The notes under the pieces: model-generated
What the model was told of the DNA's origin: nothing
Databases searched by the model: none
Seen by the model: only the letters and a program-made list of their open reading frames with translations
From: Enterobacteria phage Aplg8
Sequence record: NC_054902.1
Strand: one strand, 5' to 3'
DNA length: 64,000 nucleotides
Made by a program: the position numbers and the translations under genes
In this document: positions 1-64,000 of the stretch, one piece after another
How positions within the stretch are numbered: position 1 is the stretch's first letter
Layout: every line of letters starts with the position of its first letter

Positions 1-780
1 ATTAATCAGGGAATTACTACGCTAATTACAGCTGGCACACAAAAACTGATAAGAAAATCAGGGGTTAGTAAATATCTTATTGGTGCCATGAGTCAACGTA
101 CAGTTCAAAGTTTATTAGGCTCATTTACAGTTGGTACATATTTAATTGACTTCTTTAACATGGCATATAACTCATCTGGATTGATGATATATTCTGTAAA
201 AATGCCAGAGAATAGATTATCCTATGAAACTGACTGGAACTATAATTCTCCTAATATTCGTATAACTGGAAGAGAATTAGACCCTTTGGTTATTTCATTT
301 AGAATGGATTCAGAAGCTTGTAACTATCGTGCAATGCAAGACTGGGTTAACGCTGTTCAAGACCCAGTAACTGGATTGCGTGCTTTACCGCAAGATGTCG
401 AGGCAGATATTCAGGTCAATCTTCATTCTCGCAATGGATTACCACATACTGCGGTGATGTTCACTGGCTGTATTCCAATATCTGTGAGTGCTCCTGAGTT
501 ATCATATGATGGAGATAACCAAATAACTACATTTGATGTTACTTTCGCTTATAGAGTCATGCAGGCTGGAGCAGTTGATAGACAAGCTGCCCTTGAATGG
601 CTTGAATCTGCTACTATAAATGGTATTCAAAGCGTTCTCGGAAATAGTGGAGGTGTTACTGGACTATCTAATTCGCTTTCACGACTTAGTAGATTAGGGG
701 GAACTGCAGGAAGCATTTCAAATATTAATACTATGACAGGAATTGTCAATTCGCAAAGTAAAATATTAGGAGCAATATAA
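1..780 (+). CDS. 54: Baseplate tail-tube initiator gp54-like protein, 5'-truncated at window edge
   Basis: Reading frame open from nt 1 with no stop before the ATG at 88; plus (late) strand; sits directly upstream of the alt cluster as 54-alt-30 in T4; followed by a terminator hairpin. Identity by synteny only. Confidence 0.5.
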   Translation: MNQGITTLITAGTQKLIRKSGVSKYLIGAMSQRTVQSLLGSFTVGTYLIDFFNMAYNSSGLMIYSVKMPENRLSYETDWNYNSPNIRITGRELDPLVISFRMDSEACNYRAMQDWVNAVQDPVTGLRALPQDVEADIQVNLHSRNGLPHTAVMFTGCIPISVSAPELSYDGDNQITTFDVTFAYRVMQAGAVDRQAALEWLESATINGIQSVLGNSGGVTGLSNSLSRLSRLGGTAGSISNINTMTGIVNSQSKILGAI

Positions 781-784
781 CAAT

Positions 785-815
785 GGGGACCTTTCGGTCC
801 CCCATATTTTTATTT
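785..815 (+). terminator. Rho-independent terminator after gene 54
   Basis: GGGGACC-tttc-GGTCCCC hairpin followed by a T-rich run (catatttttattt). Confidence 0.6.
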
Positions 816-1100
816 ACGGAATGAAATAAAAGCAGCAACTGAAGCAACAGAGGTTTCTTCAATATAAACCTCAATTTTTACCGGAGCTTCTGACTCAAAT
901 TTACCTGTTACTACACCCTGGAAAATGCTTTCAGTCTGTTCTGGCTTTGAAAAATTTTCAGAAGGAAAAATTCCAAACTTTTTATCGGTTCCGAAAATTT
1001 TAATAAATTCATCGTAAACTGCTTCATTAAAAGCATTATCAGCGGGAATAACGCCTTCAACGACGAGTTCTTGACCTAAAAAGCGCAAAGAAGATTTCAT
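810..1100 (-). CDS. Hypothetical protein, 96 aa
   Basis: ORF with GAGG Shine-Dalgarno about 8 nt before the ATG; directly downstream of the copy-A early promoter cassette. Confidence 0.45.
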   Translation of the reverse strand: MKSSLRFLGQELVVEGVIPADNAFNEAVYDEFIKIFGTDKKFGIFPSENFSKPEQTESIFQGVVTGKFESEAPVKIEVYIEETSVASVAAFISFRK

Positions 1101-1108
1101 TTTGTGTT

Positions 1109-1161
1109 CCTCATGTTATGTCAGTAAGACTACTATAACACAACACGAGGGACTTGTAAAC
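1109..1161 (-). promoter_or_regulatory. Early sigma70-type promoter plus leader, copy A of a 53-bp repeat
   Basis: Minus strand reads GTTTAC-N18-TATAGT, then a leader ending in CATGAGG immediately before the ATG at 1100; 52/53 identical to 16389-16441. Confidence 0.5.
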
Positions 1162-3218
1162 TACATTTTGAACTTTTTAGACATTCCGTTGATGTTAACC
1201 AAAGAAGCTAAGATTTGAGAAACTTCGTTTTCCTCTTCTTTTGATTCTTCTACAAGGAATTGATTAAATCCAGCCATTAGACGAACTTCACCAGTTTCCA
1301 TTAGATGGTCGCCATCATATACTGATTCCTCTAATTGTTCAGAAGGAGGAACGATTGTACCTTCGATTAGATACTTGTTATAAGCAGTTTCTTTCATAAA
1401 GTAAGTACTTACTTTATTAATCTTCAGTAAAATTCCACGTGGTAGAATAACTTCAGCTTCTGATGGAAATCCTGATAAATGACCCGGAACGATAACTTTG
1501 ATTCGCTCAGCTCCTTTAATTACCATACCCACGCTAGTTTCAGCATCTTCATTAGCATATGTAGAATGACTACCCATATGCATCAAATCTTCTGCATCAA
1601 CGGAACCTTCTCCTTCACCAGAAAATACTGCTCCGGAATCATCTAAGGCCATATAATTTTTACCATACTCACCAAAGATATTTGGTTTAAGTGATGTCGA
1701 TACGAAGTTCTTGAAATAGAACATTTTATTTTCAATGTTATGACGCAAAGTTTTAAAAGTAACTTCTTGTCCACGGTAAAGTGTAGTTCCTGGAGGAAGA
1801 ACTGAACCTTTAGCGAATGCAGAATCAAGCGTCTCAATATGTTTAATAGCTCGTTCCATATATTCTTCACGGGTAGAATCTGGTTTACCCAAAAGGAACG
1901 AGTTCATTTCAACATATGAATCTGCGCAATAATCTTCAATTACGTCAGATTCAGCCTGAGTTAATCCTTTTGGAGTTACTTCGGTGCTTGCATATTCATA
2001 CGCCTGAGCAGCGGATTCATCAATTAATTTATAAATGCCATTCATGACAAATTGAATAATAGCTGTCTTTTCATCTGGCGTAGCTTTAGAACCTTTAACT
2101 AAATCATTGACAATTTTCTTAATAACATCAAAGCTATTAGAAATATTAATGTCAGCAAGATCGCTTAAAATTTTATCAGTTTTATAATCAAAAAATTCTT
2201 TATTCTTTAAATATTCTTGAGAACTTTGATATGTTATATCGCTCTGCAACTTGATAGATGGATCACGTAAACGTGCATGGGCTAATGCAATATGATTTCG
2301 GAAGCTTTCTAGTTCATAATCGTTAGATTTAAAACGAGAAGCACTTCTCATACCACCGATAGCTCCTTTGCTGAAGTTTGAACCAATCTGAATAACGCCA
2401 GAGTTCATTGGTCCTTCTGCTTTATATACCGGAACTTTAGATTCAAACTCTTGATATTTCTTAGCAGCGAAGCTATCACCCTGAAGTGAAGCATCAACAG
2501 TAGAATATTGAGCTTGTGCTGCTAATCGACGACTAATTTTAGTTTTCTGAATAACAGCTTGATCCGTACGCTTATCATTTTCTAAAGCAATAGAAGCAGC
2601 AACTGCGACAGCTTTAGGAACAGCATTACCTGTTTTAACGTCTACATAAACATCACCAACCTTTGATTCAACTTTTGTGAATAACTCAGTTGAAATAGGA
2701 GGTACACCTGGAATGTCTTCTAAATTGGCATTTTTACGGTAAACCATAATATATGCATATTTCTTATCATAGTCCCAGATTTCCTTTAAAAGAACATATC
2801 GACCTGCTCCTTTAGTACGTACTAAACGGTCAGCAATAACTTGCATTTGACGAGCTGCGCCATTTGTTTTACTCTTTAGTACGCGGAATAAGCATGCATC
2901 AATTTTATACTGTTTCATTGTTTGAAGAGCAGTATCAAAAACAGCATTAATGACGCCAATTGGATTTCCACCTAAGTTTTTAAGTTTAACTAATGATAAT
3001 TTCTCGTTGACACCTATCATTACGATATGCATCATTTTGTCGCCTGGCTTAACGTTTTTATTCGTATCACCGCCAGAGGTGTATGTACAAAATCTAAATC
3101 CAGGAAGCACGCTTTCTTCACCGGCTTGAATAGCAAAAATTTGAGGTATTTTATGCTTAGGATTTAAGTTAACAACCGGCGCCGAAGCGCCGTCAAATAA
3201 TTCTGTAATAAGTTCCAT
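1161..3218 (-). CDS. Alt-family ADP-ribosyltransferase paralog, 685 aa
   Basis: N-terminal ~240 aa (MELITELFD...KISRR) about 65% identical to the adjacent alt product; C-terminal region retains R-S-E type motifs (YRGQEVTF, FVSTSL, EAEVILPRG); central region diverged. Confidence 0.8.
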   Translation of the reverse strand: MELITELFDGASAPVVNLNPKHKIPQIFAIQAGEESVLPGFRFCTYTSGGDTNKNVKPGDKMMHIVMIGVNEKLSLVKLKNLGGNPIGVINAVFDTALQTMKQYKIDACLFRVLKSKTNGAARQMQVIADRLVRTKGAGRYVLLKEIWDYDKKYAYIMVYRKNANLEDIPGVPPISTELFTKVESKVGDVYVDVKTGNAVPKAVAVAASIALENDKRTDQAVIQKTKISRRLAAQAQYSTVDASLQGDSFAAKKYQEFESKVPVYKAEGPMNSGVIQIGSNFSKGAIGGMRSASRFKSNDYELESFRNHIALAHARLRDPSIKLQSDITYQSSQEYLKNKEFFDYKTDKILSDLADINISNSFDVIKKIVNDLVKGSKATPDEKTAIIQFVMNGIYKLIDESAAQAYEYASTEVTPKGLTQAESDVIEDYCADSYVEMNSFLLGKPDSTREEYMERAIKHIETLDSAFAKGSVLPPGTTLYRGQEVTFKTLRHNIENKMFYFKNFVSTSLKPNIFGEYGKNYMALDDSGAVFSGEGEGSVDAEDLMHMGSHSTYANEDAETSVGMVIKGAERIKVIVPGHLSGFPSEAEVILPRGILLKINKVSTYFMKETAYNKYLIEGTIVPPSEQLEESVYDGDHLMETGEVRLMAGFNQFLVEESKEEENEVSQILASLVNINGMSKKFKM

Positions 3219-3221
3219 GAT

Positions 3222-5318
3222 TTATCCTTGAACGAACTTGTAAGGCATGTTTGTAATATCTATGCAAGACGCAATAATTCCAAGAGATGATTCTACTTTC
3301 TGTTTAACATTTGATGAAACAAATGATGCAAAGTCAACTCTGTCTTCTATTTCAATATCACCTGTCATTGCAACTACTTCGCCAGTTTCCATTAAACGGT
3401 CACCGTCATAAATTACCGATTCGGTGAGTTCTTCGGTGGTCATAACTTCAGCTTGAATGAGTTTTGTATTATTAGACGTGGTTCCGTCATTATTAGAAGC
3501 ATCAGTTATTTTATTAACTTTGACCATCAATCCGCGCGGTAGAATAACTTCGGCTTCTGTTGCTATTCCGAGACTTCCTGGATATACAACATTAACTTTA
3601 TGAGCTCCATCAATTGCCCATCCTATTTGAACTTTAACGTATTCAGGATTTTCTTTATACGCTCTTATTTCGTTTGGATTAATAGTTATTCCTTCTTCAT
3701 TTTTATCAACTGTCAATTCATTACGAGCTTCTGGTTCTAAAAGACCAATACCAGCATGTGTAATTCCAAAACGTCCAAAAATGATAGGAGTTAAAGAAGT
3801 AGATACAAAATTTCTGAAATAGAACACTTTATTTTTAACTAGTGCTTCGTATATAGGAGCAGTCATACTTTGAGCACGATAAACTGTGATGCCTTCCGGT
3901 ATGCGGTCACCATTTTCAAAAGCTGAATCTAAGTTATTTATAGCAGATTCAATTTCTTTTTCACTCATTACATCATATCGTTCTGGATTGTAACGACCTA
4001 AAAGAAGATTATTGATGTCAGTATATCCTGAACCGCAATATTCTCTAATGCCACGCTTTTGTGATGGAGTATATTTAGAACCATCGCGGGCAATAGTAAT
4101 ATCAATCATTGGACCAGCACCAATTCCAGAAAAACTGTAAATCATTCGTTTGAGGAATTTAGTTTTTGCTGCGTTCCAGGAATTTTTAGTTATTTCTTCC
4201 CAGACTTCATCTGGTTGTCCTTTACGATTTTTATTATGATTAGCAAGCCATTTATCTTTATAATCTTCAAAGAATTGATTTACAGCTGCTGCGTATTTCT
4301 CTAAACATTTTATTGAAGTAGTTGGTTCATTTTTAATTGCATTAAAAATTACTTCTTTAATTTTTTCTGAAACTTCACCGACTTGACTCATTGGAAAGAA
4401 TTTATAATCATAGTGAAGTTCATCTGCCGTTCCTTTAGCAATAATTTTTGCTGCCTTTGTTTTAGAAGCTAATGAATTAATTCCAATTTTCATTTCTTCT
4501 GCTTCGGGAATTAAAGGTGCAGTAGCTGGTTTATTAAAATTAGCTGCTGTAGATTCATACTTCTGGAATAATTCACTTTCAAATCTAGAAGATTCCAATG
4601 ACTGACTTTGTGCAATTGCTCTACGGGAAATTTTAACTTTAACGATTACGGCTTGGTCAGAACGTTTATCATTTTCTTGTGCAATAGATGCAGCAATTGC
4701 CTCATTTTTGGTTACTTGAGCTCCAGTATCTTTATTGATATAAACATCACCGACTTTCGATTCAACTTTAGTAAAGAGCTCGGTACTAATTTCCGGAACT
4801 CCTGGAATGTCTTCTAGTGATACATTTTTACGATGTATAAGAATATATGCATACTTTTTATCGTAATCCCAGAGTTCCTTAAGAAGGACGTATCTGCCAC
4901 CTGAACGACTGCGGATGAGTCTATCAGCAATAAGTTGAATTTGTCGAGCTTGACCGGCGGTTTTAGACTTAAGAATACGGAGCATACAGGCATCAATTTT
5001 ATACTGACGCATCGTTTGCATCGCAACAGTAAAAACTGAATTGATGTAATTAATTGGGCTTGGACCGAGACCTTTTAATTTAGCAATTGAACCTTTAGCA
5101 GTTAATGTAAAAGGAACAATATGCATCATTTTATCGCCCATCTTTAAATCGCGATTAGTATCACCTCCAGATGTATAGGTACACAAACGAAAGCCTGGTT
5201 GTTCAATTGCGTCATCAACATGAACTGAAAAAATTTGCGGTATTTTCTTCTTTGGATTTAAGTTTGTAATCGGAAGAGTAGTATCTTCGTCAAATAATTC
5301 TGTAATGAGTTCCATCAT
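3222..5318 (-). CDS. alt: Alt ADP-ribosyltransferase, head-packaged; probable start at the second Met
   Basis: 698-aa ORF starting MMELITELFDEDTTLPI; motifs YRAQSMTA, FVSTSL, EAEVILPRG; T4 Alt is 682 aa (recalled); located next to gene 30 as in T4. Confidence 0.85.
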   Translation of the reverse strand: MMELITELFDEDTTLPITNLNPKKKIPQIFSVHVDDAIEQPGFRLCTYTSGGDTNRDLKMGDKMMHIVPFTLTAKGSIAKLKGLGPSPINYINSVFTVAMQTMRQYKIDACMLRILKSKTAGQARQIQLIADRLIRSRSGGRYVLLKELWDYDKKYAYILIHRKNVSLEDIPGVPEISTELFTKVESKVGDVYINKDTGAQVTKNEAIAASIAQENDKRSDQAVIVKVKISRRAIAQSQSLESSRFESELFQKYESTAANFNKPATAPLIPEAEEMKIGINSLASKTKAAKIIAKGTADELHYDYKFFPMSQVGEVSEKIKEVIFNAIKNEPTTSIKCLEKYAAAVNQFFEDYKDKWLANHNKNRKGQPDEVWEEITKNSWNAAKTKFLKRMIYSFSGIGAGPMIDITIARDGSKYTPSQKRGIREYCGSGYTDINNLLLGRYNPERYDVMSEKEIESAINNLDSAFENGDRIPEGITVYRAQSMTAPIYEALVKNKVFYFRNFVSTSLTPIIFGRFGITHAGIGLLEPEARNELTVDKNEEGITINPNEIRAYKENPEYVKVQIGWAIDGAHKVNVVYPGSLGIATEAEVILPRGLMVKVNKITDASNNDGTTSNNTKLIQAEVMTTEELTESVIYDGDRLMETGEVVAMTGDIEIEDRVDFASFVSSNVKQKVESSLGIIASCIDITNMPYKFVQG

Positions 5319-5338
5319 ATCCTCTCTAGTGTTTATTC

Positions 5339-5346
5339 TATTTATA
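5339..5346 (-). promoter_or_regulatory. T4-type late promoter (TATAAATA) upstream of alt
   Basis: Exact TATAAATA on the minus strand about 20 nt upstream of the alt ATG; preceded by a GGCC-cgaa-GGCC hairpin. Confidence 0.5.
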
Positions 5347-5367
5347 AAATTAAAGGCCCGAAGGCCT

Positions 5368-5556
5368 TTAATAATCTATTGGTAAGAGAGTACGATATAT
5401 TTCAAACTTTGGACCTTTTTCATAGGCATCAAATGTTTCTGTGAATTTATTATAAGCATATGCATCTATAAATTCAATCATAATTTGTGATACAGAAGTA
5501 GAAACATCTCCACCTTCTTTTTGAGCCACGACAATTGTTTCTAAGTAAGCTTTCAT
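5368..5556 (-). CDS. Hypothetical protein, 62 aa
   Basis: ORF whose start overlaps the gene 30 stop (ATGA-type overlap). Confidence 0.4.
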   Translation of the reverse strand: MKAYLETIVVAQKEGGDVSTSVSQIMIEFIDAYAYNKFTETFDAYEKGPKFEIYRTLLPIDY

Positions 5557-7016
5557 AAACCAGTTACCTCATGAAAATCGCCAAATACATCTTCGAACGT
5601 ATTAGCTTTAGTTTTATCTTCACGTAAACGAATCGCAATCGGAAGAAATAATTTAACGTAATCAGTGCGGCCATCAGATTTTAACCAACCGTTGCATTCG
5701 CACTCTAGAATTTTTCCAATATAATAATTTTGGTTTTCCATAATGCGAGTACGGTCAAGTTCATGCGATTTTACACCGGCTTTATCTTTTAAGCCTGAAC
5801 CAGCATTTACTTTAATTTTTCCACACTCTGATTCAAGAATAAATCCACCTGCTTTAGTAGGGTCTTTACGGTGAGGATAAATTCCTACAATTTTTAAATC
5901 AACATCAATTACTTCTTTAAATTTATAGAGATTTTTTGAACGAGCATTTTCCCATAACCCATCAACGTTTTTGAGAATAATACCTTCAAGACCTTGATCA
6001 ATATACTTTTTGTAAATTACCTTAGCTTCATCTAGGTTATTTACTACCTGGTTTTCAATTAAAATTACTTTATCATAGCCTGATGTCATTTGTTCTAGTT
6101 TAGAAAAACGTACATCATATTTTAAACGAAACGCCGGAAGACCGTATATTTCTACCAACGGGACATAATCCCAAACCTGAAACTTCATGCATTGAGCTTC
6201 TTTTTCAGAAATGGTTCCTTTTAAGGATTTATTGGCGATTCCATTAGAAGTAGTACGAGATTCCGCTACTTCGGCGAATTCTTTAGCTTTACTAATTTCA
6301 GGATAAGCATCAAAAAGAAAATCTAGGCCTTCTGGTTCCTTTTTAACTTGCTCATGGTATACCAATTCGCCATCAATTAACACGCCTTCTGGATGAATCT
6401 GGCGGGCTTCAGCAGTCATTTTGATTAACTCTTCCTTAAGAAGATCTAATCCTAGATATTCATTACCAGCTCGCGATAAAAGACGAACATCATCTAATTC
6501 ATCACCTCTAACTTCAGCAAAACATCGAGCTCCATCTGCTTTTAACTGCGCAAAGGCTGGAAATTTGATATTCTTACTAATGCCCTTTTCATCATAAGAA
6601 CTTGCCAGCATTTGAGGTTGTTCAGGAATTAAACCTGGCCAAACTTTGTTTGCAATAGATACTGAAGCACCGCATTCAAGGTCTCGCATCATCACTCGAC
6701 GCAAAACTTCAACATCATCCTTTTTACCATCGGTGATATATCCAGTCAATTCCTCAATTGCAGCATTTCCGGTCAATTTCCGAGTAGCTAACGTGAATTC
6801 AATGAAGTCAAGCATATCGGTAATAGTCAGCATTCCAAAACTCTGGGTAGCAATACCAGGTTTAGGCCATTTCTTGATATAATACTGTAACCCACGAGAA
6901 TAAGTCAGACGATATACCCGTTTAAGCAATTCATTATCTTTATTCTTTTCAAGAATTGCTTGCTTCTGCTTAGTTGATCCAATAGATGCTATTTCATTCA
7001 GAATTTTAAGAATCAT
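5553..7016 (-). CDS. 30: ATP-dependent DNA ligase
   Basis: 487 aa, same length as T4 gp30; start MILKILNEIASIGSTKQKQ; adenylation motif KADGAR. Confidence 0.95.
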   Translation of the reverse strand: MILKILNEIASIGSTKQKQAILEKNKDNELLKRVYRLTYSRGLQYYIKKWPKPGIATQSFGMLTITDMLDFIEFTLATRKLTGNAAIEELTGYITDGKKDDVEVLRRVMMRDLECGASVSIANKVWPGLIPEQPQMLASSYDEKGISKNIKFPAFAQLKADGARCFAEVRGDELDDVRLLSRAGNEYLGLDLLKEELIKMTAEARQIHPEGVLIDGELVYHEQVKKEPEGLDFLFDAYPEISKAKEFAEVAESRTTSNGIANKSLKGTISEKEAQCMKFQVWDYVPLVEIYGLPAFRLKYDVRFSKLEQMTSGYDKVILIENQVVNNLDEAKVIYKKYIDQGLEGIILKNVDGLWENARSKNLYKFKEVIDVDLKIVGIYPHRKDPTKAGGFILESECGKIKVNAGSGLKDKAGVKSHELDRTRIMENQNYYIGKILECECNGWLKSDGRTDYVKLFLPIAIRLREDKTKANTFEDVFGDFHEVTGL

Positions 7017-7282
7017 TGCTCATCCTTCAAAGTTTGGTTTACAGCTCTATTATAAATCAATTCATCATTAAGCTCAGGCAAAGACTTATGATATGTAGTT
7101 CTAACTTTATTTCCTTGCATCCAGTGCTTGACGTAAATGAAACCTTGCTCTACACATTTTTTAAAAATTCGTTCGTCTTTTTGAGCTCGGAATTCTGGAT
7201 TGCATCTAAAAAATTGATTTACGTGACCGTAATCACGTGTAGTATTACCTTCATTTTCATAAATAGTGTGAACGACAAACAT
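7013..7282 (-). CDS. Hypothetical protein, 89 aa (30.1 position)
   Basis: ORF tightly packed after gene 30. Confidence 0.5.
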   Translation of the reverse strand: MFVVHTIYENEGNTTRDYGHVNQFFRCNPEFRAQKDERIFKKCVEQGFIYVKHWMQGNKVRTTYHKSLPELNDELIYNRAVNQTLKDEQ

Positions 7283-8118
7283 TAGAATGCTCCTTGGAAA
7301 ATATTATCACCACCAGTAGGTCTATTATACAAATACTCTATGCCACCAGGTTTAATATAGTTCCATGTCTGAAAAGGATGCGTCTGATATGGATGATATA
7401 GATTATAAGGATTAAATCCAGGAGTTCTCCAGGTAGTGTTCCAAGGAAAAGAATCGTTTTTAATCATCTTCTCAATTACATCTTTTATAACTTTTTCACT
7501 ATCAAAACTTTCTTTATTTTCCTTCGATGGAAAAAGCTTATTCTCTACATCATTCCATGTATAAACTCGCTGTGCAGTTTTTGGAATACTGTCACGCTCC
7601 CCTCGAGCCATCCAATAAACAGGAACATTTAATATTTCACTCGCGTGATCGCAATGGTGAGCGAGATCGTCAATATAACAAATTACGTTATATTTCTCTT
7701 TTGCCTTTTTGAACAACTCTTCTTTTGAAGAATCATGACCACACATCAATACTTCTGAGAAGGCACCAGGAAAAAGAGCATTCAAATTAAATTGACGATT
7801 CAGCAGAGCGTCAATAGAATCACCCAATGCTGTAACAGCTACAAAATTATAATCTTCTTTTAATTTGTTAATTACACACAGAGCATCTTTATATGGAGAC
7901 AAGTAACGAATAAAATCCGAACGATTGTATTTTTCAATTAGCTTAACGCCAAGTTCTTCATCACAGTTAAAGAGTTTACCTGGAGAAATAAATTTTTCGT
8001 CCTGAATCATTTTTAAAATATGTTCTAATGGAAGATTATATTTTTGGGCAAAATAAGGAAGACCTGATTGCCAGCTTAAACATACACCATCAATATCAGT
8101 TAAAATAGTAGGCTTCAT
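7282..8118 (-). CDS. HAD-superfamily hydrolase-like protein, 278 aa (30.2 position)
   Basis: N-terminal ILTDIDGV resembles HAD motif I (DxDG); later YIDDLAHH acidic motif. Confidence 0.5.
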   Translation of the reverse strand: MKPTILTDIDGVCLSWQSGLPYFAQKYNLPLEHILKMIQDEKFISPGKLFNCDEELGVKLIEKYNRSDFIRYLSPYKDALCVINKLKEDYNFVAVTALGDSIDALLNRQFNLNALFPGAFSEVLMCGHDSSKEELFKKAKEKYNVICYIDDLAHHCDHASEILNVPVYWMARGERDSIPKTAQRVYTWNDVENKLFPSKENKESFDSEKVIKDVIEKMIKNDSFPWNTTWRTPGFNPYNLYHPYQTHPFQTWNYIKPGGIEYLYNRPTGGDNIFQGAF

Positions 8119-8579
8119 AGAGAGTCTCTTAATAGGTTTAACACATCAATAAATTCAGCTTCGGTTAATATTGTATCATCTTTTGTTAGACCACTAGCCA
8201 TGCTGTGCTTCAAAACTTTTCCTTTCGAGGCTTGTAATGCATCACGAAAGCCCCTGTTTTGGAACGCTGCTTCAAAATATGCATTTGTGTATAATTCTTT
8301 CCACGCTGGAGAGTATCTTGAAAACGGAACTCCGAGCCAGAAGAGGGTCCCACGGTCCTGAGCTCTAGCATAAGCTCGTCCAGCTTGTTGGGCAGCAAGC
8401 CCGGATAACCCAAATATACGACGTTGCTGTTCAACATTTTTCACCTTACACCCTTGGAGGAATCCTTCGAGACCTCCAAATTGGATACCATCCATAACAA
8501 AAGGCCATTGGGCGAAATTACTTAATGCGCATGATGGCCATTTAAAATTGCTTCTTATCTCTAGCTCAGACATTTTCAA
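8115..8579 (-). CDS. NADAR/YbiA-like domain protein, 154 aa (30.3 position)
   Basis: LSNFAQWPFVMDG...EGFLQGCKV aligns with the E. coli YbiA core FSNFAAWPIKVDG...EHYFQAQKF (recalled); C-terminal part alignable but lacks a clear ENDxxWG motif. Confidence 0.5.
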   Translation of the reverse strand: MKMSELEIRSNFKWPSCALSNFAQWPFVMDGIQFGGLEGFLQGCKVKNVEQQRRIFGLSGLAAQQAGRAYARAQDRGTLFWLGVPFSRYSPAWKELYTNAYFEAAFQNRGFRDALQASKGKVLKHSMASGLTKDDTILTEAEFIDVLNLLRDSL

Positions 8580-8772
8580 TACTTATAATTTCAACATCAG
8601 CCCAATGACCATAGCAAGGAAGACGAAATTCAACTGGCCAGTTAGGGTCCTTTTCTAATATAATAGACTCAACTTTCGGTTCTTCATGTTCATCAGTATA
8701 TGGATTTTTATCTGTTACTTTATATGTGACCTTAATGTACTGAATTCCAAAAATCTTATTAATTATATTCAT
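8566..8772 (-). CDS. Hypothetical protein, 68 aa
   Basis: ORF in operon-like array overlapping its neighbours by a few nt. Confidence 0.4.
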   Translation of the reverse strand: MNIINKIFGIQYIKVTYKVTDKNPYTDEHEEPKVESIILEKDPNWPVEFRLPCYGHWADVEIISIENV

Positions 8773-8966
8773 ACTAATTCCTTTAATCCGTAAATAGGAG
8801 ATAATTCATCGCCCATACGAAGGTCTTCATTTCCATCTACCCAGGAAACAATATAAGCCTCTTTTATTTGAATACCACTCCATTTAAATGGAGGTAGAAC
8901 CTTAGAAATTAATCCAGGTATACCAACTCCCTTTAATTCAACAGTTTGACCTAAAAAGAATTTCAT
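8769..8966 (-). CDS. Hypothetical protein, 65 aa
   Basis: ORF in operon-like array. Confidence 0.4.
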   Translation of the reverse strand: MKFFLGQTVELKGVGIPGLISKVLPPFKWSGIQIKEAYIVSWVDGNEDLRMGDELSPIYGLKELV

Positions 8967-9253
8967 TAGAACCTCATCTGAAAACCGTGCGATTTAACAT
9001 TACCGCCGCCAATATCAGAAATGTTAATTTCACGCGCAATTGAAGGATCAATGTCAATTTCACGATTGAGTTTAGTGATAGCTAAAGTATCGCGCCCATT
9101 TACAGTACGGAACTCTAAAGGACATACTACATTAACGTAGTTTTTAATCGATTCACTGGTAGGTTGCAAATGAGCAGGAAGGTCTTTAGGCGCTTTAGAG
9201 AAAACCACTTCACAGAAATTTTTGCGGGTATCAAAATAAGTAGTCATAAACAT
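8966..9253 (-). CDS. Hypothetical protein, 95 aa
   Basis: ORF preceded by a UUCG-loop hairpin (GGGGCTTCGGCCCC) and a GAGG Shine-Dalgarno. Confidence 0.45.
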   Translation of the reverse strand: MFMTTYFDTRKNFCEVVFSKAPKDLPAHLQPTSESIKNYVNVVCPLEFRTVNGRDTLAITKLNREIDIDPSIAREINISDIGGGNVKSHGFQMRF

Positions 9254-9294
9254 AGTATTTTCCTCAGTAAGGGGCCGAAGCCCCTCATTTTATT

Positions 9295-9660
9295 TTAAAT
9301 ATCAAATTCGTTAAGAACTACATCAAAGATTGCTTCAAGATGCTCAGGTTTAGCTCTGTTACTCAGAATATGACGAATCCAAGTTTTAACCAGAAGCTTG
9401 CGATTAACGCCATTCCAGCAAGGATGAGTCCCTAAATCGCGTTGACGAAAATCATCATCCAAAGCGATTTTGAAGTTGGAACCTTCCATTGTGATTGAAA
9501 CCGTGATGCCATTTTCAAATCGCATATAAACGTAGTTAGGAGTCATATACTGTTCAATTTCGCATACTGATCCATTTTGATGTTTCCAAAGGCAAATAGT
9601 ATCAATAGAACCTGCAATACCATTAGAAACATATTTACGTTCAAAGTTGATGTAGTTCAT
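9295..9660 (-). CDS. Hypothetical protein, 121 aa
   Basis: ORF directly downstream of an early promoter; Shine-Dalgarno GGAGAA. Confidence 0.45.
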   Translation of the reverse strand: MNYINFERKYVSNGIAGSIDTICLWKHQNGSVCEIEQYMTPNYVYMRFENGITVSITMEGSNFKIALDDDFRQRDLGTHPCWNGVNRKLLVKTWIRHILSNRAKPEHLEAIFDVVLNEFDI

Positions 9661-9697
9661 TTTTATTCTCCGAGATGTTTAATTGCGGTACAGGTAT

Positions 9698-9726
9698 ATA
9701 ATATCATATCCTGTACCAAAGTAAAC
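9698..9726 (-). promoter_or_regulatory. Early promoter (GTTTAC-N17-TATTAT)
   Basis: Minus strand GTTTAC then 17 nt then TATTAT; 8-bp inverted repeat GGTACAGG/CCTGTACC brackets the -10. Confidence 0.5.
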
Positions 9727-9728
9727 AA

Positions 9729-10061
9729 TTATTTTACTACTTTCCAGTGCTGCATGTCAAGTTTACCAACTTTTTTCATCTTCTCAATTAAGCGTTCGGC
9801 ACGTTGGCGAGCTGTAACATAATACCATTCACCTAATTCATTTTGTTCAATTTTTCCAACGATTACTGTATTCAATTCATAAATCCAACCAGTAAAGAAA
9901 TTATGAACTTGAATTGTAAAGGTGAAATCTGTTCCCATACCTTCTGTTGTTTCTACTTCAATAATATTACCTTCAACTGCCATTAAGAACCACATAGTTT
10001 CATCATATTTACCATTGAAGCATTTAGTTTTAACTGCAGCGTTCAGATTAATCGTTTTCAT
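9729..10061 (-). CDS. Hypothetical protein, 110 aa
   Basis: ORF with AAGGAG Shine-Dalgarno downstream of an early promoter. Confidence 0.45.
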   Translation of the reverse strand: MKTINLNAAVKTKCFNGKYDETMWFLMAVEGNIIEVETTEGMGTDFTFTIQVHNFFTGWIYELNTVIVGKIEQNELGEWYYVTARQRAERLIEKMKKVGKLDMQHWKVVK

Positions 10062-10088
10062 TTTATTCTCCTTTGTTTGTGTAAGATA

Positions 10089-10118
10089 ATACTATCACAA
10101 AGGAACCATACTGTAAAC
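10089..10118 (-). promoter_or_regulatory. Early promoter (GTTTAC-N18-TAGTAT)
   Basis: Consensus -35 GTTTAC and TGn-extended -10 on the minus strand. Confidence 0.5.
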
Positions 10119-10141
10119 AACTTTGTGCAATCTTTGGAAAA

Positions 10142-10167
10142 TAAAAAAGGACTCCCGAAGGAGTCCT
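10142..10167 (-). terminator. Rho-independent terminator (minus strand)
   Basis: GGACTCC-cgaa-GGAGTCC hairpin followed on the minus strand by TTTTTTAT; downstream of the 30.9-like gene. Confidence 0.6.
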
Positions 10168-10171
10168 CAAC

Positions 10172-10348
10172 TTATGCTTTCTGCTTACCAAAACGAGAAG
10201 CATCATCTCGAAGAACCGCACGTGCTCGGCGCATGATCTTCTCAACAGTTTGATTGATACGAGAGTTCGACCCACGCTTGTAACCAGCGCGTTTAGAATC
10301 ACCAACTTTCTTTTCAACTGCTTTCTTTGCTTTAGCTTGTTTTGCCAT
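10172..10348 (-). CDS. Small basic protein, about 58 aa (30.9 position)
   Basis: Track ORF 10172-10390 trimmed to the internal Met (MAKQAKAKKAVEKK...); lysine/arginine rich. Confidence 0.4.
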   Translation of the reverse strand: MAKQAKAKKAVEKKVGDSKRAGYKRGSNSRINQTVEKIMRRARAVLRDDASRFGKQKA

Positions 10349-10592
10349 TATAAATTCTCTTTTAAATGAAAATGCAGGACTTATTGGCATTGCCTGCGAA
10401 AGCCCTCAAGGGGTACTTAGGTTTTGAATATTTAACGACCAGGATAACCATAAACCCGTCATCATTCACATTCAAGAGGTACACCGTAAAACTGCCGGGG
10501 TCTTAAAACTATAATGATTCGCAAATCATTAATCAGACAGTTCGACGGCTCCTCGATTTTAGCTCACACTAAGGCAGTGAATCTCCAATAAA

Positions 10593-10841
10593 TTACTTCA
10601 GTGTTACCACAAAGTGACGAACTGCTTTTCGTGCAGCAGAAGCCAGAGGCTTAGCATATTTAAGTTCATCTTTTTCCTGAAGCTCAGCGGCTAATGCAGT
10701 TTGAGCAGGATTCAGATGTTTGAAATAACGCAGGATTTCAAGAGCTTCGGCTTCAACATCAATAGATGCGCCATAGTTTTCGTGACCATTATTCCATGCG
10801 TTTCGTTGCAGTTCAAGAGCGTGTTGTAATTGTTTAATCAT
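10593..10841 (-). CDS. rIII: rIII lysis-inhibition accessory protein
   Basis: 82 aa as T4 rIII; position between the gene 30 cluster and gene 31. Confidence 0.8.
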   Translation of the reverse strand: MIKQLQHALELQRNAWNNGHENYGASIDVEAEALEILRYFKHLNPAQTALAAELQEKDELKYAKPLASAARKAVRHFVVTLK

Positions 10842-10988
10842 TTAAAAATTCTCGTTAGAGATTAAAACTCGGTAGTCACGTTCTTCTGAATTTCATCTTC
10901 TTTCGACAGATCTCTCAGTTGTAGACTACCACATAGAATTGTTCGGTTAACTTATTATTCCGACACCCAATTCATATTATTATTTATA

Positions 10989-11324
10989 TCACTTATAAAG
11001 ACACGGAATAGCTTTATAATGACAGGTAACGAATTTTTGTTTAATTTCTTTTGGCTGCTTAAGACCCAGAGCTACAAAAGGATGCGGAACATTTCGAATT
11101 TGACCAACTGGAAGAGAAGTCAAATCACCAACTTCGCAGAAACCTTCAGGAACATCAGGACCAACAGAGTGAACTACACACAGTTCAGGAACTTCACCTT
11201 GGACACGTTTACCAATAATAAGTCCTGATTCTGTAACTTCTTCATCACCGGCTTGCGCAGGTTCAGAAACTAAAATAACATATTCACCGACAGCACGAAT
11301 TGGTAGCTGTTGTACTTCAGACAT
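10989..11324 (-). CDS. 31: Co-chaperonin gp31 (GroES analogue)
   Basis: 111 aa as T4 gp31; synteny rIII-31-cd. Confidence 0.85.
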
Positions 11325-11354
11325 CGTTTTTCCTTTTTGTTAACAGATGAATTA

Positions 11355-11382
11355 ATAATAACAAATAATTCTTAAAGCATTT
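11355..11382 (-). promoter_or_regulatory. Candidate MotA-dependent middle promoter for gene 31
   Basis: Minus strand aaaTGCTTTA (MotA-box-like), 12 nt, then TATTAT, about 25 nt upstream of the gene 31 ATG. Confidence 0.45.
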
Positions 11383-11689
11383 ATTTACCAATAAATTGAA
11401 GCAAATGCTCAACTTTCATGCCATTAACGGAAATCAATTTGTCAATAGAAAAACCTCGCCATGCACCGAGTTCAACATCAAATATCGGAATCATATCAGT
11501 AGATTCTTTCCGAGTAGATTCAGTCAATTTACCGGTTTGCATAGTTGGCATAAAGTCACCATCACGGGTGCCTTTCATAGTACGAATAGTACCATCAGAC
11601 TTTTCAAAAACCACGTTTGAAATACCCATGGACAATTTAGTTTTCAAAATTTCACGAATTGCTACTTTCTGTTCAGTTGTCAGTTTCAT
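11381..11689 (-). CDS. Hypothetical protein, 102 aa
   Basis: ORF between cd and gene 31. Confidence 0.45.
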   Translation of the reverse strand: MKLTTEQKVAIREILKTKLSMGISNVVFEKSDGTIRTMKGTRDGDFMPTMQTGKLTESTRKESTDMIPIFDVELGAWRGFSIDKLISVNGMKVEHLLQFIGK

Positions 11690-11926
11690 TTATTTACCTA
11701 TTACAGTTTTAATATGAGTTGTTCCACGTTCTTTAAGAGTGGAAAGCAACTTTTGGCATTTTTCTAAATCAGATTTCCAACTATACGGCCTATCAATACA
11801 AACCCATTCTGACTTATAATACTGTTTCCATTTAGAGAAAAAATATTTCTTATACTCTACAGCAAATGAGATGTTCTCATTAGAATAAGAACTAATTGCT
11901 GTGAGCTTTACCAAACGAAATTTCAT
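11690..11926 (-). CDS. Hypothetical protein, 78 aa
   Basis: ORF between cd and gene 31. Confidence 0.45.
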   Translation of the reverse strand: MKFRLVKLTAISSYSNENISFAVEYKKYFFSKWKQYYKSEWVCIDRPYSWKSDLEKCQKLLSTLKERGTTHIKTVIGK

Positions 11927-12507
11927 TATTCACCACAGAATTCGTTGATATTTTCCCAGTTTAACTTATTCAAGTTTTTCTTAGGAACATTAAACACTTC
12001 AATACCTGCATTTCGCAGAATATCATCCCAACCAGGTTTATTTTTATCGTATGTTTCACAATAAACTAGCTTTTTAATACCAGATTGAGCTATCGCTTTT
12101 GCGCAATCCGGACAAGGAGAAAGTGTTACATACATAGTAGCACCTTCAATAGAAGAACCATTTCGTGCAGCAAACAAAATTGCATTTAGTTCAGCATGAA
12201 TTTCATTTTTAGATGACCATTCCGAGTGAGCACTACGATGTTCTTTCGCCAAGACAAAACGATCAGTTGAACCAAACGATACACATTCAGGCTTATGACC
12301 TTGAATGATAGTATGTTTAGGTTTATTCAACAACCAACCTTGCTCAGCAGCATAATCACAGCAGTTCACACCACCAGCAGGTGAACCATTATATCCGGTA
12401 GAAATAATACGTCCATTCTTTTCAATTACTGCTCCTACTTTCCAGGAGCAACATTTTGATTCTTGTGATACTAAATATGCAATTTGAAGTACTGTACTCG
12501 CTTTCAT
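11926..12507 (-). CDS. cd: dCMP deaminase
   Basis: 193 aa as T4 Cd; zinc-binding deaminase motifs HAELNAI and SPCPDCAKAI. Confidence 0.9.
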   Translation of the reverse strand: MKASTVLQIAYLVSQESKCCSWKVGAVIEKNGRIISTGYNGSPAGGVNCCDYAAEQGWLLNKPKHTIIQGHKPECVSFGSTDRFVLAKEHRSAHSEWSSKNEIHAELNAILFAARNGSSIEGATMYVTLSPCPDCAKAIAQSGIKKLVYCETYDKNKPGWDDILRNAGIEVFNVPKKNLNKLNWENINEFCGE

Positions 12508-12842
12508 TTCATAATCACCAGATAAGCAGATTTAGCAGTTTCAACACGATAAATTTCGTGACGAAGTTTAGTTATACTTTTAATAACAGAACTAATTATA
12601 TTCTGCCCATCTTTAAAGCGGTTTTTCTTATCAATAAAAACTGCGCCAGTCATCTTTTTGTGAAGCTCAACTGGATACTTCGTCACAATAATAGCATCAT
12701 ACACAGAAGGATGAATACTATTCACCAGAGTATCATTCATTAAAGTTATTCTAATGAACTTTGCTGTTTCAGAATCAAGCGCTCTATGATCGCCAGTATC
12801 ATTTTCAAGACAATTATCAATTATATCAGTTAAATTCATCAT
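12504..12842 (-). CDS. Hypothetical protein, 112 aa
   Basis: ORF overlapping cd start by 4 nt. Confidence 0.45.
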   Translation of the reverse strand: MMNLTDIIDNCLENDTGDHRALDSETAKFIRITLMNDTLVNSIHPSVYDAIIVTKYPVELHKKMTGAVFIDKKNRFKDGQNIISSVIKSITKLRHEIYRVETAKSAYLVIMK

Positions 12843-13075
12843 AGTACGCCATACACCCTTTGTGCTTCAACTAATCCATCAAAATCCAATTTGAGATGTG
12901 TTATTTGGTCACCATCACCTGGATTCACAATTACTAATACTGAACGAGGAGTTTCGGTAATAACACGAACCGATGTTTCAGGAAATCGTTCAGAAACCTT
13001 ATTTACCAATTCCTGTGCAAATAGCTTAACTTTTTCTTGGAATTCTTTAACAGTAATTGGTTTTTCACTTAGCAT
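12839..13075 (-). CDS. Hypothetical protein, 78 aa
   Basis: ORF downstream of an early promoter. Confidence 0.45.
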   Translation of the reverse strand: MLSEKPITVKEFQEKVKLFAQELVNKVSERFPETSVRVITETPRSVLVIVNPGDGDQITHLKLDFDGLVEAQRVYGVL

Positions 13076-13105
13076 TTTGTTTTCCTCATTTGTTTTGGTA
13101 GAGCT

Positions 13106-13135
13106 ATAATATCACAACTCTACCGTAAAGTAAAC
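13106..13135 (-). promoter_or_regulatory. Early promoter (GTTTAC-N18-TATTAT)
   Basis: Consensus elements on the minus strand; 7-bp inverted repeat GGTAGAG/CTCTACC brackets the -10. Confidence 0.5.
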
Positions 13136-13137
13136 TG

Positions 13138-13413
13138 TTAAATTGCCTTGAATTCTGATGTCTGTGATTCAAAACGAATATCGCCTTTGATGACCAGCTC
13201 AGCATCAAGACCAAATACGACAATGATATGCGCAGAACCTGGATACAGCGTAATGGCAATAGAATCCACCTGGTCTGGAAGCAAAGTGTTCAATACATGA
13301 GTCACTTGAGCATGAATTCGAAGCTCGGCTGCGTTATCAAGCTTTTCAAACATATTATTAGCGATAATTTGGCTAAACACTACTTCTACGATTTTAGAAT
13401 AAGTCGGAAACAT
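13138..13413 (-). CDS. Hypothetical protein, 91 aa
   Basis: ORF in the cd-pseT interval. Confidence 0.4.
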   Translation of the reverse strand: MFPTYSKIVEVVFSQIIANNMFEKLDNAAELRIHAQVTHVLNTLLPDQVDSIAITLYPGSAHIIVVFGLDAELVIKGDIRFESQTSEFKAI

Positions 13414-13415
13414 AT

Positions 13416-13608
13416 TTACCTCACATAATTTTCTTCAAGCCAATCAATAACATCCAACGCATTATCAAAAGTTGAACCATCTACTTTATCTTCTGTTTCA
13501 TAATCAAGAACATCTAAGCCTACTCTTCCATCAACAATAGGCCATAAACAAAATAGATATTTCTTTTCTTTTTCAATTTTATCACAAAGTCGATAAATCT
13601 TTTCTATG

Positions 13609-13616
<8 letters not shown>
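13416..13616 (-). CDS. Hypothetical protein, 66 aa
   Basis: ORF in the cd-pseT interval. Confidence 0.4.
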
Positions 13617-15009
<1,393 letters not shown>

Positions 15010-15013
<4 letters not shown>

Positions 15014-15240
15014 TTATTTTTCTCAACTAATGATTGAATATAATCATGCAGGTCTTTAGATGCTTTACCCCACTTATTTTGATATTCATTTTTGAGATTA
15101 GCACGTGATTGAGCTAATAAAACATCATTAGTTGGAGGTAAAGATTCTAACCGCTGAATCTGGCGTCCATAAATCATTGCAGCCATCTCGGATTCATAAA
15201 TCAATCCTTTGAGATGTTCAAATTGATGCCATGAAATCAT
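15010..15240 (-). CDS. Hypothetical protein, 76 aa
   Basis: ORF in the pseT-alc interval. Confidence 0.45.
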
Positions 15241-15536
15241 TTACATTTATCCTCTTTTAACTCTTGACGATAATAACATATCATAGTTTTCTGATCATGT
15301 ACATATCGTTTTACATCATTAAGCCAAATACGAAATTCCTGGGAATCTTCAAATGGCATACCGACCCAAGCTTTACCATCAATAACTTTAACTTGCCAAG
15401 ATAGTTTAGCTTCATCATATGACTTTATTTGTACAGGCCAATTAGGATGAACTGTTTCTTTCTTTACTTCTAGAGGCTTTGTAGAACAACCAACTAGAAG
15501 ACCAATAGATAATATTACTGCTGATAGTTTAATCAT
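15237..15536 (-). CDS. Outer-membrane spanin (Rz1-like lipoprotein), 99 aa
   Basis: Signal peptide with lipobox LLVGCS; immediately downstream of the i-spanin-like gene; matches my recollection of the T4 spanin pair in the pseT.2/pseT.3 position. Confidence 0.6.
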   Translation of the reverse strand: MIKLSAVILSIGLLVGCSTKPLEVKKETVHPNWPVQIKSYDEAKLSWQVKVIDGKAWVGMPFEDSQEFRIWLNDVKRYVHDQKTMICYYRQELKEDKCK

Positions 15537-15886
15537 TTAGAAAGGTCCTGGATGTCTTCTGCGAACTTGTTGAAGGAGTTGTTGATTTGTTTTTCAACCA
15601 ATCCTGGCTTATGAGCCACCACATCCGCCTTCTTTGCGTCTTTGCGCAGTTTTTCATTTTCACGCTCAATAGCAGCAATTGCCTCACGATTTTTATTATT
15701 CATCGCATCAATATAATTATACTGAATTCGCAAATTATTTAATGCTAAGGCGTTTTCATTGGCCGTTTTTGTAATTTCTACAACAGACGTTTCTAATCTT
15801 TCAATTTTATTTTTTAAAATTAAAGAAGTTCCGCCTAATGCAATTACAATTAATAGCAAACCTGCTGTCGTATTACTTAATTGCAT
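15533..15886 (-). CDS. Inner-membrane spanin (Rz-like), 117 aa
   Basis: N-terminal transmembrane segment TAGLLLIVIALGGTSLIL followed by a coiled-coil-like charged region. Confidence 0.6.
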   Translation of the reverse strand: MQLSNTTAGLLLIVIALGGTSLILKNKIERLETSVVEITKTANENALALNNLRIQYNYIDAMNNKNREAIAAIERENEKLRKDAKKADVVAHKPGLVEKQINNSFNKFAEDIQDLSK

Positions 15887-16383
15887 AAAGTTTTAATAAC
15901 CTCTATAATATCGTCTTGAGAAAGACCGTTAATTAAAATATGATGTTCAGCTGGAGATTTAGAAATTTTAAAGCATGCCTCAACATCTTCTGCCATATCC
16001 GATGCACTACGATTTGGATTACTAATACCAAGGCGGTGTTTTCCCGTCAAAGGATTAACGATGATATAGCATTTGCAGCTATTGATATGAACATTGGGTT
16101 GAGTCTGATTAATGAACACTTCACAATCATACTTAGCGAGTTGATTTTCTAAAAAGACTTTCATCTCTTCAACCGCATCAGGAAGCATATCACGGGCTTG
16201 CTCAAGACGACGATTTCGATATTCTTTAATGGTCGTTTTCCGCTTGACTTGCTTAGCTAAATCTTTCTTAAGATCGGTGATATATCCAACTCGACGATTT
16301 CCTTTGAATACAGAAATCCCATCTGTAGTATCACCGTATGCTTCAACGACCATTTCAGTAGTAATAAGTTGTAAATCCATCAT
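15877..16383 (-). CDS. alc: Alc-like host transcription termination protein
   Basis: 167/168 aa as T4 Alc; position between the pseT cluster and rnlA. Confidence 0.6.
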   Translation of the reverse strand: MMDLQLITTEMVVEAYGDTTDGISVFKGNRRVGYITDLKKDLAKQVKRKTTIKEYRNRRLEQARDMLPDAVEEMKVFLENQLAKYDCEVFINQTQPNVHINSCKCYIIVNPLTGKHRLGISNPNRSASDMAEDVEACFKISKSPAEHHILINGLSQDDIIEVIKTLCN

Positions 16384-16388
16384 AAAGT

Positions 16389-16441
16389 CCTCATGTTATG
16401 TCAGTAAGACTACTGTAACACAACACGAGGGACTTGTAAAC
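16389..16441 (-). promoter_or_regulatory. Early promoter plus leader, copy B of the 53-bp repeat
   Basis: GTTTAC-N18-TACAGT then leader ending CATGAGG before the alc ATG; 52/53 identical to 1109-1161. Confidence 0.5.
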
Positions 16442-16444
16442 AGC

Positions 16445-18056
<1,612 letters not shown>

Positions 18057-18059
18057 TCC

Positions 18060-19238
18060 TTAAAAGTATTTTTTAAAACTCATCATAACTTTATCATCAA
18101 CATCATTATCAATCTGTGCAACAAGATAAGATGACAGCTCTACTTCTTGCGGTGCAGATTGAACATTATCAGAATTAAGATATTCACGAATCCAAGGATA
18201 TGGATGTTTAACCGGAGCATCGGTAATTGGGCATGGAAGACCACACTGTTTCATACGAGATACAGTTAAGTAATCAATAAAGCTCCACATGCTATTTGTA
18301 TTTAATCCAGGAACATCGCCATCTTTAAATAAATGAACTGCCCAATCTTTTTCTTGGCGGTTAACTTCCATGAAAATATCAACTGCTTCTTGTTCACACT
18401 CTTGAGCAATTTTAACCCATTCATCGCCATCAGTACCAGATTGAAGTTGACGAATAATATATTGGGTGCCTTTAAGGTGAAGCTGTTCATCGCGTGCAAT
18501 GAACTTCATAATCTTGGCATTACCTTCCATGATTTCCATGTTCTTATGGAAGTTAAAGGTACATGCGAAAGATACATAAAAACGAATAGCTTCCAATGCA
18601 TTGATTACATGCAAACAGAGGTAAAGAGATTTCATTAGCTCACGCTTCCAATATGTCTCATGCTCAATAGCATCTTCAATAACGTCTTCGTCTGCATTAA
18701 TTTCTTTTTGGTATTCGATATCAGCTTTAGCGTTTTCCCAATAACGAGTTTTAATCAGAACATCATCATAATAACGTCCAATGGATTCAGCACGTTTCAT
18801 AATAGCTTCATCTAATACAATTTCATCAAATACCTTCGATGGATCAGTATAAAGATTTCGCATGATATGAGTATATGAACGACTGTGAATAGTTTCACTA
18901 AAAGTCCATGTAGCAACCCATGTATCAAGGCTTGGGTCTGAAATTAATGACATAAGTACAGCAGATGGCGCGCGACCCTGAATGCTATCTAAAAGTGATT
19001 GATACTTCAAGTTGTTAGTAAAAATATTTTGCTGATACTGAGGAAGCTTATTAAACTGTGCAGCATCCATCATCAAGTTTACTTCTTCGGGACGCCAAAA
19101 AAATGATAAAGATTTCTCAATAAGTTCTTCAAATACTCTATGTCGTTGAATATCATATCGAGCTAAACCCAATCCAGAACCAAAAAACATCGGCTCAGTC
19201 AAAATATTAACAGGGGATGTATTAAAAACTGTGCTCAT
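18060..19238 (-). CDS. nrdB: Ribonucleotide reductase small subunit, intron-less
   Basis: 392-aa continuous ORF; T4 NrdB is about 388 aa with an intron, absent here. Confidence 0.95.
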   Translation of the reverse strand: MSTVFNTSPVNILTEPMFFGSGLGLARYDIQRHRVFEELIEKSLSFFWRPEEVNLMMDAAQFNKLPQYQQNIFTNNLKYQSLLDSIQGRAPSAVLMSLISDPSLDTWVATWTFSETIHSRSYTHIMRNLYTDPSKVFDEIVLDEAIMKRAESIGRYYDDVLIKTRYWENAKADIEYQKEINADEDVIEDAIEHETYWKRELMKSLYLCLHVINALEAIRFYVSFACTFNFHKNMEIMEGNAKIMKFIARDEQLHLKGTQYIIRQLQSGTDGDEWVKIAQECEQEAVDIFMEVNRQEKDWAVHLFKDGDVPGLNTNSMWSFIDYLTVSRMKQCGLPCPITDAPVKHPYPWIREYLNSDNVQSAPQEVELSSYLVAQIDNDVDDKVMMSFKKYF

Positions 19239-19968
19239 AAATTTTCCTCTTTAAAATTCTGCCGCGTTTCCAACCTGGCGGTATAATATCATCTTTACCT
19301 ATAAGCGTGCATTCACTTCCATTATTAATCCATTTCTTACCGCGGATTCCTTTATAATCTCTTGGTTGTATTTTATCAAACTTTGCATCAAGTTGATATG
19401 ACCATCTAAATCCATAGGCATATTGAAATTTACCCTCAGCACAATATTTGATATTTGACCCGTTTCCATTAACTGACCTGGACGCTGCCGCAATAGAGTG
19501 AAAGGTTTCTATGAAATCCCCATCTAATGAGAATTTATGTATTTCGATAGATGGGCATGCATACCTATTCACGTTTGATACATGTTGTTTAGTTTCGTTT
19601 TTATGATGCTTGCCTAACATTCCTCTAGGATGAGGATTATTTTTCCAATATTTCTTAAAGAAATCAGAATTAGCTTTAGCAAATAATTTTCTGTGCAAGC
19701 TATACAATCTGTTATTAATTCTATTACCAGCTTTATCTGTTGCCATTAACGTTAACGCAGAGGCAAGCCCAAAATGGCCTTCATTTATCTTACATAGTAA
19801 TAGATGCGCTATAAAATGTTCTCTAGCTGTTAATTCAACTAAATTTTCTTTATCATCAGAACCTCCCATGCATTTAGGGACTATATGATGTGTCTCTTTA
19901 TATTCAGATAAAGGTTCCCGAGCCTGAGCTCGGGAAATTAGGTCATTATAGATTTTTTGATAATTCAT
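19222..19968 (-). CDS. mobE: HNH homing endonuclease (MobE-like)
   Basis: HNH motif HHIVPKCMGGSDDKENLVELTAREHFIAH; sits between nrdA and nrdB as mobE does in T4; overlaps the nrdB start by 17 nt. Confidence 0.8.
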   Translation of the reverse strand: MNYQKIYNDLISRAQAREPLSEYKETHHIVPKCMGGSDDKENLVELTAREHFIAHLLLCKINEGHFGLASALTLMATDKAGNRINNRLYSLHRKLFAKANSDFFKKYWKNNPHPRGMLGKHHKNETKQHVSNVNRYACPSIEIHKFSLDGDFIETFHSIAAASRSVNGNGSNIKYCAEGKFQYAYGFRWSYQLDAKFDKIQPRDYKGIRGKKWINNGSECTLIGKDDIIPPGWKRGRILKRKIYEHSF

Positions 19969-22232
19969 TACAATTTACACGCTGCACAATCGTCGGCTTT
20001 AGGAGTTTCTATTTCATAATCATCAGTACCAGAACCATCACGGGTATTATGATAATAGAAATTTTTAATGCCATAATACCATCCATATAGCATGTCATCA
20101 ATCATTATTGACATTGGAACCTTTCCTTTTGGAAAAATCTGCGGGTCATAGTATGTATTCGCCGAAGCTGATTGACAAACCCATTTCAGCATAATAGCTA
20201 CCTGTGTAAGATAAGGTTTATTACCTTTCTTAGCTAATTTCCATGTATAGTCGTAAAGGTCTATGTTATGCTCAATATTGGGCACGACCTGATTAAAGGA
20301 GCCCTCTTTTGATTCTTTAACAGAGACTGGTCCACGTGGAGGCTCGATACCGTTTGTACTGTTAGAAACTTGGGAAGATGACTCACATGGCATAAGTGCT
20401 GATAATGTGCTATTACGGATGCCAAAGAGCTTAAGGTCTTCCCGCAGCGCCGACCAGTCACAAACGTATTTTGGAGCTGCGATTTGGTCAATCTTTTTAT
20501 TGTACCAGTCGATAGGTAATTCGCCTCGAGACCAACGAGTGTCTGAATAATATTCGCAAGGTCCTTTTTCTTTGGCGAGCTTAATGGATGCTTTAATGAG
20601 TCCATATTGTAATCTCTCAAATAGTTCATGTGTTAAATCGTTAGCATCTTCATAAGAAGCAAAGTTACTTGCCAGCCAAGCTGCATAGTTAGTAACACCT
20701 ACACCGAGGTTACGACGCTTTTTAGCTTTTTCTGCTTCAGGAACTGGATATCCTTGGTAATCCAAAAGATTATCAAGAGCACGAACTTGGACTTCTGCCA
20801 ATTCATTAATTTTATCTTGGTCTTGCCAGTCAAAATTATCCAGTACGAATGCAGAGAGAGTACACAATCCAATTTCAGCATCAGGACTATTCACATCATT
20901 TGTTGGAATAGCAATTTCACAGCACAAGTTACTCTGACGAATAGGTGCCTTTTCACGAATAAATGGAGTATAGTTATTCGTATTATCAATGAACTGCACA
21001 TAAATCCTTGCTGTTCCTGAACGTTCAGTCATGAGCAATTCAAATAGTTCACGGGCTTTAATACGCTTTTTGCGAATATTAGGGTCTTTTTCTGCTGCTT
21101 CGTATAATTCACGGAAACGGTCTTGGTCTTTAAAATAAGAATAATAAAGCTCGCCACCCATTTCATGCGGACTGAACAAAGTAATGTAATCGTTCTTTCC
21201 GAATCGTTCCATCATCAAATCATTCAGCTGAACACCATAATCCATGTGACGAATGCGGTTTTCTTCTACGCCTTTGTTATTTTTCAAAACGAGAAGATTT
21301 TCAACTTCCAAATGCCAAATAGGATAATAAGCAGTAGCAGCGCCGCCACGAATTCCACCCTGTGAGCATGATTTAACTGCAGTCTGAAAATGTTTCCAAA
21401 AAGGAATAACACCAGTATGGCGTACTTCACCCATGCCAATCTTAGAACCTTCAGCACGAATCATACCAACGTTAATACCAATTCCAGCGCGTTTAGAGAT
21501 ATATTCAACAATTGAAGCGGAAGCCTTATTGATAGACTTTAATGAATCACCTGCTTCAATAACAACGCATGAACTAAACTGCCGAGTTGGAGTACGGCAA
21601 CCAGCCATAATAGGAGTTGGTAGTGAAATCTGTCGAGTAGATACTGCTTCATAAAAACGAATAACGTGTTTTAATCTATCAACAGGTTCATCTTGATGCA
21701 ATGCCATTCCAATAGTCATAAATGCAAACTGTGGAGTTTCATAAATTTGACCGGTGGTTTTATCTTTGACTAGATATTTTTCTTTTAATTGCATCGCTCC
21801 GGAATAAGTAAATTCCATATCCCGCTCGTGCTTAATTTTTGATTCTAAAAATGTAATTTCTTCCGCAGAATATTTTGACAATAATTCAGGGTCATATTTC
21901 CCTTCATTTACGCAATAAGAAATATGGTCAATAAATGAACGCGGTTCATACTGCCCGTAAACATGCTTACGAAGAGCAAACATTAAACAGCGTGCAGCTA
22001 CATATTGATAATCAGGCTCTTCAACCGAAATAGAATTCGCAGCAGCCTTAATGACAATAGTCTGAATATCATCAGTTGTCATTCCATCACGGAGATAAGA
22101 TTTAATATTTTCATATAATTCATAAGGATCTACTGATGTTCCCTCAGCTGCCCAAGATAAAACTTTAATAATTTTTTGTGGGTCAAAGCTCTGAGAAACA
22201 CCACTACTTTTGGTAACATTAATTAATTGCAT
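19968..22232 (-). CDS. nrdA: Ribonucleotide reductase large subunit
   Basis: 754 aa as T4 NrdA; start [11 protein letters not shown]. Confidence 0.95.
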   Translation of the reverse strand: MQLINVTKSSGVSQSFDPQKIIKVLSWAAEGTSVDPYELYENIKSYLRDGMTTDDIQTIVIKAAANSISVEEPDYQYVAARCLMFALRKHVYGQYEPRSFIDHISYCVNEGKYDPELLSKYSAEEITFLESKIKHERDMEFTYSGAMQLKEKYLVKDKTTGQIYETPQFAFMTIGMALHQDEPVDRLKHVIRFYEAVSTRQISLPTPIMAGCRTPTRQFSSCVVIEAGDSLKSINKASASIVEYISKRAGIGINVGMIRAEGSKIGMGEVRHTGVIPFWKHFQTAVKSCSQGGIRGGAATAYYPIWHLEVENLLVLKNNKGVEENRIRHMDYGVQLNDLMMERFGKNDYITLFSPHEMGGELYYSYFKDQDRFRELYEAAEKDPNIRKKRIKARELFELLMTERSGTARIYVQFIDNTNNYTPFIREKAPIRQSNLCCEIAIPTNDVNSPDAEIGLCTLSAFVLDNFDWQDQDKINELAEVQVRALDNLLDYQGYPVPEAEKAKKRRNLGVGVTNYAAWLASNFASYEDANDLTHELFERLQYGLIKASIKLAKEKGPCEYYSDTRWSRGELPIDWYNKKIDQIAAPKYVCDWSALREDLKLFGIRNSTLSALMPCESSSQVSNSTNGIEPPRGPVSVKESKEGSFNQVVPNIEHNIDLYDYTWKLAKKGNKPYLTQVAIMLKWVCQSASANTYYDPQIFPKGKVPMSIMIDDMLYGWYYGIKNFYYHNTRDGSGTDDYEIETPKADDCAACKL

Positions 22233-22549
22233 AAGTCCTCAACTTGAAAATCGTCTTTAAACAATCGGTTAACTATATGAGCTATTATATCACCATGACA
22301 CGGCTTTGGTTTACATGTGCATCCTAGCCTCATTCCACGTAAAGGCTCTAAATGTGCTTTAGTTATTTCTCCGGATTTAATTCGACGTATAAAATCTTTT
22401 TTGAATAATTCAATGGCAGCCTCCCGGCTGCCAGCATCTTTACCGACGTAATTTCCCCAAAATGTACCACGGTGAATATTAACATCAAAGTCGGATTTGT
22501 ATTTATTCACTACCCGGCATAGACGGCCCACGCTGGAATAATTCGTCAT
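22223..22549 (-). CDS. DUF4326-like protein, 108 aa
   Basis: C-terminal [17 protein letters not shown] resembles the conserved Cys/His motif of DUF4326 (recalled). Confidence 0.45.
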
Positions 22550-22778
22550 ATTGTTTTTCCGTTAATACAGTAATATCATAGTAACAATCGGAAGAAGTTT
22601 TAACTGTGGAAATTTTATTATCAAAATACTCACGAGTCATTTTATGAGTATAGTATTTTTTACCATAAATGGTAATAGGCTGTTCTGGTCCTGGAACTTC
22701 TAACTCGCTTGGGTTAGGAAGTGTAAAAAGAACAACACCAGAAGTATCTTTAAATCGTAAAATCATATATCCTCGCAA
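22503..22778 (-). CDS. Hypothetical protein, about 87-91 aa
   Basis: ORF between nrdA and td; overlaps the previous ORF in a different frame. Confidence 0.4.
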
Positions 22779-22786
22779 TAATAAAA

Positions 22787-23647
22787 TTACACCGCCATCT
22801 TTCCTTTAATAGGAGGGTGTGATTCATAGTTGTTAAGAATAAAATTATGCGGCTTTGCGAATTGACTCAACCAAAATACCTGCGATTCTGTGTCCCATTC
22901 ATCAAATTCATCTGGAAATTTTAATTGCAATTCGCATAAATCCATAGGTTCACGACGCAAAATTTCTTTACATTGCTCTACGTGATTCATATAGATATGA
23001 GTATTACCACCAGAAAATATCAAATCTCCGGGAATAAGATTACACATCTTAGCTACAATATGCGTCAAGGCAGCGTACGAGGCAATGTTGAATGGCAAGC
23101 CCAAGAAAACATCTACACTTCTTTGGTACCACTGCAAATCCAAATAGCCATTACGCACATTAAACTGATAGAACATATGACAAGGCGGTAATGCCATATA
23201 TTTAAGTTCAGCTGGATTCCACGCAGAAACAATTTGACGCCTATCATTCGGCAGTTTTTTAATACGATCAATAACTTCTACAATTTGGTCTACACCGCCA
23301 AAATCACGCCATTGTTTTCCATAAATTGGACCAAGTTCACCGCTATGGTATCCTAAATCTTTTGCCTGATTTTCGTAATTTTCATCCCAAACTGTTTTGC
23401 CTTGGATTAATGAATCATGCTGAATTAATCGTAAATCATTGACATTTGTGCTTCCTGACAAAAACCATATTAACTCAGCAATGCATGCATTCCAGGCGAG
23501 CTTTTTAGTTGTTACTGCAGGAAAACCTTTGGTTAAATCCCAACGCAATTTAGTACCGAACAAAGCAATTGTTCCTGTGCCTGTTCGGTCATCGGTTTCA
23601 TAACCATTTTCAAAAATGTCTTTAATTAAATCTTGGTATTGTTTCAT
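22787..23647 (-). CDS. td: Thymidylate synthase, intron-less
   Basis: 286-aa continuous ORF starting [17 protein letters not shown]; no intron or intron ORF. Confidence 0.95.
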
Positions 23648-23684
23648 TTAGTACCTTATATAAATTATAATACATTTTATGAAG

Positions 23685-24050
23685 CTAATAATTAAACGGT
23701 TTAGCATCAAATTTTCTCTCAATTTCAGGCGTGAAATATAATTCTTTACCGCGTTTGGAAAAACGACCAATAATATGATAATTATTCTCATCAAACGTGA
23801 TATTGCCGATATCCATAGCTTTCAACCAAATATCGATATTTCTGTCAAGCTTTATATCAAAATTCCAATACGGAGAACTATTACCAAAAATACTGCAAGC
23901 GGATTCAGTGAAACAACTGCTATAAATTTTGTCTTTAGGAACTATTAATTGATAGACGCCTTTAATAAACTGAGGACCTTGCCATTTTGGTTGTTTCGCG
24001 TCTTTTTCTAATAGAATAGGGTAATAATTAAAATTCATATTTTCCGCCAC
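23685..24050 (-). CDS. Hypothetical protein (about 117-121 aa) lying between frd and td
   Basis: ORF tightly packed between the frd stop (24059) and td start (23647); first codon in track is GTG, likely ATG start at about 24038 (MNFNYYPILLEK). Confidence 0.5.
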   Translation of the reverse strand: MAENMNFNYYPILLEKDAKQPKWQGPQFIKGVYQLIVPKDKIYSSCFTESACSIFGNSSPYWNFDIKLDRNIDIWLKAMDIGNITFDENNYHIIGRFSKRGKELYFTPEIERKFDAKPFNY

Positions 24051-24058
24051 GTATTATT

Positions 24059-24881
<823 letters not shown>

Positions 24882-24897
<16 letters not shown>

Positions 24898-25241
24898 TGA
24901 AAGGGGCCAGAAGCAAATCCGCTATCTTTAATCATTTTAACTAAAGTTACCATTCCTCTGTTAACTGCTTGCGCGATTTCATCAAAAACTTCATCACTAT
25001 CACCATAAAGATCGCTAAAAAGTTCTAACACATTCTTCTGAACTTTTAATTTACAGCCAACAAATTCGCCTACAGTAAATTCGTTTCCGCCAACTCCAGC
25101 GTAAAACGTAATTACACCAGTTAATGGTCTTTCACTAGAACATAGGTCGTGTGATAAATTAATATAAGCCGTCCCGGGTACAGTTTTAAGTTGGCAACGA
25201 ATACTTACTCGAGCAATTCCAGCTACATGAATGTCAGACAT
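24882..25241 (-). CDS. Hypothetical protein, 119 aa
   Basis: ORF in the frd-32 interval. Confidence 0.45.
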
Positions 25242-25251
25242 AGTATTTTCC

Positions 25252-25494
25252 TCAAATAGACTTTTTCACAATTTTCCAATCAGCTTTAAACTGATCAACG
25301 TCAGAGTGATAAATCCAAAATCCTGCGCTTTCACCGTCTTCATAAAGCGGACACCCATCGCATTCATCTTCCCATCCCATATCACGCAAAAGATGTTCAG
25401 CTTTTTCAATGAGTTCAGAATCTTTACCGATGATATTAAAATACCATTTACCTCTAACTTCTGAATCTTTGATGCTCTGACGTTGTAATCTCAT
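25252..25494 (-). CDS. Hypothetical protein, 80 aa
   Basis: Track ORF trimmed to Met20 (MRLQRQ), which has an AAGGAG Shine-Dalgarno and lies downstream of an early promoter. Confidence 0.45.
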   Translation of the reverse strand: MRLQRQSIKDSEVRGKWYFNIIGKDSELIEKAEHLLRDMGWEDECDGCPLYEDGESAGFWIYHSDVDQFKADWKIVKKSI

Positions 25495-25519
25495 TTTATT
25501 CTCCTTAGTTGATAAGGCT

Positions 25520-25549
25520 ATAGTATCACTACCATAGCCTGTTGTAAAC
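25520..25549 (-). promoter_or_regulatory. Early promoter (GTTTAC-N18-TACTAT)
   Basis: Consensus elements; 7-bp inverted repeat AGGCTAT/ATAGCCT brackets the -10. Confidence 0.5.
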
Positions 25550-25551
25550 AA

Positions 25552-25854
25552 TTATTTTTGAATTTTATCAAGCCACTTACCAAGCTTAATCATTTCTTTA
25601 GTAGCCTTTTCCATACTTCTGAACTTAACCAATAGAGGATAGGTATCGACACCCATAACTAAGCTAGTTACAAGACTGTGTTCACCCACAAGCCATAACG
25701 AATACGTTTGAATATCGAGCCCGTAATTTCTGTCTTTATGGACCCGTACACCCATCACTTCAAATTTCTCACTAGCTTTTTCTACCGCATCCAGGAAATC
25801 ATCTTTAGTCATATTAGGCCTTAAAAGTTTTTCGCAAAAGTTCAATGATTTCAT
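25552..25854 (-). CDS. Hypothetical protein, 100 aa
   Basis: ORF in the frd-32 interval. Confidence 0.45.
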   Translation of the reverse strand: MKSLNFCEKLLRPNMTKDDFLDAVEKASEKFEVMGVRVHKDRNYGLDIQTYSLWLVGEHSLVTSLVMGVDTYPLLVKFRSMEKATKEMIKLGKWLDKIQK

Positions 25855-26251
25855 CTACATTGTTTTCGTCAACAATACAGTGAATTTTTGTTACGCCAGA
25901 AACCTTGTCTTTGACTTCATCTTTTTCAGAAGTCGGTTCTTTATACTCACGAAAACAATGAAATTCGTCTTCGCAAATTTCTAAAAGTCTATCTTTGAGG
26001 TAAAAATGCTTTCCATTTGCGCATTCAATGTGTTTTACTGCTTTATATCCATTAGCGACGGAAACTTCTTTAACTTCAAACCATCCGCCATTATCTCGAA
26101 TCGCTTTAACTATTGATGAATTAGAACGTGGGCTATAATTAATAAATGTATCAATAAGTCTTGGAACAAGCTCATACTTTTTGCCGATATACATTACGGT
26201 TTCCTCATTTTGATAGGGGCTTGATAGAGCCCCTTGATAATTATTGTTCAA
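25814..26251 (-). CDS. Hypothetical protein, up to 145 aa; start uncertain
   Basis: ORF in the frd-32 interval. Confidence 0.4.
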
Positions 26252-26468
26252 TCAATCCCATGTAAAATTCTGCGTCTTCAGAATCCATGCCATCACAATA
26301 TTCATTAGCCATAAAGCGGGTGAGGTCTTCAAGAGGACCTTCAATAACGATTTGAATACTCCAAAACTTAGAATCTTGCACGCTTGTGATACTAAGTTCA
26401 GGATAACGATTACGAATAATTTCTTCAATATATTCAAAATCAACGATGTCAATATCAACTTTAGCCAT
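26241..26468 (-). CDS. Hypothetical protein, 75 aa
   Basis: Track ORF trimmed to MAKVDIDIV, which has a Shine-Dalgarno (AAAGAGGAA) downstream of an early promoter. Confidence 0.45.
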
Positions 26469-26510
26469 ATTATTTTCCTCTTTAATCATCAGCAGTATTG
26501 CCGATAGTTG

Positions 26511-26540
26511 TATAGTACCATGGAAGGACAAGGATGTAAA
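26511..26540 (-). promoter_or_regulatory. Early promoter (GTTTAC-N18-TACTAT) with A-rich upstream element
   Basis: Consensus elements; upstream A-tract gtgaaaaaaatttgaaataaaaaa. Confidence 0.5.
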
Positions 26541-26560
26541 CCGTTTTGTGAAAAAAATTT

Positions 26561-26590
26561 GAAATAAAAAAGGGGACCTCTAAAGGTCCC
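26561..26590 (-). terminator. Rho-independent terminator after gene 32
   Basis: GGGGACC-loop-GGTCCCC hairpin followed on the minus strand by TTTTTTATTT. Confidence 0.65.
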
Positions 26591-26613
26591 CAATTAATTA
26601 GTAATATAATCTA

Positions 26614-27522
26614 TTAAAGGTCATTCAAAAGGTCATCCAGGTCCGTGTCATCAGCACTAGATGAACTGCCAGAGCTTGAGCTCATAAAATCATCTTCAGT
26701 TTTTGTATTGAAGTCATCAACATTGAATGCATCCAAATCATCAGCAACTTTATCAGCTTTCTTAGCAGCAGTTGCAGCGGCACCGCCCATCACAGCAGTT
26801 CCCATAACTTGACCGAATTTAGTGCTCAGTTCTTCAAACGATTTGAATTTATCTTTAGAAGTCATTTCAGAAAGGTCAACCATTTGTTCGAACAGTTCTT
26901 TCTGGAAAGATTCATCGTCAATGTTTGGAATCGCAGATTGATTCAGGAATTTAGATTCGTCGTAGTTACTAAATCCAGAAACCTGTTTAACTTTCAGTAC
27001 AAAGTTAGCACCTTCCCACGGACAAGTTACATCAACCGGAGTTTCACCCATTTCAACATCAACTGCAATCATTGCATTGATTTTATCCCAGATTTTCTTA
27101 CCGAAACGGTATTTAAATACTTTACCTTCATTTTCTGGAGCAGCTGGGTCTTTTACTACAAGAATGTTAGCCCAGTAAGAAGTTTTACGTTTAACAAGAC
27201 TGTACTCTTTATTGTCAGTGTTGTACAAATCATTTTTACTGATGTACTGACATACTGGACAAGAATCGTAATCACCGTGGGTAGATGAACAGTTTTCAAT
27301 ATACCATTTACCATTTTTCTTGAAACCGTGATTTACAAGAATTGCGAATGGTGCTTGTTCATCATTTTTAGACGGAAGAAAACGAATTACTGCTTGACCG
27401 TTACCCGCATTGTCGAGTTTCAGCTTCCACTCGCCTTTATCTTCAGAAGAAAAACCACCTTTATTTCCAGCCAGTTTAGCCATTTGTGCAGCGAGTTCAG
27501 CAGTAGATTTACGTTTAAACAT
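26614..27522 (-). CDS. 32: Single-stranded DNA-binding protein
   Basis: 302 aa; [17 protein letters not shown] start; acidic Ser/Asp-rich C-terminal tail; T4 gp32 is 301 aa. Confidence 0.95.
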
Positions 27523-27600
27523 TTTTATTTCCTTTTTAATTTAATTAACAGTTGGTGCTATGACGATGTATGACCTCATAGCTGGTCAGTGAGATAATTA
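27523..27600 (-). promoter_or_regulatory. Gene 32 mRNA leader (candidate autoregulatory operator/pseudoknot region)
   Basis: About 80-nt untranslated leader; minus strand contains GCTATGAGGTCATACATCGTCATAGC followed by an A/U-rich tract before the ATG, as in the T4 gene 32 translational operator (recalled). Confidence 0.45.
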
Positions 27601-27605
27601 TAATT

Positions 27606-27613
27606 TATTTATA
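27606..27613 (-). promoter_or_regulatory. Late promoter (TATAAATA) upstream of gene 32, with adjacent MotA-box-like TTGCTTA
   Basis: Exact TATAAATA on the minus strand in the 59-32 intergenic region; TTGCTTAT immediately upstream. Confidence 0.45.
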
Positions 27614-27621
27614 ATAAGCAA

Positions 27622-28275
27622 TTAATACTTACAAGATTTCACAGTTTCAATAAAAACTTTTTTAGCTTCCTGTGAATCGATATTTAAAATTTTTCTATAA
27701 GCTTTTAACTTTATAGAATAATTGTTCCAAACTAAATTATCAGTTTGTTCATCATGTTTATCAATTATATTTAAAAACGAATCAAGCAAGATAAACGTCT
27801 CAAACGAAATTATATTCGATTGAAGTAGTTTAAAAATATAACTTGATTGAACTTTTGGATTATACTCAAAGATTTCTTTAAAAGCAGAAACTTCAACTTT
27901 TTTACTAAAATAATAAATGTTGCGAATATCTTCTTCAAACTTAAATTTAATTTGCTTTAAACGTCCGATATATTCACGATAAAACACAAGTGCATCAGCG
28001 TCAGAGATGTCACCAATCCAAGCATCTTGGTTAGCAACCAAATTGCTTATAAAGATTAAAGCAAGTTCCTTTAATTTATATTTTTCTGATAACTTCTGGA
28101 AAAAATACTTATCCCTTCGCTTTTGATAAGCGGCATCAGACACCCGCATGCACCAATTATACTTAATAACATCATACTTTCCATTCATATGTTGTTTTAT
28201 CATTAAGTATAATTTATAAACTGATTTACCATCAATGTATCTTTCACCACCAGCAGGCATGCGGAGTTTAATCAT
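27622..28275 (-). CDS. 59: Helicase loader gp59
   Basis: 217 aa as T4 gp59; synteny 32-59-33. Confidence 0.85.
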   Translation of the reverse strand: MIKLRMPAGGERYIDGKSVYKLYLMIKQHMNGKYDVIKYNWCMRVSDAAYQKRRDKYFFQKLSEKYKLKELALIFISNLVANQDAWIGDISDADALVFYREYIGRLKQIKFKFEEDIRNIYYFSKKVEVSAFKEIFEYNPKVQSSYIFKLLQSNIISFETFILLDSFLNIIDKHDEQTDNLVWNNYSIKLKAYRKILNIDSQEAKKVFIETVKSCKY

Positions 28276-28619
28276 AGTAGAAAATCTAATGTATTAGTTT
28301 TTTCACAACGAACAACAGAAGGACGTAAAAGATTTTCGTCAATAGCTTCTGACTGAATTTTTTCAATTATACCCGAAGGAATAAATTTAGCAAATTGAGT
28401 TTCAGGAATAGAGTTTTCTTCTAAGAATGCTGTCGTAGCTTCAAGATAACTCATTCCAAACTCTTCTACCATTTTTTCAATAATAAATCCATTTTCTTGA
28501 CGATCAAGAAGCTTTGCTATTTCATCCTTTTCTTTCTTGATTGAAAGTTCTTTTTCTGAAAGACCGGTCTCATCGACCGGACGAATATCATTTAGAGAAA
28601 ACTGTGTCATAAAGTTCAA
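28272..28619 (-). CDS. 33: Late transcription co-activator gp33
   Basis: 115 aa (T4 gp33 112 aa); synteny. Confidence 0.75.
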   Translation of the reverse strand: MNFMTQFSLNDIRPVDETGLSEKELSIKKEKDEIAKLLDRQENGFIIEKMVEEFGMSYLEATTAFLEENSIPETQFAKFIPSGIIEKIQSEAIDENLLRPSVVRCEKTNTLDFLL

Positions 28620-28857
28620 CTACCTCTTCAGTTTCAGCTTCAAACACATCACGGTTATCTTTATGATACAAAGCTAATAGACGATTAAACATCTTACCAT
28701 CAACGCCAAGTTCATCTTTGGCACGAATTCGAATATCTTTAATCAGTTCATTATAACCGGAAATTTTCAGTTTATGATCAGATGCTTCTTTAATAAATTT
28801 AGCCAAGTCTTCGCCATGGATAGCTTCATCAAATTCAACCATTTCTTTTTTAGCCAT
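28588..28857 (-). CDS. dsbA: dsDNA-binding protein DsbA
   Basis: 89 aa as T4 DsbA; synteny 33-dsbA-rnh. Confidence 0.7.
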   Translation of the reverse strand: MAKKEMVEFDEAIHGEDLAKFIKEASDHKLKISGYNELIKDIRIRAKDELGVDGKMFNRLLALYHKDNRDVFEAETEEVVELYDTVFSK

Positions 28858-28865
28858 TATTCACC

Positions 28866-29798
28866 TCAAAATTCATTAATGCTATTAGTTAATTTAGAAA
28901 GACCCGCTTTTACAAAATATGAATAAATTTTGCCACGCGGTGGTAATTTATATGAATTATAGTAATTCACAATGTTTGAAGCAATATTATCAGGAATATA
29001 ATCAAAATCAATTAGAACTAAATTTTCTTTATAACGATTATATTCAGATTCTGTGAGAAGCACCTTAGCTTGCTCACGGTCATTAGCAATAGCTTCAACG
29101 ATTGAAGTTTTCATCGAAGGAGTTCGTTCACCTTCAACTTTGGTAAACCAAAAGTCAGATCGTACTTTAACTGAAGCAACGTTATCCTTTTTATCGCCTT
29201 TAAGGATTTTAGTCATACAGTCAATTTCAGCAGAACCGCTTTTAATTTTAACCCATTTCTTATGCATCGGCGACCATTGCTTAACATTTGGATATTTGTG
29301 AAGTTGAGTAAAGTCACCATCCGACGAAATGATTAAAATCTTATGTCCTTCTAAAGAGAACTTTTTAACAAGAACAGCAATGTGGTCATCTGCTTCATAC
29401 TTATCAATATCCATAACAATGTATGGCATATAAGCTTTCAATTCATCTATAACTTTGTGGCTGGATTCAAAATAACCTTCCCAGTCCCAAGTCGATTCTT
29501 CTCGTGCTTTTCCACGGTTTTTCTTATAATAATACGCGAAATCACGACGCCAGTATCCAGATTTCGCGTTATCAATACACAGTACAATTTTAGTGTATCC
29601 AAGCGTTTTTGCTTTTTTGACATTAAACTTAATTGAGTTCAATATCAAATGACGAACCATTGATAAATTAATTTTTTCTTTATCTGGAAAGTTTACCAAA
29701 GCAGTTGAAAGCGCAATTTGACTAAAGTCAATTAAGCAGATTCCTTCTTTGTAATCTTCATCCAGCATCATTTCTAAATCCATATGAACCTCGTTCAA
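28866..29798 (-). CDS. rnh: RNase H (5'-3' exonuclease); probable start at MDLEMML (about 29783)
   Basis: From MDLEMML the product is 305 aa as T4 RNase H; acidic catalytic residues present (DNAKSGYWRR, ADDHIAV, SSDGDF). Confidence 0.9.
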   Translation of the reverse strand: MNEVHMDLEMMLDEDYKEGICLIDFSQIALSTALVNFPDKEKINLSMVRHLILNSIKFNVKKAKTLGYTKIVLCIDNAKSGYWRRDFAYYYKKNRGKAREESTWDWEGYFESSHKVIDELKAYMPYIVMDIDKYEADDHIAVLVKKFSLEGHKILIISSDGDFTQLHKYPNVKQWSPMHKKWVKIKSGSAEIDCMTKILKGDKKDNVASVKVRSDFWFTKVEGERTPSMKTSIVEAIANDREQAKVLLTESEYNRYKENLVLIDFDYIPDNIASNIVNYYNSYKLPPRGKIYSYFVKAGLSKLTNSINEF

Positions 29799-29846
29799 TT
29801 AGTGAGATTTCTATTATATACCATCCGAATCTTAAAGTAAACAAGT

Positions 29847-29854
29847 ATAAATAC
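29847..29854 (+). promoter_or_regulatory. Late promoter (TATAAATA) for gene 34
   Basis: Exact TATAAATA about 35 nt upstream of the gene 34 ATG. Confidence 0.55.
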
Positions 29855-29887
29855 TTATTATTGAAAACACAATAGGAGCCCGGGAGA

Positions 29888-32800
29888 ATGGCCGAGATTA
29901 AAAGAAAGTTCAGAGCAGAAGACGGTCTGGACGCAGGTGGCGATAAAATAATCAACGTAGCTTTAGCTGATCGTGCCGTAGGAACTGACGGTGTTAACGT
30001 TGATTACCTAATTCAAGAAAACACAGTTCAACAATACGATCCAACTCGTGGATATTTAAAAGATTTTGTAATCATTTATGATAACCGCTTTTGGGCTGCT
30101 ATAAATGATATTCCAAAACCGGCAGGAGCTTTTAATAGCGGACGCTGGAGAGCATTACGTACCGATGCTAACTGGATTACAGTCTCATCTGGTTCATATC
30201 AATTAAAATCTGGTGAAGCTATTTCGGTTAACACTGCAGCTGGTAATGATATTACATTTACTTTACCATCTTCTCCAATTGACGGTGATACTATCGTTCT
30301 CCAAGATATTGGAGGAAAACCTGGAGTTAACCAAGTTTTAATTGTAGCTCCAGTGCAAAGTATTGTAAACTTCAGAGGTCAACAAGTACGTTCAGTACTA
30401 ATGACTCATCCAAAATCGCAGATAGTTTTAATTTTTAGTAATCGTCTGTGGCAAATGTATGTTGCCGATTATAGTAGAGAAGCTGTCGTTGTAACACCAG
30501 CAAGTCTCTATCAGGCGCAATCTAATGATTTTATCGTACGTAGATTTACTTCTGCTGCACCAATTAATGTTAAACTTCCAAGATTTGCTAATCATGGCGA
30601 TATTATTAATTTCGTTGATTTAGATAAACTGAATCCACTTTATCATACAATTGTTACTACATACGATGAAACGACTTCAGTACAAGAAGTTGGAACTCAT
30701 TCCATTGAAGGCCGTACATCAATTGACGGTTTCTTGATGTTTGATGATAATGAGAAATTATGGAGATTGTTTGACGGGGACAGTAAAGCACGTTTACGTA
30801 TCATAACGACTAATTCAAATATTCGTCCAAACGAAGAAGTTATGGTATTTGGTGCAAATAACGGAACAACTCAAACGATTGAGCTTCAGCTTCCAACTAA
30901 TATTTCTGTTGGTGATACTGTTAAAATTTCCATGAATTACATGAGAAAAGGACAAACAGTTAAAATCAAAGCTGCCGGTGAAGATAAAATTGCTTCTTCA
31001 GTTCAATTGCTGCAATTCCCAAAACGTTCAGAATATCCGCCTGAAGCTGAATGGGTGACTGTTCAAGAATTAGTTTTTAACGGTGAAACTAATTATGTTC
31101 CAGTTTTACAGCTTGCTTATATCGAAGATTCCGATGGAAAATATTGGGTTGTACAGCAAAACGTTCCAACTGTAGAAAGAGTAGACTCTTTAAATAATTC
31201 TACTAGAGCAAGATTAGGCGTAATTGCTTTAGCTACACAAGCTCAAGCTAATGTCGATTTAGAAAATTCTCCACAAAAAGAATTAGCAATTACTCCAGAA
31301 ACGTTAGCTAATCGTACTGCTACTGAAACTCGCAGAGGTATTGCAAGAATAGCAACTACTGCTCAAGTGAATCAGAACACCACATTCTCTTTTGCTGATG
31401 ATATTATCATCACTCCTAAAAAGCTGAATGAAAGAACTGCTACAGAAACTCGCAGAGGTGTCGCAGAAATTGCTACACAACAGGAAACTAATACAGGTAC
31501 TGATGATACTACAATCATCACTCCTAAAAAGCTTCAAGCTCGTCAAGGTTCTGAATCATTATCTGGTATTGTAACTTTTGTATCTACTGCAGGAGCTACT
31601 CCAGCTTCTAGTCGTGAATTAAATGGTACGAATGTTTATAATAAAAACACTAATAATTTAGTTGTTTCACCTAAAGCTTTGGATCAGTATAAAGCTACTC
31701 CAACACAGCAAGGTGCAGTAATTTTAGCAGTTGAAAGTGAAGTAATTGCTGGACAAAGCCAAGAAGGATGGGCAAATGCGGTTGTAACGCCAGAAACGTT
31801 ACATAAAAAGACATCAACTGATGCAAGAATTGGTTTAATTGAAATTGCTACGCAAAGTGAAGTTAATACAGGAACTGATTATACTCGTGCAGTCACTCCT
31901 AAAACTTTAAATGACCGTAGAGCAACTGAAAGTTTAAGTGGTATAGCTGAAATTGCTACACAAGTTGAATTCGACGTAGGCGTCGACGATACTCGTATCT
32001 CTACACCATTAAAAATTAAAACTAGATTTAATAGTACTGATCGTACTTCTGTTGTTGCTCTATCTGGATTAGTTGAATCAGGAACTCTCTGGGACCATTA
32101 TACCCTTAATATTCTTGAAGCAAATGAGACACAGCGTGGTACACTTCGTGTAGCTACACAAGTTGAAGCTGCTGCAGGAACATTGGATAATGTTTTGATA
32201 ACTCCTAAAAAGCTTTTAGGTACTAAATCTACCGAAGCACAAGAAGGTGTTATTAAAGTTGCAACCCAGTCTGAAACCGTAGCTGGAACATCAGCAAATA
32301 CTGCTGTATCTCCAAAAAATTTAAAATGGATTGTGCAGAGTGAACCTACTTGGGCAGCTACTACTGCAATAAGAGGTTTTGTTAAAACTTCATCTGGTTC
32401 AATTACATTCGTTGGTAATGATACAGTCGGTTCTACCCAAGATTTAGAACTGTATGAGAAAAATAGCTATGCAGTATCACCATATGAATTAAACCGTGTA
32501 TTAGCAAATTATTTACCGTTAAAAGCAAAAGCTGCTGATACAAATTTATTGGATGGTCTAGATTCATCTCAGTTCATTCGTAGGGATATTGCACAGACGG
32601 TTAATGGTTCACTAACCTTAACCCAACAAACGAATCTGAGTGCCCCTCTTGTATCATCTAGTACTGCTGCGTTTGGTGGTTCAGTTTCGGCAAATAGTAC
32701 ATTAACTATTTCTAATACTGGAACGGCAACTCGTCTGATTTTTGAGAAAGGACCTCAAACTGGAACTAACCCAGCACAGACGATGACTATCAGAGTATGG

Positions 32801-33757
32801 GGAAATCAGTTTGGTGGCGGATCAGATACAACACGTTCTACTGTATTTGAAGTTGGTGATGAAACATCTAATCACTTTTATTCTCAACGTAATAAAGCTG
32901 GTAATATTACGTTTAGCATTAATGGTACTGTAATGCCAATAAATGTTAACGCTTCCGGTTCATTGAATGCGAATGGCGTAGCAACATTTGGTAGTTCAGT
33001 TACAGCCAATGGTGAATTCATTAGCAAGTCTGCAAATGCTTTCAGAGCAATAAACGGTGATTATGGATTCTTTATTCGCAATGATGCTGCTAACACATAT
33101 TTTATGCTTACTGCATCGGGTGATCAGACTGGTGGATTTAATGGATTACGTCCTTTAGCTATTAATAATGCATCTGGTCAAGTAACGATTGGTGAAAGCT
33201 TAATCATTGCCAAAGGTGCTACTATAAATTCAGGCGGTTTAACTGTTAACTCGAGAATTCGTTCTCAGGGTACTAAAACATCTGATTTATATACCCGGGC
33301 GCCAACATCTGATACCGTAGGATTCTGGTCAATCGATATTAACGATTCAGCCACTTATAACCAGTTCCCGGGTTATTTTAAAATGGTTGAAAAAACTAAT
33401 GAAGTGACTGGGCTTCCATACTTAGAACGTGGCGAAGAAGTTAAATCTCCTGGTACATTGACTCAGTTTGGTAACACACTTGATTCACTTTACCAAGATT
33501 GGATTACTTATCCAACAACTCCAGAAGCACGTACAACCCGTTGGACTCGTACATGGCAGAAAACTAAAAATTCTTGGTCGAGTTTTGTTCAGGTATTTGA
33601 TGGAGGTAACCCTCCTCAGCCGTCTGATATCGGTGCTTTACCATCTGATAATGCTACAATGGGGAATCTTACTATTCGCGATTTCTTACGAATTGGTAAT
33701 GTTCGCATTATTCCTGACCCAGTAAATAAATCTGTTAAATTTGAATGGATTGAATAA
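29888..33757 (+). CDS. 34: Long tail fibre proximal subunit
   Basis: 1289 aa, same length as T4 gp34; internal repeated roughly 40-aa motifs (ITPKKL.../TETRRG...IATQ). Confidence 0.95.
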   Translation: MAEIKRKFRAEDGLDAGGDKIINVALADRAVGTDGVNVDYLIQENTVQQYDPTRGYLKDFVIIYDNRFWAAINDIPKPAGAFNSGRWRALRTDANWITVSSGSYQLKSGEAISVNTAAGNDITFTLPSSPIDGDTIVLQDIGGKPGVNQVLIVAPVQSIVNFRGQQVRSVLMTHPKSQIVLIFSNRLWQMYVADYSREAVVVTPASLYQAQSNDFIVRRFTSAAPINVKLPRFANHGDIINFVDLDKLNPLYHTIVTTYDETTSVQEVGTHSIEGRTSIDGFLMFDDNEKLWRLFDGDSKARLRIITTNSNIRPNEEVMVFGANNGTTQTIELQLPTNISVGDTVKISMNYMRKGQTVKIKAAGEDKIASSVQLLQFPKRSEYPPEAEWVTVQELVFNGETNYVPVLQLAYIEDSDGKYWVVQQNVPTVERVDSLNNSTRARLGVIALATQAQANVDLENSPQKELAITPETLANRTATETRRGIARIATTAQVNQNTTFSFADDIIITPKKLNERTATETRRGVAEIATQQETNTGTDDTTIITPKKLQARQGSESLSGIVTFVSTAGATPASSRELNGTNVYNKNTNNLVVSPKALDQYKATPTQQGAVILAVESEVIAGQSQEGWANAVVTPETLHKKTSTDARIGLIEIATQSEVNTGTDYTRAVTPKTLNDRRATESLSGIAEIATQVEFDVGVDDTRISTPLKIKTRFNSTDRTSVVALSGLVESGTLWDHYTLNILEANETQRGTLRVATQVEAAAGTLDNVLITPKKLLGTKSTEAQEGVIKVATQSETVAGTSANTAVSPKNLKWIVQSEPTWAATTAIRGFVKTSSGSITFVGNDTVGSTQDLELYEKNSYAVSPYELNRVLANYLPLKAKAADTNLLDGLDSSQFIRRDIAQTVNGSLTLTQQTNLSAPLVSSSTAAFGGSVSANSTLTISNTGTATRLIFEKGPQTGTNPAQTMTIRVWGNQFGGGSDTTRSTVFEVGDETSNHFYSQRNKAGNITFSINGTVMPINVNASGSLNANGVATFGSSVTANGEFISKSANAFRAINGDYGFFIRNDAANTYFMLTASGDQTGGFNGLRPLAINNASGQVTIGESLIIAKGATINSGGLTVNSRIRSQGTKTSDLYTRAPTSDTVGFWSIDINDSATYNQFPGYFKMVEKTNEVTGLPYLERGEEVKSPGTLTQFGNTLDSLYQDWITYPTTPEARTTRWTRTWQKTKNSWSSFVQVFDGGNPPQPSDIGALPSDNATMGNLTIRDFLRIGNVRIIPDPVNKSVKFEWIE

Positions 33758-33765
33758 GAGGTATT

Positions 33766-34881
33766 ATGGAAAAATTTATGGCAGAGTTTGGACAAGGATA
33801 TGTCCAAACGCCATTTTTATCGGAAAGTAATTCAGTAAGATACAAAATAAGTATAGCGGGTTCTTGCCCGCTTTCTACTGCAGGACCATATGTTAAATTT
33901 CAAGATAATCCTGTCGGAAATCAAACATTTAGCGCAGGACTTCATCTAAGAGTTTTTGACCCTTCCACCGGAGCATTAGTTGATAGTAAGTCATATGCTT
34001 TTTCTACTTCAAATGATACTACATCAGCTGCTTTTGTTAGTTTCATGAATTCTTTGACGAATAACAGACTTGTTGCTATATTAACTAGCGGAAAGGTTAA
34101 TTTTCCTCCTGAAGTAGTATCTTGGTTAAGAACCGCCGGAACGTCTGCTTTTCCATCTGATTCTGTATTGTCAAGATTCGACGTATCATATGCTGCCTTT
34201 TATACTTCTTCTAAAAGAGCTATTGCATTAGAGCATGTTAAACTGAGTAATAGAAAAAGCACAGATGATTATCAAACTATTTTAGATGTTGTATTTGACA
34301 GTTTAGAAGACGTTGGAGCTACAGGGTTTCCAAGAAGAACGTATGAAAGCGTTGAGCAATTCATGTCAGCAGTTGGTGGAACTAATAACGAAATTGCGCG
34401 TTTGCCAACTTCAGCTGCTATAAGTAAACTCTCTGATTATAATTTAATTCCTGGCGATGTTCTTTATCTTAAAGCTCAGTTATATGCTGATGCCGATTTA
34501 CTTGCTCTTGGAACTACAAATATATCCATCCGTTTTTATAACGCATCTAATGGATATATTTCCTCGACGCAAGCTGAATTTACTGGGCAAGCTGGGTCAT
34601 GGGAATTAAAGGAAGATTATGTAGTTGTTCCAGAAAATGCAGTAGGATTTACGATATATGCACAGAGAACTGCTCAAGCGGGACAAGGCGGTATGCGAAA
34701 TTTAAGCTTTTCTGAAGTATCAAGAAACGGCGGCATTTCAAAACCTGCTGAATTTGGCGTCAATGGTATTCGTGTTAATTATATCTGTGAATCTGCTTCA
34801 CCTCCGGATATAATGGTACTTCCTACACAAGCATCGTCTAAAACTGGTAAAGTGTTTGGGCAAGAATTTAGAGAAGTATAA
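33766..34881 (+). CDS. 35: Long tail fibre hinge protein
   Basis: 371 aa (T4 gp35 372 aa); synteny 34-35-36-37. Confidence 0.9.
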   Translation: MEKFMAEFGQGYVQTPFLSESNSVRYKISIAGSCPLSTAGPYVKFQDNPVGNQTFSAGLHLRVFDPSTGALVDSKSYAFSTSNDTTSAAFVSFMNSLTNNRLVAILTSGKVNFPPEVVSWLRTAGTSAFPSDSVLSRFDVSYAAFYTSSKRAIALEHVKLSNRKSTDDYQTILDVVFDSLEDVGATGFPRRTYESVEQFMSAVGGTNNEIARLPTSAAISKLSDYNLIPGDVLYLKAQLYADADLLALGTTNISIRFYNASNGYISSTQAEFTGQAGSWELKEDYVVVPENAVGFTIYAQRTAQAGQGGMRNLSFSEVSRNGGISKPAEFGVNGIRVNYICESASPPDIMVLPTQASSKTGKVFGQEFREV

Positions 34882-34885
34882 ATTG

Positions 34886-34910
34886 AGGGAGCCTTCGGGT
34901 TCCCTTTTTC
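34886..34910 (+). terminator. Terminator-like hairpin after gene 35
   Basis: GGGAGCC-ttcg-GGTTCCC hairpin followed by TTTTTCTTTAT. Confidence 0.5.
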
Positions 34911-34912
34911 TT

Positions 34913-34920
34913 TATAAATA
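34913..34920 (+). promoter_or_regulatory. Late promoter (TATAAATA) for gene 36
   Basis: Exact TATAAATA about 25 nt upstream of the gene 36 ATG. Confidence 0.55.
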
Positions 34921-34943
34921 CTATTAAAATAAAGGGGCATACA

Positions 34944-35609
34944 ATGGCTGATTTAAAAGTAGGTTCAACAACCGGAGGCTCTGTCATTTGGCATCAAGGA
35001 AATTTTCCATTGAATCCAGCCGGTGACGATGTACTCTATAAATCATTTAAAATATATTCAGAATATAATAAACCGCAAGCTGCTGATAACGATTTCGTTT
35101 CTAAAGCTAATGGTGGTACTTATGCATCAAAGGTAACATTTAACGCTGGTGTTCAAGTACCATATGCTATAAACAATACAAACCAAAGTGGTATTTTTCC
35201 TGGTAACGGTGATGCAGCTACTTTTGCTACAGCAAATATTGACATCGTTTCGTGGTATGGTATTGGTTTTAAATCATCACAAGGTTCAGCAGACCGAACT
35301 GTTGTTATTAACGCTCGTACCGGTGATATCAGCACTAAGGGCGGTTTTTATGCAACTGGTCCTGTCCGTTCTAACGCTACTGCTCCTATAGCAGCGAATG
35401 ACCTTACTAGAAAGGACTATGTTGATGGAGCAATAAATACTGTTACAGCAAATGCGAACTCTAGAGTGTTGCGTTCTGGTGACACTATGACAGGTAATTT
35501 AACAGCGCCAAACTTTTTCTCACAGAATCCTGCGTCTCAACCTTCACATGTTCCACGATTTGACCAAATCGTAATTAAGGATTCTGTTCAAGATTTCGGC
35601 TATTATTAA
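34944..35609 (+). CDS. 36: Long tail fibre distal connector
   Basis: 221 aa as T4 gp36. Confidence 0.9.
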
Positions 35610-35617
35610 GAGGACTT

Positions 35618-38600
35618 ATGGCTACTTTAAAACAAATACAATTTAAAAGAAGCAAAACTGCAGGTCAACGTCCTGCTGCTTCAGTATTAGCCGAAGGTGA
35701 ATTGGCTATAAACTTAAAAGACCGTACTCTTTTTACTAAAGATGACTCGGGAAATATTATTGATTTAAGCATTACCGCTGGCGGTAATATTAGTGGAAAT
35801 ATCACTCAAACTGGCGATTATACACAGACTGGAAAATTTAATTTAATTGGTCCGCAAATTGTAGCAAGCGGTGGATATATTGAGTTTAATTATCGTACTA
35901 CTGGAAGTGGGGCTTGGTCTGGTCAACACACTGCAAAAGCTCCAATTTTTGTAGATTTAAGCTCAGCTACTTCCACATCTGAATATAACCCTATAATTAA
36001 ACAGCGCTTTAAAGATGGAACTTTTTCATTAGGTACTTTAGTTTCTGAAGGTTCGTTGAAGATTCATTATATCAATGAATCTGGCGATTCGAAATATTGG
36101 ACGTTTCGACGTGACGGCGGATTTGTTGTTGACGGTGGAGGTTTAGCAGTATCAGGAGGTAGTATAACTACATCTGGAAATATTGCAGCTCTCGGAAATA
36201 TTACTTCGCCTCAGATTAATACTAAAAATATTATTTTAGATACAAAAGCATTTGGACAATACGATTCGCAATCATTAGTTCAATATGTTTATCCTGGAAC
36301 AGGTGAAGAAAATGGTATAAACTATCTTCGTAAAGTTCGAGCTAAATCAGGCGGAACCATTTACCATGAAATCGCTTCAGCTCAAACCGGTAAAAATGAT
36401 GAAATTTCTTGGTGGACCGGAAATACACTTACTACTAAATTAATGGGTCTTCGTAATGATGGCGCAATGGTATTACGTCGTTCACTTGCTATTGGCACAA
36501 TTACCACTGACGAAAATACTAACAACTATGGTTCTCCTACTCCAATGGGAGAAAGATATATTGCTTTGGGCGATGCTGCCACTGGTTTAAAATACATTAA
36601 GCAGGGTGTTTATGATTTAGTAGGTAATTGGAATTCTGTTGCTTCTATTACTCCTGATAGTTTCCGTAGTACTCGTAAAGCGTTATTTGGACGTTCAGAA
36701 GACCAAGGCAGAACCTGGACAATGCCTGGAACGAACGCTGCCTTTTTATCAGTTCAAACACAGGCTGATGAAAACACTGCTGGAGACGGCCAGACGCATA
36801 TTGGCTATAACTCAGGCGGAAAAATGAACCACTATTTCCGTGGTAAAGGCAAAACTAATATTAATACTCAGAAAGGTATGGAAGTTAATCCGGGTATTTT
36901 GAAATTGGTAACTGGCTCTAATAACGTACAGTTTTATGCCGACGGAACAGTATCTTCAATACAAAGAATTAAATTTGATAACGGATTAGTTCTTACTGGT
37001 GCTAGACCCGACGGTATTCAACTTGACGCTCCTACAGCAACAGATGGCACTAAAACTATATTGTGGGCCGGCGGTACTCGCCCAGGTCAGAATAAAAGTT
37101 ATCTATCTATCAAAGCATGGGGTAATGCCTTTAATGCATCTGGCGATCGTGCTCGTGAAACAGTTTTTGAAGTATCAGATGGACAAGGTTACCATTTTTA
37201 TTCTCAACGAGTTGCTCCCGGATCAGGTTCTACCGTCGGACCTATTCAATTTCGAGTTAATGGTGGTTTATTAACTTCTGGTGGTATTACATCATCTGGT
37301 TCTATTGTTACTGAATCAAGTTTAGTTGCAAATAATGGATTATCTGTAAATGGTCAGGCTAAATTCGGCGGAACTGCTGATGCATTAAGAATTTGGAATG
37401 CTGAATATGGCGCAATTTTCCGTCGTTCAGAAGCATCATTGCATATTATTCCAACCCCTAAAGATGCTGGTGAAAGTGGTGGAATAAGTAATCTTCGCCC
37501 GTTAAGTATCAGCCTTAATAACGGTATGGTACAAATGCGTCATTCTGTCACGTTAGGCGATGATGGCGCTGGCGGTAATATGATTACTGTGGACAATGAT
37601 AACAAACTTGTTGTTGTTACTAGTCATAGTCGTATTTCTCCTAATTACCGTATGCAGGTAGGACAAGCAGCTTATATTGATGCTGAATGTACTGACACCG
37701 TTCGCCCGGCTGGTGCAGGGTCTTTTGCTTCACAAAATAATGAAAACGTTCGTGCTCCGTTCTATATGAATATTAATCGCACAGATACAAGTACTTACGT
37801 TCCTATTTTAAAGCAACGTTATGTTCAAGGAAATAGCTGTTATTCTTTAGGTACTTTAATAAATGGCGGTAACTTCAGAGTTCATTATCATGAAGGTGGA
37901 GACGGAAGTTCAACAGGCGCAACTATAAAAGATTTAGGCTGGGAATTTACACGTTCTGGTGATTTTATATCTCCTAAGCGCATTTCTGCCGGGGGTTCAG
38001 TTTATTTAGGTACAGACGGTAACATCACAGGTGGTTCTGGTAATTTTGCCAACTTAAATAGTACAATTGAATCACTTAAAACTGATATTGTCTCAAGTTA
38101 TCCAATTGGTGCTCCGATTCCATGGCCTACTGATACACCTCCTGAAGGTTATGCCATCATGGAAGGTCAAACATTTGATGTTGACTTGTATCCTAAGTTA
38201 GCTGCTGTGTATCCTTCCGGCGCTCTGCCTGATATGCGTGGGCAAACGATTAAAGGTAAACCATCTGGGCGCGCTGTATTAAGTACAGAAGCAGACGGTG
38301 TTAAGTCACATAGCCATAGTGCAAGTGCATCAAGCACAGATTTGGGTACTAAGACCACTTCTAGTTTTGATTACGGTAGCAAAACGACTTCAAGCTTTGA
38401 TTATGGTACTAAGACCAGTAATACCACTGGTAACCATAACCATACAGTGAGTGGTAATACTAGTTCCGCAGGAGCTCACCAACACGCGCGTTCAGGTCCA
38501 CAGGTCACTGCTGCATGGGCAGACGATTTGTTTAGAGACGGGGTTACTACGATAGGTGCAAACTCATATGCTAAAATTAACTCAGGTATCACTGGTTCGA

Positions 38601-38854
38601 CTTTAGCAACTAAGGTCGGTAAAACATCAAATGACGGTGCCCACACCCATAGTTGGTCAGGAACTACTAGCTCTACGGGTAACCATGCTCATACGGTAGG
38701 TATTGGTGCTCATACCCATTCGGTAGGTATTGGTGCTCATTCTCATACTGTTGCAATTGGTTCCCATGGACATACAATAACTGTAAATGCCACAGGAAAT
38801 ACAGAAAACACAGTTAAAAACGTTGCTTTTAACTATATCGTTCGTTTAGCATAA
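35618..38854 (+). CDS. 37: Long tail fibre distal subunit (receptor-binding)
   Basis: 1078 aa (T4 gp37 1026 aa); C-terminal His-x-His repeats GAHTHS/GAHSHT/GSHGHT typical of the gp37 tip. Confidence 0.95.
38345..38434 (+). repeat. In-frame tandem coding repeat in gene 37 ([10 protein letters not shown] x2 plus a partial third)
   Basis: Two 30-nt units encode identical peptides ([10 protein letters not shown] / [10 protein letters not shown]) with synonymous differences at several codons. Confidence 0.7.
38695..38775 (+). repeat. Triple 27-nt His-box repeat in gene 37 (VGIGAHTHS / VGIGAHSHT / VAIGSHGHT)
   Basis: First two units share an identical 18-nt core gtaggtattggtgctcat. Confidence 0.7.
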
Positions 38855-38855
38855 G

Positions 38856-38884
38856 GAGAAGGGGCTTCGGTCCCTTTTTATAAT
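38856..38884 (+). promoter_or_regulatory. Hairpin between Shine-Dalgarno and start codon of gene 38
   Basis: GGAG at about 38855 is about 25 nt from the ATG at 38885; the intervening GGGGCTTCGGTCCC hairpin would bring them together. Confidence 0.45.
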
Positions 38885-39436
38885 ATGAAACTCTATCACT
38901 ATTATTTTGACACTAAAGAATTTTACAAAGAAGAAAATTATAAACCATTAAAAGGCGTAGGATTTCCGGCTCATTCGACACCAAAAAAACCTTTAGACCC
39001 TAAAGAAGGCTATGCTGTTATATTTGACGAACGCGAGCAAGAATGGGTATATGTTGAAGACCATCGAGGAAAAACAGTATGGACATATGATAAGCAAAAA
39101 ATTGTTATTGACACTCCAGGTGCTCTTCAAAATGTTACTACAGAAGAACCTGGTGAATTTGACCTTTGGACCGACGACGGGTGGAAGGAAGATGAAGCAT
39201 ATAAACGCGTAGTTCAACGTGATAAGAAAATTCATGAACTCTATAAATTATTCAGTGTTTTAAGTTCTCTTATTGACGCAGAGGTTGCTAATAGAGAAGA
39301 AAAACGAAAATTTAAAGAGCTCAAAAAATTCTTTGCCCTTTTAGAAAAACATGAACATCTTGGCGGCGAATTCCCTAAATTCCCTGACCTTGAAAACAAA
39401 TCTATTATCAAAGCGATTATAAATATCTTTAAGTAA
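38885..39436 (+). CDS. 38: Tail fibre assembly chaperone gp38 (T4-type)
   Basis: 183 aa as T4 gp38; N-terminus MKLYHYYFDTKEFYKEENYKP and C-terminal FALLEKHEHLGGEFP resemble T4 gp38 as recalled. Confidence 0.85.
   Translation: MKLYHYYFDTKEFYKEENYKPLKGVGFPAHSTPKKPLDPKEGYAVIFDEREQEWVYVEDHRGKTVWTYDKQKIVIDTPGALQNVTTEEPGEFDLWTDDGWKEDEAYKRVVQRDKKIHELYKLFSVLSSLIDAEVANREEKRKFKELKKFFALLEKHEHLGGEFPKFPDLENKSIIKAIINIFK
39418..39425 (+). promoter_or_regulatory. Late promoter (TATAAATA) for gene t
   Basis: Exact TATAAATA about 20 nt upstream of the t ATG, inside the 3' end of gene 38. Confidence 0.55.
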
Positions 39437-39445
39437 GGAGGTATT

Positions 39446-40105
39446 ATGGCAACACCAAAAGTATCATTTTCGCTTAGTGATATTCTATTTGGGTTGCTAG
39501 ATCGTATTTTCAAAGATAACGCTACTGGAAAGGTTTTAATGTCCCGAGTAGCGGTAATTATTCTTTTGTTCCTAATGGCACTAATATGGTACAAAGGAAG
39601 TATTTTGCTGGATTATTATGTAAGAGCTAAGTATGATACTTATACTGAAATAATCCAAAAAGAACGAGCTTTACGTTTTGAATCTGCGGCTCTAGAACAA
39701 CTGCAAATAGTTCATATCTCATCTGGTGCAGATTTTAGTGCTGTGTATTCTTTCAGACCTAAAAACTTAAATTATTTTGTCGACCTTATAGCTTATGAAG
39801 GCAAACTACCTAGCACAATTTCTGAAAAGTCCCTTGGCGGATTCCCGGTGGATAAAACGGCCAATGAATATATAATTCATTTAAGTGGCCGTCATTTCTC
39901 ATCTAAATCAGAATTTGCATTTTTGCCTACAAAATCTAAGACTGCCGAACTTTCTTATATGTATAGTTGTCCATACTTTAATTTGGATAACATCTACGCT
40001 GGAACTGTGACGATGTATTGGTATAAGGGGAGTAATATACTTGAGGAAGATCGCTTAGCGGCTATATGCAACCAAGCGGTCCGAATACTAGGAAGGGCTA
40101 AATAA
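39446..40105 (+). CDS. t: Holin
   Basis: 219 aa (T4 T 218 aa); N-terminal hydrophobic segment, large periplasmic domain; FSLSDILFGLLDRIFKDNATGKVL matches T4 T as recalled. Confidence 0.9.
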   Translation: MATPKVSFSLSDILFGLLDRIFKDNATGKVLMSRVAVIILLFLMALIWYKGSILLDYYVRAKYDTYTEIIQKERALRFESAALEQLQIVHISSGADFSAVYSFRPKNLNYFVDLIAYEGKLPSTISEKSLGGFPVDKTANEYIIHLSGRHFSSKSEFAFLPTKSKTAELSYMYSCPYFNLDNIYAGTVTMYWYKGSNILEEDRLAAICNQAVRILGRAK

Positions 40106-40378
40106 TTAGTTGTTAGAATACATCGCTAAATGACGATAAATATTTTCAAAACCTTCATTGAATTCACTAATCAGTGTTTTCTTTTCTTCGGCAGTTAAAT
40201 TTGTAATTAGTTTTCTGAACGAATTCTGATTTAGCTGCCGACCATCTTTTTTAATTCCAATCTCATTCAAGAATCCGATGAAACTTGCTCGGTCTTCAAC
40301 AATATCTTCCCTAGAGAATTTAATCAAAATAGAAGCAATAGTAATAATTTCACGTACGATTTCAATGTCTTTATTCAT
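40106..40378 (-). CDS. asiA: Anti-sigma70 factor AsiA
   Basis: 90 aa; MNKDIEIVREIITIASILIKFSREDIV matches T4 AsiA closely as recalled. Confidence 0.9.
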   Translation of the reverse strand: MNKDIEIVREIITIASILIKFSREDIVEDRASFIGFLNEIGIKKDGRQLNQNSFRKLITNLTAEEKKTLISEFNEGFENIYRHLAMYSNN

Positions 40379-40412
40379 AACGGTTTATTCATTCCACTTA
40401 GTTGATATGGAT

Positions 40413-40442
40413 ATAGTACCATTATCAGTGTTGATTGTAAAC
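40413..40442 (-). promoter_or_regulatory. Early promoter for asiA (GTTTAC-N18-TACTAT)
   Basis: Consensus elements; leader TATCAACTA motif. Confidence 0.5.
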
Positions 40443-40586
40443 GGCTTTTTCTACGCTTTTAACGTAATCAATGTAGTCTTCCTGTTCATACGAGTGTAAG
40501 GCCAAGAATGGAACTAATAGTTCATTATAGACTAAAGCCTCACGCTCACGTTCGGCCTCTACTACGTTCTGAAGATTATGACTCAT
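40425..40586 (-). CDS. Hypothetical acidic protein, about 53 aa
   Basis: Track ORF trimmed to MSHNLQNVV; acidic. Confidence 0.35.
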   Translation of the reverse strand: MSHNLQNVVEAEREREALVYNELLVPFLALHSYEQEDYIDYVKSVEKAVYNQH

Positions 40587-40875
40587 ATTGTTCCTTATAA
40601 CTATCAATGTAGTCCTGTATGTCGAAGAATGACATTTCATATTCTAGGACATTAAGAGCCCGTTCTTCAGTATAGTCAGAACCAAAGACGATAGTGATTT
40701 CACCAGGCTTCATATGGTTGAAATCGACACTAAAAGGAATACGAGAACAGACTTCATCTTCCATATCTACGATAACACTACGACACACTTCTCGGTTAAC
40801 CTGATAAAGCTCTGCAAGTTCTTCACAACGAATAACAAGTTCAGTGGCAGGATTTTCTTTGATTTTAGTAAACAT
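40576..40875 (-). CDS. Hypothetical acidic protein, 99 aa (possible Arn-like)
   Basis: Strongly acidic 99-aa ORF in the position where T4 carries arn; identity not verified. Confidence 0.4.
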   Translation of the reverse strand: MFTKIKENPATELVIRCEELAELYQVNREVCRSVIVDMEDEVCSRIPFSVDFNHMKPGEITIVFGSDYTEERALNVLEYEMSFFDIQDYIDSYKEQYES

Positions 40876-40949
40876 AGTCTTTACCCTTATGTTTTTGTTT
40901 GCGTTTAGATTGAAGTTCTGATTTCTTCTTGTACTTATGGACAGAAGCC

Positions 40950-41177
40950 TTATTGAAATCGTGTTTTGCTACAAGATTGTTCATAATGATTTATAACCTC
41001 GTTTAAACATTTACTAGTGAAAGAAAACTTTTTAGCCACAGAGCATTCGATAATGTGCTCTTTCAAATCTTTAGAGTTAGTATAACCCATCTCAGTAATA
41101 AAGTGGCGAATTAAAGCTTTATTCTTATCATTAACAGAATTAAAATAATCTGCTTTAGAATCAATTATTCTCATCAT
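40950..41177 (-). CDS. Hypothetical protein, 75 aa
   Basis: ORF in the asiA-motA interval. Confidence 0.4.
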   Translation of the reverse strand: MMRIIDSKADYFNSVNDKNKALIRHFITEMGYTNSKDLKEHIIECSVAKKFSFTSKCLNEVINHYEQSCSKTRFQ

Positions 41178-41442
41178 CTAATTTCCTTAATTGATACTGC
41201 AACGAGCTAATAATTTCTTCGTTCATTTTAATATACATGTCGCGCAAGAAAGGTTTTAACCCGTCACGAATAATTGCTAACGTATCACCTTTACATAAAT
41301 TAACCAAATAAGGATGGTCTAAAGCATCCCAACCAGGCTGATTAGCATACATACCATAATTTTCTTCCATCATAGCATTCAGGCGTTTGATATGATTAAT
41401 GTTGGCTTCAATAGCATCAATCTGGAGTTGTTTAAGATTCAT
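41161..41442 (-). CDS. Hypothetical protein, 93 aa
   Basis: ORF in the asiA-motA interval. Confidence 0.4.
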   Translation of the reverse strand: MNLKQLQIDAIEANINHIKRLNAMMEENYGMYANQPGWDALDHPYLVNLCKGDTLAIIRDGLKPFLRDMYIKMNEEIISSLQYQLRKLDDENN

Positions 41443-41903
41443 TAGTAAAGGTCCTCAGAGTAAAGTTCTTTTTCACTACCACCACGTTCAATACGTACTT
41501 GTCCAGCGTAAGTTGCAATAATCATTGCTTCTTCACGTGTCCAATAATTACTATATTGGTCAATAAACCCTTGGTCATCATCACAAACTTGTTGAGTAAC
41601 TAATTGAGGTTTAACTACATCTAAAACTTCTGCCATATCTTTAGAATAATGACGAGCACCTGGAATAATAAGAGTTCGTCCATCTTTTAATTTAAAACGG
41701 TTGGCTGCACAGACAATTCGTCGTTGATACTTTTGGTTTTCATCCCAGTACGCAGTCTGCCAACAGATTTCAGGAACTTCTTTCAGAATATCTTCTTCTG
41801 TGCATTTATAACCATGCGCTTTAAATTTTTCAACAAGACTTTCTGGAGTTTCACGAGATAAAGGAACATTCAGCATTTTTAAACGATTAACAAACGGGTT
41901 CAT
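41442..41903 (-). CDS. Hypothetical protein, 153 aa
   Basis: ORF in the asiA-motA interval. Confidence 0.45.
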
Positions 41904-42229
41904 TTAAACCATCCTTTAATACGTTGCCACAAAGTTTTCTGTTGAGCTTTGTTAACACCAATTGAACGAATAACTGGTTGAGATTCCTGGAATTCTTTAT
42001 AATCAGCAAGGTAAATTTCATAAGCCGCTTGAACAAAAGTACTAATCGCTGCCATAAAGTTCTTGCGAATTCCCATAGAGGCTTCAGAACCACCACGGAT
42101 GATTAAATATTTACCAGTCTTAATCTTTACAATAGTTCCAAGATAAGCTCCATGGTACCAAATATCCCAACCCTCTTGAGTAGGTTCTGCACAACGACGA
42201 AGTTCATTGACAATTTCTAACTTGTTCAT
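41900..42229 (-). CDS. Hypothetical protein, 109 aa
   Basis: ORF immediately downstream of motA. Confidence 0.45.
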
Positions 42230-42239
42230 TATTTATTCC

Positions 42240-42875
42240 TCACAGTTCAGATGCTACAGTGATTACAGCTTCAATGTTTTCTACTGAGCGTTTAATGTCA
42301 AGATACACATTACCGTTTTTAGCGATTTTACATGACATTCCGATATCAGTAAATTTCTGAATATGATGTTCCATCATTTTGTATCCAAAAATTCGCATGT
42401 TTCCATTGTTGTTAATTTCAAAATTACGAATTCCGTGAGTGCGTTTTTCTAAAATAGCGAGATAGTTACTGCGATAAGTTTCGACCTTTTTAAGAACAAA
42501 TCCATTTTCATCTAAAAGTTTTAACATGAGGTCTTTATCTTCTTCCATATCAGAAGTAATCTCACGAGCTTTACGAGTTGCTCGTTTTTTCAGCAGTTCC
42601 GGAGCATTTTCCTGCGCGTATAAAGTTGCTGCGTTTGAAATAATATCCTGAGCTTCACCTGTAATGATTAATCCATCACCAGATTTCTCCACCAGGCCTT
42701 TTTTAATCAATACCCCAATATTACTATTAACTACTGCGTTACCTAAATCTGGATGCACCTCACGAACTTCTGCAGCTGTAATGAAATCTTTCTTAGCAAT
42801 GGTAATTAAAATCGCAGCAGTTTTTTCATTCAGAACATCGTTAGAAGCTTTGATGATGTAAGTTACTTTAGACAT
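42240..42875 (-). CDS. motA: Middle-transcription activator MotA
   Basis: 211 aa as T4 MotA; synteny asiA...motA-52. Confidence 0.85.
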   Translation of the reverse strand: MSKVTYIIKASNDVLNEKTAAILITIAKKDFITAAEVREVHPDLGNAVVNSNIGVLIKKGLVEKSGDGLIITGEAQDIISNAATLYAQENAPELLKKRATRKAREITSDMEEDKDLMLKLLDENGFVLKKVETYRSNYLAILEKRTHGIRNFEINNNGNMRIFGYKMMEHHIQKFTDIGMSCKIAKNGNVYLDIKRSVENIEAVITVASEL

Positions 42876-42916
42876 TTTCTAATCTCCGTAATTCTGTATC
42901 AGTAGTTGATAGTTGT

Positions 42917-42946
42917 ATAGTACCACAGTATGCTTTGGTTGTAAAC
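42917..42946 (-). promoter_or_regulatory. Early promoter for motA (GTTTAC-N18-TACTAT)
   Basis: Consensus elements; leader ACAACTATCAACTACTGATACAG. Confidence 0.55.
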
Positions 42947-42971
42947 CGTTTTGTGAAAAAAATTTTTGAAA

Positions 42972-42999
42972 TAAAAAAGGGAGAGCCGAGGCTCTCCCT
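42972..42999 (-). terminator. Rho-independent terminator after the gene 52 operon
   Basis: GGGAGAGCC-gag-GCTCTCCC hairpin followed on the minus strand by TTTTTTATTT. Confidence 0.65.
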
Positions 43000-43003
43000 A
43001 AAA

Positions 43004-43152
43004 TTACTGCATGACTGTGATAACTGTCATGATAACACGTTGAATTCCGAACGCAAGAAGACCTCCTGCTACGGCTGGAACAACACCTAAACCCGCCAGT
43101 AAAATGCTACCGGATACTAATGCAGCGCTTGTAATACCTATGAATGGACTCA
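43004..43152 (-). CDS. Small hydrophobic protein, 49 aa
   Basis: ORF MSPFIGITSAALVSGSILLAGLGVVPAVAGG... whose ATG overlaps the gene 52 stop (ATGA); not in the 60-aa-minimum ORF track. Confidence 0.45.
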
Positions 43153-44478
43153 TTTGATTTCCTCTAAATCTTTAGTGTATTCGGTAACTACATCAGTAGT
43201 TTTCCAATATTCGTTTTCTTCTTTCTTAGCTTTAGCTTCTTCAGCAAGTTTCTTTGCTTCGTCGGAAGTCATATGAAAAATATTCATTCCGACTAGTTTA
43301 TCAACATAAGAAGAATACATCTCAATTTTAGAAAGTTCTTCGGTCAGTTCTTTACGAGTTTTACCTTGAACAACAATTTCACCTGAAATTACTTTCTTAA
43401 TGAAATGTGCCTTGGCAAAGGCTAAACGAAAAGCTGACTCAGTTTCTTTGATTTTGTTATCAATTCGTTTTTGGACATAAGTTTTACGAACTTCAACAAA
43501 GTCTTTAATTAAATCAACTACGTTATCGTAAACTTGCAGTTTTCCTTTCTCATTAATGACGGTAATATTCTGAGAACGACGCTCAATCAACCCGAAGTCT
43601 TTCATAATTTTTGCATGGCGTTCTTCTTCATTATCGCTCAAAGAATATTCTTTACGGAATTTAACTTTGAATCCAAAACCATGCTCACCACAAGCATCAT
43701 CCCATGTAATGAAGCCTTTATCTTCAAGTGGGTCTAAGATTTTACTCACATAAGTTTCACGATCATACTTATACGGAATCTCAGTGATATGCATTTGAGT
43801 TCGTGAAGTAAACTTATATGTTCCACGAATTTCATATTGCCCATCAATTTCAACGACTTCACCACGAAATTCTGGGAATTCTACCTTCGGTTTAGTTACT
43901 TTCTTTCCTTGAAGAGCTTGCAGTACAGCTTTCTTAACAGAAGAAACACTATGAGGAAGAATGTAAGTTGCATAACCAGTTGCAATACCGGAAACGCCAT
44001 TAAGAAGAACAGTAGGAATAATAGGCAAATAGAAAGCAGGCGGAATGTGTTCTTTATCTTGATGTACCGGAGCATATTCAGTATCTTTATATACGTTATA
44101 GAAATTTTTACTTACACGAGCAAAAATATAACGACTTGCTGCTGCTTTTTGGACGGTACGAGAACCGAAGTTTCCTTGACCATCTAACAAAGGAAAGTTA
44201 TTATTCCAAGTGTTAGCCATCAAAGCCCCCGCATCTTGTGCAGAGTTTTCACCATGGTGATATCCAAGGTCCGCTACACCACCTGCAATAGAAGCGAGTT
44301 TGTGAAACTTATCTTTATTTCCTCGTGCCAAATCAAGAGCTCGAGCAATAACAAATCGTTGAACTGGCTTAAATCCATCAATCATATTTGGAATAGCACG
44401 ATTTTCAACCGTGTACATAGCATAAGCCAATGCTTCATTATCAATGATACTTTTTAAATCGCGATTATTCAGTTGCAT
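43150..44478 (-). CDS. 52: DNA topoisomerase II medium subunit
   Basis: 442 aa as T4 gp52; synteny motA-52-ac. Confidence 0.9.
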   Translation of the reverse strand: MQLNNRDLKSIIDNEALAYAMYTVENRAIPNMIDGFKPVQRFVIARALDLARGNKDKFHKLASIAGGVADLGYHHGENSAQDAGALMANTWNNNFPLLDGQGNFGSRTVQKAAASRYIFARVSKNFYNVYKDTEYAPVHQDKEHIPPAFYLPIIPTVLLNGVSGIATGYATYILPHSVSSVKKAVLQALQGKKVTKPKVEFPEFRGEVVEIDGQYEIRGTYKFTSRTQMHITEIPYKYDRETYVSKILDPLEDKGFITWDDACGEHGFGFKVKFRKEYSLSDNEEERHAKIMKDFGLIERRSQNITVINEKGKLQVYDNVVDLIKDFVEVRKTYVQKRIDNKIKETESAFRLAFAKAHFIKKVISGEIVVQGKTRKELTEELSKIEMYSSYVDKLVGMNIFHMTSDEAKKLAEEAKAKKEENEYWKTTDVVTEYTKDLEEIK

Positions 44479-44609
44479 AAATTTACCATACTAGTGAATG
44501 TAGTGCCATAATAACATCAGAAATGAAAAGCACGACTTGAATTAATCCAAACATTACTCCATAATATAGTGCTATTAATAAAATAGCAAGGGCTAATGAA
44601 TAGCCCAAG
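44479..44609 (-). CDS. Possible small membrane peptide, about 45 aa
   Basis: Hydrophobic ORF MIKKILGYSLALAILLIALYYGV...; no clear Shine-Dalgarno. Confidence 0.25.
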
Positions 44610-44615
44610 ATTTTC

Positions 44616-44774
44616 TTAATCATTAGTAGATAACAACACAAATGTTAAATATGCACACATACCCTGAGCTAAAGCTTGCGAAAACACACTGCTGGCATCA
44701 ATACAGATAGTTAAAACACATGCTACTATCCAACAAATAAATGAAATAACTCCTAATAATTTTGCAATATTCAT
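44616..44774 (-). CDS. ac: Small membrane protein Ac-like, 52 aa
   Basis: Track ORF trimmed to MNIAKLLGVISFICWIVACV...; GAGGAG Shine-Dalgarno; T4 ac product is 51 aa. Confidence 0.5.
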   Translation of the reverse strand: MNIAKLLGVISFICWIVACVLTICIDASSVFSQALAQGMCAYLTFVLLSTND

Positions 44775-44780
44775 AATATT

Positions 44781-44939
44781 CTCCTCAACTATTTTTAGAA
44801 CCAATGTACGCGAATAATGATAAAATCGCTAATACGCCCTGAGCTGATGCTTGCAAAAATACTGAAGTTTCTCCAGTTATTACTGTTCCGATGCATAAAA
44901 AGAACCAACAGAAAAAGGCTATACCGTGAACAAATTTCA
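44781..44939 (-). CDS. Ac paralog, small membrane protein, about 51 aa
   Basis: MKFVHGIAFFCWFFLCIGTV...SVFLQASAQGV shares the C...SVF.QA.AQG pattern with the adjacent ac-like ORF. Confidence 0.45.
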
Positions 44940-44947
44940 TATTTTCC

Positions 44948-45028
44948 TCACTGGCGTCCGAAGACGCCTTTGGTTTTAAGATTGTTACGATAGAACTGCA
45001 TCACGTGTTCGTTGTGGAAATTACTCAT
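44948..45028 (-). CDS. stp: Stp peptide (26 aa), activator of host anticodon-nuclease restriction
   Basis: Minus-strand translation gives [26 protein letters not shown], matching T4 Stp as recalled; start overlaps the ndd stop (TAATG). Confidence 0.85.
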
Positions 45029-45486
45029 TAATATGCCTGCAAAACGAATTTAAAGTTATCAGCCAACATACGGTTCATTTCTTCAAGTGTTTGATACTCA
45101 GAATGATGATTACGAGTAAACGCCAAAGCTAACTGACCTTTACCAAATCCTGTCGTCAGAGGTTTCATCTTAGAAGCAGGCAGATAAAATACTGTGTATG
45201 GAACATTGTTATTTGCAATAGTACGTGCAAGCTGAGACCGACGTTGACGAATATGACTTAGAACTGCACTGAATCCTTGCTTAGAACGCTGATTACCTAC
45301 ATAAAATCGTGCAGACACGCATGGATTACTAAATGGACGACCATCTAATTTACTTACTAAAAAGTAAAATCCAGGTTTAGATAAAATATCTTTATGCGGA
45401 GTTCCCAAAAACCATTCACCACCCTTGATTGTACCAATAACAGTAGCACCTGCGTTGTTCAGATCAGTAACAGTCATATATTTCAT
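45028..45486 (-). CDS. ndd: Nucleoid disruption protein
   Basis: Track ORF trimmed to [14 protein letters not shown]... (152 aa; T4 Ndd 151 aa) with GAGG Shine-Dalgarno. Confidence 0.8.
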
Positions 45487-45544
45487 ATTAATTTCCTCTA
45501 AATTATTTTCTACTCCAAGGCCGCATGAATACGCGGCCATTAAA

Positions 45545-45760
45545 TTAATCGTCACAGTCGACGCTCAATTCCCAAAACTCTTCTACGGTATAAGTTTCAG
45601 TATCATTTTCAATACAGAAACGTTCATTACTGTTATTTGCTAAAGTAGCATTAACTGTCGGTTTCTCGCTAGTGCTCTTAAGAGGTGAAATACGAATTAA
45701 CTGATCACCGTTATCTAAACAGAAAATTTCACCAACTTTTACATCTTTAAAACTTTTCAT
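45545..45760 (-). CDS. Hypothetical protein, 71 aa
   Basis: ORF downstream of ndd region. Confidence 0.4.
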
Positions 45761-45875
45761 AATTCACCTCAAGGAGTATAAAATCCAAATGCAGTTGTTG
45801 ACCATCCCATCCAATACGGAAAATTTGCACCAATGTAAAACATAAGAATATAAAACCAAATGTTTAGTAAATTCA

Positions 45876-46094
45876 TCATTTTACACCATTCCAAATTGTT
45901 TCAACTACGGATTTTAAACCATTTTGATGAATATCCATTCCGACTACCGCCATCAAATAGATTCCAACTACAACTGAACCTAAGGCAAAAATCAGCATGA
46001 AAATGAATAAAGCCGGAAAAATATTATCGAAAAACCATTCAATAAATGTAAAAGCACTGCGTTTACGCTTCATATTTTCCTCACATAAATCCAA
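45876..46094 (-). CDS. Small membrane protein, about 65-72 aa
   Basis: Hydrophobic segment FPALFIFMLIFALGSVVVGIYLMAVV. Confidence 0.4.
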   Translation of the reverse strand: MDLCEENMKRKRSAFTFIEWFFDNIFPALFIFMLIFALGSVVVGIYLMAVVGMDIHQNGLKSVVETIWNGVK

Positions 46095-46194
46095 AGTAAA
46101 CGTTTAATACATCAATCATTAAAACGATTGGGAATATACTCAAAACTACTAGTATTATAACTACATTCCATATAGCTTTAACAATCTTTTTCAT
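46081..46194 (-). CDS. Small membrane peptide, 37 aa
   Basis: Track ORF 46081-46329 trimmed to MKKIVKAIWNVVIILVVLSIFPIVLMIDV... with GGAGG Shine-Dalgarno; the upstream part of the track ORF is promoter sequence. Confidence 0.4.
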   Translation of the reverse strand: MKKIVKAIWNVVIILVVLSIFPIVLMIDVLNVYFGFM

Positions 46195-46222
46195 TTTCTG
46201 TTCCTCCGTAGTTGATAGGGTA

Positions 46223-46252
46223 ATAGTACCACGGAAGAACAGTCTTGTAAAC
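46223..46252 (-). promoter_or_regulatory. Early promoter (GTTTAC-N18-TACTAT)
   Basis: Consensus elements; leader TACCCTATCAACTACGGAGG. Confidence 0.5.
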
Positions 46253-46262
46253 AACTTTTTTA

Positions 46263-46358
46263 AAAATATTCGTAATAAATGTGAATACCAACTACTACCG
46301 CTGAAACCTGTGCAACCCACCACGCACAAGCAATAAGTACAGAATTCAAAATTTTCAT
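46263..46358 (-). CDS. Possible small membrane peptide, 31 aa
   Basis: MKILNSVLIACAWWVAQVSAVVVGIHIYYEYF with GAGG Shine-Dalgarno. Confidence 0.3.
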
Positions 46359-46437
46359 AATAACCTCATCACAAAAGTAAATGTTAAACAAATTACTGGA
46401 ATACTAATTAACCAAACAAAACACCACCATAGTGAAC

Positions 46438-46701
46438 TCATAACTCAATCTCAGCGATTTTCATTTCATTACTATTAATAGCCGCTTTAAGACTATCTGA
46501 AAGAATTACATTCCAGTGGTCATTCATATGACCATTAACTAAGCGTGTAATTTCTTCAGGAGTTGAAAAATAAGGCTGATCAGACTCCCAATGCGATAAT
46601 CCTAAGCGAGTATAAATCATGCCTTCATCATCACTAGAATATTCAACTGACACAAACTCATCAGTTATTTTATGTTTAGCGTAATAAAATTTAAATTTCA
46701 T
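46438..46701 (-). CDS. Hypothetical protein, 87 aa
   Basis: Track ORF trimmed to MKFKFYYAKHKITDE... with GGAGAA Shine-Dalgarno downstream of an early promoter. Confidence 0.45.
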   Translation of the reverse strand: MKFKFYYAKHKITDEFVSVEYSSDDEGMIYTRLGLSHWESDQPYFSTPEEITRLVNGHMNDHWNVILSDSLKAAINSNEMKIAEIEL

Positions 46702-46735
46702 TTTATTCTCCAAATCCGTATCAGTTGATAGTTGT

Positions 46736-46765
46736 ATAGTACCACGGTCCTTGTGGTACGTAAAC
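46736..46765 (-). promoter_or_regulatory. Early promoter (GTTTAC-N18-TACTAT)
   Basis: Consensus elements; leader ACAACTATCAACTGATACGG. Confidence 0.5.
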
Positions 46766-46781
46766 TGTTTTGTGAAATTTT

Positions 46782-47339
46782 TTAAATGGAAAGATACCAT
46801 CCGTTGTAGTTGCTTTTTCTTACAACCCTACGAAGGTCTTCTCTGTCACCGATGAACTTCGGAGTGTACTGGATGACACCTGGATGAATTTCTTTAGTGT
46901 TGAATATAATTATACAGTCAGCGACTTGATGATTTAGAATGGGCCCTAGATTTATTCCAGAACCATATGGATACTCTCCGCTGCATCCTGTTGTTACCGA
47001 AATCCAACGTGAGTCAGTTTGATGTGTCTTAACTTCTACGCGAAGCCCGCAATATTTTGGATGCGCCAATACATCCCATGCATATGTGTACGGATCATCG
47101 ACATCTTCTTGGCCTTTATTGACATATCCGCTTAGCCAATCTGCCACAAAAAACTCTGCGTACACAGCGATACGGCATCTTTCGATAACTTCTGCCTTAT
47201 CCTGGTTCGGGTTTTGTTTTAAAGAGTATCTTACAGTATCAGCAATTTTGACCTTCATTTCATTGGTTAAATCGCTGTTCGATAGAGTAAATGTCGGAAT
47301 CTGAAATAGTCTCTGTAACCCAGGATTCGTTTTCTGCAT
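46782..47339 (-). CDS. denB: Endonuclease IV
   Basis: 185 aa as T4 DenB; position between ndd cluster and rIIB. Confidence 0.8.
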   Translation of the reverse strand: MQKTNPGLQRLFQIPTFTLSNSDLTNEMKVKIADTVRYSLKQNPNQDKAEVIERCRIAVYAEFFVADWLSGYVNKGQEDVDDPYTYAWDVLAHPKYCGLRVEVKTHQTDSRWISVTTGCSGEYPYGSGINLGPILNHQVADCIIIFNTKEIHPGVIQYTPKFIGDREDLRRVVRKSNYNGWYLSI

Positions 47340-47395
47340 TTAAACTTTCCTTTATGTCGGAATCACTGATATTCATATAAATCATAATTTCTCTT

Positions 47396-47418
47396 AAAAC
47401 AAAAGGGCCGAAGCCCCT
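47396..47418 (-). terminator. Terminator-like hairpin
   Basis: GGGCCGAAGCCCC hairpin followed on the minus strand by TTTTGTTTT. Confidence 0.45.
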
Positions 47419-47422
47419 TATT

Positions 47423-47617
47423 TTATTTGAATTGTGCAATTCTTTTCTCTAGACACTCAGCATAAGATTTCATTGAGATGAACTGTGAAAGCAGCAGTTC
47501 TTGCTCAACTGCACTAACCGTTAGAAACTTTGTGCTTTCTAAAAATTTGCTCAGTGCATTAATTTTGAGCATTAATTGATCGTATTCTTCTTTTACTCGT
47601 GCTTGATAACCTAACAT
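47423..47617 (-). CDS. Hypothetical protein, 64 aa
   Basis: ORF between rIIB and denB, preceded by a hairpin and Shine-Dalgarno. Confidence 0.45.
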   Translation of the reverse strand: MLGYQARVKEEYDQLMLKINALSKFLESTKFLTVSAVEQELLLSQFISMKSYAECLEKRIAQFK

Positions 47618-47645
47618 AATTTTCCTTAGTTAAGGGCCGAAGCCC

Positions 47646-48584
47646 TTATTTAAATTGTTCAGTAACGTCTTCAACTACTTCGTATTGGCAGGTACGCATT
47701 TTAGCATCGTTGTAATCAATCGGAATTGATACTACATCACGTGGATGTACTTTAACTTTTACAACTCGGCTAGTTGAACTGCCAAAGTGACGAATATAAG
47801 ATTTAGAACACACATGCAGACCACGAGAACAAGTTTGTGTATCATCGTCATTCACACGAGTACGCGGCATTTTAACTACTTTACCAGGACTGTTATCAAA
47901 GGTGTTTGAGTGACAGTCAAAGTAGTTGTCACGAACTACTTTCCAAGCATAGAAGTAACCATCTTCTGTAATTTCAATATCGTTTGCTACCAAGAAATCA
48001 AAGAGTCGAGATACCGCTTTCTGGCTTGGGTTTTCCAGCAGATTTTCCAAGAACGGAAAATAAAATTCAAAGTTTTCACCTTTTTCCATCGAATCGAGAA
48101 TACGATCAACTAAACCAGACCGTAATTCGATATTTTGATAGAACAAGCTTCCGCCTTCAATTCGAACATCGCCGGAAATATATTTTTCAACAGCGCGACG
48201 AACATTAATTTTTTGTGCCGCTTCTTCCAGCTTATCCGCTACAAGCAGATTAAGAATTTCCTGGAAGTTTGAATGAGTATTAGGAGTTGCGTTATAAGTT
48301 ACACCGTCAACAGTAATTGAAATGAATTTTTTAGATGCATTCCAAATAATGTCAGATTTAGCAACTGGAGCAATAACTTCATCGCTATTAACTTTAACTG
48401 TAATATCACCGCTAATAGTAACTTTAGGGTGTTTAGCTTCTTCAGCATTTTTCAAAACACGACGGATTGTGTCAACCGATACATCCTTCCAATAAGCTAA
48501 TTCCTGCTGAGTGTAATTACCGCTTGAATACAGTTTAACAATTTCAGCTTGTTCGTTTTTGGTCAGGCATTTAATATTGTACAT
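47646..48584 (-). CDS. rIIB: rIIB protein
   Basis: 312 aa as T4 rIIB; adjacent to rIIA. Confidence 0.9.
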   Translation of the reverse strand: MYNIKCLTKNEQAEIVKLYSSGNYTQQELAYWKDVSVDTIRRVLKNAEEAKHPKVTISGDITVKVNSDEVIAPVAKSDIIWNASKKFISITVDGVTYNATPNTHSNFQEILNLLVADKLEEAAQKINVRRAVEKYISGDVRIEGGSLFYQNIELRSGLVDRILDSMEKGENFEFYFPFLENLLENPSQKAVSRLFDFLVANDIEITEDGYFYAWKVVRDNYFDCHSNTFDNSPGKVVKMPRTRVNDDDTQTCSRGLHVCSKSYIRHFGSSTSRVVKVKVHPRDVVSIPIDYNDAKMRTCQYEVVEDVTEQFK

Positions 48585-48595
48585 AATTTTCCTTA

Positions 48596-50773
48596 TTAGG
48601 CCGCAAGGGCCTTCATAGTTTTAGCGATTTGGGAAACTTCATCATCACTTAAAGAACTGCGATATCCGATGAAGTCGGAAACAATACGGAATTTCTTGGT
48701 AAACTCAGCAACCATTTTATCACTGTTTTTTGAAGCATTATTTGATAATACATCAAAAAGATTAGTTACTGTCCAGATGTCATGACCGATGGTATCTTTT
48801 CCACCATTAAAATATACACCGCGCAATGAACTAACTATATTAGCGAGTCGTGTATATTCTTCAGAAACTTCATCTGTACTGAAGTACTTCATCATAAAAT
48901 CTAGTTCAGGATACTTGATAATTTTATCAATATATCGTTGAGCTGAACTTGAATAACCTACATACTTATCATAATCTACATCATCAAAAGCATCTACATA
49001 TAAATCACGCAAAGCTTCAAAAATACATTGGCACTGACCAAGCTCTTTTACCTTTTTCTGCAAAAGCGGACGAATAACATAAAATTCATTAATGCCAATA
49101 AGATTAGCCATACGAATCAAAATATTCATAGATGGATGACAAAGTGATGTAGTACCATCCATAGAGAAAATATCAGAACGATGCATATACGCTACATAAC
49201 CAGTAATTTCATCTGCTTCTGACGTAAGTGTAAATAGTTCCTCTTTTTCCCAGCGCCCGTCTTTAATTTCAAACTTAAATGCTGTAGCAGCTTTAGGACG
49301 AGGAGCTTTACTTTTAACTACCTTTGGAATATAGCTTTTAACTAAAGCTTCAATTTCTGACAAATAATGAATGTTAACTTCATCACTTTCAAACATCGCC
49401 ATAATATCAGGAAGTAAATCAATCTGCGATTCTACTTCTGGGTTAATAAACAAAAGGCGTTCGTTATGATGAATATTCAAAGTGTTATTAAATTCACTAT
49501 CATCTAACGCATGTGCTAATCCACGAACAATATTAACACGATTTTTAATATTATCAATAACGATATTAATTTTTGTTGTATTAATACCAAACAGACGATA
49601 ACTTGATGCAACGGCTGAAGTTTCATGACTTTGCTTAATGCGCTTCAGTCGAGGGTCAAGATTTACTTCATACACAACTCCTGCATTGCATAACTTACTG
49701 TCAGGTTCAAACATGCTCTGCATCTTTTTATATGACAGATTTTTAGTCGTGAATTTGACTGAATTACTAATCATATAATCTCGAGCAGAATACCCCATCT
49801 TCATTAATTCACGATATGTGTGACGAGGAGATGTAGATTCTTTAAATCGTTTTACATCTTCATTAAATGCTTTCTCACTAAGCTCTTTAACTCGTTCAAT
49901 AATATTTTTACGAGTGCGATCATCTAATGAAAGAGCTTCACGTGATGGAGCAATATCAAGTGAACCCATTGGAAATTTAATGTAATTCACTTCATTACGA
50001 ATGCTTAGCCAGTTACGGTCTCTAATAACACCATCGATAGGATAAACAATACCACCATAGATAGCATATAATCCACCACGATCAGGCCAGTATCTTTCTG
50101 GATTTACACCGTAATAGTCATCAAAATCCGGAAAATAGTCAATTTCACGGTCAAGACCATTAATGATAGCCAAATCTTTGAACGGCCGCATGATATAAGA
50201 AACTTCATAAGCAAAGTTTCTAAAGTCTTTTTCTTCAACTGGAACTACGATTTCAATACCAGTTTTATCATCTGGACCCATTTCTTTTACGAATGTAGGT
50301 TTAATCTGTGGTCCATCGCCATCCATGTAAGCTACATAACCACGAATTTCACCTTTATGATACGAAGTAATACTAAATGTATCAGTATAACTAAACGGAG
50401 ATTTAGAACCTAAACCAAACCCGCCAATAAAGTCATTAGATTCAGCCTTAGATGAACTGAAGTATGAATTATACAGACCAGGAGAATTATCATCACCCTG
50501 AATATCAAAATCACTCATACCCGGACCAAAATCTCGACAAACAAATCGTGGATCTAATCGTCCTGGAACTTGAATGATAAATTTTTCAGGATTTCCATTA
50601 AGTGCATGAGCATCAATCATGTTAGTAATCAATTCACGGACTACTGCGCGAATCTTGTTTGTATACAAATCAGATGACAGAATTTTAAATACTTTAGGAT
50701 TTGCTGCGATGCTAAATGCTTTTGATTTAGAACCATTGCCAAGAATTGTTTCTTTTTCAGTGGTGATAATCAT
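48596..50773 (-). CDS. rIIA: rIIA protein
   Basis: 725 aa as T4 rIIA; GHKL-like ATPase motifs near the N-terminus. Confidence 0.9.
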
Positions 50774-50783
50774 AATTTCCTCA

Positions 50784-50987
50784 TTAATTCATATTACGCT
50801 TAATAACTTCAGCAACTTCTAGTAGTTCATCTTTAGTTGCGGTGTCTGATTGAATTTTATCTCTAATATCCTTAAAGCGGTTTTTAAACTCTTCGGCTTC
50901 TCCCATATCGAAAAAGCGTTGAATGATTCTATATTCTCGATGAACTGCTTTATCAAAAAGTTCTAAATTTACTTTATATGATTTCAT
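50784..50987 (-). CDS. Hypothetical protein, 67 aa (rIIA.1 position)
   Basis: ORF immediately upstream of rIIA. Confidence 0.5.
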
Positions 50988-51012
50988 TTCAATATCCTCA
51001 TTTGCCCAATTA

Positions 51013-51042
51013 ATTATACCACATCCTTGTGGTAAAGTAAAC
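51013..51042 (-). promoter_or_regulatory. Early promoter for the rIIA operon (GTTTAC-N18-TATAAT)
   Basis: Consensus elements; the -35 overlaps the gene 39 stop codon. Confidence 0.5.
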
Positions 51043-52862
51043 TACTGGCTCATCCATTCTTTGCGAAGGTCAGCATTATCTCCCATGAGCATTTCAAAAA
51101 GCTCTTTCCAGTTCTCAGGAAGTTTAACAACATCATATACTGGATTTTGAATCATCTCACGATATTCAGATTTTTCCAAAGAGCCAAGTCCTTTAATATA
51201 ACGGATGCTATGTTTAGGTAGAGCATCTTTGGCACTCTCATATTCAGCGACTGTATAAAACCATTCTTGTTTTTTACCGACCTGAGCGATGATTACAGGA
51301 GTTTTGACAAAGCGAATTCGTCCTTGCTCAAACAATTCTGGCCAATTACTAAAAAACCCGAGCAGAGAAGGATAAATGCTTCCTAGACCATCATGGTCAG
51401 CATCAGTCATAATAGCAATATTGCGATAATTCAAGTTTTCAGCTTTTTCACCAAGAACTAGACCAGTGATTGCGCAAATATCAAATAGTTCTTTGTTTTT
51501 AAGCATATCGGCATATGACATACCCCAGCTATTAAGAACTTTACCGCGCAATGGATAACCACCATGAAGTTCTTTATCGCGAACATCAATAAGATATCCG
51601 ATAGCTGAATCACCCTCAGTCAAGAACAATGTAGTGTCAGCATCTTTACCGCAAAGATTCGCTTTGATATGTTTGTGAACCTTAGCTTTAGAAGCCTTTT
51701 TAGCTGCTTTAGTTTCTGCTGCTTTTTCTGCCGCCAATTTACGAGCCAAAGCAGCTTCAATAATCGGCATTAAAATTGCTTCATTATTTAGAATAGCGCG
51801 TGAAATCTTTTTAGCATCAAGTTGAATATGACTACGGATTTCACCAAATGGAGAAGTCAAACGCTCTTTAGTTTGAGAATCAAATCGCATGTTTTTCATA
51901 TCACGAACAAACATAACGATAGTCAAACATTCTTTGACACGCGCTTTGGTTACATCAATTTTGAACTTACGTTTGATTTGTGGAATAAGGTCTTCACAAA
52001 TATCATCCATAACACAGTCAATGTGATGGCCACCATTCTTAGTATGAATGTTATTGACGTATGTTAATTGACGAAAACCATCCGGTGAACGACCAACCGC
52101 AATAGAACAATTTTCTTGTTCTTGAACGATAGCATGTTCATCATATTGGCGTGCGTATTTCTTAAAATTACCCTGAACCTTTTTACCATTAAAGGTAAAT
52201 TGAATATCAGGATAAACAACAGCAAGTGTTTGGAGACGATCTAGTGTAATGTCAAGATAAACTTGGGACAGCTCATTAGTTTCAAATGACATAAAATCAG
52301 GAATGAAAGTAACACGAGTTCCTTTCCATTTTCCAGGAATATCTTCCCATGATTTATTTTCCATGCCATTTGAGCAACGAACTACAATATTATTTTGACC
52401 ATCGCCAGTTTCACCGACAAACATCACAGAAAAAATGTTTGTCAAACTAGAACCAACACCGTTCATACCGCCAGTGACGCGTTCTTTATCATCACCGAAG
52501 TTACCACCTGCTTTTGGAATAGTCCATGCGGCAACAGGACCAGGAATTTCTTCACCGGTAGGTGTTTTAACCATCGCTTGTGGAATACCGCGACCGTTAT
52601 CTTCAACTGTTACTTGATTGTTTTTAATAGTAACATTAATTTTATTTGCGAATTTAAACTTAGTACGAATACCTTCATCTACTGAGTTATCGATAATTTC
52701 ATCAATAAGCTTAACAAGACCAGGTACATACTGAACACTTTCCCATTTACCAAACAGAAAGCGCTCATGCATTTCATTAGCAGAAGAGCCAATGTACATG
52801 CCACTACGCTTTTTGATATGTTCAATATCGCTCAGAATTTTAATTTCATTCTTAATCATCAC
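51042..52862 (-). CDS. 39: DNA topoisomerase II large subunit, fused 39+60 form
   Basis: 606-aa continuous ORF carrying the GHKL ATPase region and Toprim motifs TEGDSA and IMTDADHDG; no separate gene 60. Confidence 0.9.
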   Translation of the reverse strand: MMIKNEIKILSDIEHIKKRSGMYIGSSANEMHERFLFGKWESVQYVPGLVKLIDEIIDNSVDEGIRTKFKFANKINVTIKNNQVTVEDNGRGIPQAMVKTPTGEEIPGPVAAWTIPKAGGNFGDDKERVTGGMNGVGSSLTNIFSVMFVGETGDGQNNIVVRCSNGMENKSWEDIPGKWKGTRVTFIPDFMSFETNELSQVYLDITLDRLQTLAVVYPDIQFTFNGKKVQGNFKKYARQYDEHAIVQEQENCSIAVGRSPDGFRQLTYVNNIHTKNGGHHIDCVMDDICEDLIPQIKRKFKIDVTKARVKECLTIVMFVRDMKNMRFDSQTKERLTSPFGEIRSHIQLDAKKISRAILNNEAILMPIIEAALARKLAAEKAAETKAAKKASKAKVHKHIKANLCGKDADTTLFLTEGDSAIGYLIDVRDKELHGGYPLRGKVLNSWGMSYADMLKNKELFDICAITGLVLGEKAENLNYRNIAIMTDADHDGLGSIYPSLLGFFSNWPELFEQGRIRFVKTPVIIAQVGKKQEWFYTVAEYESAKDALPKHSIRYIKGLGSLEKSEYREMIQNPVYDVVKLPENWKELFEMLMGDNADLRKEWMSQ

Positions 52863-52928
52863 TTATCCTCGTTTGGTTTCGGGAATATTATACTCCGGTA
52901 ATCATAAAGCTAAAGGCCCGAAGGCCTT

Positions 52929-53198
52929 TTATTTAAAACGAATAGTTGAATCCTTAAAGAACAGCCCAGAACATACTGTTCCTTCTACTTTCTGCCCAGT
53001 AGGTCCAATAGCACGAAATCCAGTATGTTGGAAATCATTTTCAGAACAACCAAACCAATTATATCCAGTGATTTCAATATTAGTAAAACCACTTGAAGAT
53101 AAAACTTTGGTTGCATTATCAGCATCAGTACATCCTGCTAAAGACACTGCTAATACTAATGCCGCGATAGAACGATTAATATATTTCATAATTTTCAC
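52929..53198 (-). CDS. Predicted lipoprotein, 89 aa
   Basis: Signal peptide with lipobox SLAGC (MKIMKYINRSIAALVLAVSLAGCTD). Confidence 0.5.
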   Translation of the reverse strand: MKIMKYINRSIAALVLAVSLAGCTDADNATKVLSSSGFTNIEITGYNWFGCSENDFQHTGFRAIGPTGQKVEGTVCSGLFFKDSTIRFK

Positions 53199-53566
53199 TC
53201 AAATTTAATGGCTTGAAGAAGACTAATAATTCTCAAGCGACTTCTTTCATCTTTAACTGTAAAAGAAAGAGGGTCACCAGATTTCATAGTAATAGTACAT
53301 TCAAAATCAAAATCTTCTGTGACTTCTTCGAAGAAGTCAAATTCTTCATCATAAATTAGAACATTACTCTGACAACTATGAAGAATTTTTCCATCATTTC
53401 CAGATGCTGTACTAATCATTGTAACATTATGACCTTTCATATCTTCAACGATAAATTCACTAGTCAATATTACGGCATTAATAGAACTATTCCTATTACT
53501 AGCAGAAAGTAGATATTTCTGTTCTTCACCTTCACGAATACGATATTTCTTACCGATTTTAAACAT
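53195..53566 (-). CDS. Hypothetical protein, 123 aa
   Basis: ORF between goF region and gene 39. Confidence 0.45.
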   Translation of the reverse strand: MFKIGKKYRIREGEEQKYLLSASNRNSSINAVILTSEFIVEDMKGHNVTMISTASGNDGKILHSCQSNVLIYDEEFDFFEEVTEDFDFECTITMKSGDPLSFTVKDERSRLRIISLLQAIKFE

Positions 53567-53568
53567 AA

Positions 53569-53744
53569 TTACCCTTTAAGTAAGTCGTAAAATCCACCAT
53601 TCACATGCTTAGGAGCAGAAGGCCGACGAATAGACAGACGATGACATTTAGGGCAAACATCATTTTCTCGTTCAGAAATCTTTTTAATTTTTTCATATTC
53701 ATGCCCGCAATCTTCGGATTGGCATTTATAATCATACATTGGCA
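53569..53744 (-). CDS. Zinc-ribbon protein (FmdB-like), 58 aa
   Basis: MPMYDYKCQSEDCGHEYEKIKKISERENDVCPKCHRLS: CxxC...CxxC spacing typical of a zinc ribbon; below the track size cutoff. Confidence 0.45.
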
Positions 53745-53747
53745 TAA

Positions 53748-54173
53748 TTATTCCTTAAAGTGAGCTTTCAACATCTGATACAAGGACCATGCATGTTCAT
53801 TATTTTCAATAGTAACTTTCATGACTGGGAATTCTGTGAAATCTTCTATTTGTTCTTGCTCTTTCTCTTCCTGCTCTTGCTCTTCAACTGCCTGATATGG
53901 ATTTTCCACTTCATCAAAGAACCCAGCTTCGTTAGTAGAAAGCCAAATAAAGTTTTCGTCAAGGATATCACCATGTGTTGCATATCCAACTGTGCCAGTA
54001 GATGTCACAATTTTAGTAGGACGACCAAGATGGTCAACATCTAAAATTTTAAAAGGATGCATACCTAAACGGCGTGCATAGATTCCGTTATCAGTATGAT
54101 CTTTAATAAAATTTTCTTGAGCTTGTTTATTTTTAAATTGATACCATTTATTAACTTCAAATCTAATAGCCAT
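53748..54173 (-). CDS. goF: Hypothetical acidic protein, 141 aa (possible GoF)
   Basis: Same length as T4 GoF and correct relative position; acidic [12 protein letters not shown] tract. Identity by position and length only. Confidence 0.4.
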
Positions 54174-54421
54174 TAATAAATTTCCTTCCAGTAAGTTGTA
54201 CCGTCTTCAGTGATTTCACGGAATACACCATAAATCGGTTGTTTATCACCAACCTTTTCATACACATAAACCGAAGTCAAGTGAGTAAACTTGATGGTGT
54301 GTTCCTTTTGAACTACTACCAAATCTGGATCGAATAATACATCTTCAAATTCGTCATTAGTGCAATTCTGAACAATTTTACGTTTCATTACAATTTCCTC
54401 ATTAATTGAACAGTGGAGCAA
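54173..54421 (-). CDS. Hypothetical protein, 71-82 aa (possible Cef)
   Basis: From the internal Met the product is 71 aa, the length of T4 Cef; position only. Confidence 0.3.
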
Positions 54422-54683
54422 TGCGTTTCAGAAGAGTAGCAGCACCTTTGGCGAATTTTACATCATGAAAAACAGTTTCTTCTTCCGTTACAACACGAGC
54501 TTTAATGTTTTCACAATCCCAATTTTTGCGAACAATCTTCAAAAGCTGCAGTAAATCTTTACATTCAGCAATATCGATAACACATCCACGAGAATCTTCC
54601 ATTATCGCACGATAACCGTAAGCCATACCATAATTGTTGAAAGATTGCTCGATGATAATTAAGTTTTCCATTTTATTCTCCAA
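54402..54683 (-). CDS. Hypothetical protein, 93 aa
   Basis: ORF with GGAGAA Shine-Dalgarno downstream of a palindromic promoter-like element. Confidence 0.45.
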   Translation of the reverse strand: MENKMENLIIIEQSFNNYGMAYGYRAIMEDSRGCVIDIAECKDLLQLLKIVRKNWDCENIKARVVTEEETVFHDVKFAKGAATLLKRIAPLFN

Positions 54684-54695
54684 GTTGTTTTCTGT

Positions 54696-54738
54696 ATCAG
54701 TAGTTGATATTGATATAGTACCATAATCAACTACTGAT
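54696..54738 (-). promoter_or_regulatory. Promoter-like element with 13-bp perfect inverted repeat around the -10
   Basis: ATCAGTAGTTGAT (54696-54708) and ATCAACTACTGAT (54726-54738) flank TACTAT; -35 is non-consensus. Confidence 0.4.
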
Positions 54739-54778
54739 GTATATAGTTTTATGAAAAAATTTTAAACTTTATGCAAAT

Positions 54779-55198
54779 TTATGCTAAAGCTGCTTCGCAC
54801 CATTTTTTAATTTGGAATTCAGGAACTACCATGAACTGGCCTGCAAAAACAATATTGTAGAGCTTGACACCATCTTCTACCCAACGGTCCGAAATAAAAC
54901 CAGCGACTTGATTCGTTGTCCATGGAGTTCCATCTGTTGCCGCCGCAATTGTGAATTTATGGTCTTTTACAACTAAAACTGAAGAACAAAGTTTCCATTT
55001 AAATGCGCTTTCTTCTGGCTCAATGAACTGACTTGAGACATAACCAATGTTACCATCAGCGTCACGAACTTTAACCTCGTTACGACCAAAAACTGGATCA
55101 CTTACAGAAAGAACTTCAACCAGCTTTCCTGCAACTTTAGAACGAGAAGCAACGGATACATATACGTAATCACCAGTAGAGAGATTTACAATATTCAT
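54779..55198 (-). CDS. Tandem paralog 1 (139 aa) of a three-gene family
   Basis: N-terminal SVASRSKVAGKLVEV and C-terminal GFISDRWVEDGVKLYNIVFAGQFMVV shared with the next ORF. Confidence 0.5.
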   Translation of the reverse strand: MNIVNLSTGDYVYVSVASRSKVAGKLVEVLSVSDPVFGRNEVKVRDADGNIGYVSSQFIEPEESAFKWKLCSSVLVVKDHKFTIAAATDGTPWTTNQVAGFISDRWVEDGVKLYNIVFAGQFMVVPEFQIKKWCEAALA

Positions 55199-55207
55199 AA
55201 TAATTCC

Positions 55208-55681
55208 TTAAGCTTTACGAGGAGAAGCATAACGAGTGATTTCAGATTCTTCAACAACCCGGAAGTCACCTAAAAATACAATATTGTATAGCTTTTTACC
55301 GTCTTCAATCCATTGGTCTGTGATGAAGCCACACATCCTATCAGTTTTACTTGGACCAGCGAAATCATCAATATAATCGAATTCTTCATCAGTTACAAAT
55401 TCAACGCCTTTACACAACGCCCATTTAAATTGTGCATTAGACTCAGTGGATTCAACTTCTTCAACAGAAGCAAAATGAGAGCTAACACGAGTTTCCAGAA
55501 ATTTAGGACTTACGTAAGCGTACTGAGTTTCAGTTTTTCCAGAACTAGGAATGATTCGAACTTTAACTTCTATAACACGACCAGTACCATTAGTACGAAG
55601 TCCTACCACTTCAACTAGACGACCTGCAGCTTTAGAACGAGATGCAGACGATACACGCTTAATTTCACCGATAGTAATCAT
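55208..55681 (-). CDS. Tandem paralog 2 (157 aa) of a three-gene family
   Basis: N-terminal SSASRSKAAGRLVEV and C-terminal GFITDQWIEDGKKLYNIVFLGDFRVV. Confidence 0.5.
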   Translation of the reverse strand: MITIGEIKRVSSASRSKAAGRLVEVVGLRTNGTGRVIEVKVRIIPSSGKTETQYAYVSPKFLETRVSSHFASVEEVESTESNAQFKWALCKGVEFVTDEEFDYIDDFAGPSKTDRMCGFITDQWIEDGKKLYNIVFLGDFRVVEESEITRYASPRKA

Positions 55682-55725
55682 AATTTTTCTCTCTTTGCTG
55701 TTAAGATTTATTCTCCATGAGAGCC

Positions 55726-55753
55726 ATTATAACAGGCTCTCTATAAAGTAAAC
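55726..55753 (-). promoter_or_regulatory. Early promoter (GTTTAC-N16-TATAAT)
   Basis: Consensus hexamers with a 16-nt spacer on the minus strand. Confidence 0.4.
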
Positions 55754-56248
55754 TTAATTAAGGATATTAATTACTGCACTACGTGGAACTACACTAAAAT
55801 CACCTGCATGAACAACGTTCAGAAGTTCAACACCGTCTTCAATCCACTGATCAGTTACCCATCCACTCACTGGACCTGCGAACGGACGTCGAATTGAAAC
55901 AGCTTTACACAACAAATCAGTAGGCTCAATAGGCTTAACCAGAGTACCGTACATACAAGCGATATCCATATCAATACAGATGTCTTTAACGGGTTCTACT
56001 TCTTCAATCAACAGTTCAAAGTCGGTGCTTGGAAGGGCGGTAGTAGAAATTGTACCGTATGAATTTTTAATTTCTAAGAATAACCAAGGGCCTTCAGCTT
56101 GTTTGATGAAGTTAACAATAGTGAAACTATTACCTTGAGTGGCGCCTAAAATTTCACAAAACTTTTCATAAGCTCGCACTGAAGCACCATACCAGTTGAT
56201 TTGCTTTTCGTCTTTCAGGATGTAAGTAGCTGTAGTACTGATATTCAT
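55754..56248 (-). CDS. Tandem paralog 3 (164 aa); possibly MotB-like by position
   Basis: C-terminal GWVTDQWIEDGVELLNVVHAGDFSVV shared with paralogs 1 and 2; lacks their N-terminal motif. Confidence 0.45.
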   Translation of the reverse strand: MNISTTATYILKDEKQINWYGASVRAYEKFCEILGATQGNSFTIVNFIKQAEGPWLFLEIKNSYGTISTTALPSTDFELLIEEVEPVKDICIDMDIACMYGTLVKPIEPTDLLCKAVSIRRPFAGPVSGWVTDQWIEDGVELLNVVHAGDFSVVPRSAVINILN

Positions 56249-56260
56249 GATGTTTTCCCC

Positions 56261-56803
56261 TTAATCTAAGGTAATAAAGCCTTTTAATTCGGCATGTGAC
56301 TTGCGGAACATTACTTGATGACCGCCAATGATAACTTGGTCATCAGGTACTTCGTATACAGCGAGATAAAATCCTTTAGAAGCTAATTCTTCACGCTCTT
56401 CTCGTGTGAACCATCTCATCATATCATATTCGCTAGCGAAAGCAAAATGATAAAGAGCTATAAACCATCCTGGAATATAGTGATCTACGCCTACATATTC
56501 TTCTTTCTCAAAATTAGTATTAATTGCTATATTAGCATTTTTAACTAATAATTTGTCTTCATGCGGCACAGGAATTCTTTTATTATCATTACTATGATGC
56601 ATAAAATTAGGTCTGTCATAACCTACGTGTAATAACCACTCTTCACTCCATGAATCTATTATACTCCTGTACGGAGTTATTTGAACACAAAGATCTCGAC
56701 GTATTGTTATAGCATCTTCATAATTAAGAATACTAAATGATGATTCAACACGATAAATTTTCATTTTATTATCCTCAGTAGCTATGGTGTTATAATACCA
56801 CAA
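56261..56803 (-). CDS. Hypothetical protein; probable start at MKIYRV (about 56764), 167 aa
   Basis: Internal Met has a GAGGATAA Shine-Dalgarno; the track start lies inside the upstream promoter. Confidence 0.45.
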   Translation of the reverse strand: MWYYNTIATEDNKMKIYRVESSFSILNYEDAITIRRDLCVQITPYRSIIDSWSEEWLLHVGYDRPNFMHHSNDNKRIPVPHEDKLLVKNANIAINTNFEKEEYVGVDHYIPGWFIALYHFAFASEYDMMRWFTREEREELASKGFYLAVYEVPDDQVIIGGHQVMFRKSHAELKGFITLD

Positions 56804-56821
56804 CTAACCGAGGAAGTAAAC
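56792..56821 (-). promoter_or_regulatory. Early promoter (GTTTAC-N18-TATTAT)
   Basis: Consensus elements on the minus strand. Confidence 0.5.
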
Positions 56822-56827
56822 AACTTT

Positions 56828-57511
56828 TTATCGTTTTGTTGGAAGAGACAGAGGATCGCACTCTTCCTCTGACGGAGCATCTTCAAGACCCATAGCGTAT
56901 CGCAAAGCATACTTCATCATCAGGATGTCTTTCGCACAGTCATGAATAGAATCATGCGCAACGAATCCATCTAAGGTTCCCTTTGGAAGAGGACATGTTG
57001 TCATATCACGAACAAGCAGAAGTGCTTCAATTCTGGTACGAATATCACGCTGATTCCAGAATTTACATGGTTCTAACTTAAATGTGTCAAGCTCATTCTC
57101 AGAAACACCATTAAGACGTTGAATATCACGAATGAGATCGACTAAAATTGGAAAATCAAACGACATTCCACGGCACCAGCCTTGAGATTTCCAAGGATCG
57201 ATATTATGTGCATTGATGTAATCATTAAATTTTGCAATACCGTCGATAGTGCTTACATCTTCATCGGATGGTGCAATATTTTTTCGAGCTTCAGGAGATT
57301 GATTTTTCCACCATTCGATAGTGCTTTTAGTAAAAAGACGATGTCCTTTTTGGCTTTTTAAATCAAATTTGATTTTAATGCCACGTGAAACTAATTCATC
57401 AAACGTTTCAACTACTTCTGGGTTAGGGTCAAAAGCAATTACAGCCAAATCAATAACAGCTGCTTTTTCACCGCTTCCCATTGTTTCAAAATCTATAATA
57501 AAATCAAACAT
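56828..57511 (-). CDS. dexA: Exonuclease A
   Basis: 227 aa as T4 DexA; N-terminal FDFIIDFETMG is DEDD-exonuclease-like; position upstream of dda. Confidence 0.8.
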   Translation of the reverse strand: MFDFIIDFETMGSGEKAAVIDLAVIAFDPNPEVVETFDELVSRGIKIKFDLKSQKGHRLFTKSTIEWWKNQSPEARKNIAPSDEDVSTIDGIAKFNDYINAHNIDPWKSQGWCRGMSFDFPILVDLIRDIQRLNGVSENELDTFKLEPCKFWNQRDIRTRIEALLLVRDMTTCPLPKGTLDGFVAHDSIHDCAKDILMMKYALRYAMGLEDAPSEEECDPLSLPTKR

Positions 57512-57786
57512 TAAATTTTCCTTGCTAAATCGCGAATTTGACCTACAGTATAATCTTGGATATAAACTTTATTAATAGGCTCATCAATAAATTTTGCCAT
57601 AGATTCAATATCTTTTTGCATCTCTTCAAGACTGTATATTATCTTTAAAGCTTTTTCGCGAATAGTAATATTTTCAGGACCAGAATTTTTCTCAATGACA
57701 GCTTTAACATTTGTCATAAGAGATTTAAACTGCTGCAAACTTAATTCAATCATTAATAACCGCCTTATAAAGATGGCTAATTTCAC
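57511..57786 (-). CDS. Small protein, 80-91 aa; member A of a three-gene tandem family
   Basis: Shares pattern QF..L...V.EI...LEE...D...V....I.DY..G.I..L with member B. Confidence 0.45.
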   Translation of the reverse strand: MKLAIFIRRLLMIELSLQQFKSLMTNVKAVIEKNSGPENITIREKALKIIYSLEEMQKDIESMAKFIDEPINKVYIQDYTVGQIRDLARKI

Positions 57787-58006
57787 CTAAAATGTAATCA
57801 CTGATTGTAACAGTTTTTACTTCACCACAAAAGAATTCTAACGCAATTAAATCTCGTTCAATTTCTTCTAATTGAAGCATTAACTTGCCAGATTCAATTT
57901 TTACATTTCTACGATTTTTACTATAAGCTATTTCATAAATTTCGCTCACTTTATCTTGAAGCAGATAAAACTGGTCTTTAGTTATTTCCACGAATAGCTT
58001 CCTCAA
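57746..58006 (-). CDS. Small protein, 86 aa; member B of the family
   Basis: Alignable with member A over its full length at about 25% identity. Confidence 0.45.
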   Translation of the reverse strand: MRKLFVEITKDQFYLLQDKVSEIYEIAYSKNRRNVKIESGKLMLQLEEIERDLIALEFFCGEVKTVTISDYILGEISHLYKAVIND

Positions 58007-58238
58007 ATTTAATTAGTAATTTACAGACACTTTCATCTAGTGTAATTACCGTATCTGTATTACTGTGATATGATTGTTTTTCAATTCGTTTAATTGCTAA
58101 TATAGTATCACTTATAAGATAAAGCTTATGAAGGAGCTCAGCTCCTGTTACCATAACATCGAGATTATCTTGCTTATTAGTATGCTTCCTTATACCATCT
58201 ATTAGACGATTTAAATATTTTGAATTGATGTTAATCAT
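57978..58238 (-). CDS. Small protein, 86 aa; member C of the family (more divergent)
   Basis: Similar size and weak C-terminal similarity (TVITLDESVCKLLIKFEEAI vs TVTISDYILGEISHLYKAV). Confidence 0.4.
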   Translation of the reverse strand: MININSKYLNRLIDGIRKHTNKQDNLDVMVTGAELLHKLYLISDTILAIKRIEKQSYHSNTDTVITLDESVCKLLIKFEEAIRGNN

Positions 58239-58244
58239 ATAGCC

Positions 58245-59564
58245 TCACACATAAAACACATCATAACGACCACGTGTTACACCAACATAAAGAAGTTGTT
58301 GAGCTAGTTCAGCATCTGCATAATGAATACAAGGCGTATAAATGAAAGCACGGTCTACAGACATACCCTGAGCTTTATGGAATGTTGATGCAGGAAGTGC
58401 TTTCACTTTACTAAACTGTGATTTAGCATCCCAAAAATCACTCCACGGAGCCTTTCCGCCTTTATTCCAATTTTTATAAGTTTCTGCCGTTTTACCTAAA
58501 AACAGGTTAAACTTATATAGCTCTTCATCAGATGAAATTATTTTAATCTTTTCACGATAATATTCATCATCGCCGTAAGTTTCTACTGTTAAATCCCAAT
58601 GACGAATTAAGTATTCTCCAGGAACACCACGAGCTTTAACAAACGTTGATGTATACTCTGCTTCTATAATACGAACTAATTGTCCATTATTAAAAATAAT
58701 TTCTGATACAGGCTTTCCATCAATTTTATATGTTTTAATTAATGGTTCCTGCATTACAATAATTTCACCAACAATAAAATCTTTATCAGTTTCAAAAATC
58801 TTTTTACGAATAATATTGTTTAACTTGTCAACAGATTTATTCGTAAATGCCATTACGCGATTTTCAAACAAATCATCTAGTGATTTGACGATTGAAAAAT
58901 AATTTACCATAAAATCGCGTAAAGCGGTATCACCAGTAAATCCACGTACTCCATGCCCGTCAACAACTTTATCATAAATCCACTTACCGTTACGAACGTC
59001 AGTAGCTACATCAATAATAGGAGCATTACTGCGTTTAACTTCAGTGAGTTCACACTGATAAAAATCTTTATGCGTAAAGAATGGACTGATATAAGCAGTA
59101 TTTTCTCCTGGGTCAACAGGTCTAATTTGCTTATTATCACCTATTCCAATTATAGTACACCACGGCGGGATAGTTGAAAGCAGAATTTTAAATAGCTTTC
59201 TATCATACATTGACACTTCATCGCAGATTAATACTCTGCATTTAGCTAAATCTGGTACTTCCTTCTGCTCAAAGAGGACATTTTCTTCATATGTTACCGG
59301 GTTAATTTTGAGAATACTGTGAATAGTACTCGCTTCTTTCCCTGATAGTTTTGAAAGAATCTTTTTAGCTGCATGAGTAGGAGCTGCTAAAATAATGCCA
59401 GTTTCGCCCGTAGATATTAAGGCTTCAATGATGAACTTAGTAAGAGTAGTCTTACCAGTACCAGCAGGTCCATTAATAGTTACATGATGTTTCTTTTCTT
59501 TAATAGCCCTCATAACAATGTTAAAGGCATTTTTCTGGCCTTCAGTCAAATCATCAAATGTCAT
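58245..59564 (-). CDS. dda: Dda DNA helicase (superfamily 1)
   Basis: 439 aa as T4 Dda; Walker A GPAGTGKTT; start MTFDDLTEGQKNAFNIV. Confidence 0.9.
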   Translation of the reverse strand: MTFDDLTEGQKNAFNIVMRAIKEKKHHVTINGPAGTGKTTLTKFIIEALISTGETGIILAAPTHAAKKILSKLSGKEASTIHSILKINPVTYEENVLFEQKEVPDLAKCRVLICDEVSMYDRKLFKILLSTIPPWCTIIGIGDNKQIRPVDPGENTAYISPFFTHKDFYQCELTEVKRSNAPIIDVATDVRNGKWIYDKVVDGHGVRGFTGDTALRDFMVNYFSIVKSLDDLFENRVMAFTNKSVDKLNNIIRKKIFETDKDFIVGEIIVMQEPLIKTYKIDGKPVSEIIFNNGQLVRIIEAEYTSTFVKARGVPGEYLIRHWDLTVETYGDDEYYREKIKIISSDEELYKFNLFLGKTAETYKNWNKGGKAPWSDFWDAKSQFSKVKALPASTFHKAQGMSVDRAFIYTPCIHYADAELAQQLLYVGVTRGRYDVFYV

Positions 59565-59872
59565 CGTAAATTCCCTGCAATTGGTATACTAACAATACGC
59601 CCAGTATCTAAAATTCGCCGATATAATCTTTGTGTGTCTACATCAGGCTTAACATGTTTAACTTCTATTTTATTAAACCAAAACTTGCGTGGAGTCTCAA
59701 CTAATCTTGGAATTCCCTTACCTAAAGCTAATCGATACTGCTCTTTAAGAGTAGTAAATACTTTATCAGCAATATTCCATTCAAAAAATACAGCAGGACG
59801 ATGTTCATCAAGCGGAACTGGCGCCGTAAATCCGTCTTTGTCTCGGTAAACTATCGCATATACATAAACCAT
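59561..59872 (-). CDS. Hypothetical protein, 103 aa (dda.1 position)
   Basis: ORF overlapping the dda start by 4 nt. Confidence 0.45.
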   Translation of the reverse strand: MVYVYAIVYRDKDGFTAPVPLDEHRPAVFFEWNIADKVFTTLKEQYRLALGKGIPRLVETPRKFWFNKIEVKHVKPDVDTQRLYRRILDTGRIVSIPIAGNLR

Positions 59873-59873
59873 A

Positions 59874-60629
59874 TTATCCTCGGATAAGTTTAAAAATTGA
59901 ACAATTTAGCGGGTATCCTCTTTTCAGTTTAAGTTTATCAATAAAAGACAAGTTTTGATACCGCTCTACACCTTGAATAATTTTATCACACATATCATAT
60001 TGCATTTCTGCTTCTGACAACTTTTTCACAATTTTCCAATCCGAGCCTTTAAGAAGAACGTTCAGTTTAACAACTTCAGCGCCTTCTGCTATGCGAGAAC
60101 CATCAATACGAGCTTTAAGTGCTATAATTCTTAGCTTAATGTCAGAGGTCTGTTTTGATTTAGAAAGCTGAGAAATGTGTTCAATTCGGTTTTCACGTTT
60201 TTTCTGTATAGCTTTAATTTGATTATAAGTCTTTTTGATTTTAGCCCATTTCTTTTCATCTAAATTTAGTTTATGAACTTTTTTCGCAGATGAACGACCA
60301 ATTCGCAAAGCAAACAAATCACGTTTTTCAATTAACTCCTCTAAAGTATAATCAGAACGAAATGTATTATACTTTTTCTTTACTGCAATAACATTCCCTT
60401 TAATGTATCCAACGTTATTATCAAAACGTTCTAATGATAATTTCTCTCCTTCAATACGATTATCAAAAGGTTCTCCCGAGTAAGCACAAACTTTTTGATC
60501 TAAAATGTTCTTAATGTAATTGAAGTCTAAGTTAAAATCTTTAGAACGTCTTTTTGCAGATGCCTGAGTATGCTCTAAACGACGTTTAATTTTACGAATT
60601 TGGTTATTAGACATATTATGCAGTTTCAT
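59874..60629 (-). CDS. srd: Srd-like protein, 251 aa
   Basis: Length and position (dda-srd-modA) as in T4; basic and coiled-coil rich; identity by synteny. Confidence 0.5.
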   Translation of the reverse strand: MKLHNMSNNQIRKIKRRLEHTQASAKRRSKDFNLDFNYIKNILDQKVCAYSGEPFDNRIEGEKLSLERFDNNVGYIKGNVIAVKKKYNTFRSDYTLEELIEKRDLFALRIGRSSAKKVHKLNLDEKKWAKIKKTYNQIKAIQKKRENRIEHISQLSKSKQTSDIKLRIIALKARIDGSRIAEGAEVVKLNVLLKGSDWKIVKKLSEAEMQYDMCDKIIQGVERYQNLSFIDKLKLKRGYPLNCSIFKLIRG

Positions 60630-60664
60630 ATTTTTATCACATCTTACGGACGATTGACTACTAT

Positions 60665-60694
60665 ACTATAACATTTTTACTTTAACTTGTAAAC
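60665..60694 (-). promoter_or_regulatory. Early promoter for srd (GTTTAC-N18-TATAGT)
   Basis: Consensus elements on the minus strand. Confidence 0.5.
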
Positions 60695-60751
60695 AACTTT
60701 ATGTAAAAATGCTTTAAAAATTTCATGGTATAATGAATCTAAGTCCTTCCA

Positions 60752-61354
60752 TTATAGATTAAATCCTTCAAAATCAAGAGTATAGATAGTGTATGTTGAA
60801 TACTTTTTGTACTCATATCTATCTGCAATTTTAAATACACTTCCAGCTGGTATCATTACTTCTTGTTCATCTGAAACTAATTCCATATTACGATAACGAT
60901 GGCTATCCGGAAACTTAAAGTTTGGATTGTATTCTTTACAGCGTAGAGCTTTTATAGCATACTCCTGGAAATTGAATACCATAGGAGCTTTGAATTCAAA
61001 AATAACTTGTGTGTTGTATTCTAATCCAGAAGCAAAATGTAGAGCTATATTTTTATCATATGAAGCTGATACTACTTTATCAAATGTAATAATATCAATT
61101 CCTTGATTTAACACCTGCTTAGTCTCAACTGGAACACCTCTCCAAAGAGGTTTATCGTTTGGAACCAAACGAGATTTGATTATTTCATTTAACCAAGTAT
61201 GGTCATCTGGCTTATTAGTAATACAATGAATTAAAAGTTCAATTTCAGATAAATTAAACCCTTCAGAAAGTAATTCTTCACGAATAGAAGCACGCACCGA
61301 TGCATCCATTGATTTTATTTTAAAATCTTTTAGTTGCATTACTGAGTATTTCAT
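60752..61354 (-). CDS. modA: ADP-ribosyltransferase ModA
   Basis: 200 aa as T4 ModA; Arg motif LWRGVPVE and catalytic-type EQEVMIPAG. Confidence 0.8.
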   Translation of the reverse strand: MKYSVMQLKDFKIKSMDASVRASIREELLSEGFNLSEIELLIHCITNKPDDHTWLNEIIKSRLVPNDKPLWRGVPVETKQVLNQGIDIITFDKVVSASYDKNIALHFASGLEYNTQVIFEFKAPMVFNFQEYAIKALRCKEYNPNFKFPDSHRYRNMELVSDEQEVMIPAGSVFKIADRYEYKKYSTYTIYTLDFEGFNL

Positions 61355-61974
61355 TCAACTACCTCAATATCATAAACTTTAAATGTTCCAAATGAATCGT
61401 GTAATTTTTCTTTTGAAATAGAAGTTATTTTATACTTTCCAATTGGAATCATCCATTCTTGTTCATGTGCAATCATCATTAAGTTATCAGTACGTTCTGA
61501 ATCTAATCCATCAGTATCTTCATATGTATACTTAAACTCAGTATTAGGAGAAGAAAGTATAATATCGCTGATATGGTCAGAGTAATTAAAAGCTTTATCC
61601 GTTTTTAAGCGAAGTACTATTTCAGTGAAATATTCAGCATAAGAAAAAGAACACGCTGTATGCAAACTAGTAGTAAATGAATCTACTCTGTTCGTTGAAA
61701 ACACTTCTCCAACTTGTAAATCTTTAATGAGTTCTTTTGTCGATTTTGATATACCACGATATAGCTGATACGGCGATTTAGTTAAATGCTTTTTAACGAT
61801 TTTATTCAACTGTTGGTGAAGAGCTTCATTCTTTTTGGCTTCCATACATTGCCAAAGAACTGACTGTTCAAAGTCAGTAAATTTTTCACAGACCTTTTTA
61901 TACATATCATATTGAAAATCAACACTTTCAGCTTTTATAGATAGCTGTTCAACATCTGCAAGATTAATAATCAT
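61351..61974 (-). CDS. modB: ADP-ribosyltransferase ModB
   Basis: 207 aa as T4 ModB; LYRGISKS and EQEWMIPIG motifs; overlaps modA by 4 nt. Confidence 0.8.
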   Translation of the reverse strand: MIINLADVEQLSIKAESVDFQYDMYKKVCEKFTDFEQSVLWQCMEAKKNEALHQQLNKIVKKHLTKSPYQLYRGISKSTKELIKDLQVGEVFSTNRVDSFTTSLHTACSFSYAEYFTEIVLRLKTDKAFNYSDHISDIILSSPNTEFKYTYEDTDGLDSERTDNLMMIAHEQEWMIPIGKYKITSISKEKLHDSFGTFKVYDIEVVE

Positions 61975-62000
61975 GATAGCCTCCGTATACTTCAGAAGCT

Positions 62001-62030
62001 ATCATATCATTGTTAGGAAGGAAAGTAAAC
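62001..62030 (-). promoter_or_regulatory. Early promoter for the modB-modA operon (GTTTAC-N18-TATGAT)
   Basis: Consensus elements on the minus strand. Confidence 0.5.
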
Positions 62031-62041
62031 AACTTTTTGAA

Positions 62042-62224
62042 TTATTTTGCCCAGGGAGCCCAGGGCGGAGGGTCAAGATGGTATGAAGCTAGTTCTTCTA
62101 GAAGAGCATCTGGGGCTTCAATTCCATAATTCTGTAATACTATACGGTATTCTTTCTTATAATCACTAGAATCATTCTGGATATTCGTAGAATGATTATC
62201 TTCTAACATCTCAAATAAATCCAT
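62042..62224 (-). CDS. Hypothetical protein, 60 aa
   Basis: ORF upstream of modB. Confidence 0.4.
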   Translation of the reverse strand: MDLFEMLEDNHSTNIQNDSSDYKKEYRIVLQNYGIEAPDALLEELASYHLDPPPWAPWAK

Positions 62225-62232
62225 ACTAATTC

Positions 62233-62703
62233 CTAGCGATAAAAACCAAATTGACGATTAGCTTCAATAATCTTTCTTTCTTCTTCGGACATTCTCCAAC
62301 GTAGTCCAACATCAAAATGAGCCCAGACCATCTTAACAAATGCATTTATATCTTTAATATCTTCAATAATGAATGTTTTACTTTTAGAAGGTTGACTCGC
62401 TAATTTAACTTTATCGTCTTCAAACATGTCAAAAAGACCATATTCATGAGCTCTTTTATAGCCTTTAATAGTTAAAGCTTCAGAAGAAGAAAATGGTGAA
62501 TCTGTATTCTGCAAAATATCTTCAGTATGCTTTATAATTAGAATAATATTTTCTGGATATTTTCTTTCTTTTATATCTTTAATTAAAATATCCGGATTTT
62601 CTGCTAAAGGAATAATTAACGAGCATTTTTTATCAAGTGTATTTACTGATTTACCTTCTTTAGACATAAATCCTATTGAATACAGTTTTGCTACTTCAAT
62701 CAT
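62233..62703 (-). CDS. Hypothetical protein, 156 aa
   Basis: ORF upstream of modB. Confidence 0.45.
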
Positions 62704-62856
62704 GTGATTTCCTCTTGCCTACTAATGGACCATCAGGAATTTTGTTTTCCTGGATATATTTCTCATTTTCTTCCATCATTTTACTACCGATTTTAAGAAG
62801 CAAATCTAAGGCTTCATTTGCTTTATCCTTAGCCTCTTCTAACGTCATGTTCTTGT

Positions 62857-63060
62857 TCATGATTTATCCCCATAGATGTCTCTCATCAATTTAAGCACTG
62901 AGCGTTCTAATTTCTTTTCTTTCTCAGCACTAATCATTGATTTCATCCATTCTTCTGATTCGTTCTGCATTTCTTTATTTGCCTGTTCAACCCAACCATC
63001 ATCAATATACATTGAGTTTGGTCTACTGAACCATTCAAGCATCTTCTTCAGAACTTTCAT
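62857..63060 (-). CDS. Hypothetical protein, 67 aa
   Basis: ORF in the region upstream of modB. Confidence 0.4.
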
Positions 63061-63553
63061 TTGTTTTACCTAAAACAATAGTAGGAGCATCGTCAAATTC
63101 ATGAATTTTTAGCAATTTTGGATTTAAATTATTCCATACATAATAAATAAAGTATGATAAAGCATCTTCACTCGCAATTATAAATTTATTTCCTTCATTT
63201 ATTTTCCAGTCATATACTGAATCGTACGAATAAAAAGATAAAGGATTACCATTATATTGTTCTGCGCTAACATTAATGTATTCGGATTTAGTAAATGCTT
63301 CAATTGCTCTAAACGGACTATTTGGCACAGTTTCAATAATTCCGATCTTTTTAAGTTTTATTTCAACATCTTCTGGAACTGGCATTGAAACGAAATTTTC
63401 TACGAGATACATAGGGTTACAATAACCCCTATCAATCACTACGGCTACAGTAATTGGAACATCTTTAGCAAACGACATGCTATTACTGCTAATATACATT
63501 TCAAACAAAATCGCTTCCATAATTTTCCTCAATCGCAAGATGTAGATGAACAA
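63035..63553 (-). CDS. Hypothetical protein, 161-172 aa
   Basis: ORF in the region upstream of modB; likely start at [11 protein letters not shown]. Confidence 0.4.
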
Positions 63554-63870
63554 CCAGAATCACAAGAACTTCCACATGAATCACCTGCCCATACATGAAC
63601 AGGAACATTGGTGTCATATGAATCAGAACTAGACTGTGTATTTTGTGTGTTAGATGATGCAGTAGGTGTTGACCAGCGCCAAGGATTTTTATAATATTCT
63701 TGGGCTTCTTCATAAGTCATAGTAACTGCTTCTACTGTTCCATCTCCCATATAAACATACTCAACTACAGTTAAAGGAAGGTAGTCATTTGAAATAGGAA
63801 CTACACCTTCTCCAGGAGTCGTAGAGAAAAAATCCGTAAAGAAACTTTTAAACCAATTAAAAATAAACAT
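63529..63870 (-). CDS. Hypothetical protein, 113 aa, with Cys/Ser-rich C-terminal tail
   Basis: N-terminal hydrophobic stretch; C-terminus [19 protein letters not shown]. Confidence 0.4.
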
Positions 63871-64000
63871 TACAAAAAGCCTCTTTTGAATTCGACTTGC
63901 TTCTCACCATAATCATATCGAATCTCTGCATTAAATTCGACAGAACCATCTGCGTACATCATAAATGAATGCACAACAACTTCTGTAGACCATGGTTGTA
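63871..64000 (-). CDS. Hypothetical protein, 3' end only (N-terminus beyond window)
   Basis: Minus-strand frame open to the window end, terminating ...EFKRGFL-stop at about 63871. Confidence 0.3.

Follow-up and report, generated by a model that had tools for sequence, protein, structure and literature searches.

Alt of phage T4 (gpAlt, NP_049811) is a packaged and injected RNA polymerase ADP-ribosyltransferase. It is a prohead-core protein, present in about 40 copies per head and ejected into the host, and is non-essential (PMC9026906). The protease gp21 cuts it at ITE-6 and LTE-619, giving a 68.2-kDa product, and mass spectrometry showed that its first six residues are taken off at ITE-6 (PMC5694885). 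The mass that we computed for T4 Alt residues 7-619, 68.2 kDa, equals that of the published product. An Alt homologue was also found by mass spectrometry in the virions of a distant Tevenvirinae phage (PMC5384007). ModA and ModB, two further ADP-ribosyltransferases (ARTs) of T4 that belong to the R-S-E clade as Alt does, differ from Alt in being small (about 200 aa), early-expressed and not injected from the head (PMC5512222); they lack its N-domain, central region and propeptides. The R-S-E toxins C3, iota-Ia, CDTa, VIP2 and Vis (PF03496) have the catalytic fold and motifs found in Alt proteins. Alt proteins depart from this toxin family in the long variable insertion that follows S-T-S, in phage-specific N-terminal and central regions, in protease-removed propeptides, and in delivery through a phage head instead of a binary toxin pore. 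Polymorphic toxins and MuF-fused head-packaged effectors join a conserved delivery module to exchangeable effectors (Iyer and Aravind, PMC5512222, PMC9503650). Tandem alt genes have already been noted in print (PMC1524935, PMC13600099).

The window analysed here, 64,000 nucleotides of Enterobacteria phage Aplg8 (NC_054902.1), has two alt genes at the locus occupied by T4 alt, from alt.1/gene 30 to alt.-3/gene 54. As an earlier note on this DNA had claimed, both are full-length, intact Alt-family ART genes in tandem on the minus strand; they lie 3 nt apart, with the stop codon of the upstream gene, altA, at 3222..3224 and the start codon of the downstream gene, altB, at 3216..3218. The 685-aa gene does not fill the whole interval between gene 54 and alt, as had been stated, since alt.-3 (810..1100) separates it from gene 54. 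ModA (60755..61354, minus strand) and ModB (61354..61974, minus strand) are also present, so that the count of four ART enzymes in the window was right. The features of the locus are, in the direction of transcription:

5346..5369, minus strand: GC-rich hairpin AAAGGCC-TTCG-GGCCTTT, then AATTTT, after alt.1; read from the sequence
5339..5346, minus strand: T4-type late promoter box TATAAATA upstream of altA; from pattern search and context
3222..5315, minus strand: altA, upstream Alt-type ADP-ribosyltransferase gene, 697 aa; alternative start one Met earlier (5318)
5298..5315, minus strand: altA N-terminal propeptide MELITE, gp21 site ITE-6, identical to T4 Alt
4596..5297, minus strand: altA N-terminal domain (residues 7-240), sharing 99% identity with T4 Alt and 67% with altB
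3420..4595, minus strand: altA central region and ART domain, residues 241-632, an effector cassette unlike that of T4, motifs VYRAQ, FVSTS, EAE
3935..3942, minus strand: another TATAAATA box, within altA and some 720 nt ahead of altB; from pattern search
3225..3419, minus strand: altA C-terminal propeptide, residues 633-697, after LTE-632, 94% to the T4 Alt propeptide
3225..3229, minus strand: Shine-Dalgarno AAGGA for altB, within the last altA codons, 6 nt before the altB ATG
1161..3218, minus strand: altB, downstream Alt-type ADP-ribosyltransferase gene, 685 aa
3201..3218, minus strand: altB N-terminal propeptide MELITE, same six residues as in T4 Alt, predicted to be cut at gp21 site ITE-6
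2508..3200, minus strand: altB N-terminal domain, residues 7-237, Tevenvirinae_ADPRT domain PF26846, basic (pI 9.7), proposed head-core incorporation module
1974..2507, minus strand: altB central all-helical region, residues 238-415, 15% identity to AltA, helical in the model
1326..1973, minus strand: altB ART catalytic domain, residues 416-631, with R482, S507-T-S509, E587-A-E589 and aromatic F584
1164..1325, minus strand: acidic C-terminal propeptide of altB (residues 632-685), beyond the predicted gp21 site LEE-631

The longer reading of altA (3222..5318, 698 aa) would begin with MMELITE. A Shine-Dalgarno sequence, GAGG (5324..5321), lies 5 nt ahead of the second ATG (5315), and the counterparts in RB51, T6 and T2 are annotated at 697 aa; on both grounds the 697-aa protein starting with MELITE is the more likely product.

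AltA and AltB are 41% identical over 719 columns (BLASTP, E = 4e-164). Each matches PHROG 802 from end to end and Pfam PF03496 well above its cut-off of 23.4 bits (AltA 129.9 bits; AltB 71.5 bits, spanning residues 416-620). Every R-S-E type motif quoted in the earlier note was located in the pair (LYRGQEVTF/VYRAQSMTA, FVSTSL, EAEVILPRG), and R, S-T-S and E-x-E are kept in both proteins. In a 12-sequence family alignment, R482, S507-T-S509 and E587-x-E589 of AltB were invariant, and residues 6-237 included many invariant columns. Identity between the two proteins was 66.7% over the first 240 residues, close to the 65% noted before, 15-25% in alignment columns 241-440, and 33-45% in the ART region (about 35% for the catalytic domains). 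No homology between the central regions of the AltA and AltB lineages was detected by profile-profile comparison (hhalign probability 0.7%), in line with the near-complete divergence of the middle that had been described.

A full-length AlphaFold model of AltB, built on the shallow 12-sequence alignment, had a pLDDT of 74 and a pTM of 0.60. In it the central region was helical (pLDDT 80-90) and the C-propeptide was of low confidence (pLDDT < 50). The alpha/beta model of the N-domain had a pLDDT of 73-89. The N-terminal/central fragment showed weak structural matches to other large phage proteins, a lead only. In a Foldseek search the ART domain matched Vis, C3, CDTa, VIP2 and iota toxin with probability 1.0 (TM 0.55-0.63 when normalised to Vis and C3, which are single-domain targets). 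Structure prediction, which had been proposed as a check on the 685-aa protein, thus recovered the NAD-binding ART fold. One position just before E-x-E differs between the two types. F584 of AltB, three residues before E587, aligns with a Tyr of CDTa (HMMER alignment), and F or Y stands there in all AltB-type sequences; AltA-type sequences have I, P, Q, N or H, and SP18 alta has W. The role in substrate choice predicted for the residue before E-x-E is derived from C3 and iota toxins.

The likeness to T4 Alt extends to the five-part architecture, the late promoter, the R-S-E/E-x-E motifs, the two gp21 sites and the C-propeptide. Sites of gp21 type are ITE-6 in AltA and AltB, LTE-632 in AltA and LEE-631 in AltB. 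After the L-x-E site both proteins have the invariant propeptide S..YDGDxxxETGE...KF; that of AltB, with its YDGDxxxETGE and KF motifs, aligns with the T4 Alt propeptide. Each protein consists of a six-residue propeptide, MELITE, predicted to be cut after Glu6; a basic N-domain (PF26846, about 230 residues), which tracks the phage lineage and probably serves head-core incorporation and/or DNA contact; a variable helical region; an R-S-E ART domain whose E-x-E motif points to arginine specificity; and an acidic C-terminal propeptide predicted to be removed at the L-x-E site. PF26846 is precomputed on a 98%-identical AltB orthologue and on a chimeric protein.

AltA itself is a mosaic. It is 70% identical to T4 Alt overall, and the two have only their ends in common: over the first 246 residues and in the C-terminal tail they match at 94-99% (N-domain 99%, C-propeptide 94%), against 17-33% in the central region and 65% in the ART domain. 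The description of the longer copy as canonical Alt therefore holds for its ends and fails for its middle and ART domain, which, judged by these identities, are a different allele from that of T4. AltB and T4 Alt share 41% identity overall, and their central regions are unrelated. The closest relative of the altA effector cassette was the upstream Alt of Dhakavirus JS10 (ART domain 93-94% and central region 66% at the amino acid level; 79.9% DNA identity over window positions 4635..3379). Two paralogues from the same genome resemble each other more in the N-domain (window phage 0.67, JS10 0.65) than orthologues from different genera do (0.45-0.47), and the N-domain tree tracks phage genus. For ART domains this is reversed, with 0.35 within a genome and 0.93 and 0.57 between orthologues. 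In pairs from other genera, different N-domains are joined to AltA-type and AltB-type effector parts, and these persist as separate orthologue lineages across genera. The alt locus thus resembles polymorphic toxin loci, with a lineage-tracking N-domain and propeptide and with central and ART parts swapped between genera. The likeness to MuF effectors is one of logic, not homology, as the Alt N-domain is PF26846 and not MuF.

The pair is not new. AltB orthologues of at least 95% identity occur in about 395 phage records, T2, T6, RB51 and RB14 among them, annotated as "alt.-2" or "Alt-like RNA polymerase ADP-ribosyltransferase"; with those of RB51, T6 and T2, the AltB of the window shares 98-99% identity. 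Locus and tandem layout are the same in RB51 and RB14 ('alt.-2'), T6 ('apparent insertion in alt.-2') and T2, and the window is another member of this group. The same organisation at the same locus is found in Dhakavirus, Gaprivervirus ("alta/altb") and Moonvirus, and annotated pairs include those of SP18 ('alta/altb'), JS10, CF1 and Aeromonas phage 31/44RR (ORF187c); Aeromonas phage 31 has two full-length copies and one shorter ORF. Two genes are the majority state of Tequatrovirus, and the arrangement is not unusual. Since each effector type has orthologues in other genera, the duplication is, by this comparison, old.

Against this background T4 is the exception. Its alt.-1 and alt.-2 (NP_049810 and NP_049809) sit where altB sits and, from their alignment, are its frameshifted and deleted remnant. 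Their PHROGs match AltB residues 1-56 and 62-117. Over the first ~54 AltB codons T4 DNA encodes nearly the same residues (N16T is one of the differences); a frameshift follows, and the sequence runs on to about codon 116. In the T4 record alt.-1/alt.-2 appear as 'a duplication of the first part of gene alt'. Comparison with altB shows instead the remnant of a full-length paralogue. T4 lacks window positions ~1181..2870 and lost altB by this ~1.7-kb deletion, between the 9-bp near-repeats CTAAAGAGT and CTAAAAAGT. The same junction was found in 91 T4-like records, also without altB, and split or truncated copies occur in CF1 and in clusters of 415-624 aa; altB is therefore dispensable. The 685-aa gene is thus widely annotated, and T4 itself has only a decayed remnant of it; we found no experiment on, or characterisation of, AltB in the literature searched.

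These losses could suggest that the AltB duplicate is decaying, or has lost its catalytic function, and is heading for the T4 state. We regard this as hardly credible, as it is contradicted by the selection analysis. Over ten pairs among the window phage, RB51, T6, T2 and G9062, AltB had a dN/dS of 0.027-0.060, comparable to that of AltA (0.028-0.083), and altB is intact at exactly 2058 nt in all five phages. AltB is under strong purifying selection, its catalytic residues are all invariant, and the number of highly similar records also speaks against decay.

Expression signals point to late synthesis. T4 late promoters carry the TATAAATA sequence as their -10 box, and ahead of altA the order is hairpin, late box, Shine-Dalgarno sequence. 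The hairpin was not flagged by a consensus terminator scan; terminators are annotated at its position in G9062 and NRG-P0074, and it looks like a terminator parting the ligase/alt.1 unit from the alt genes. The scan found no terminator-like site between altA and altB. The box inside altA may be an internal late promoter for altB, and is only a candidate because the 8 TATAAATA matches in the whole window are not above the chance mean of 9.2.

By lying downstream of altA, altB is assured of late transcription and nothing more, and virion proteomics for AltB was not found in the literature. AltB might thus be a late cytoplasmic ART, unpackaged and acting in the producing cell, which we consider improbable. 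The whole head-targeting and processing set is kept (ITE-6, the lineage-tracking N-domain, L-x-E and the invariant C-propeptide), and the N-domain has 0 non-synonymous and 15 synonymous differences between the window phage and RB51. Entry of AltB into the prohead is favoured, because these features, at a dN/dS of about 0.05, otherwise lack a reason for conservation.

Both genes are probably functional in this way: late-made arginine mono-ADP-ribosyltransferases of Alt type would be built into the prohead core, have both ends cut off by gp21 and be injected with the DNA, and AltA and AltB would each modify a separate set of host proteins during the first seconds of infection. Packaging and injection are inferred for AltB, as are activity, arginine specificity and separate targets. 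A redundant second dose, with AltB packaged and directed at the same targets, chiefly Arg265 of RNA polymerase alpha, for extra copies or robustness, seems unlikely, though less so than the readings above. Architecture, catalytic residues and the E-x-E motif are common to both proteins, T4 manages without AltB, and T4 Alt is reported to modify many proteins, so that its specificity may be loose (PMC5512222). Such redundancy fits poorly with ART domains only about 35% identical, central regions without detectable homology, and two effector types held as separate lineages across genera. Strong purifying selection on both genes is likewise unexpected for a simple spare copy. The 685-aa protein is a diverged paralogue whose central region differs, and the suggestion that it could have a target of its own stands: different targets are most likely, as the two types differ in their central region, in the long loop that follows S-T-S and, systematically, in the residue at -3 to E-x-E.

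The alt locus of phage Aplg8 (NC_054902.1) holds two long tandem ORFs of the Alt family, both intact and on the minus strand, as the earlier note had claimed. The upstream gene, altA, encodes AltA, and its downstream neighbour, altB, encodes AltB. The pair is flanked on one side by alt.1 and DNA ligase and on the other by alt.-3 and gene 54. ModA and ModB, also claimed in that note, are likewise encoded in the window.

Genes and start signals of the alt locus, with ModA and ModB
88..780, plus strand: gene 54
810..1100: alt.-3
1161..3218, minus strand: altB, 685 aa
3222..5315, minus strand: altA, preferred reading, 697 aa
3222..5318, minus strand: altA, long reading, 698 aa, beginning MMELITE
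5324..5321, minus strand: altA Shine-Dalgarno sequence GAGG, 5 nt before the second ATG
5368..5556, minus strand: alt.1
5553..7016: DNA ligase
60755..61354: ModA
61354..61974: ModB

The shorter reading of altA was preferred because of the position of the GAGG and because RB51, T6 and T2 are annotated with the 697-aa form. In the flanks, alt.1 gave a match (E = 7.5e-29) to PF24647 'Phage blade protein', a Pfam family defined recently, and alt.1 and the ligase stop overlap by 4 nt. A T4 early-type promoter-like site (GTTTACA, 17 nt, TATAGT, with TG) is found at 1132..1160 on the minus strand, between the altB stop and alt.-3. The latter is a DUF5498 protein, and a bidirectional GC-rich terminator hairpin (785..802) separates it from gene 54.

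AltA and AltB are 41% identical over 719 alignment columns (BLASTP, E = 4e-164), with strong regional differences: 66.7% in residues 1-240, 15-25% in alignment columns 241-440 and 33-45% in the catalytic region. PHROG 802, 'Alt-like RNA polymerase ADP-ribosyltransferase', spans AltB 1-685 (E = 6e-256) and AltA 1-696 (E = 3e-272). The ADP-ribosyltransferase (ART) family PF03496 ADPrib_exo_Tox scored 71.5 bits for AltB and 129.9 bits for AltA, both above the curated cut-off of 23.4. Both window proteins have the full-length architecture, a C-terminal ART domain with an N-terminal PF26846 Tevenvirinae_ADPRT domain; the latter was taken from precomputed matches of an AltB orthologue (P0001, 98% identical) and of a metagenomic Alt protein (P0005), and the Pfam run on the window proteins gave no PF26846 match. 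Every catalytic motif quoted in the earlier note was found in the ORFs. In AltB, the catalytic residues are R482 (LYRGQ), S507-T-S509 (FVSTS) and E587-A-E589, and AltA has VYRAQ, FVSTS and EAE. The Arg, S-T-S and E-x-E columns were invariant in a 12-sequence family alignment, and so was the C-terminal motif YDGDxxxETGE...KF. In R-S-E ARTs, the E-x-E motif is a sign of arginine specificity; since both proteins carry it, arginine is the probable ADP-ribosylation target of AltA and AltB.

The AlphaFold2 model of AltB, made from a shallow input alignment (mean pLDDT 74, pTM 0.60), has four parts, from an alpha/beta N-domain through a helical middle and the ART domain to a tail of low confidence (629-685). 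A Foldseek search of the PDB with this model matched exclusively R-S-E ADP-ribosyltransferases (Vis, C3bot, CDTa, Certhrax, VIP2, iota Ia, C2-I), with probability 1.0, E values of 1e-6 to 7e-4 (Vis, C3bot, CDTa, VIP2, iota Ia) and target-normalised TM scores of 0.55-0.63 for the single-domain toxins Vis and C3. These matches place the modelled AltB in the ART fold and contradict one of the refuting cases named in the earlier note, that the 685-aa protein lacks an NAD-binding fold. Searching the PDB by sequence yielded no solved Alt structure; the hits, all weak, linked the ART domain to CDTa, iota and Vis.

In five phages (the window phage, RB51, T6, T2 and G9062), altB has the same length of exactly 2058 nt. 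Pairwise dN/dS values were 0.027-0.060 for altB and equally low for altA (0.028-0.083); between the window phage and T6, altB differs by 65 synonymous and 13 non-synonymous changes. Because of these low values, we rejected the reading of altB as a pseudogene. By their sequences, altA and altB are real, intact and almost certainly functional genes.

The first 8.2 kb of the window share 97-98% identity with phages of Tequatrovirus, for example wV7, RB68, RB51 and RB14, and 392 records each cover at least 80% of this stretch. AltB was found at 95% identity or more in 395 records of the annotated phage collection (tblastn), including T6, T2, RB51, RB14, AR1 and G9062; record counts are inflated, because some phages are present as both GenBank and RefSeq copies. 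The orthologues carry names such as 'alt.-2' and 'Alt-like RNA polymerase ADP-ribosyltransferase', and the T6 gene is labelled 'apparent insertion in alt.-2; also similar to alt'. The locus also holds tandem alt genes in Dhakavirus JS10, in Gaprivervirus SP18 (named alta and altb), in Moonvirus CF1, where the second copy is split, and in Aeromonas phage 31, which has two full-length copies and a shorter upstream ORF. Unlike the window phage, the one Mosigvirus examined has a single copy. Three to five separate Alt-like matches per genome were seen in OR842557 (phage 04086), OK335775 (PSD2002) and AP019521 (KIT01), so the family can expand beyond two copies in some T4-like phages. In the literature, Nolan et al. 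2006 counted among the alt paralogues the T4 ORFs alt.-1 and alt.-2 and, from phage 44RR, a full-length duplicate (PMC1524935). For a Tequatrovirus, a 2026 paper describes 'two paralogous Alt-like proteins sharing 43.29% identity' and suggests that their functions have diverged (PMC13600099). As the pair is common, long annotated in T-even phages and several sister genera, and remarked in print, it is already known as a sequence feature. A literature search for experimental studies of the second paralogue, including virion mass spectrometry, found none, but only passing genomic remarks (PMC1524935, PMC13600099).

T4 itself is the exception. Between its alt and alt.-3 genes there are two small ORFs, named alt.-1 and alt.-2. 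Translated, this interval reads MELITELFDGASAPVVTLNPKHKIPQIFAIQAGEESVLPGFRFCTYTSGGDTNK followed by a frameshift, and MELITELFDGASAPVVTLNPKHKIPQIFAIQAGEESVLPGFRFCTYTSGGDTNK is the N-terminus of AltB, not that of T4 Alt. The PHROGs of T4 alt.-1 and alt.-2 match AltB 1-56 and 62-117, respectively (E = 2e-40 and 3e-38), and match AltA far worse. At the DNA level, the alignment of T4 with the window runs through 2871 and picks up again at 1180; therefore, about 1.7 kb of altB are gone from T4. The deletion junction falls in a 9-bp near-repeat, CTAAAGAGT / CTAAAAAGT (region 4566..4951 of the T4 stretch analysed, L002, NC_000866). A 121-nt probe spanning the T4 junction was contiguous in 91 records, including many T4 stocks and mutants, and matched only as split halves in roughly 400 records. 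Judged from these records, the intact pair is the majority state. The T4 ORFs alt.-1 and alt.-2 are then the remnant of a deletion in a full-length gene, a computational result of modest novelty that goes beyond the existing annotation. In its note, 'duplication of the first part of gene alt', the T4 RefSeq record has this history reversed: the fragment is what is left of a deleted altB.

The earlier note had equated the 698-aa copy with canonical Alt. This holds for the ends of the protein and fails for its central region and ART domain. Compared with T4 Alt, AltA is 97-100% identical in residues 1-246 and 94% identical in the C-propeptide, and only 17-33% in the central region and 65% in the ART domain. 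The upstream Alt of Dhakavirus JS10 has the opposite profile at the amino acid level, with 93-94% identity to AltA in the ART domain, 66% in the central region and only 46-47% in the N-domain. At the DNA level, 4635..3379 of the window is 79.9% identical to JS10 (2593..3849 of the JS10 stretch analysed, L005), and the flanks have about 66% identity or no match. An AltA-type search returned 291 records at least 95% identical to the window type and 215 in the 60-80% band, which holds the T4 type. From the T4-like ends and the JS10-like effector part, at least two alt alleles differing by an internal cassette therefore circulate in Tequatrovirus. In phage G9062, the alt gene is of the T4 type and altB is intact.

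Trees of the separate domains differ: N-domains group broadly by phage lineage, ART domains by paralogue type. Because the ART tree keeps the AltA-type and AltB-type lineages apart across genera, a recent duplication was rejected. Two paralogous N-domains from one genome (identity 0.67 for the window phage, 0.65 for JS10 and 0.64 for a metagenomic pair) resemble each other more than orthologues from different genera do (0.45-0.47). For the ART domain the relation is reversed, with 0.35 within the genome and 0.93 and 0.57 between orthologues. Our reading is that the effector part was duplicated long ago and that, in addition, there was gene conversion or else the N-domain co-adapted to a lineage-specific partner, for which the head core is the simplest candidate. 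The effector part would have been exchanged between genera and the ends would track the phage, a second computational result of modest novelty beyond the annotation.

Two metagenomic proteins (P0005 and P0007) join an AltA/T4-type N-domain to the central region, ART domain and tail of AltB. Their junctions differ, lying near residues 190 and 222. In Logan contig SRR24155011_2765 (65 kb), one of these chimeras, at 6001..8055, is the sole alt gene between alt.1 and alt.-3. The chimeras fit a product of unequal crossing-over between the tandem copies, although a collapse during assembly is another plausible source of such genes.

Two boxes of the T4 late-promoter type were found on the minus strand in and around altA:

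5346..5339, minus strand: T4-type late-promoter box TATAAATA, immediately 5' of altA
3942..3935, minus strand: second TATAAATA box, inside altA, candidate only

Downstream of alt.1, the order is a GC-rich hairpin, the first box, the Shine-Dalgarno sequence and altA. The internal box was set aside as promoter evidence and left as a mere candidate, because the motif is no commoner in the window than in shuffled sequence. The altB start lies 3 nt past the altA stop and has its own AAGGA 6 nt upstream; a terminator scan and the sequence context gave no terminator-like site between the genes. From this arrangement, altB is expected to be co-transcribed late with altA. The pair lies in the gene 30/alt.1 to alt.-3/gene 54 locus behind a late-type promoter, altB by way of the presumed co-transcription.

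About 40 copies of T4 Alt are built into the prohead core, and the protein enters the host by ejection (PMC9026906). The prohead protease gp21 cuts it at ITE-6, removing six residues, and at LTE-619, removing 63 residues, to give a product of 68.2 kDa by mass spectrometry (PMC5694885). In agreement, residues 617-619 of T4 Alt are LTE, and the computed mass of residues 7-619 is 68.2 kDa. In AltA and AltB, gp21 sites can be recognised by sequence at both termini: each begins with MELITE, and the predicted C-terminal sites are LTE-632 in AltA and LEE-631 in AltB; in both proteins an S and then the invariant propeptide come next. Cleavage at these sites would leave mature proteins of 70.1 kDa (AltA) and 69.2 kDa (AltB). 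In the AltB model, the C-propeptide corresponds to the tail of low confidence. The main argument that AltB, too, probably passes through the prohead is that processing sites and propeptides are kept at both ends under strong purifying selection. The propeptides that gp21 would remove (1164..1325 and 3225..3419) hold some of the most conserved residues of the family (YDGDxxxETGE, F..F and KF). Their invariance holds across genera in which ART identity is only about 35%, and this points to an important role of the propeptide, such as targeting, tethering or auto-inhibition.

The two proteins differ in parts where substrates would be recognised. The central helical regions (AltB 238-415 compared with AltA) had no profile-profile similarity (hhalign probability 0.7%). 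In the 12-sequence alignment, the loop from S-T-S to the next conserved strand varied in length and sequence. The residue three positions before E-x-E is Phe or Tyr in every AltB-type sequence, Trp in SP18 alta, and Ile, Pro, Gln, Asn or His in AltA-type sequences. In C3-like and iota-like toxins, this position is part of the substrate-recognising loop, and CDTa has a Tyr aligned with the AltB Phe (HMMER alignment). This systematic difference between the paralogue lineages is a third computational result of modest novelty beyond the annotation. Together, the central region, the loop and the pre-E-x-E residue make it more likely that AltA and AltB have distinct targets. The earlier note's reading of the pair, with AltB as a second ART packaged in the head but differing in its central region, is reasonable, and no other explains the pair better.

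Alt is a textbook case of an enzyme that a phage injects along with its DNA to reprogram the host, and to our knowledge nearly everything known of it derives from T4. In this respect T4 is atypical, as most close relatives, including T2 and T6, keep a second Alt paralogue under selection, with a different predicted substrate-recognition region. Tentatively, and with somewhat less than even confidence, we propose that the alt locus of T-even phages is a two-slot system of injected effectors with swapping cassettes, in which AltB is a second injected ART with a target other than RNA polymerase alpha, lost from T4. A lineage-specific head-incorporation module (N-domain and cleavable C-propeptide) would deliver interchangeable warheads of central region plus ART domain. 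AltB, whose residue before E-x-E is aromatic like that of C3 and iota toxins, could modify a translation or RNA factor, or a component of anti-phage defence. With AltB lost from T4, classical T4 work would have missed an immediate-early host-takeover activity of about four fifths of its relatives. If AltB has its own targets, they would form an unstudied layer of immediate-early host takeover and could help account for phenotypic differences among T-even phages. The pair as a sequence feature is already in the databases and will not surprise a T4 specialist.

Ends that follow the phage and an effector that moves between genera suggest that the N-domain and propeptides could be a general head-delivery scaffold. 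A predicted AltB fragment (1-415) matched Alt homologues in BFVD. It also matched, weakly (E 1e-5 to 1e-3), large uncharacterised proteins of unrelated myoviruses: the Erwinia, Dickeya and Shigella phages phiEa2809, RC-2014 and MK-13, the Vibrio phages VP-1 and Kuja, and Agrobacterium phage Atu_ph07. AltB 1-415 might contain a general head-delivery module that is fused elsewhere to different effectors. One of the weakly matching proteins bears a zeta-toxin domain.

Follow-up and report, generated by a model that had tools for sequence, protein, structure and literature searches.

Two Copies of a 53-nt Cassette Upstream of alt.-3 and alc

The window, i.e., the whole 64,000-nt stretch of DNA analyzed here, comes from a Tequatrovirus (T4-like phage). 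It contains the 53-mer GTTTACAAGTCCCTCGTGTTGTGTTA[T/C]AGTAGTCTTACTGACATAACATGAGG in exactly two places, both on the minus strand and with one mismatch between them, versus no match in 100 shuffled sequences. Copy A precedes alt.-3 and copy B precedes alc (Table 1). An independent repeat search recovered the same pair at 98% identity and a spacing of 15,280 nt. The copies agree at 52 of 53 positions; for the 15 other early-promoter-like cassettes of the window the corresponding figure was 24.6 +/- 5.0 of 53 on average, with a maximum of 39. The 60-nt flanks of copies A and B are unrelated (22/60 and 20/60 matches), hence the cassette boundaries are sharp. These results confirmed the original prediction of two distant, near-identical copies with differing flanks. 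It had also placed each copy between the stop codon of the upstream gene and the Shine-Dalgarno (SD) sequence of the downstream gene. The downstream edge was correct, as both copies end at GAGG, 8 nt before ATG. The upstream edge applied to copy A, which opens with the last base of a TAG stop codon, but not to copy B, which starts 3 nt after the TAA of rnlA.

A bigger duplication including the 5' coding ends was suggested by the 10-mer GTCGTTGAAG and an E-[LM]-V-V-E motif common to both genes. It was ruled out, since the motifs are 6 nt out of register and Alt.-3 and Alc display no BLASTP similarity.

Table 1. Positions of the cassettes, their elements and the neighboring genes in the window (SD, Shine-Dalgarno sequence).
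Feature	Position	Strand	Remarks
First terminator-like hairpin past the alt late promoter	785-802	minus	after alt.-3
alt.-3	810-1100	minus	96 aa, DUF5498 / phrog_1739; SD-to-AUG 8 nt
Cassette copy A	1109-1161	minus	last base of alt-paralog stop codon to SD of alt.-3
Copy A 3' arm, GACAUAACAUGAGG	1109-1122	minus	includes SD GAGG at 1109-1112
Copy A predicted +1	1125	minus	A at cassette position 37, 7 nt past the -10 hexamer; deduced from the hexamers
Copy A extended -10, TGtTATAGT	1132-1140	minus	sequence motif
Copy A 5' arm, CCUCGUGUUGUGUU	1137-1150	minus	promoter spacer and first -10 base; upstream of predicted +1
Copy A -35 hexamer, TTTACA	1155-1160	minus	part of T4 early-promoter motif GTTTACA
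Tandem alt genes	1161-5318	minus	alt paralog 1161-3218, alt 3222-5318, 3 nt apart
T4 late-promoter motif, TATAAATA	5339-5346	minus	~20 nt upstream of alt ATG; directly past the GGCCUUCGGGCC terminator hairpin
alc, inhibitor of host transcription	15877-16383	minus	T4 annotates the second ATG (16380), giving an 8-nt SD-to-AUG distance
Copy B 3' arm	16385-16402	minus	includes SD GAGG 16389-16392 and the 4-nt extension ACUU
Cassette copy B	16389-16441	minus	3 nt past rnlA stop codon to SD of alc
Copy B predicted +1	16405	minus	deduced from the hexamer positions
Copy B extended -10, TGtTACAGT	16412-16420	minus	holds the sole A/B difference
Copy B 5' arm	16417-16435	minus	14 nt of copy A plus AAGUC(C), pairing with the copy-B-only flank GGACUU
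Copy B -35 hexamer, TTTACA	16435-16440	minus	sequence motif
rnlA (RNA ligase 1) ORF	16445-17605	minus	abuts alc; candidate read-through source for copy B

Early Promoters and Possible Upstream Read-Through

The early-promoter hexamers and leader originally proposed to lie between stop codon and SD were found in both copies, as TTTACA, a 17-nt spacer and TATAGT (copy A) or TACAGT (copy B), preceded by TG. The -10 hexamer occupies cassette positions 25-30, and its third base (position 27) is the sole mismatch, copy A having T and copy B having C; in T4's own copy B, the -10 hexamer is TATAGT. The copy A promoter scored 10/12 hexamer matches. Relative to the T4/PST consensus TTTACW-N17-TAYWAT, the -10 hexamers of copies A and B match at 5/6 and 4/6 positions, respectively. 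In the record of phage fPS-90, the same site is labeled 'predicted early promoter'. The 40 nt upstream of each copy are A/T-rich coding sequence outside the repeat. According to published T4 omics data, alt.-3 and alc are both early at the RNA and protein levels. In the same data, upstream alt is late, and rnlA yields early RNA and late protein.

The terminator scan detected no terminator-like site between alt and alt.-3, and none at either cassette, including the rnlA-alc junction. With the late-promoter motif at 5339-5346 ahead of alt, late read-through RNA entering copy A would probably stem from the tandem alt genes. The alt paralog is intact here and has decayed to alt.-1/alt.-2 in T4.

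A Predicted Hairpin Spanning the Promoter and the SD

In each cassette, positions 12-25 pair with positions 40-53, forming a 14-bp main stem that includes three G.U pairs. A 4-bp inner stem brings the hairpin to 18 bp, and in copy B, the stem gains an extra 6-bp extension reaching into its own flank. The inverted repeat CCTCGTG...CATGAGG noticed earlier is real and covers the SD, but it proved to be not a 7-nt repeat but part of this longer stem. Its assignment to the promoter's own leader did not hold. The 5' arm is the promoter spacer, it is followed by the -10 hexamer, and the predicted +1 lies at about position 37. In copy A, the predicted +1 falls within the inner stem at the hairpin tip, downstream of the entire 5' arm. 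Because the 5' arm is upstream of the predicted +1, only read-through RNA from the upstream gene could form the hairpin.

Folding predictions gave -23.0 kcal/mol (copy A, z = -4.0) and -28.6 kcal/mol (copy B, z = -5.8) for the read-through RNA, with structures spanning the -10 hexamer, versus 0 and -1.8 kcal/mol for the 31-nt leader of the own transcript. The fold originally expected of the leader was thus predicted for the read-through RNA but not for the own leader. Opening the region from SD-2 to AUG+6 was predicted to cost about 14.5-16.1 kcal/mol in the read-through RNA and about 1.4-3.1 kcal/mol in the own transcript, these costs being equilibrium folding energies that leave kinetics and ribosome helicase action aside. 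Neither setting +1 at 32 versus 37 nor varying the upstream context from 60 to 300 nt changed the contrast. The predicted probability of the SD being unpaired was 0.00 in the read-through RNA. This measure was dropped in favor of opening energies since it gave a misleading 0.03 for the own transcript of copy A, reflecting weak pairing with the coding region in an otherwise unstructured RNA. A search of the window against Rfam yielded nothing at the gathering score and only a chance miRNA hit at copy B (E = 0.72).

The rnlA-alc Junction in Other Lineages

About 11 other lineages keep the design at the alc junction with different, co-varying stems. The same layout with other stem sequences was found in Gelderlandvirus, Karamvirus, Moonvirus, Jiaodavirus, Roskildevirus, Dhakavirus, Winklervirus, Bragavirus and phage EcS1, among others. 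The comparison was based on a register-free duplex permutation test over 16 alc lineage representatives. The arms proved out of register between genera in a MAFFT alignment of the alc cassettes, which was therefore left out of the pair counts. A covariance model built from eight in-register sequences and run over all loci (R1) was replaced by the permutation test and its alignment discarded; it produced antisense hits and aligned the Tequatrovirus copies by sequence instead of structure, because the Tequatrovirus 5' arm lies 3 nt further from the -35 hexamer.

The duplex between the promoter spacer and its own leader averaged -16.0 kcal/mol versus -9.2 +/- 0.8 kcal/mol for permuted partners, and none of the 10,000 permutations reached as low a value. 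In 12 of the 16 lineages the own leader was the best duplex partner. The SD itself lies within the 3' arm in 11/16, where the SD variant (GGAG or GAGG) is matched by the corresponding anti-SD (CUCC or CCUC). Two Bragavirus sequences differ by double compensatory changes, CAU/AUG versus CGU/ACG. The hairpin stops 1-5 nt short of the SD in two alc lineages, PEi20 and L058/L074, and was absent from Mosigvirus, L075, Ac42 and phiAS4 among the lineages compared. Occlusion of the SD at alc is therefore frequent but not universal.

The arrangement could also serve translational coupling, in which the SD would become accessible when a ribosome terminating at the upstream stop codon opens the stem at its base, so that alc and alt.-3 output follows upstream translation. 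In all lineages examined the cassette is bordered by the stop codon, and in Winklervirus, Dhakavirus and Jiaodavirus the anti-SD begins only 7 nt past it, within the reach of a terminating ribosome, which covers ~9-10 nt. In Tequatrovirus, however, the main stem begins 11 nt past the stop codon in copy A and 14 nt past it in copy B, presumably beyond that reach. The T4 Alc and Alt.-3 proteins are, moreover, early, whereas the proteins of their upstream neighbors are late. We consider coupling very improbable.

Age and Variation of the Two Copies in Tequatrovirus

Both copies are present in ~490 Tequatrovirus records, including T2 and T4 (NC_000866, 123041-123093 and 136284-136336), hence the possibility, raised with the original prediction, that all relatives lack the element does not hold. 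A metagenome scan returned 12 stretches, 10 of which are Tequatrovirus copies; the other two (L106 and L107) were unrelated chance matches. Sequence variants are mostly private to one copy in T2, SA20RB, T4 and three IMG/VR genomes. The presence of both copies in so many genomes and the mostly unshared variants place the duplication before the radiation of the genus.

The near-identity of the copies had been attributed to recent transfer or strong selection. Recent transfer, or ongoing gene conversion acting in place of selection on an old duplicate, has some precedents: T4 recombination can use patches of ~50 bp, as cited in the literature on PeSL cassettes (see below), the T2 change G32A is common to both copies, and one Dhakavirus shows a fresh 30-nt exchange, of independent origin, between alt.-3 and alc. 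We nevertheless find this explanation quite improbable, given the ~490 genomes, the single-copy variants and a paralog divergence (0-5 of 53) similar to the ortholog divergence. Strong selection remained a fair description. Double constraint on almost every base, which serves the promoter as well as the two arms of the hairpin and the SD, would keep the cassette nearly unchanged. Within Tequatrovirus, all eight transitions observed in the main stem retain pairing (8/8; expected 0.61 each). The stem changes created four new G.U pairs and no new A.C pairs, a pattern pointing to the sense RNA as the target of selection.

At alt.-3, the hairpin design occurs in Tequatrovirus only, where the cassette replaced the native promoter and leader; in seven other genera, alt.-3 has an early promoter and no SD-sequestering arm. 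This distribution implies an old cassette exchange. We propose that the rnlA-alc junction is the ancestral site of the design and that the alt.-3 copy arose by ectopic exchange in a Tequatrovirus ancestor, involving the segment between the motifs GTTTACAA and CATGAGGA common to both loci. The exchange would have run from the alc junction to alt.-3. No hairpin accompanies alt.-3 in any of the other genera examined; at copy A, it may have come along with the exchange as a passenger and not be under selection at its new site.

Relation to Known Cassettes and Hairpins of T4-Type Phages

Both copies resemble the PeSL (promoter-early stem-loop) cassettes of T4-type phages (Arbiol et al. 2010, PMC2839356; Comeau et al. 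2014, PMC4122927). They are intergenic, extend between the upstream stop codon and the SD or start codon of the next gene, and carry a sigma-70-type early promoter close to the PST/T4 consensus quoted above. Their stem-loop contains G-T pairs and overlaps the -10 hexamer, one of the five positions described for PeSLs. The PeSL description also has an AT-rich tract upstream of the -35 hexamer; at the two copies, this stretch is the A/T-rich coding sequence noted above, outside the repeat. Repeated PeSL copies act as exchange points, with crossovers mapped between the -10 hexamer and the SD (PMC2839356; PMC4122927), and the exchange junctions found here match them. The link of PeSLs to exchanges and indels likewise has its counterparts in the alt.-3 replacement in Tequatrovirus, the partial exchange in Dhakavirus and the decay of the alt paralog in T4. 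A point of difference is that the two copies described here, with 15 kb between them and essential genes next to them, do not form a mini-circle pair.

We consider it reasonably probable that the copies are PeSL-type early cassettes in which a strong early promoter is fused to a short leader and SD, with an SD-burying hairpin formed only in read-through RNA, a design ancestral at the rnlA-alc junction. The promoter spacer would act as antisense to the leader and SD. RNA entering from upstream, i.e., late alt/alt-paralog RNA at copy A and rnlA RNA at copy B, would carry both arms and fold into a 14- to 20-bp hairpin with the SD buried. RNA initiated at the cassette's own promoter would start at the hairpin tip, past the whole 5' arm, and its ribosome site would stay open because that arm is missing. 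Translation of alc and alt.-3 would then proceed essentially only from their own immediate-early transcripts, insulated from upstream transcription.

The published PeSL stem-loops were read as terminators or attenuators, and the words translation and ribosome binding do not occur in the published PeSL text searched. A role mainly in transcription or RNA stability should thus be weighed, with the hairpin acting as an attenuator or terminator, or as a stabilizer of the upstream mRNA 3' end, and its overlap with the SD being incidental. One RB49 PeSL stem-loop lowered lacZ expression as strongly as rrnB T1 in a transcriptional fusion. In the SA20RB record, a rho-independent terminator is annotated at the copy A hairpin. 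In the two alc lineages named above and in three other cassettes of the window, the hairpin crosses the -10 hexamer yet falls short of the SD. The cassette hairpin also shares with intrinsic terminators its stability and its position directly past a stop codon. Unlike them, it encloses a promoter -10 hexamer and an SD, and no U tract follows the stem (tails AACACAAAAUG and ACUUUAUGAUG). With the negative result of the terminator scan at both cassettes, an intrinsic terminator was rejected. The stem is rich in A-U and G.U pairs, unlike the polyG/polyC stems of the RB49 PeSLs. In contrast to the published PeSL reading, the 3' arm holds the SD, and across lineages the arms co-vary with the SD variant. 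On balance, a role mainly in transcription or RNA stability seems to us rather unlikely.

The gate proposed here, with the SD buried in read-through RNA, has precedents in the T4 genes e (lysozyme), soc, 49 and I-TevI, whose SD and/or AUG are sequestered in long transcripts (McPheeters et al. 1986; Uzan and Miller 2010, PMC3014915). There, too, a promoter lies in the DNA encoding the 5' strand of the structure and its own transcript, devoid of that strand, is translated; for the cassettes described here, the loss of the 5' strand from the own transcript is deduced from sequence. The structures of those genes are conserved among related phages, as is indicated here by co-variation over 16 lineage representatives and by the pairing-preserving substitutions within Tequatrovirus. 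The internal promoters of e, soc, 49 and I-TevI are late (TATAAATA), whereas those of the cassettes are early sigma-70 promoters, so translation from the cassettes would be confined to the immediate-early and not the late period. Neither alc nor alt.-3 is among the hairpin genes listed in the review of Uzan and Miller 2010 (PMC3014915). The two 2010 reviews retrieved for an alc or alt.-3 hairpin make no mention of it, and no description or experimental test was found in the searchable full-text literature, a scope outside which the T4 genome review and the PeSL figures and supplements fall. The element is probably one more case of two mechanisms that T4-like phages are known to use, the PeSL cassette and the hairpin of the e/soc/49/I-TevI type.

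Implications for the Early Program of T-Even Phages

The minus strand of the window carries at least four more independent cassettes of this type, at 56821, 46252, 62030 (ModA/ModB-like gene) and 10118. Complementarity between spacer and own leader remains in excess when both copies of the 53-mer are removed (19/20,000 permutations), and the design of the cassette at 56821 is kept in Dhakavirus with a different stem. Tentatively, and with more doubt than for the two copies themselves, an early promoter placed inside an SD-sequestering hairpin may be a conserved design shared generally by early genes of T-even phages and not peculiar to alc. Each such gene would be translated solely from RNA of its own promoter and stay silent on read-through RNA. 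If so, it would add to the T4 early program a layer of temporal control undescribed in the searchable literature, and the cassettes would double as portable units recombining between loci with the gate intact, as in the Dhakavirus hybrid.

Hairpins of this kind ought not to be labeled rho-independent terminators in annotation. The dose and timing of Alc, which shuts down transcription in the host, matter to host takeover. If the gate works as proposed, Alc synthesis would be confined to the first minutes of infection by RNA folding alone, with the promoter spacer serving as the anti-SD. The gate would also account for the conservation of T4 early cassettes far past the needs of a promoter, and would show how promoter, gate and ribosome site can be exchanged together between loci, as a self-contained unit.

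Two Near-Identical Early-Promoter Cassettes before alt.-3 and alc

The 53-mer had exactly two sites in the 64-kb window, both on the minus strand, with none expected by chance. Copy A lies before alt.-3 (96 aa, DUF5498) and copy B before alc, the inhibitor of host transcription. The two copies are identical in 52 of 53 positions, the sole mismatch being position 27 (T in copy A, C in copy B), and an independent repeat search recovered the same pair at 98% identity (family D16). Their 60-nt flanks match at 22/60 and 20/60 positions, which is the background level; the 15 other early-promoter-like cassettes of the window have a mean identity of 24.6 ± 5.0 of 53 (maximum 39). The repeat is real, as originally described with its single mismatch and unlike flanks, and its origin by chance is very unlikely.

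Upstream of alt.-3 (810-1100) lies an intact alt paralog (1161-3218); copy A starts within the TAG stop codon of this paralog, on the final base, and ends in GAGG, 8 nt from the alt.-3 ATG. Copy B begins 3 nt past the stop codon of rnlA (RNA ligase 1), so a start at the upstream stop codon was correctly proposed for copy A only; it also ends in GAGG, 5 nt from the first alc ATG and 8 nt from the second, the annotated start in T4. A 10-mer near both coding starts, GTCGTTGAAG, encodes E-[LM]-V-V-E; it is 6 nt out of register between proteins without BLASTP similarity and was judged to be chance.

Coordinates of the cassettes and accompanying features
Feature	Position	Strand	Description
Copy A	1109-1161	minus	before alt.-3
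Copy B	16389-16441	minus	before alc
10-mer GTCGTTGAAG	~1057-1066 (alt.-3); ~16342-16351 (alc)	minus	near coding starts
Tandem full-length alt genes	1161-5318	minus	685 and 698 aa, 3 nt apart
Late-promoter motif TATAAATA	5346-5339	minus	~20 nt ahead of alt ATG
Terminator hairpin GGCCUUCGGGCC	5347-5372	minus	late promoter directly after; compact terminator-promoter junction
Related terminator hairpins	9257-9294; 47390-47427; 47619-47656; 52899-52932		near-identical, GGCCUUCGGGCC or GGGGCUUCGGCCCC, UUCG-type loops
Cassette 56821	56762-56821	minus	167 aa, phrog_1106; -23.7 kcal/mol, z = -5.6; SD sequestered
Cassette 46252	46192-46252	minus	37-aa hydrophobic peptide; -22.7 kcal/mol, z = -5.4; SD sequestered
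Cassette 62030	61972-62030	minus	207-aa ModA/ModB-like ADP-ribosyltransferase; -18.0 kcal/mol, z = -4.5; SD and AUG sequestered
Cassette 10118	10059-10118	minus	110 aa; -12.1 kcal/mol, z = -2.1; SD sequestered
Cassettes with hairpin around -10, short of SD	25492-25549; 13073-13135; 9658-9726	minus	z = -4.0 to -4.9
74-nt early-promoter family	26487-26560; 42892-42965; 46198-46271; 46711-46784; 54690-54763	minus	five copies, 64-77% identical; GTTTAC...GTGGTACTATACAACTATCAAC
71-nt motif, five times	31290-32269	plus	in-frame, large gene
Three 27-nt units	38684-38764	plus	in-frame tandem, large gene; H-x-H-x-V-G-I-G-A

The Promoter Spacer Is Predicted to Pair with the Ribosome-Binding Site

The cassette contains a -35 hexamer TTTACA (positions 2-7) inside the T4 early motif GTTTACA, a 17-nt spacer, and a -10 hexamer at 25-30 preceded by TG-n (TATAGT in copy A, TACAGT in copy B), with transcription predicted to start at about A37. 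Positions 12-25 pair with 40-53 in a 14-bp main stem including three G.U pairs, and a 4-bp inner stem joins 28-31 with 36-39; in copy B the stem is extended by AAGUCC pairing with GGACUU of its own flank. The 5' arm is thus the promoter spacer, the 3' arm is the leader with the Shine-Dalgarno (SD) sequence, and the -10 hexamer and predicted start sit at the hairpin tip, downstream of the 5' arm. The inverted repeat of the original prediction is therefore real and covers the SD, but it is far longer than was noted, and it is not confined to the leader since one arm lies upstream of the predicted start.

Folding gave -23.0 kcal/mol (z = -4.0) for copy A and -28.6 kcal/mol (z = -5.8) for copy B in read-through RNA, which enters the cassette from the upstream gene, whereas RNA from position 37 was unstructured (0 and -1.8 kcal/mol, respectively). 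Opening the ribosome site (SD-2 to AUG+6) was calculated to cost 14.5-16.1 kcal/mol when the RNA reads through (60, 150 or 300 nt included upstream) and 1.4-3.1 kcal/mol in the cassette's own transcript (start at 32 or 37). No Rfam family matched. Support for both the promoter and the RNA structure is good. Upstream-derived RNA would carry both arms, and the hairpin would bury the SD; the own transcript would start downstream of the 5' arm and leave the ribosome site open.

The 53-nt cassette is of the published promoter-early stem-loop (PeSL) type, in which an AT-rich tract, the -35/-10 hexamers and a stem-loop fill the space between the stop codon of one gene and the SD and ATG of the next (Arbiol et al. 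2010, PMC2839356; Comeau et al. 2014, PMC4122927). The 40 nt ahead of each copy are A/T-rich coding sequence and do not belong to the repeat. The stem-loop of a PeSL may sit between the two hexamers or extend over the -10, and it can contain G-T pairs (PMC2839356; PMC4122927). In those papers the stem-loop is interpreted as a terminator or attenuator, and translation is left out of the discussion, whereas our reading is translational. That the hairpin is an attenuator, terminator or RNA stabiliser, as the RB49 PeSL experiment and lineages whose stem stops before the SD would favour, is in our view unlikely, given that the U tract is missing and the anti-SD follows the SD variant. The SA20RB record (OL960581.1, 352-401 of the retrieved stretch L037) labels the copy A hairpin a 'rho-independent terminator' (WebGeSTer); this hairpin has no U tract and holds the -10 element and the SD. 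The label is probably a mis-annotation recurring among T4-like genomes.

A translational role has precedents in the inhibitory T4 hairpins of genes e, soc, 49 and I-TevI, plus mobE and segB (Uzan and Miller 2010, PMC3014915). The DNA that encodes the 5' strand of these hairpins contains a late promoter, and transcripts made late therefore do not form them (PMC3014915). The internal promoter of the alc and alt.-3 cassettes is instead early, and therefore the translation window would be the immediate-early period. By analogy, the proposed mechanism would be a new member of this class. Neither alc nor alt.-3 is among the hairpin genes in that review (PMC3014915), and full-text literature searches returned no description of a hairpin at either gene.

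The Hairpin Co-Varies at the rnlA-alc Junction

Among rnlA-alc junctions gathered from GenBank phages and IMG/VR, the layout of GTTTACA, spacer 5' arm, -10 in the loop and SD-containing 3' arm recurred with other sequences. Two double compensatory changes separate the two Bragavirus sequences.

Hairpin arms at the rnlA-alc junction
Lineage	5' arm	3' arm
Karamvirus, Moonvirus	UCUCCAUUUGGUUGUGU	ACAC(U/C)AACCAAAUGGAGA
Gelderlandvirus	UCUCCGUUUAGUU	AACCAAACGGAGA
Jiaodavirus	UCCUCAUCAG	CUGAUGAGGA
Winklervirus	UCCUCAUUUCGUUGUG	CACACUAACGAAAUGAGGA
Phage EcS1	UCCUCAUUUUGUUG	CAACAAAAUGAGGA
Roskildevirus	UCUCCUCAG	CUGAGGAGA
Dhakavirus	UCUCCUCAU(G)	(C)AUGAGGAGA
Bragavirus (phiP4-3)	ACCUCUCAUUUUUA	UGAAAAUGAGAGGUU
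Bragavirus (L061)	CCCUCUCGUUUUUG	CAAAAACGAGAGG
Retrieved stretches L069/L070	CCUCGUUUGUU	AACAAACGAGG

In a register-free permutation test of duplex energy, every spacer was combined with every leader (16 lineages, alc junction). Spacers and their own leaders averaged -16.0 kcal/mol against -9.2 ± 0.78 for permuted partners, with 0/10,000 permutations as low, and the own leader was the best partner in 12 of the 16 lineages. The hairpin was absent from the alc junction of Mosigvirus, the retrieved stretch L075, Ac42 and phiAS4. It stops 1-5 nt short of the SD in PEi20 and L058/L074, and has a shifted form in Gualtarvirus, where the -10 hexamer and following bases pair with the SD and AUG. In Gaprivervirus an additional ORF sits between rnlA and alc.

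The Mosigvirus alc leader CAACACGAGG (L021, L062) is complementary to the Tequatrovirus 5' arm CCTCGTGTTG by Watson-Crick pairs at every position; Mosigvirus itself has no such arm, just a small palindrome in the spacer. Its leader may be what is left of a lost hairpin, and it hints that the three G.U pairs of Tequatrovirus arose via C-to-U changes in the 3' arm.

Within Tequatrovirus, pairing was kept in all eight main-stem transitions (C13U, C15U twice, G16A twice, G40A, C42U, A46G), the chance expectation being 0.61 per transition; one transversion, C12A, disrupts the pair at the stem end. The changes created four G.U pairs and not a single A.C pair, which points to selection at the level of the sense RNA and not of DNA or antisense RNA.

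The Duplication Is Old and Genus-Wide

The window belongs to Tequatrovirus (98% identity to wV7/RB51/RB32-type phages). A 71-nt query spanning copy A matched 492 phage records at 803 places, usually two per genome, and a 221-nt query spanning copy B matched 496 records. Both copies are present in T4, copy A with G40A and copy B with T at position 27; the T/C difference is thus polymorphic and not tied to one locus. Among 29 copies out of 14-15 genomes and contigs, each had 0-5 differences from the consensus, and variants were mostly private to one copy within a genome. Since the cassette is shared by about 490 Tequatrovirus records and its variants are mostly copy-private, the duplication is old and common to the genus. 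The same two observations argue against recent transfer, which had been proposed alongside selection on the leader, and against ongoing gene conversion between the loci; either is hardly probable as the source of the near-identity, and presence across the genus rules out an assembly artefact.

Exchange through PeSL cassettes has been demonstrated, and its crossovers map to the stretch from the -10 to the SD (PMC2839356; PMC4122927). An early promoter also precedes alt.-3 in Dhakavirus, Gaprivervirus, Mosigvirus, Marfavirus-like phages, Kanagawavirus, Karamvirus and Gelderlandvirus, with only a small palindrome within the spacer (e.g., ACACCACAUGGAUGUGGU) and the SD not sequestered. In the non-Tequatrovirus genomes compared, alt.-3 and alc cassettes have ≤12 nt in common, and the native alt.-3 flanks AAAAUGUAGUUUACAA and GAGGAACA are similar to those of other genera. 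By parsimony, the alt.-3 segment between the shared motifs GUUUACAA and CAUGAGGA would have been swapped for an alc-type cassette in the Tequatrovirus ancestor. In Dhakavirus IMG/VR 2706795356 (L063 547-606, L083 about 340-403), the alc and alt.-3 leaders are identical over 30 nt, from just past the -10 hexamer through the ATG (3' half ACCTTACACAAACATGAGGAGAACATTATG); the alc leader differs in five other Dhakaviruses, and the hybrid alc leader still forms the hairpin. Judged from these sequences, the two loci underwent a partial exchange independently in this genome, and exchange between them is not limited to Tequatrovirus.

Predicted Read-Through Transcription and Published Expression Timing

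The alt gene and its paralog share 70-76% DNA identity in a 2094-2103-nt register; in T4 the second gene decayed into alt.-1 and alt.-2 fragments, yet copy A is intact. Because alt has a late-promoter motif and no terminator-like site follows it before 802-785, past alt.-3, late alt transcripts should run through copy A. Copy B directly adjoins rnlA, and no terminator-like site was found across 15700-19500.

In published T4 omics, RNA and protein are both early for alt.-3 and alc and both late for alt, while rnlA has early RNA and late protein. These timing classes agree with both cassettes having an early promoter that is active, and have no bearing on the proposed gating of translation. Coupling through a terminating ribosome is conceivable where the anti-SD begins 7 nt past the stop codon; as the Tequatrovirus main stem begins 11 nt past it in copy A and 14 nt past it in copy B, and given the protein timing classes, we regard coupling as highly improbable.

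Similar Designs at Other Early Genes

Four further cassettes (56821, 46252, 62030 and 10118) have unrelated sequences and place the promoter spacer opposite the SD in a predicted strong hairpin, except 62030, where the -10 hexamer and the bases that follow form the 5' arm. The probability that the SD is unpaired is predicted to be ~0 when the RNA reads through and 0.6-0.8 when it starts at the cassette's own promoter. The 56821 design is retained in Dhakavirus with another stem. With both 53-mer copies left out, the spacer/own-leader energy was -10.7 against -8.4 ± 0.68 kcal/mol for permuted pairs (19/20,000 as low). The PeSL class overlapping the -10 includes cassettes 25549, 13135 and 9726, whose strong hairpins may act as attenuators, RNA stabilisers or otherwise. 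In the 74-nt family, likeness runs past the hexamers into the first 15 transcribed bases. The plus-strand in-frame repeats, tandem and dispersed, are presumably tail-fibre repeat motifs.

Altogether, copies A and B are an old duplicated PeSL-type early promoter and leader cassette. We infer the direction of exchange and a translational gate: the conserved co-varying hairpin would most likely make translation of alc, and in Tequatrovirus also of alt.-3, depend on where the transcript starts. The principle of a hairpin with an internal promoter was already known in T4; new against the literature searched are the use of an early promoter, the co-variation over about a dozen genera, and the apparent generality in T-even early genes.

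Follow-up and report, generated by a model that had tools for sequence, protein, structure and literature searches.

The analysed window, a 64,000-nucleotide stretch from Enterobacteria phage Aplg8 (NC_054902.1), carries a gene that is very probably the orthologue of phage T4 gene 30.3 (adfN) and would encode a guanine-N2 ADP-ribosyl glycohydrolase clearing DarT1 marks from replicating phage DNA. Its product is homologous to the NADAR proteins, has their fold, conserves their catalytic residues and is read from a full-length allele. In the mechanism that we favour, a minimal 152-aa NADAR-fold enzyme would be made from the tightly packed array of genes 30.9 to 30 during infection of a host whose DarTG1 toxin-antitoxin defence includes DarT1, a toxin that would ADP-ribosylate guanines in the replicating phage DNA. 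AdfN would then cut the N-glycosidic bond between guanine N2 and ADP-ribose (ADPr), releasing the ADP-ribose and restoring a replicable template, by which the phage would escape abortive infection. Catalysis would run through Glu36 and Lys43 of the conserved E-G-F-L-Q-x-x-K motif, with His123 filling the role of the Glu or Asp in cellular NADARs. Counter-defence against a DarT-like, DNA-ADP-ribosylating toxin was one of the two roles put forward in the first-pass annotation of this DNA, and it is supported by the publication of T4 gp30.3 as a DarTG1 countermeasure (PMC11825919).

The function of T4 gp30.3/AdfN is already in the literature, and the 30.3 feature is in this regard already known. 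AdfN was published in 2024-2025 as the first lytic-phage case of an orphan antitoxin-like enzyme used for counter-defence, so the Aplg8 window adds only another intact allele. The reading from sequence alone did, nevertheless, recover a remote homology hidden by a separate Pfam name, and with it an experimentally proven function. What could still matter is the dependence of the T4-type AdfN on a T-even-specific factor, for which the neighbouring gene 30.2 is a concrete candidate.

The reading frame that had been reported at 8115..8579, with a 154-aa product, is present on the minus strand in the mechanical open reading frame list, where it begins at a TTG codon, and the core string quoted for it, ALSNFAQWPFVMDGIQFGGLEGFLQGCKV, indeed lies within its product. 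Gene 30.3 almost certainly starts instead at the ATG at 8573, with a coding sequence at 8115..8573 (minus strand) of 152 aa plus stop, as T4 30.3 is annotated with 459 nt and 152 aa beginning MSELEIRS and as the TGA stop of gene 30.4 overlaps this ATG (ATGTCTGA). The latter overlap also indicates translational coupling between 30.4 (8566..8772, minus strand; ORF list, T4 annotation and phrog_2042) and 30.3. A promoter and terminator scan of 7000..11500 found no more sites than expected from shuffled sequence, and we base no claim about transcription units on it. Gene order is as in T4 (30.4, 30.3, 30.2, 30.1, ligase (30), alt.1, alt), which bears out the placement in the gene 30.x cluster: within the 30.9-to-30 cluster, the gene is followed directly downstream by 30.2, 30.1 and DNA ligase.

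All residues below are numbered in the 152-aa form. The product aligns with T4 gp30.3 over 152 of 152 residues, 147 of them identical (97%), and the five differences (R11K, S67A, I104F, K107R and I125M) are all conservative and hit no conserved catalytic position, so that nothing in the comparison suggests an altered function. Against Pfam PF08010 (Phage_30_3) it scores 230.6 bits, the gathering cut-off being 36, and this score together with T4 30.3 orthology (97% identity, conserved synteny) places it in the PF08010 subfamily; it also matches phrog_652, a family with no assigned function. Over the 2.3 kb around 30.3, identity to the best-matching Tequatrovirus genomes, RB51, RB14 and RB68 among them, is 96.5-97.2%, and judged by these matches the window belongs to a T4-like phage of the genus Tequatrovirus. 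T4 also has an annotated out-of-frame ORF inside 30.3, named 30.3', which is open here as well (8210..8437, minus strand, 75 aa), and Dhakavirus MX01 retains an open 74-aa version of it. Its product is only 87% identical to that of T4 30.3', although the same DNA read as 30.3 gives 97%, and the 30.3' protein sequence therefore seems to be under little constraint.

The first-pass annotation had aligned the core of the product with the YbiA-like NADAR signature and had named a search against PF08719 as a check. This search gave no match at E<=1, PF08010 being matched instead. The miss is explained by the existence of PF08010 as a separate model; it is a consequence of Pfam splitting the superfamily and does not count against NADAR homology. 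The alignment itself was borne out by pairwise BLASTP, profile and hhalign matches. The E. coli YbiA motif quoted there is accurate, the actual sequence being FSNFAAWPIKVDGKTWPTSEHYFQAQKF, and pairwise BLASTP of the 30.3 product against E. coli YbiA gave 37% identity over 52 residues with an E value of 1e-5, a match beyond chance. Relatives of 30.3 numbered 22 by word index, and an exhaustive profile search extended them to 1449 representatives at 50% clustering, from which 50 diverse family members were drawn for an alignment (A2). With hhalign, the profile of this alignment matched E. coli YbiA with a probability of 95.7% (E 8.6e-9, 115 columns), and in a search of all PDB sequences YbiA was its sole match below E 0.1 (E 0.0011), over the very motif first pointed out. 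Further, 20 of the 50 members gave weak secondary matches to PF08719, the best at 1.1e-4. Similarity to the NADAR superfamily is therefore found at the level of the family profile as well as in the pairwise comparison with YbiA, and on these comparisons the relationship is real. The fold agreed too, with the product showing the NADAR alpha+beta fold of a helical core flanked by small beta-hairpins. A phmmer search of the single 30.3 protein against PDB sequences returned only a match to an N-type ATP pyrophosphatase at E 0.87, which we regard as spurious, and scanning gp30.3 and gp30.2 with PADLOC and NCBIfam yielded nothing useful.

The NADAR signature block of the product, L17-V44 (LSNFAQWPFVMDGIQFGGLEGFLQGCKV; 8442..8525, minus strand), holds N19, E36 and K43 and aligns to YbiA SNFAAWPIKVDG...EHYFQAQKF. 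Both the catalytic Glu and the catalytic Lys of the NADAR E-x-x-x-Q-x-x-K motif are present as E36 (codon GAA at 8466-8468, read from the sequence) and K43 (codon AAG at 8445-8447), which align with YbiA E-HYFQ-AQK. Loss of the catalytic Glu had been named beforehand as an observation that would speak against the assignment; instead, E36 is kept and, like N19, is invariant among the 50 family members, in which conservation reaches at least 90% for K43, Q40, H123 and the TILTE motif. His123 (codon at 8205..8207, minus strand), a subfamily-specific residue within the last beta-strand (LKHS), is at least 90% conserved in alignment A6 too. The 30.3 family does not keep the acidic residue that cellular NADARs have in the last strand, and hhalign sets K122-H123 opposite YbiA E125-H126 in a register that is ambiguous by one residue, placing His123 at or beside the position of the last-strand catalytic Glu or Asp of other NADARs. 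The 30.3 product accordingly carries the last-strand His that replaces Glu/Asp in the PF08010 subfamily, in keeping with published descriptions of phage gp30.3 proteins, in which a His stands at the position of the YbiA-family Glu or the DarG1 Asp (PMC11125620, PMC12945103).

For the T4 protein, ADP-ribosyl (N-glycosidic) hydrolase activity has been demonstrated in vitro (PMC11125620, PMC11825919, PMC12945103). In Cihlova et al. (Toxins 2024), gp30.3 proteins are listed under the name 'phage NADARs', and T4 gp30.3 is reported to hydrolyse guanosine-ADPr, and not thymidine-ADPr, on DNA in vitro but, expressed alone, to leave E. coli unprotected from DarT1 (PMC11125620). Johannesman et al. (Nat Commun 2025) mapped the DarTG1 resistance of T-even phages to 30.3 and renamed the gene adfN, for anti-DarT factor NADAR; T4 and T2 need it for resistance, for RB69 it is sufficient, the purified T4 protein strips ADPr from DarT1-modified DNA, and the substitutions E36A and K43A impair it (PMC11825919). 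The T4 enzyme serves once more as the phage NADAR representative in a 2026 paper (PMC12945103). By analogy with this 97%-identical protein, the Aplg8 allele would be expected to have the same activity and the same anti-DarTG1 phenotype.

Among the known NADAR systems, T4 gp30.3/AdfN (PF08010) is the closest counterpart in length, neighbourhood, E36/K43, H123 and the intact C-terminal helix, and the five conservative substitutions are the only difference. DarG1, the DarT1-associated NADAR (PF22397; Geobacter/Trichlorobacter lovleyi structure 8bat), differs in having an N-terminal extension that is absent from the core-only 152-aa product, an Asp in the last strand where the 30.3 product has a His, and an operon shared with darT1, whereas the neighbours of 30.3 are 30.4 and 30.2, with no adjacent darT. 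DarG1 is moreover an antitoxin, and T4 AdfN is unable to act as one in uninfected cells. We therefore rejected membership in DarG1, of which the 30.3 product shows neither the N-terminal extension nor the last-strand Asp nor the darT1 operon; a PF22397 search gave no match for the product, and only one of the 50 family members matched, at E 0.036. AdfN-Bas32 and AdfN-Bas60, from T5-like and Vequintavirinae phages, are likewise phage-borne NADARs that counter DarTG1 through removal of guanine ADP-ribose, but they belong to other NADAR clades, were independently acquired, and neutralise DarT1 without a phage co-factor, whereas the T4-type protein needs the context of a T-even infection (PMC11825919).

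The second role that had been proposed, regulation of the phage's own ADP-ribosylation, started from the closeness of the gene to ADP-ribosyltransferase (ART) genes. This closeness was confirmed, as the window holds two Alt-type enzymes, the nearer one 2.8 kb from the ORF: an alt orthologue of 698 aa (3222..5318, minus strand; PF03496 9.9e-38; 70% identity to T4 Alt) and a second full-length Alt paralogue of 685 aa (1161..3218, minus strand; PF03496 7.5e-20; 41% identity to the first). These tandem full-length paralogues contrast with T4, where a single alt is accompanied by alt.-1 and alt.-2, both short remnants. The alt orthologue is nearly identical to T4 Alt over the first ~250 residues and at the C-terminal end, and has diverged in between, across the region of the ART domain match (70% overall).

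It could be argued on this basis that 30.3 mainly regulates or reverses the phage's own Alt, ModA or ModB ADP-ribosylation, by removing protein ADPr or RNA chains or by erasing collateral Alt marks. The ARTs nearest to 30.3 are indeed Alt-type (PF03496), their two genes run in the direction of 30.3 at a distance of 2.8-7 kb, 30.3, ligase and alt are neighbours again in Acinetobacter phage Abraxas, a distant member of the Straboviridae, and early expression of NADARs alongside ARTs in T4-like phages was pointed out by Iyer et al. (2022; PMC9503650). Yet the protein residue modified by Alt and Mod enzymes is arginine, whereas the NADARs that have been assayed, T4 gp30.3 included, act on base-linked ADPr (guanine and, for some of these enzymes, cytosine) and not on thymidine-ADPr, and deleting adfN gives a phenotype that is specific to DarTG1 (PMC11825919). 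Additionally, the gp30.3 homologues of phiM12 and RSP15 have no annotated alt within 3 kb on either side. The proposal, which had only the proximity to alt in its favour when set against the arginine targets of Alt/Mod and the base-linked substrates of NADARs, is thus most improbable as the main role; both alt genes are genomic context only, and the proximity of 30.3 and alt is most simply explained by inherited synteny.

No better placed is the idea that the protein acts mainly on small molecules, either as a YbiA-like riboflavin-intermediate N-glycosidase or as a scavenger of ADP-ribose-derived immune signals, which we also consider highly unlikely. YbiA itself (PF08719, structure 2b3w) shares ~20% identity with the 30.3 product, is chromosomal, resides in the LexA-controlled dinG operon and has been linked to N-glycosidase activity on riboflavin intermediates, and like T4 gp30.3 it does not rescue uninfected E. 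coli from DarT1 toxicity (PMC11125620). Membership in the YbiA family sensu stricto was rejected, as the conserved last-strand Glu that defines it is missing, with K122 and H123 at the corresponding positions, and this same absence argues against a YbiA-like main function. Direct assays show hydrolysis of G-ADPr on DNA and removal of ADPr from DarT1-modified DNA (PMC11125620, PMC11825919), and the phenotype maps to a DNA-modifying toxin. YbiA-like catalysis or signal scavenging may occur as side activities; the genetics shows otherwise for the main one.

RB69 is sensitive to DarTG1 due to a frameshift that truncates its 30.3 allele by 15 residues, and a truncated T4 AdfN has reduced activity, the C-terminal helix being needed for full activity (PMC11825919). 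Checking of the sequence showed that RB69 gp30.3 is 137 aa long and ends at TILT, with the helix missing. In the Aplg8 product this helix, at residues 138-152 (EAEFIDVLNLLRDSL; 8118..8162, minus strand; predicted in the model at 140-153 in the 154-aa numbering), is present and identical to that of T4, and the allele is on this ground the intact, presumably active form. That the allele might be an inactive remnant as in RB69, which proves that natural inactive alleles occur in the Tevenvirinae, the subfamily it shares with Aplg8, is the least probable reading of all, given a frame open for all 152 codons, a C-terminus identical to T4 and intact E36, K43 and H123.

AdfN-T4 is fully functional only during T-even infection, for which DNA hypermodification is not the reason, and it helps non-T-even phages weakly (PMC11825919). 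With its inactivity against DarT1 in uninfected E. coli, this makes the picture of a free-standing antitoxin incomplete, and a phage factor or substrate context is involved in its action. Gene 30.2 (7282..8118, minus strand, 278 aa), directly downstream and translationally coupled to 30.3, is predicted to encode a HAD-fold phosphatase and is a candidate partner of AdfN; its start ATG overlaps the stop of 30.3 (ATGA) both in Aplg8 and in T4. A Pfam scan of gp30.2 gave no family, and a literature search for 'gp30.2' found no paper mentioning the name. Across an alignment of 38 gp30.2 relatives the DxDG of HAD motif I is invariant and the DD of motif IV nearly so. The AlphaFold model has a pLDDT of 82.6, exceeding 90 for residues 1-190, and the tail, residues ~225-278 (7282..7450, minus strand), is predicted to be disordered with a pLDDT below 50. 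P, W, N, Y and T abound in this tail, which the 212-220-aa homologues in MX01, Abraxas and AsFcp_4 lack. The top PDB match of the model in Foldseek was 2jao, a cytosolic 5'(3')-deoxyribonucleotidase (E 6.9e-9), with deoxyribonucleotidase entries having the lowest rmsd and scoring highest by target-normalised TM-score, and the same enzyme was again the best PDB match of the sequence profile (E 0.021). The model, a confident one, is thus that of a HAD phosphatase with 5'(3')-deoxyribonucleotidases of the NT5C type as its closest match. When gp30.2 profiles were compared by hhalign with the Vibrio NT5C and the P0035 fusion, HAD motif I alone aligned, with probabilities of 28-68%, so that the NT5C affinity comes mainly from the fold search and the weak PDB profile match.

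Whether gp30.2 is the T-even factor that AdfN-T4 requires for full activity is a speculative proposition, and we consider it unlikely. The products of 30.2 and 30.3 could form a two-enzyme module, for instance by assembling into a complex, or by gp30.2 removing ADP-ribosylated or damaged deoxynucleotides. Among phage records, 1509 contain 30.3 and 1451 contain 30.2, in the same genera and in nearly the same set of genomes; the two genes are adjacent in the distant Acinetobacter phage Abraxas and close together in Aeromonas AsFcp_4 and a Slopekvirus. In Vibrio phage Va3 (KVP40-like), the 30.3 homologue is overlapped at its end by a canonical NT5C gene (PF06941, 3e-12), and a gp30.3-type NADAR is fused to NT5C in two metagenomic cluster representatives (two of the 75 that are multi-domain), a Rosetta-stone support for the link that is thin. 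In RB69, where AdfN supplied ectopically works fully (PMC11825919), 30.2 is intact, as checked in the RB69 sequence. Outside the Straboviridae, no linkage of 30.2 and 30.3 was found in phiM12 or RSP15, and inherited synteny alone could account for all of the linkage.

The PF08010 family is larger than the label 'phage gp30.3' implies, with 1449 clusters at 50% identity. Tandem double or triple NADARs and fusions occur among the representatives (P0023-P0026, P0024, P0094, P0126, P0051 and P0098), and the fusion partners include BspA-type LRR (LRR_5), ASCH, GDSL lipase, LGT and membrane domains; some of these multi-domain fusions are probably gene-calling artefacts. Annotation in the public records is uneven: most gp30.3 homologues are still entered as 'hypothetical protein' despite the naming of AdfN in 2025, and others (MX01 NC_031934 ORF201, Klebsiella phage Roth16 and Escherichia phage UPEC03) are misannotated, the wrong labels being 'DNA ligase', 'anti-CBASS protein acb1' and 'putative homing endonuclease'.

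Follow-up and report, generated by a model that had tools for sequence, protein, structure and literature searches.

The 64,000-nucleotide stretch analyzed here (the window; Enterobacteria phage Aplg8, NC_054902.1) comes from a Tequatrovirus (T4-like) genome and, near the cassette considered below, is 97-99.5% identical to Tequatrovirus genomes (JLBYU22, RB18, RB14, T4 derivatives). Gene identities were taken from PHROG matches together with synteny with the annotated T4 record. On the minus strand, which carries the genes near both copies of the cassette, the space between rnlA and alc holds a 54-bp element (copy B) that recurs about 15 kb away in front of a homolog of alt.-3 (copy A; Table 1). 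Copy B spans the space from 3 nt past the rnlA stop to 7 nt short of the alc ATG annotated in T4, so that its placement between these two genes in the original prediction was correct. There are two adjacent ATGs at alc (window 16378-16383), the first of which, at 16383, reads ATA in REP2, UFV05 and FL08 (~17078-17083 of the fetched regions), and we therefore take the second, at 16380, as the conserved start. Copy A overlaps the stop codon of the second alt paralog, the final G of that TAG serving as its first base, and its last base lies 7 nt before the alt.-3 ATG. alt.-3 is dispensable and of unknown function, and its C-terminal extension mutants escape the CmdTAC defence system (PMC11618068).

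Several features of the surroundings may be recorded beside this. The Alt-like ADP-ribosyltransferase upstream of copy A is one of two tandem full-length paralogs on the minus strand (1161-3218 and 3222-5318; nucleotide identity 70-76%); the second paralog survives only as fragments (alt.-1, alt.-2) in T4, and both are intact in T2, REP2, UFV05 and FL08. Between the convergent gp54-like gene and alt.-3, at 785-802, lies a perfect hairpin, GGGGACC-TTTC-GGTCCCC, with a terminator-like score on either strand, probably a bidirectional terminator. The ORF at 17622-18056 (minus strand), between nrdB and rnlA, is denA (endonuclease II) according to the annotation of close relatives, and nrdB is here a single 392-aa ORF and thus, unlike T4, has neither the nrdB intron nor I-TevIII.

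Table 1. Positions in the window of the two cassette copies, their predicted elements, neighboring genes and other early promoters, with the paired arms found upstream of alc in other genera
Feature	Position	Strand	Description
Copy B, 54-bp cassette (GTTTAC...GAGGA)	16388..16441	-	rnlA-alc intergenic space
Copy B -35 hexamer TTTACA	16435..16440	-	T4 early motif GTTTAC at 16436-16441
Copy B extended -10	16412..16420	-	TG 16420-16419, n, TACAGT 16417-16412
alc Shine-Dalgarno GAGGA	16388..16392	-	copy B leader
Copy B hairpin (predicted, read-through RNA only)	16385..16435	-	5' arm 16435-16411, loop 16410-16407, 3' arm 16406-16385
rnlA (RNA ligase 1)	16445..17569	-	gene upstream of copy B; stop TAA 16447-16445
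alc (inhibitor of host transcription)	15877..16380	-	start ATG 16380 per T4 annotation, other ATG 16383
Copy A, 54-bp cassette	1108..1161	-	between second Alt paralog stop and alt.-3
Copy A promoter	1132..1160	-	TTTACA 1160-1155, 17 nt, TG + TATAGT 1137-1132
Copy A Shine-Dalgarno GAGGA	1112-1108	-	before alt.-3
Copy A hairpin (predicted)	1106..1153	-	20 pairs, -23.0 kcal/mol, z -4.4
Second full-length Alt-like ADP-ribosyltransferase paralog	1161..3218	-	gene upstream of copy A; TAG stop shares G at 1161
alt.-3 homolog	810..1100	-	gene downstream of copy A; 96 aa, function unknown
Early promoter, -35 at 62030	61974-61351 (gene)	-	ModB-like ADP-ribosylase
Early promoter, -35 at 56821	56764-56261 (gene)	-	phrog_1106 protein
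Early promoter, -35 at 10118	10061-9729 (gene)	-	30.8-like gene
Early promoter, -35 at 46252	from ~46194 (small ORF)	-	37-aa membrane ORF
Gelderlandvirus alc arms			5' ATCTCCGTTT / 3' AAACGGAGAT
Jiaodavirus alc arms			5' ATCCTCATCAG / 3' CTGATGAGGAT
Karamvirus alc arms			5' TCTCCATTTGGTT / 3' AACCAAATGGAGA
Bragavirus alc arms			5' AACCTCTCATTTTT / 3' AAAATGAGAGGTT
Winklervirus alc arms			5' TCCTCATTTCGTT / 3' AACGAAATGAGGA

The repeat itself is not in doubt. The 53-mer first proposed occurs twice on the plus strand, at 16389-16441 with no mismatch and at 1109-1161 with one, and two such matches appeared in none of 100 dinucleotide shuffles of the sequence. A repeat search lengthened the unit by one base, giving direct repeats of 54 nt at 1108-1161 and 16388-16441 (98% identity, 15,280 bp apart), so the claim of identical 53-bp copies holds as near-identity (53/54) and fails as strict identity; the coding-strand sequence of the unit is GTTTACAAGTCCCTCGTGTTGTGTTA(C/T)AGTAGTCTTACTGACATAACATGAGGA, and the sole difference falls in the -10 hexamer, TACAGT in copy B and TATAGT in copy A. 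The window holds 18 promoter cassettes of the GTTTAC type; over their 153 pairings the number of matching positions averages 24.3 +/- 5.5 out of 54, and after copies A and B, with 53, the closest pair reaches 40. Together with the shuffles, this rules out both chance and a shared promoter consensus as explanations of the repeat, and the similarity of A and B reflects a true duplication. Searching IMG/VR with Alc and Alt.-3 yielded no more than 5-6 close relatives apiece, and the phage GenBank collection was used for comparison instead. A 91-nt query around copy B matched there at 995 places in 498 phage records, approximately two per record, T4, T2 and T6 included, and both copies were read directly in the T4 reference record. 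The cassette sequence is thus not new; both copies have stood in the T4 genome record for decades.

Both copies fit a T4-type early sigma-70 promoter (GTTTACA, at 16441-16435 in B and 1161-1155 in A, a 17-nt spacer and TGnTAYAGT) followed by a leader of ~25 nt with the Shine-Dalgarno (SD) sequence GAGGA 7 nt before the start codon, and the notion of a promoter-leader unit is borne out by these elements. In a consensus scan of the two regions, they were the only matches with a TG extension. Early promoters have reportedly been listed near both positions in T4. The T4 early consensus places GTTTAC at -36 to -31 (PMC1524935). From this arrangement we infer that transcription would start at the A seven nt after the -10 hexamer, predicted at 16405 in copy B and 1125 in copy A. 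Since the cassette precedes both genes, similar transcriptional timing of two unrelated genes, as had been suggested, is plausible; the gene driven by the second cassette is, however, alt.-3 and not alt. No middle promoter turned up immediately upstream of alc when the sequence was scanned with a strict MotA box, and we therefore consider more distant upstream promoters as the likely source of RNA reading through into alc. Our literature search returned no mapped promoter or transcription start at alc or alt.-3, and no described alc hairpin or structure-probing, 5'-end or translation data for the locus; older descriptions may exist.

The most informative feature of the cassette, absent from the original prediction, is an inverted repeat within it. 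The element is also a long imperfect palindrome in which the promoter spacer is complementary to the SD, the anti-SD stretch CCCUCGUGUU... of the spacer pairing with AACAUGAGG(ACUU) of the leader. In copy B the 5' arm starts at the last base of the -35 hexamer, includes the anti-SD CCCUC, and runs through the spacer and the -10 hexamer, which sits near the apex, to one base beyond; the 3' arm is the leader with its SD, and the predicted +1 falls at the base of this arm. The predicted fold has 22 pairs (-25.7 kcal/mol, z -5.3). Copy A is predicted to form a shorter hairpin without the outer AAGUCC/GGACUU pairs that copy B makes with the alc-side flank. With 150 nt of upstream context, the alc SD is predicted to be unpaired with probability 0.003 in RNA that reads through and 0.75 in promoter-initiated RNA, and the SD of copy A with 0.195 and 0.155, a weak predicted discrimination; these are thermodynamic predictions from a model that leaves out co-transcriptional folding, ribosomes and helicases. 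In Tequatrovirus the sense strand is more stable than the antisense strand by 6-10 kcal/mol through G.U pairs, which favors a structure in RNA over one in DNA, while the stems of most other genera are purely Watson-Crick and there pairing in RNA and in DNA look alike. Variants within Tequatrovirus keep or improve the pairing: in one metagenomic alc copy a G-to-A change turns a G.U pair into A-U, and the copy A of T2 and of one metagenomic genome has GTTCCTTATGTT, which pairs uninterrupted with the alt.-3-specific flank AACATGAGGAAC.

We propose that the cassette is an early promoter and leader acting as a translational insulator, and that copy A is a copy of the alc cassette; judging from sequence and folding predictions, we consider this rather probable. 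RNA reading through from rnlA and beyond would carry both arms and fold into a hairpin of 20-22 bp burying the ribosome-binding site of alc. RNA initiated at the cassette promoter, on the other hand, would begin ~7 nt after TAYAGT, at the base of the 3' arm, and, lacking the 5' arm, would leave the site free. Synthesis of Alc would then be confined essentially to RNA from its own early promoter, and so to an immediate-early burst, while read-through RNA of the delayed-early or middle period would not yield the protein. Such a scenario, if true, would give a reason why alc, whose product shuts off host transcription, is expressed only in a short immediate-early pulse.

A stem-loop at this position might instead act on the polymerase. 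In RB49 and phi1, intergenic cassettes termed PeSL (promoter-early stem-loop) have been proposed to stop RNA polymerase arriving from the upstream gene, and by analogy the stem-loop here would terminate or attenuate transcription from rnlA, leaving alc to be transcribed mainly from its own promoter. A PeSL consists of an early promoter with a stem-loop between -35 and -10 or overlapping the -10, then SD and ATG (PMC2839356), a layout into which the present cassette fits; one PeSL stem-loop cut lacZ expression as much as a strong terminator (PMC2839356), and PeSLs have been reported in PST, a phage close to T4, where they are described as lying upstream of the promoter (PMC4122927). We nevertheless regard attenuation as unlikely here. 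Our terminator scan of 15800-17700 found no terminator-like site, none between rnlA and the cassette, and on this ground an intrinsic terminator with a G+C-rich stem and a U-run was rejected; the tail after the stem reads CUUUAUGAUG in copy B and ACACAAAAUG in copy A, and in most genera no U-tract follows the stem (...GGAGAUUAACAAUG, ...GAGGAUAUUGAAAUG). PeSL stems are G/C tracts, compared to mixed or AU-rich stems here, and every 3' arm carries the SD and every 5' arm an anti-SD, neither of which a pure terminator needs. Membership in a curated RNA family was also considered and rejected, since Rfam 15 gave a single match, to Histone3 (E 0.74), which falls within alc coding sequence and is due to chance.

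Comparative evidence for the insulator comes from the alc upstream regions fetched for other genera. Some 498 Tequatrovirus records preserve the rnlA-alc junction, and of 14 further phages sampled, 11 show the same gene order there, the exceptions being VR25, Acj9 and avDM1, which have an extra or unannotated ORF at the junction. The comparison of this region in relatives, which had been suggested as a check on the repeat, thus turned out positive, with the element itself in ~498 Tequatrovirus records and an analogous element in most other genera. In nine genera (Tequatro-, Gelderland-, Jiaoda-, Karam-, Roskilde-, Braga-, Dhaka-, Winkler- and Kanagawavirus) a 5' arm begins 0-3 nt past GTTTAC and pairs with an SD-bearing 3' arm, and in Biquartavirus the SD is masked by a 5' arm shifted onto the -10 region; taken together, 9 to 10 of 12 genera have the same architecture in front of alc, with arms that differ in sequence but co-vary (Table 1). 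Fold z-scores across genera range from -3.5 to -7.1, and the distance from -35 to ATG is 58-61 nt in all 12. Alignment of the 12 alc cassettes by MAFFT is nearly ungapped, yet leaves the 3' arms 1-4 columns out of register between genera; because re-registering them by hand would bias the result toward structure, we used a register-independent permutation test instead, in which the 20 nt after GTTTAC of each genus were paired with the 28 nt before ATG of each genus in all combinations. Cognate duplexes averaged -17.8 kcal/mol versus -11.0 for non-cognate ones, the cognate partner ranked first in 8 of 12 rows, and the observed sum was reached by none of 100,000 permutations. A hairpin that would restrict Alc synthesis is, we believe, well supported by this comparison. 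Masking at alc was absent from two of the 12 genera, Mosigvirus and the Providencia phage PSTCR6, and Acinetobacter phage Acj9, outside the 12-genus test, has no such hairpin at alc, from which we conclude that the device is dispensable. As a separate observation, the extra ORF of Gaprivervirus VR25 between rnlA and alc (77 aa; 1186-1490 of the fetched region) resembles the Alc N-terminus, as in a partial duplication; ahead of it, a GGGG...CCCC stem-loop encloses GTGTACA, a -35-like sequence.

The tight spacing of the upstream stop codon and the cassette raises the question of translational coupling, in which a ribosome terminating at the upstream stop would melt the base of the hairpin, so that alc or alt.-3 would be translated in proportion to the upstream gene. 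In most genera only 0-4 nt separate the stop from GTTTAC, and in copy A and in Braga-, Dhaka-, Winkler- and Kanagawavirus the two overlap through the TAG; a ribosome terminating there, with a footprint extending ~10 nt beyond the stop codon, would sit over the initial 4-5 bp of a helix of 9-14 bp. In copy B, however, the helix starts 10 nt and the partner of the SD 13-17 nt past the rnlA stop, probably out of reach of the ribosome for a helix of that length and predicted stability, in Roskildevirus the stop lies 13 nt before GTTTAC, and tight spacing of stop and promoter may simply reflect genome compaction. Coupling therefore seems to us improbable. The presence of a stable stem-loop right after the stop codon in both copies could also be read as protection of the 3' end of the rnlA (or alt) mRNA or as a signal directing an RNase, the overlap with the SD being incidental in a space of 60 nt. 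This we consider very improbable, as it leaves unexplained why across nine genera the 3' arm coincides with the SD and the 5' arm lies right after the -35, and why the same masking is seen at other promoter-proximal genes in the window.

Those other genes deserve attention in their own right. Among the 75 gene starts in the window with a recognizable SD, evaluated in read-through context, the SD of alc is the second most sequestered, and four of the top five have an early promoter no more than 75 nt upstream, namely the ModB-like ADP-ribosylase gene (61974), alc, the phrog_1106 gene (56764) and the 30.8-like gene (10061). Promoter-proximal genes as a group are more sequestered than the rest (median 0.165 versus 0.41; Mann-Whitney p = 0.0076). 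We note that the spacer or -10 region pairs with the downstream SD also at the other minus-strand early promoters listed in Table 1. A small hairpin of another kind, CCACAAGGA(T/C)GTGG, recurs in the spacers of early promoters in the window (minus strand, -35 at 51042 and 46765), in the alt.-3 promoters of Gapriver-, Mosig- and Marfavirus and in the Mosigvirus alc promoter (~445-475 and ~1442-1470 of the fetched regions of other genera), and looks like a second type of promoter. Perhaps, then, an anti-SD arm inside the promoter, with the spacer doubling as 5' arm, is a general design rule of T-even early promoter cassettes; we put this forward tentatively, as a possibility that falls short of being probable. 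If it were so, a cassette and its gene would form an autonomous, portable expression unit that is silenced on all other transcripts, the toxic host-takeover proteins (Alc, the ModB-like ADP-ribosylase and others) would be limited to the immediate-early pulse, the arrival of the alc cassette at alt.-3 in Tequatrovirus would be one visible example of this portability, and some PeSL "terminators" would be translational insulators.

How copy A came to its place can be considered from the alt.-3 side. In Gapriver-, Mosig-, Marfa- and Kanagawavirus, the ortholog of alt.-3 is likewise preceded by an early promoter that follows the alt stop directly and has no anti-SD arm, and the spacers of these non-Tequatrovirus promoters hold a small local hairpin of the CACAAGGAnGTG type. 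The AAGU that in copy B pairs with the alc-specific flank is unpaired in copy A. Because the anti-SD design is common at alc, whereas outside Tequatrovirus it is missing from alt.-3, and because the helix of copy B reaches into the alc flank, we infer that the sequence was copied from B to A. Thus, an alc cassette probably replaced the alt.-3 promoter in a Tequatrovirus ancestor, and copy A would be a transplant placed there by ectopic recombination or gene conversion, with both copies perhaps still exchanging sequence occasionally. Copying in the reverse direction in Mosigvirus, from an alt.-3-type cassette to alc, was considered but found no support, since the 46 of 61 positions shared by the alc and alt.-3 cassettes of Mosigvirus, while the top of its row, lie within the background of 36-46.

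The original prediction had seen the significance of the pair elsewhere, in a substrate for homologous recombination that could delete or invert the intervening 15 kb, along with co-regulation of the two genes. Near-identity over 54 bp in a highly recombinogenic phage does in principle offer a substrate for deletion or duplication, and pairs of PeSLs are reported to recombine into deletions and mini-circles (PMC2839356). Inversion is not possible, however, since the repeats are direct. Nor does the interval run from alt through rnlA: rnlA lies outside, upstream of copy B, and the 15.3 kb contain alc, pseT, cd, 31, rIII, 30, alt and the second alt paralog. T4 numbered genes were defined by conditional-lethal mutations, and genes 30 and 31 are essential, so that deletion of the interval should be lethal; a 15-kb duplication would exceed the terminal redundancy of T4. 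The interval is intact in each of the six genomes fetched, and the count of about two matches per record points the same way. Neither the deletion nor the inversion that had been envisaged is realistic. A more subtle trace of exchange may be found in a two-SNP haplotype, TATAATAATC (versus TATAGTAGTC), which combines a consensus -10 hexamer with a linked G-to-A change and segregates at both loci, at alc in REP2, UFV05 and FL08 and at alt.-3 in T2, UFV05 and one metagenomic genome; locus-specific 114-nt queries carrying it found matches of at least 99% in at least 11 records for alc and at least 32 for alt.-3. The sharing of this minority haplotype hints at ectopic, non-reciprocal gene conversion, but parallel selection for the consensus -10 (TATAAT) could also have produced it. 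Taken together, we find it quite unlikely that recombination across the interval and co-regulation are what the pair signifies.

Lastly, the translational insulator that we propose needs to be placed among systems already described. The closest in principle are the T4 genes whose SD and/or AUG is hidden in RNA initiated upstream and whose internal promoter yields a translatable RNA without the 5' arm; the post-transcriptional review lists as masked start sites only e, soc, 49, I-TevI and homing-endonuclease genes, alc not among them (PMC3014915). Unlike the alc cassette, e, soc, 49 and I-TevI use late (gp55) promoters, which postpone translation, whereas an early sigma-70 promoter would confine it to early times, and in the alc cassette the 5' arm is the promoter spacer itself. 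If our reading is correct, the cassette would be an early-promoter counterpart to this classic T4 temporal control by masking of the ribosome-binding site. In layout, with an intergenic early promoter, stem-loop, SD and ATG repeated in the genome, it resembles the PeSLs (Arbiol et al. 2010; Comeau et al. 2014), which have been proposed to mediate recombination and cassette shuffling (PMC2839356, PMC4122927). PeSL stem-loops have, however, been read as terminators or attenuators, with translation never mentioned (PMC2839356, PMC4122927), whereas the stem of the alc cassette pairs the spacer with the SD, and its copies lie 15 kb apart in the conserved core and do not flank an ORFan. PeSLs are found in hyperplastic regions with variable ORFans and indels, a setting that the rnlA-alc junction does not share and that copy A, bordering the variable alt-paralog region, fits in part. 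Were the insulator confirmed, the stem-loops of T4-type promoter cassettes would need to be re-read as translational insulators and not as terminators. A promoter-borne anti-SD that lowers read-through expression has a bacterial parallel in sigma-54 promoters with CT-rich anti-SD motifs (bioRxiv 10.1101/086108); the motifs there are short and were found in a synthetic library, in contrast to the long, co-varying hairpin within a phage sigma-70 promoter considered here.
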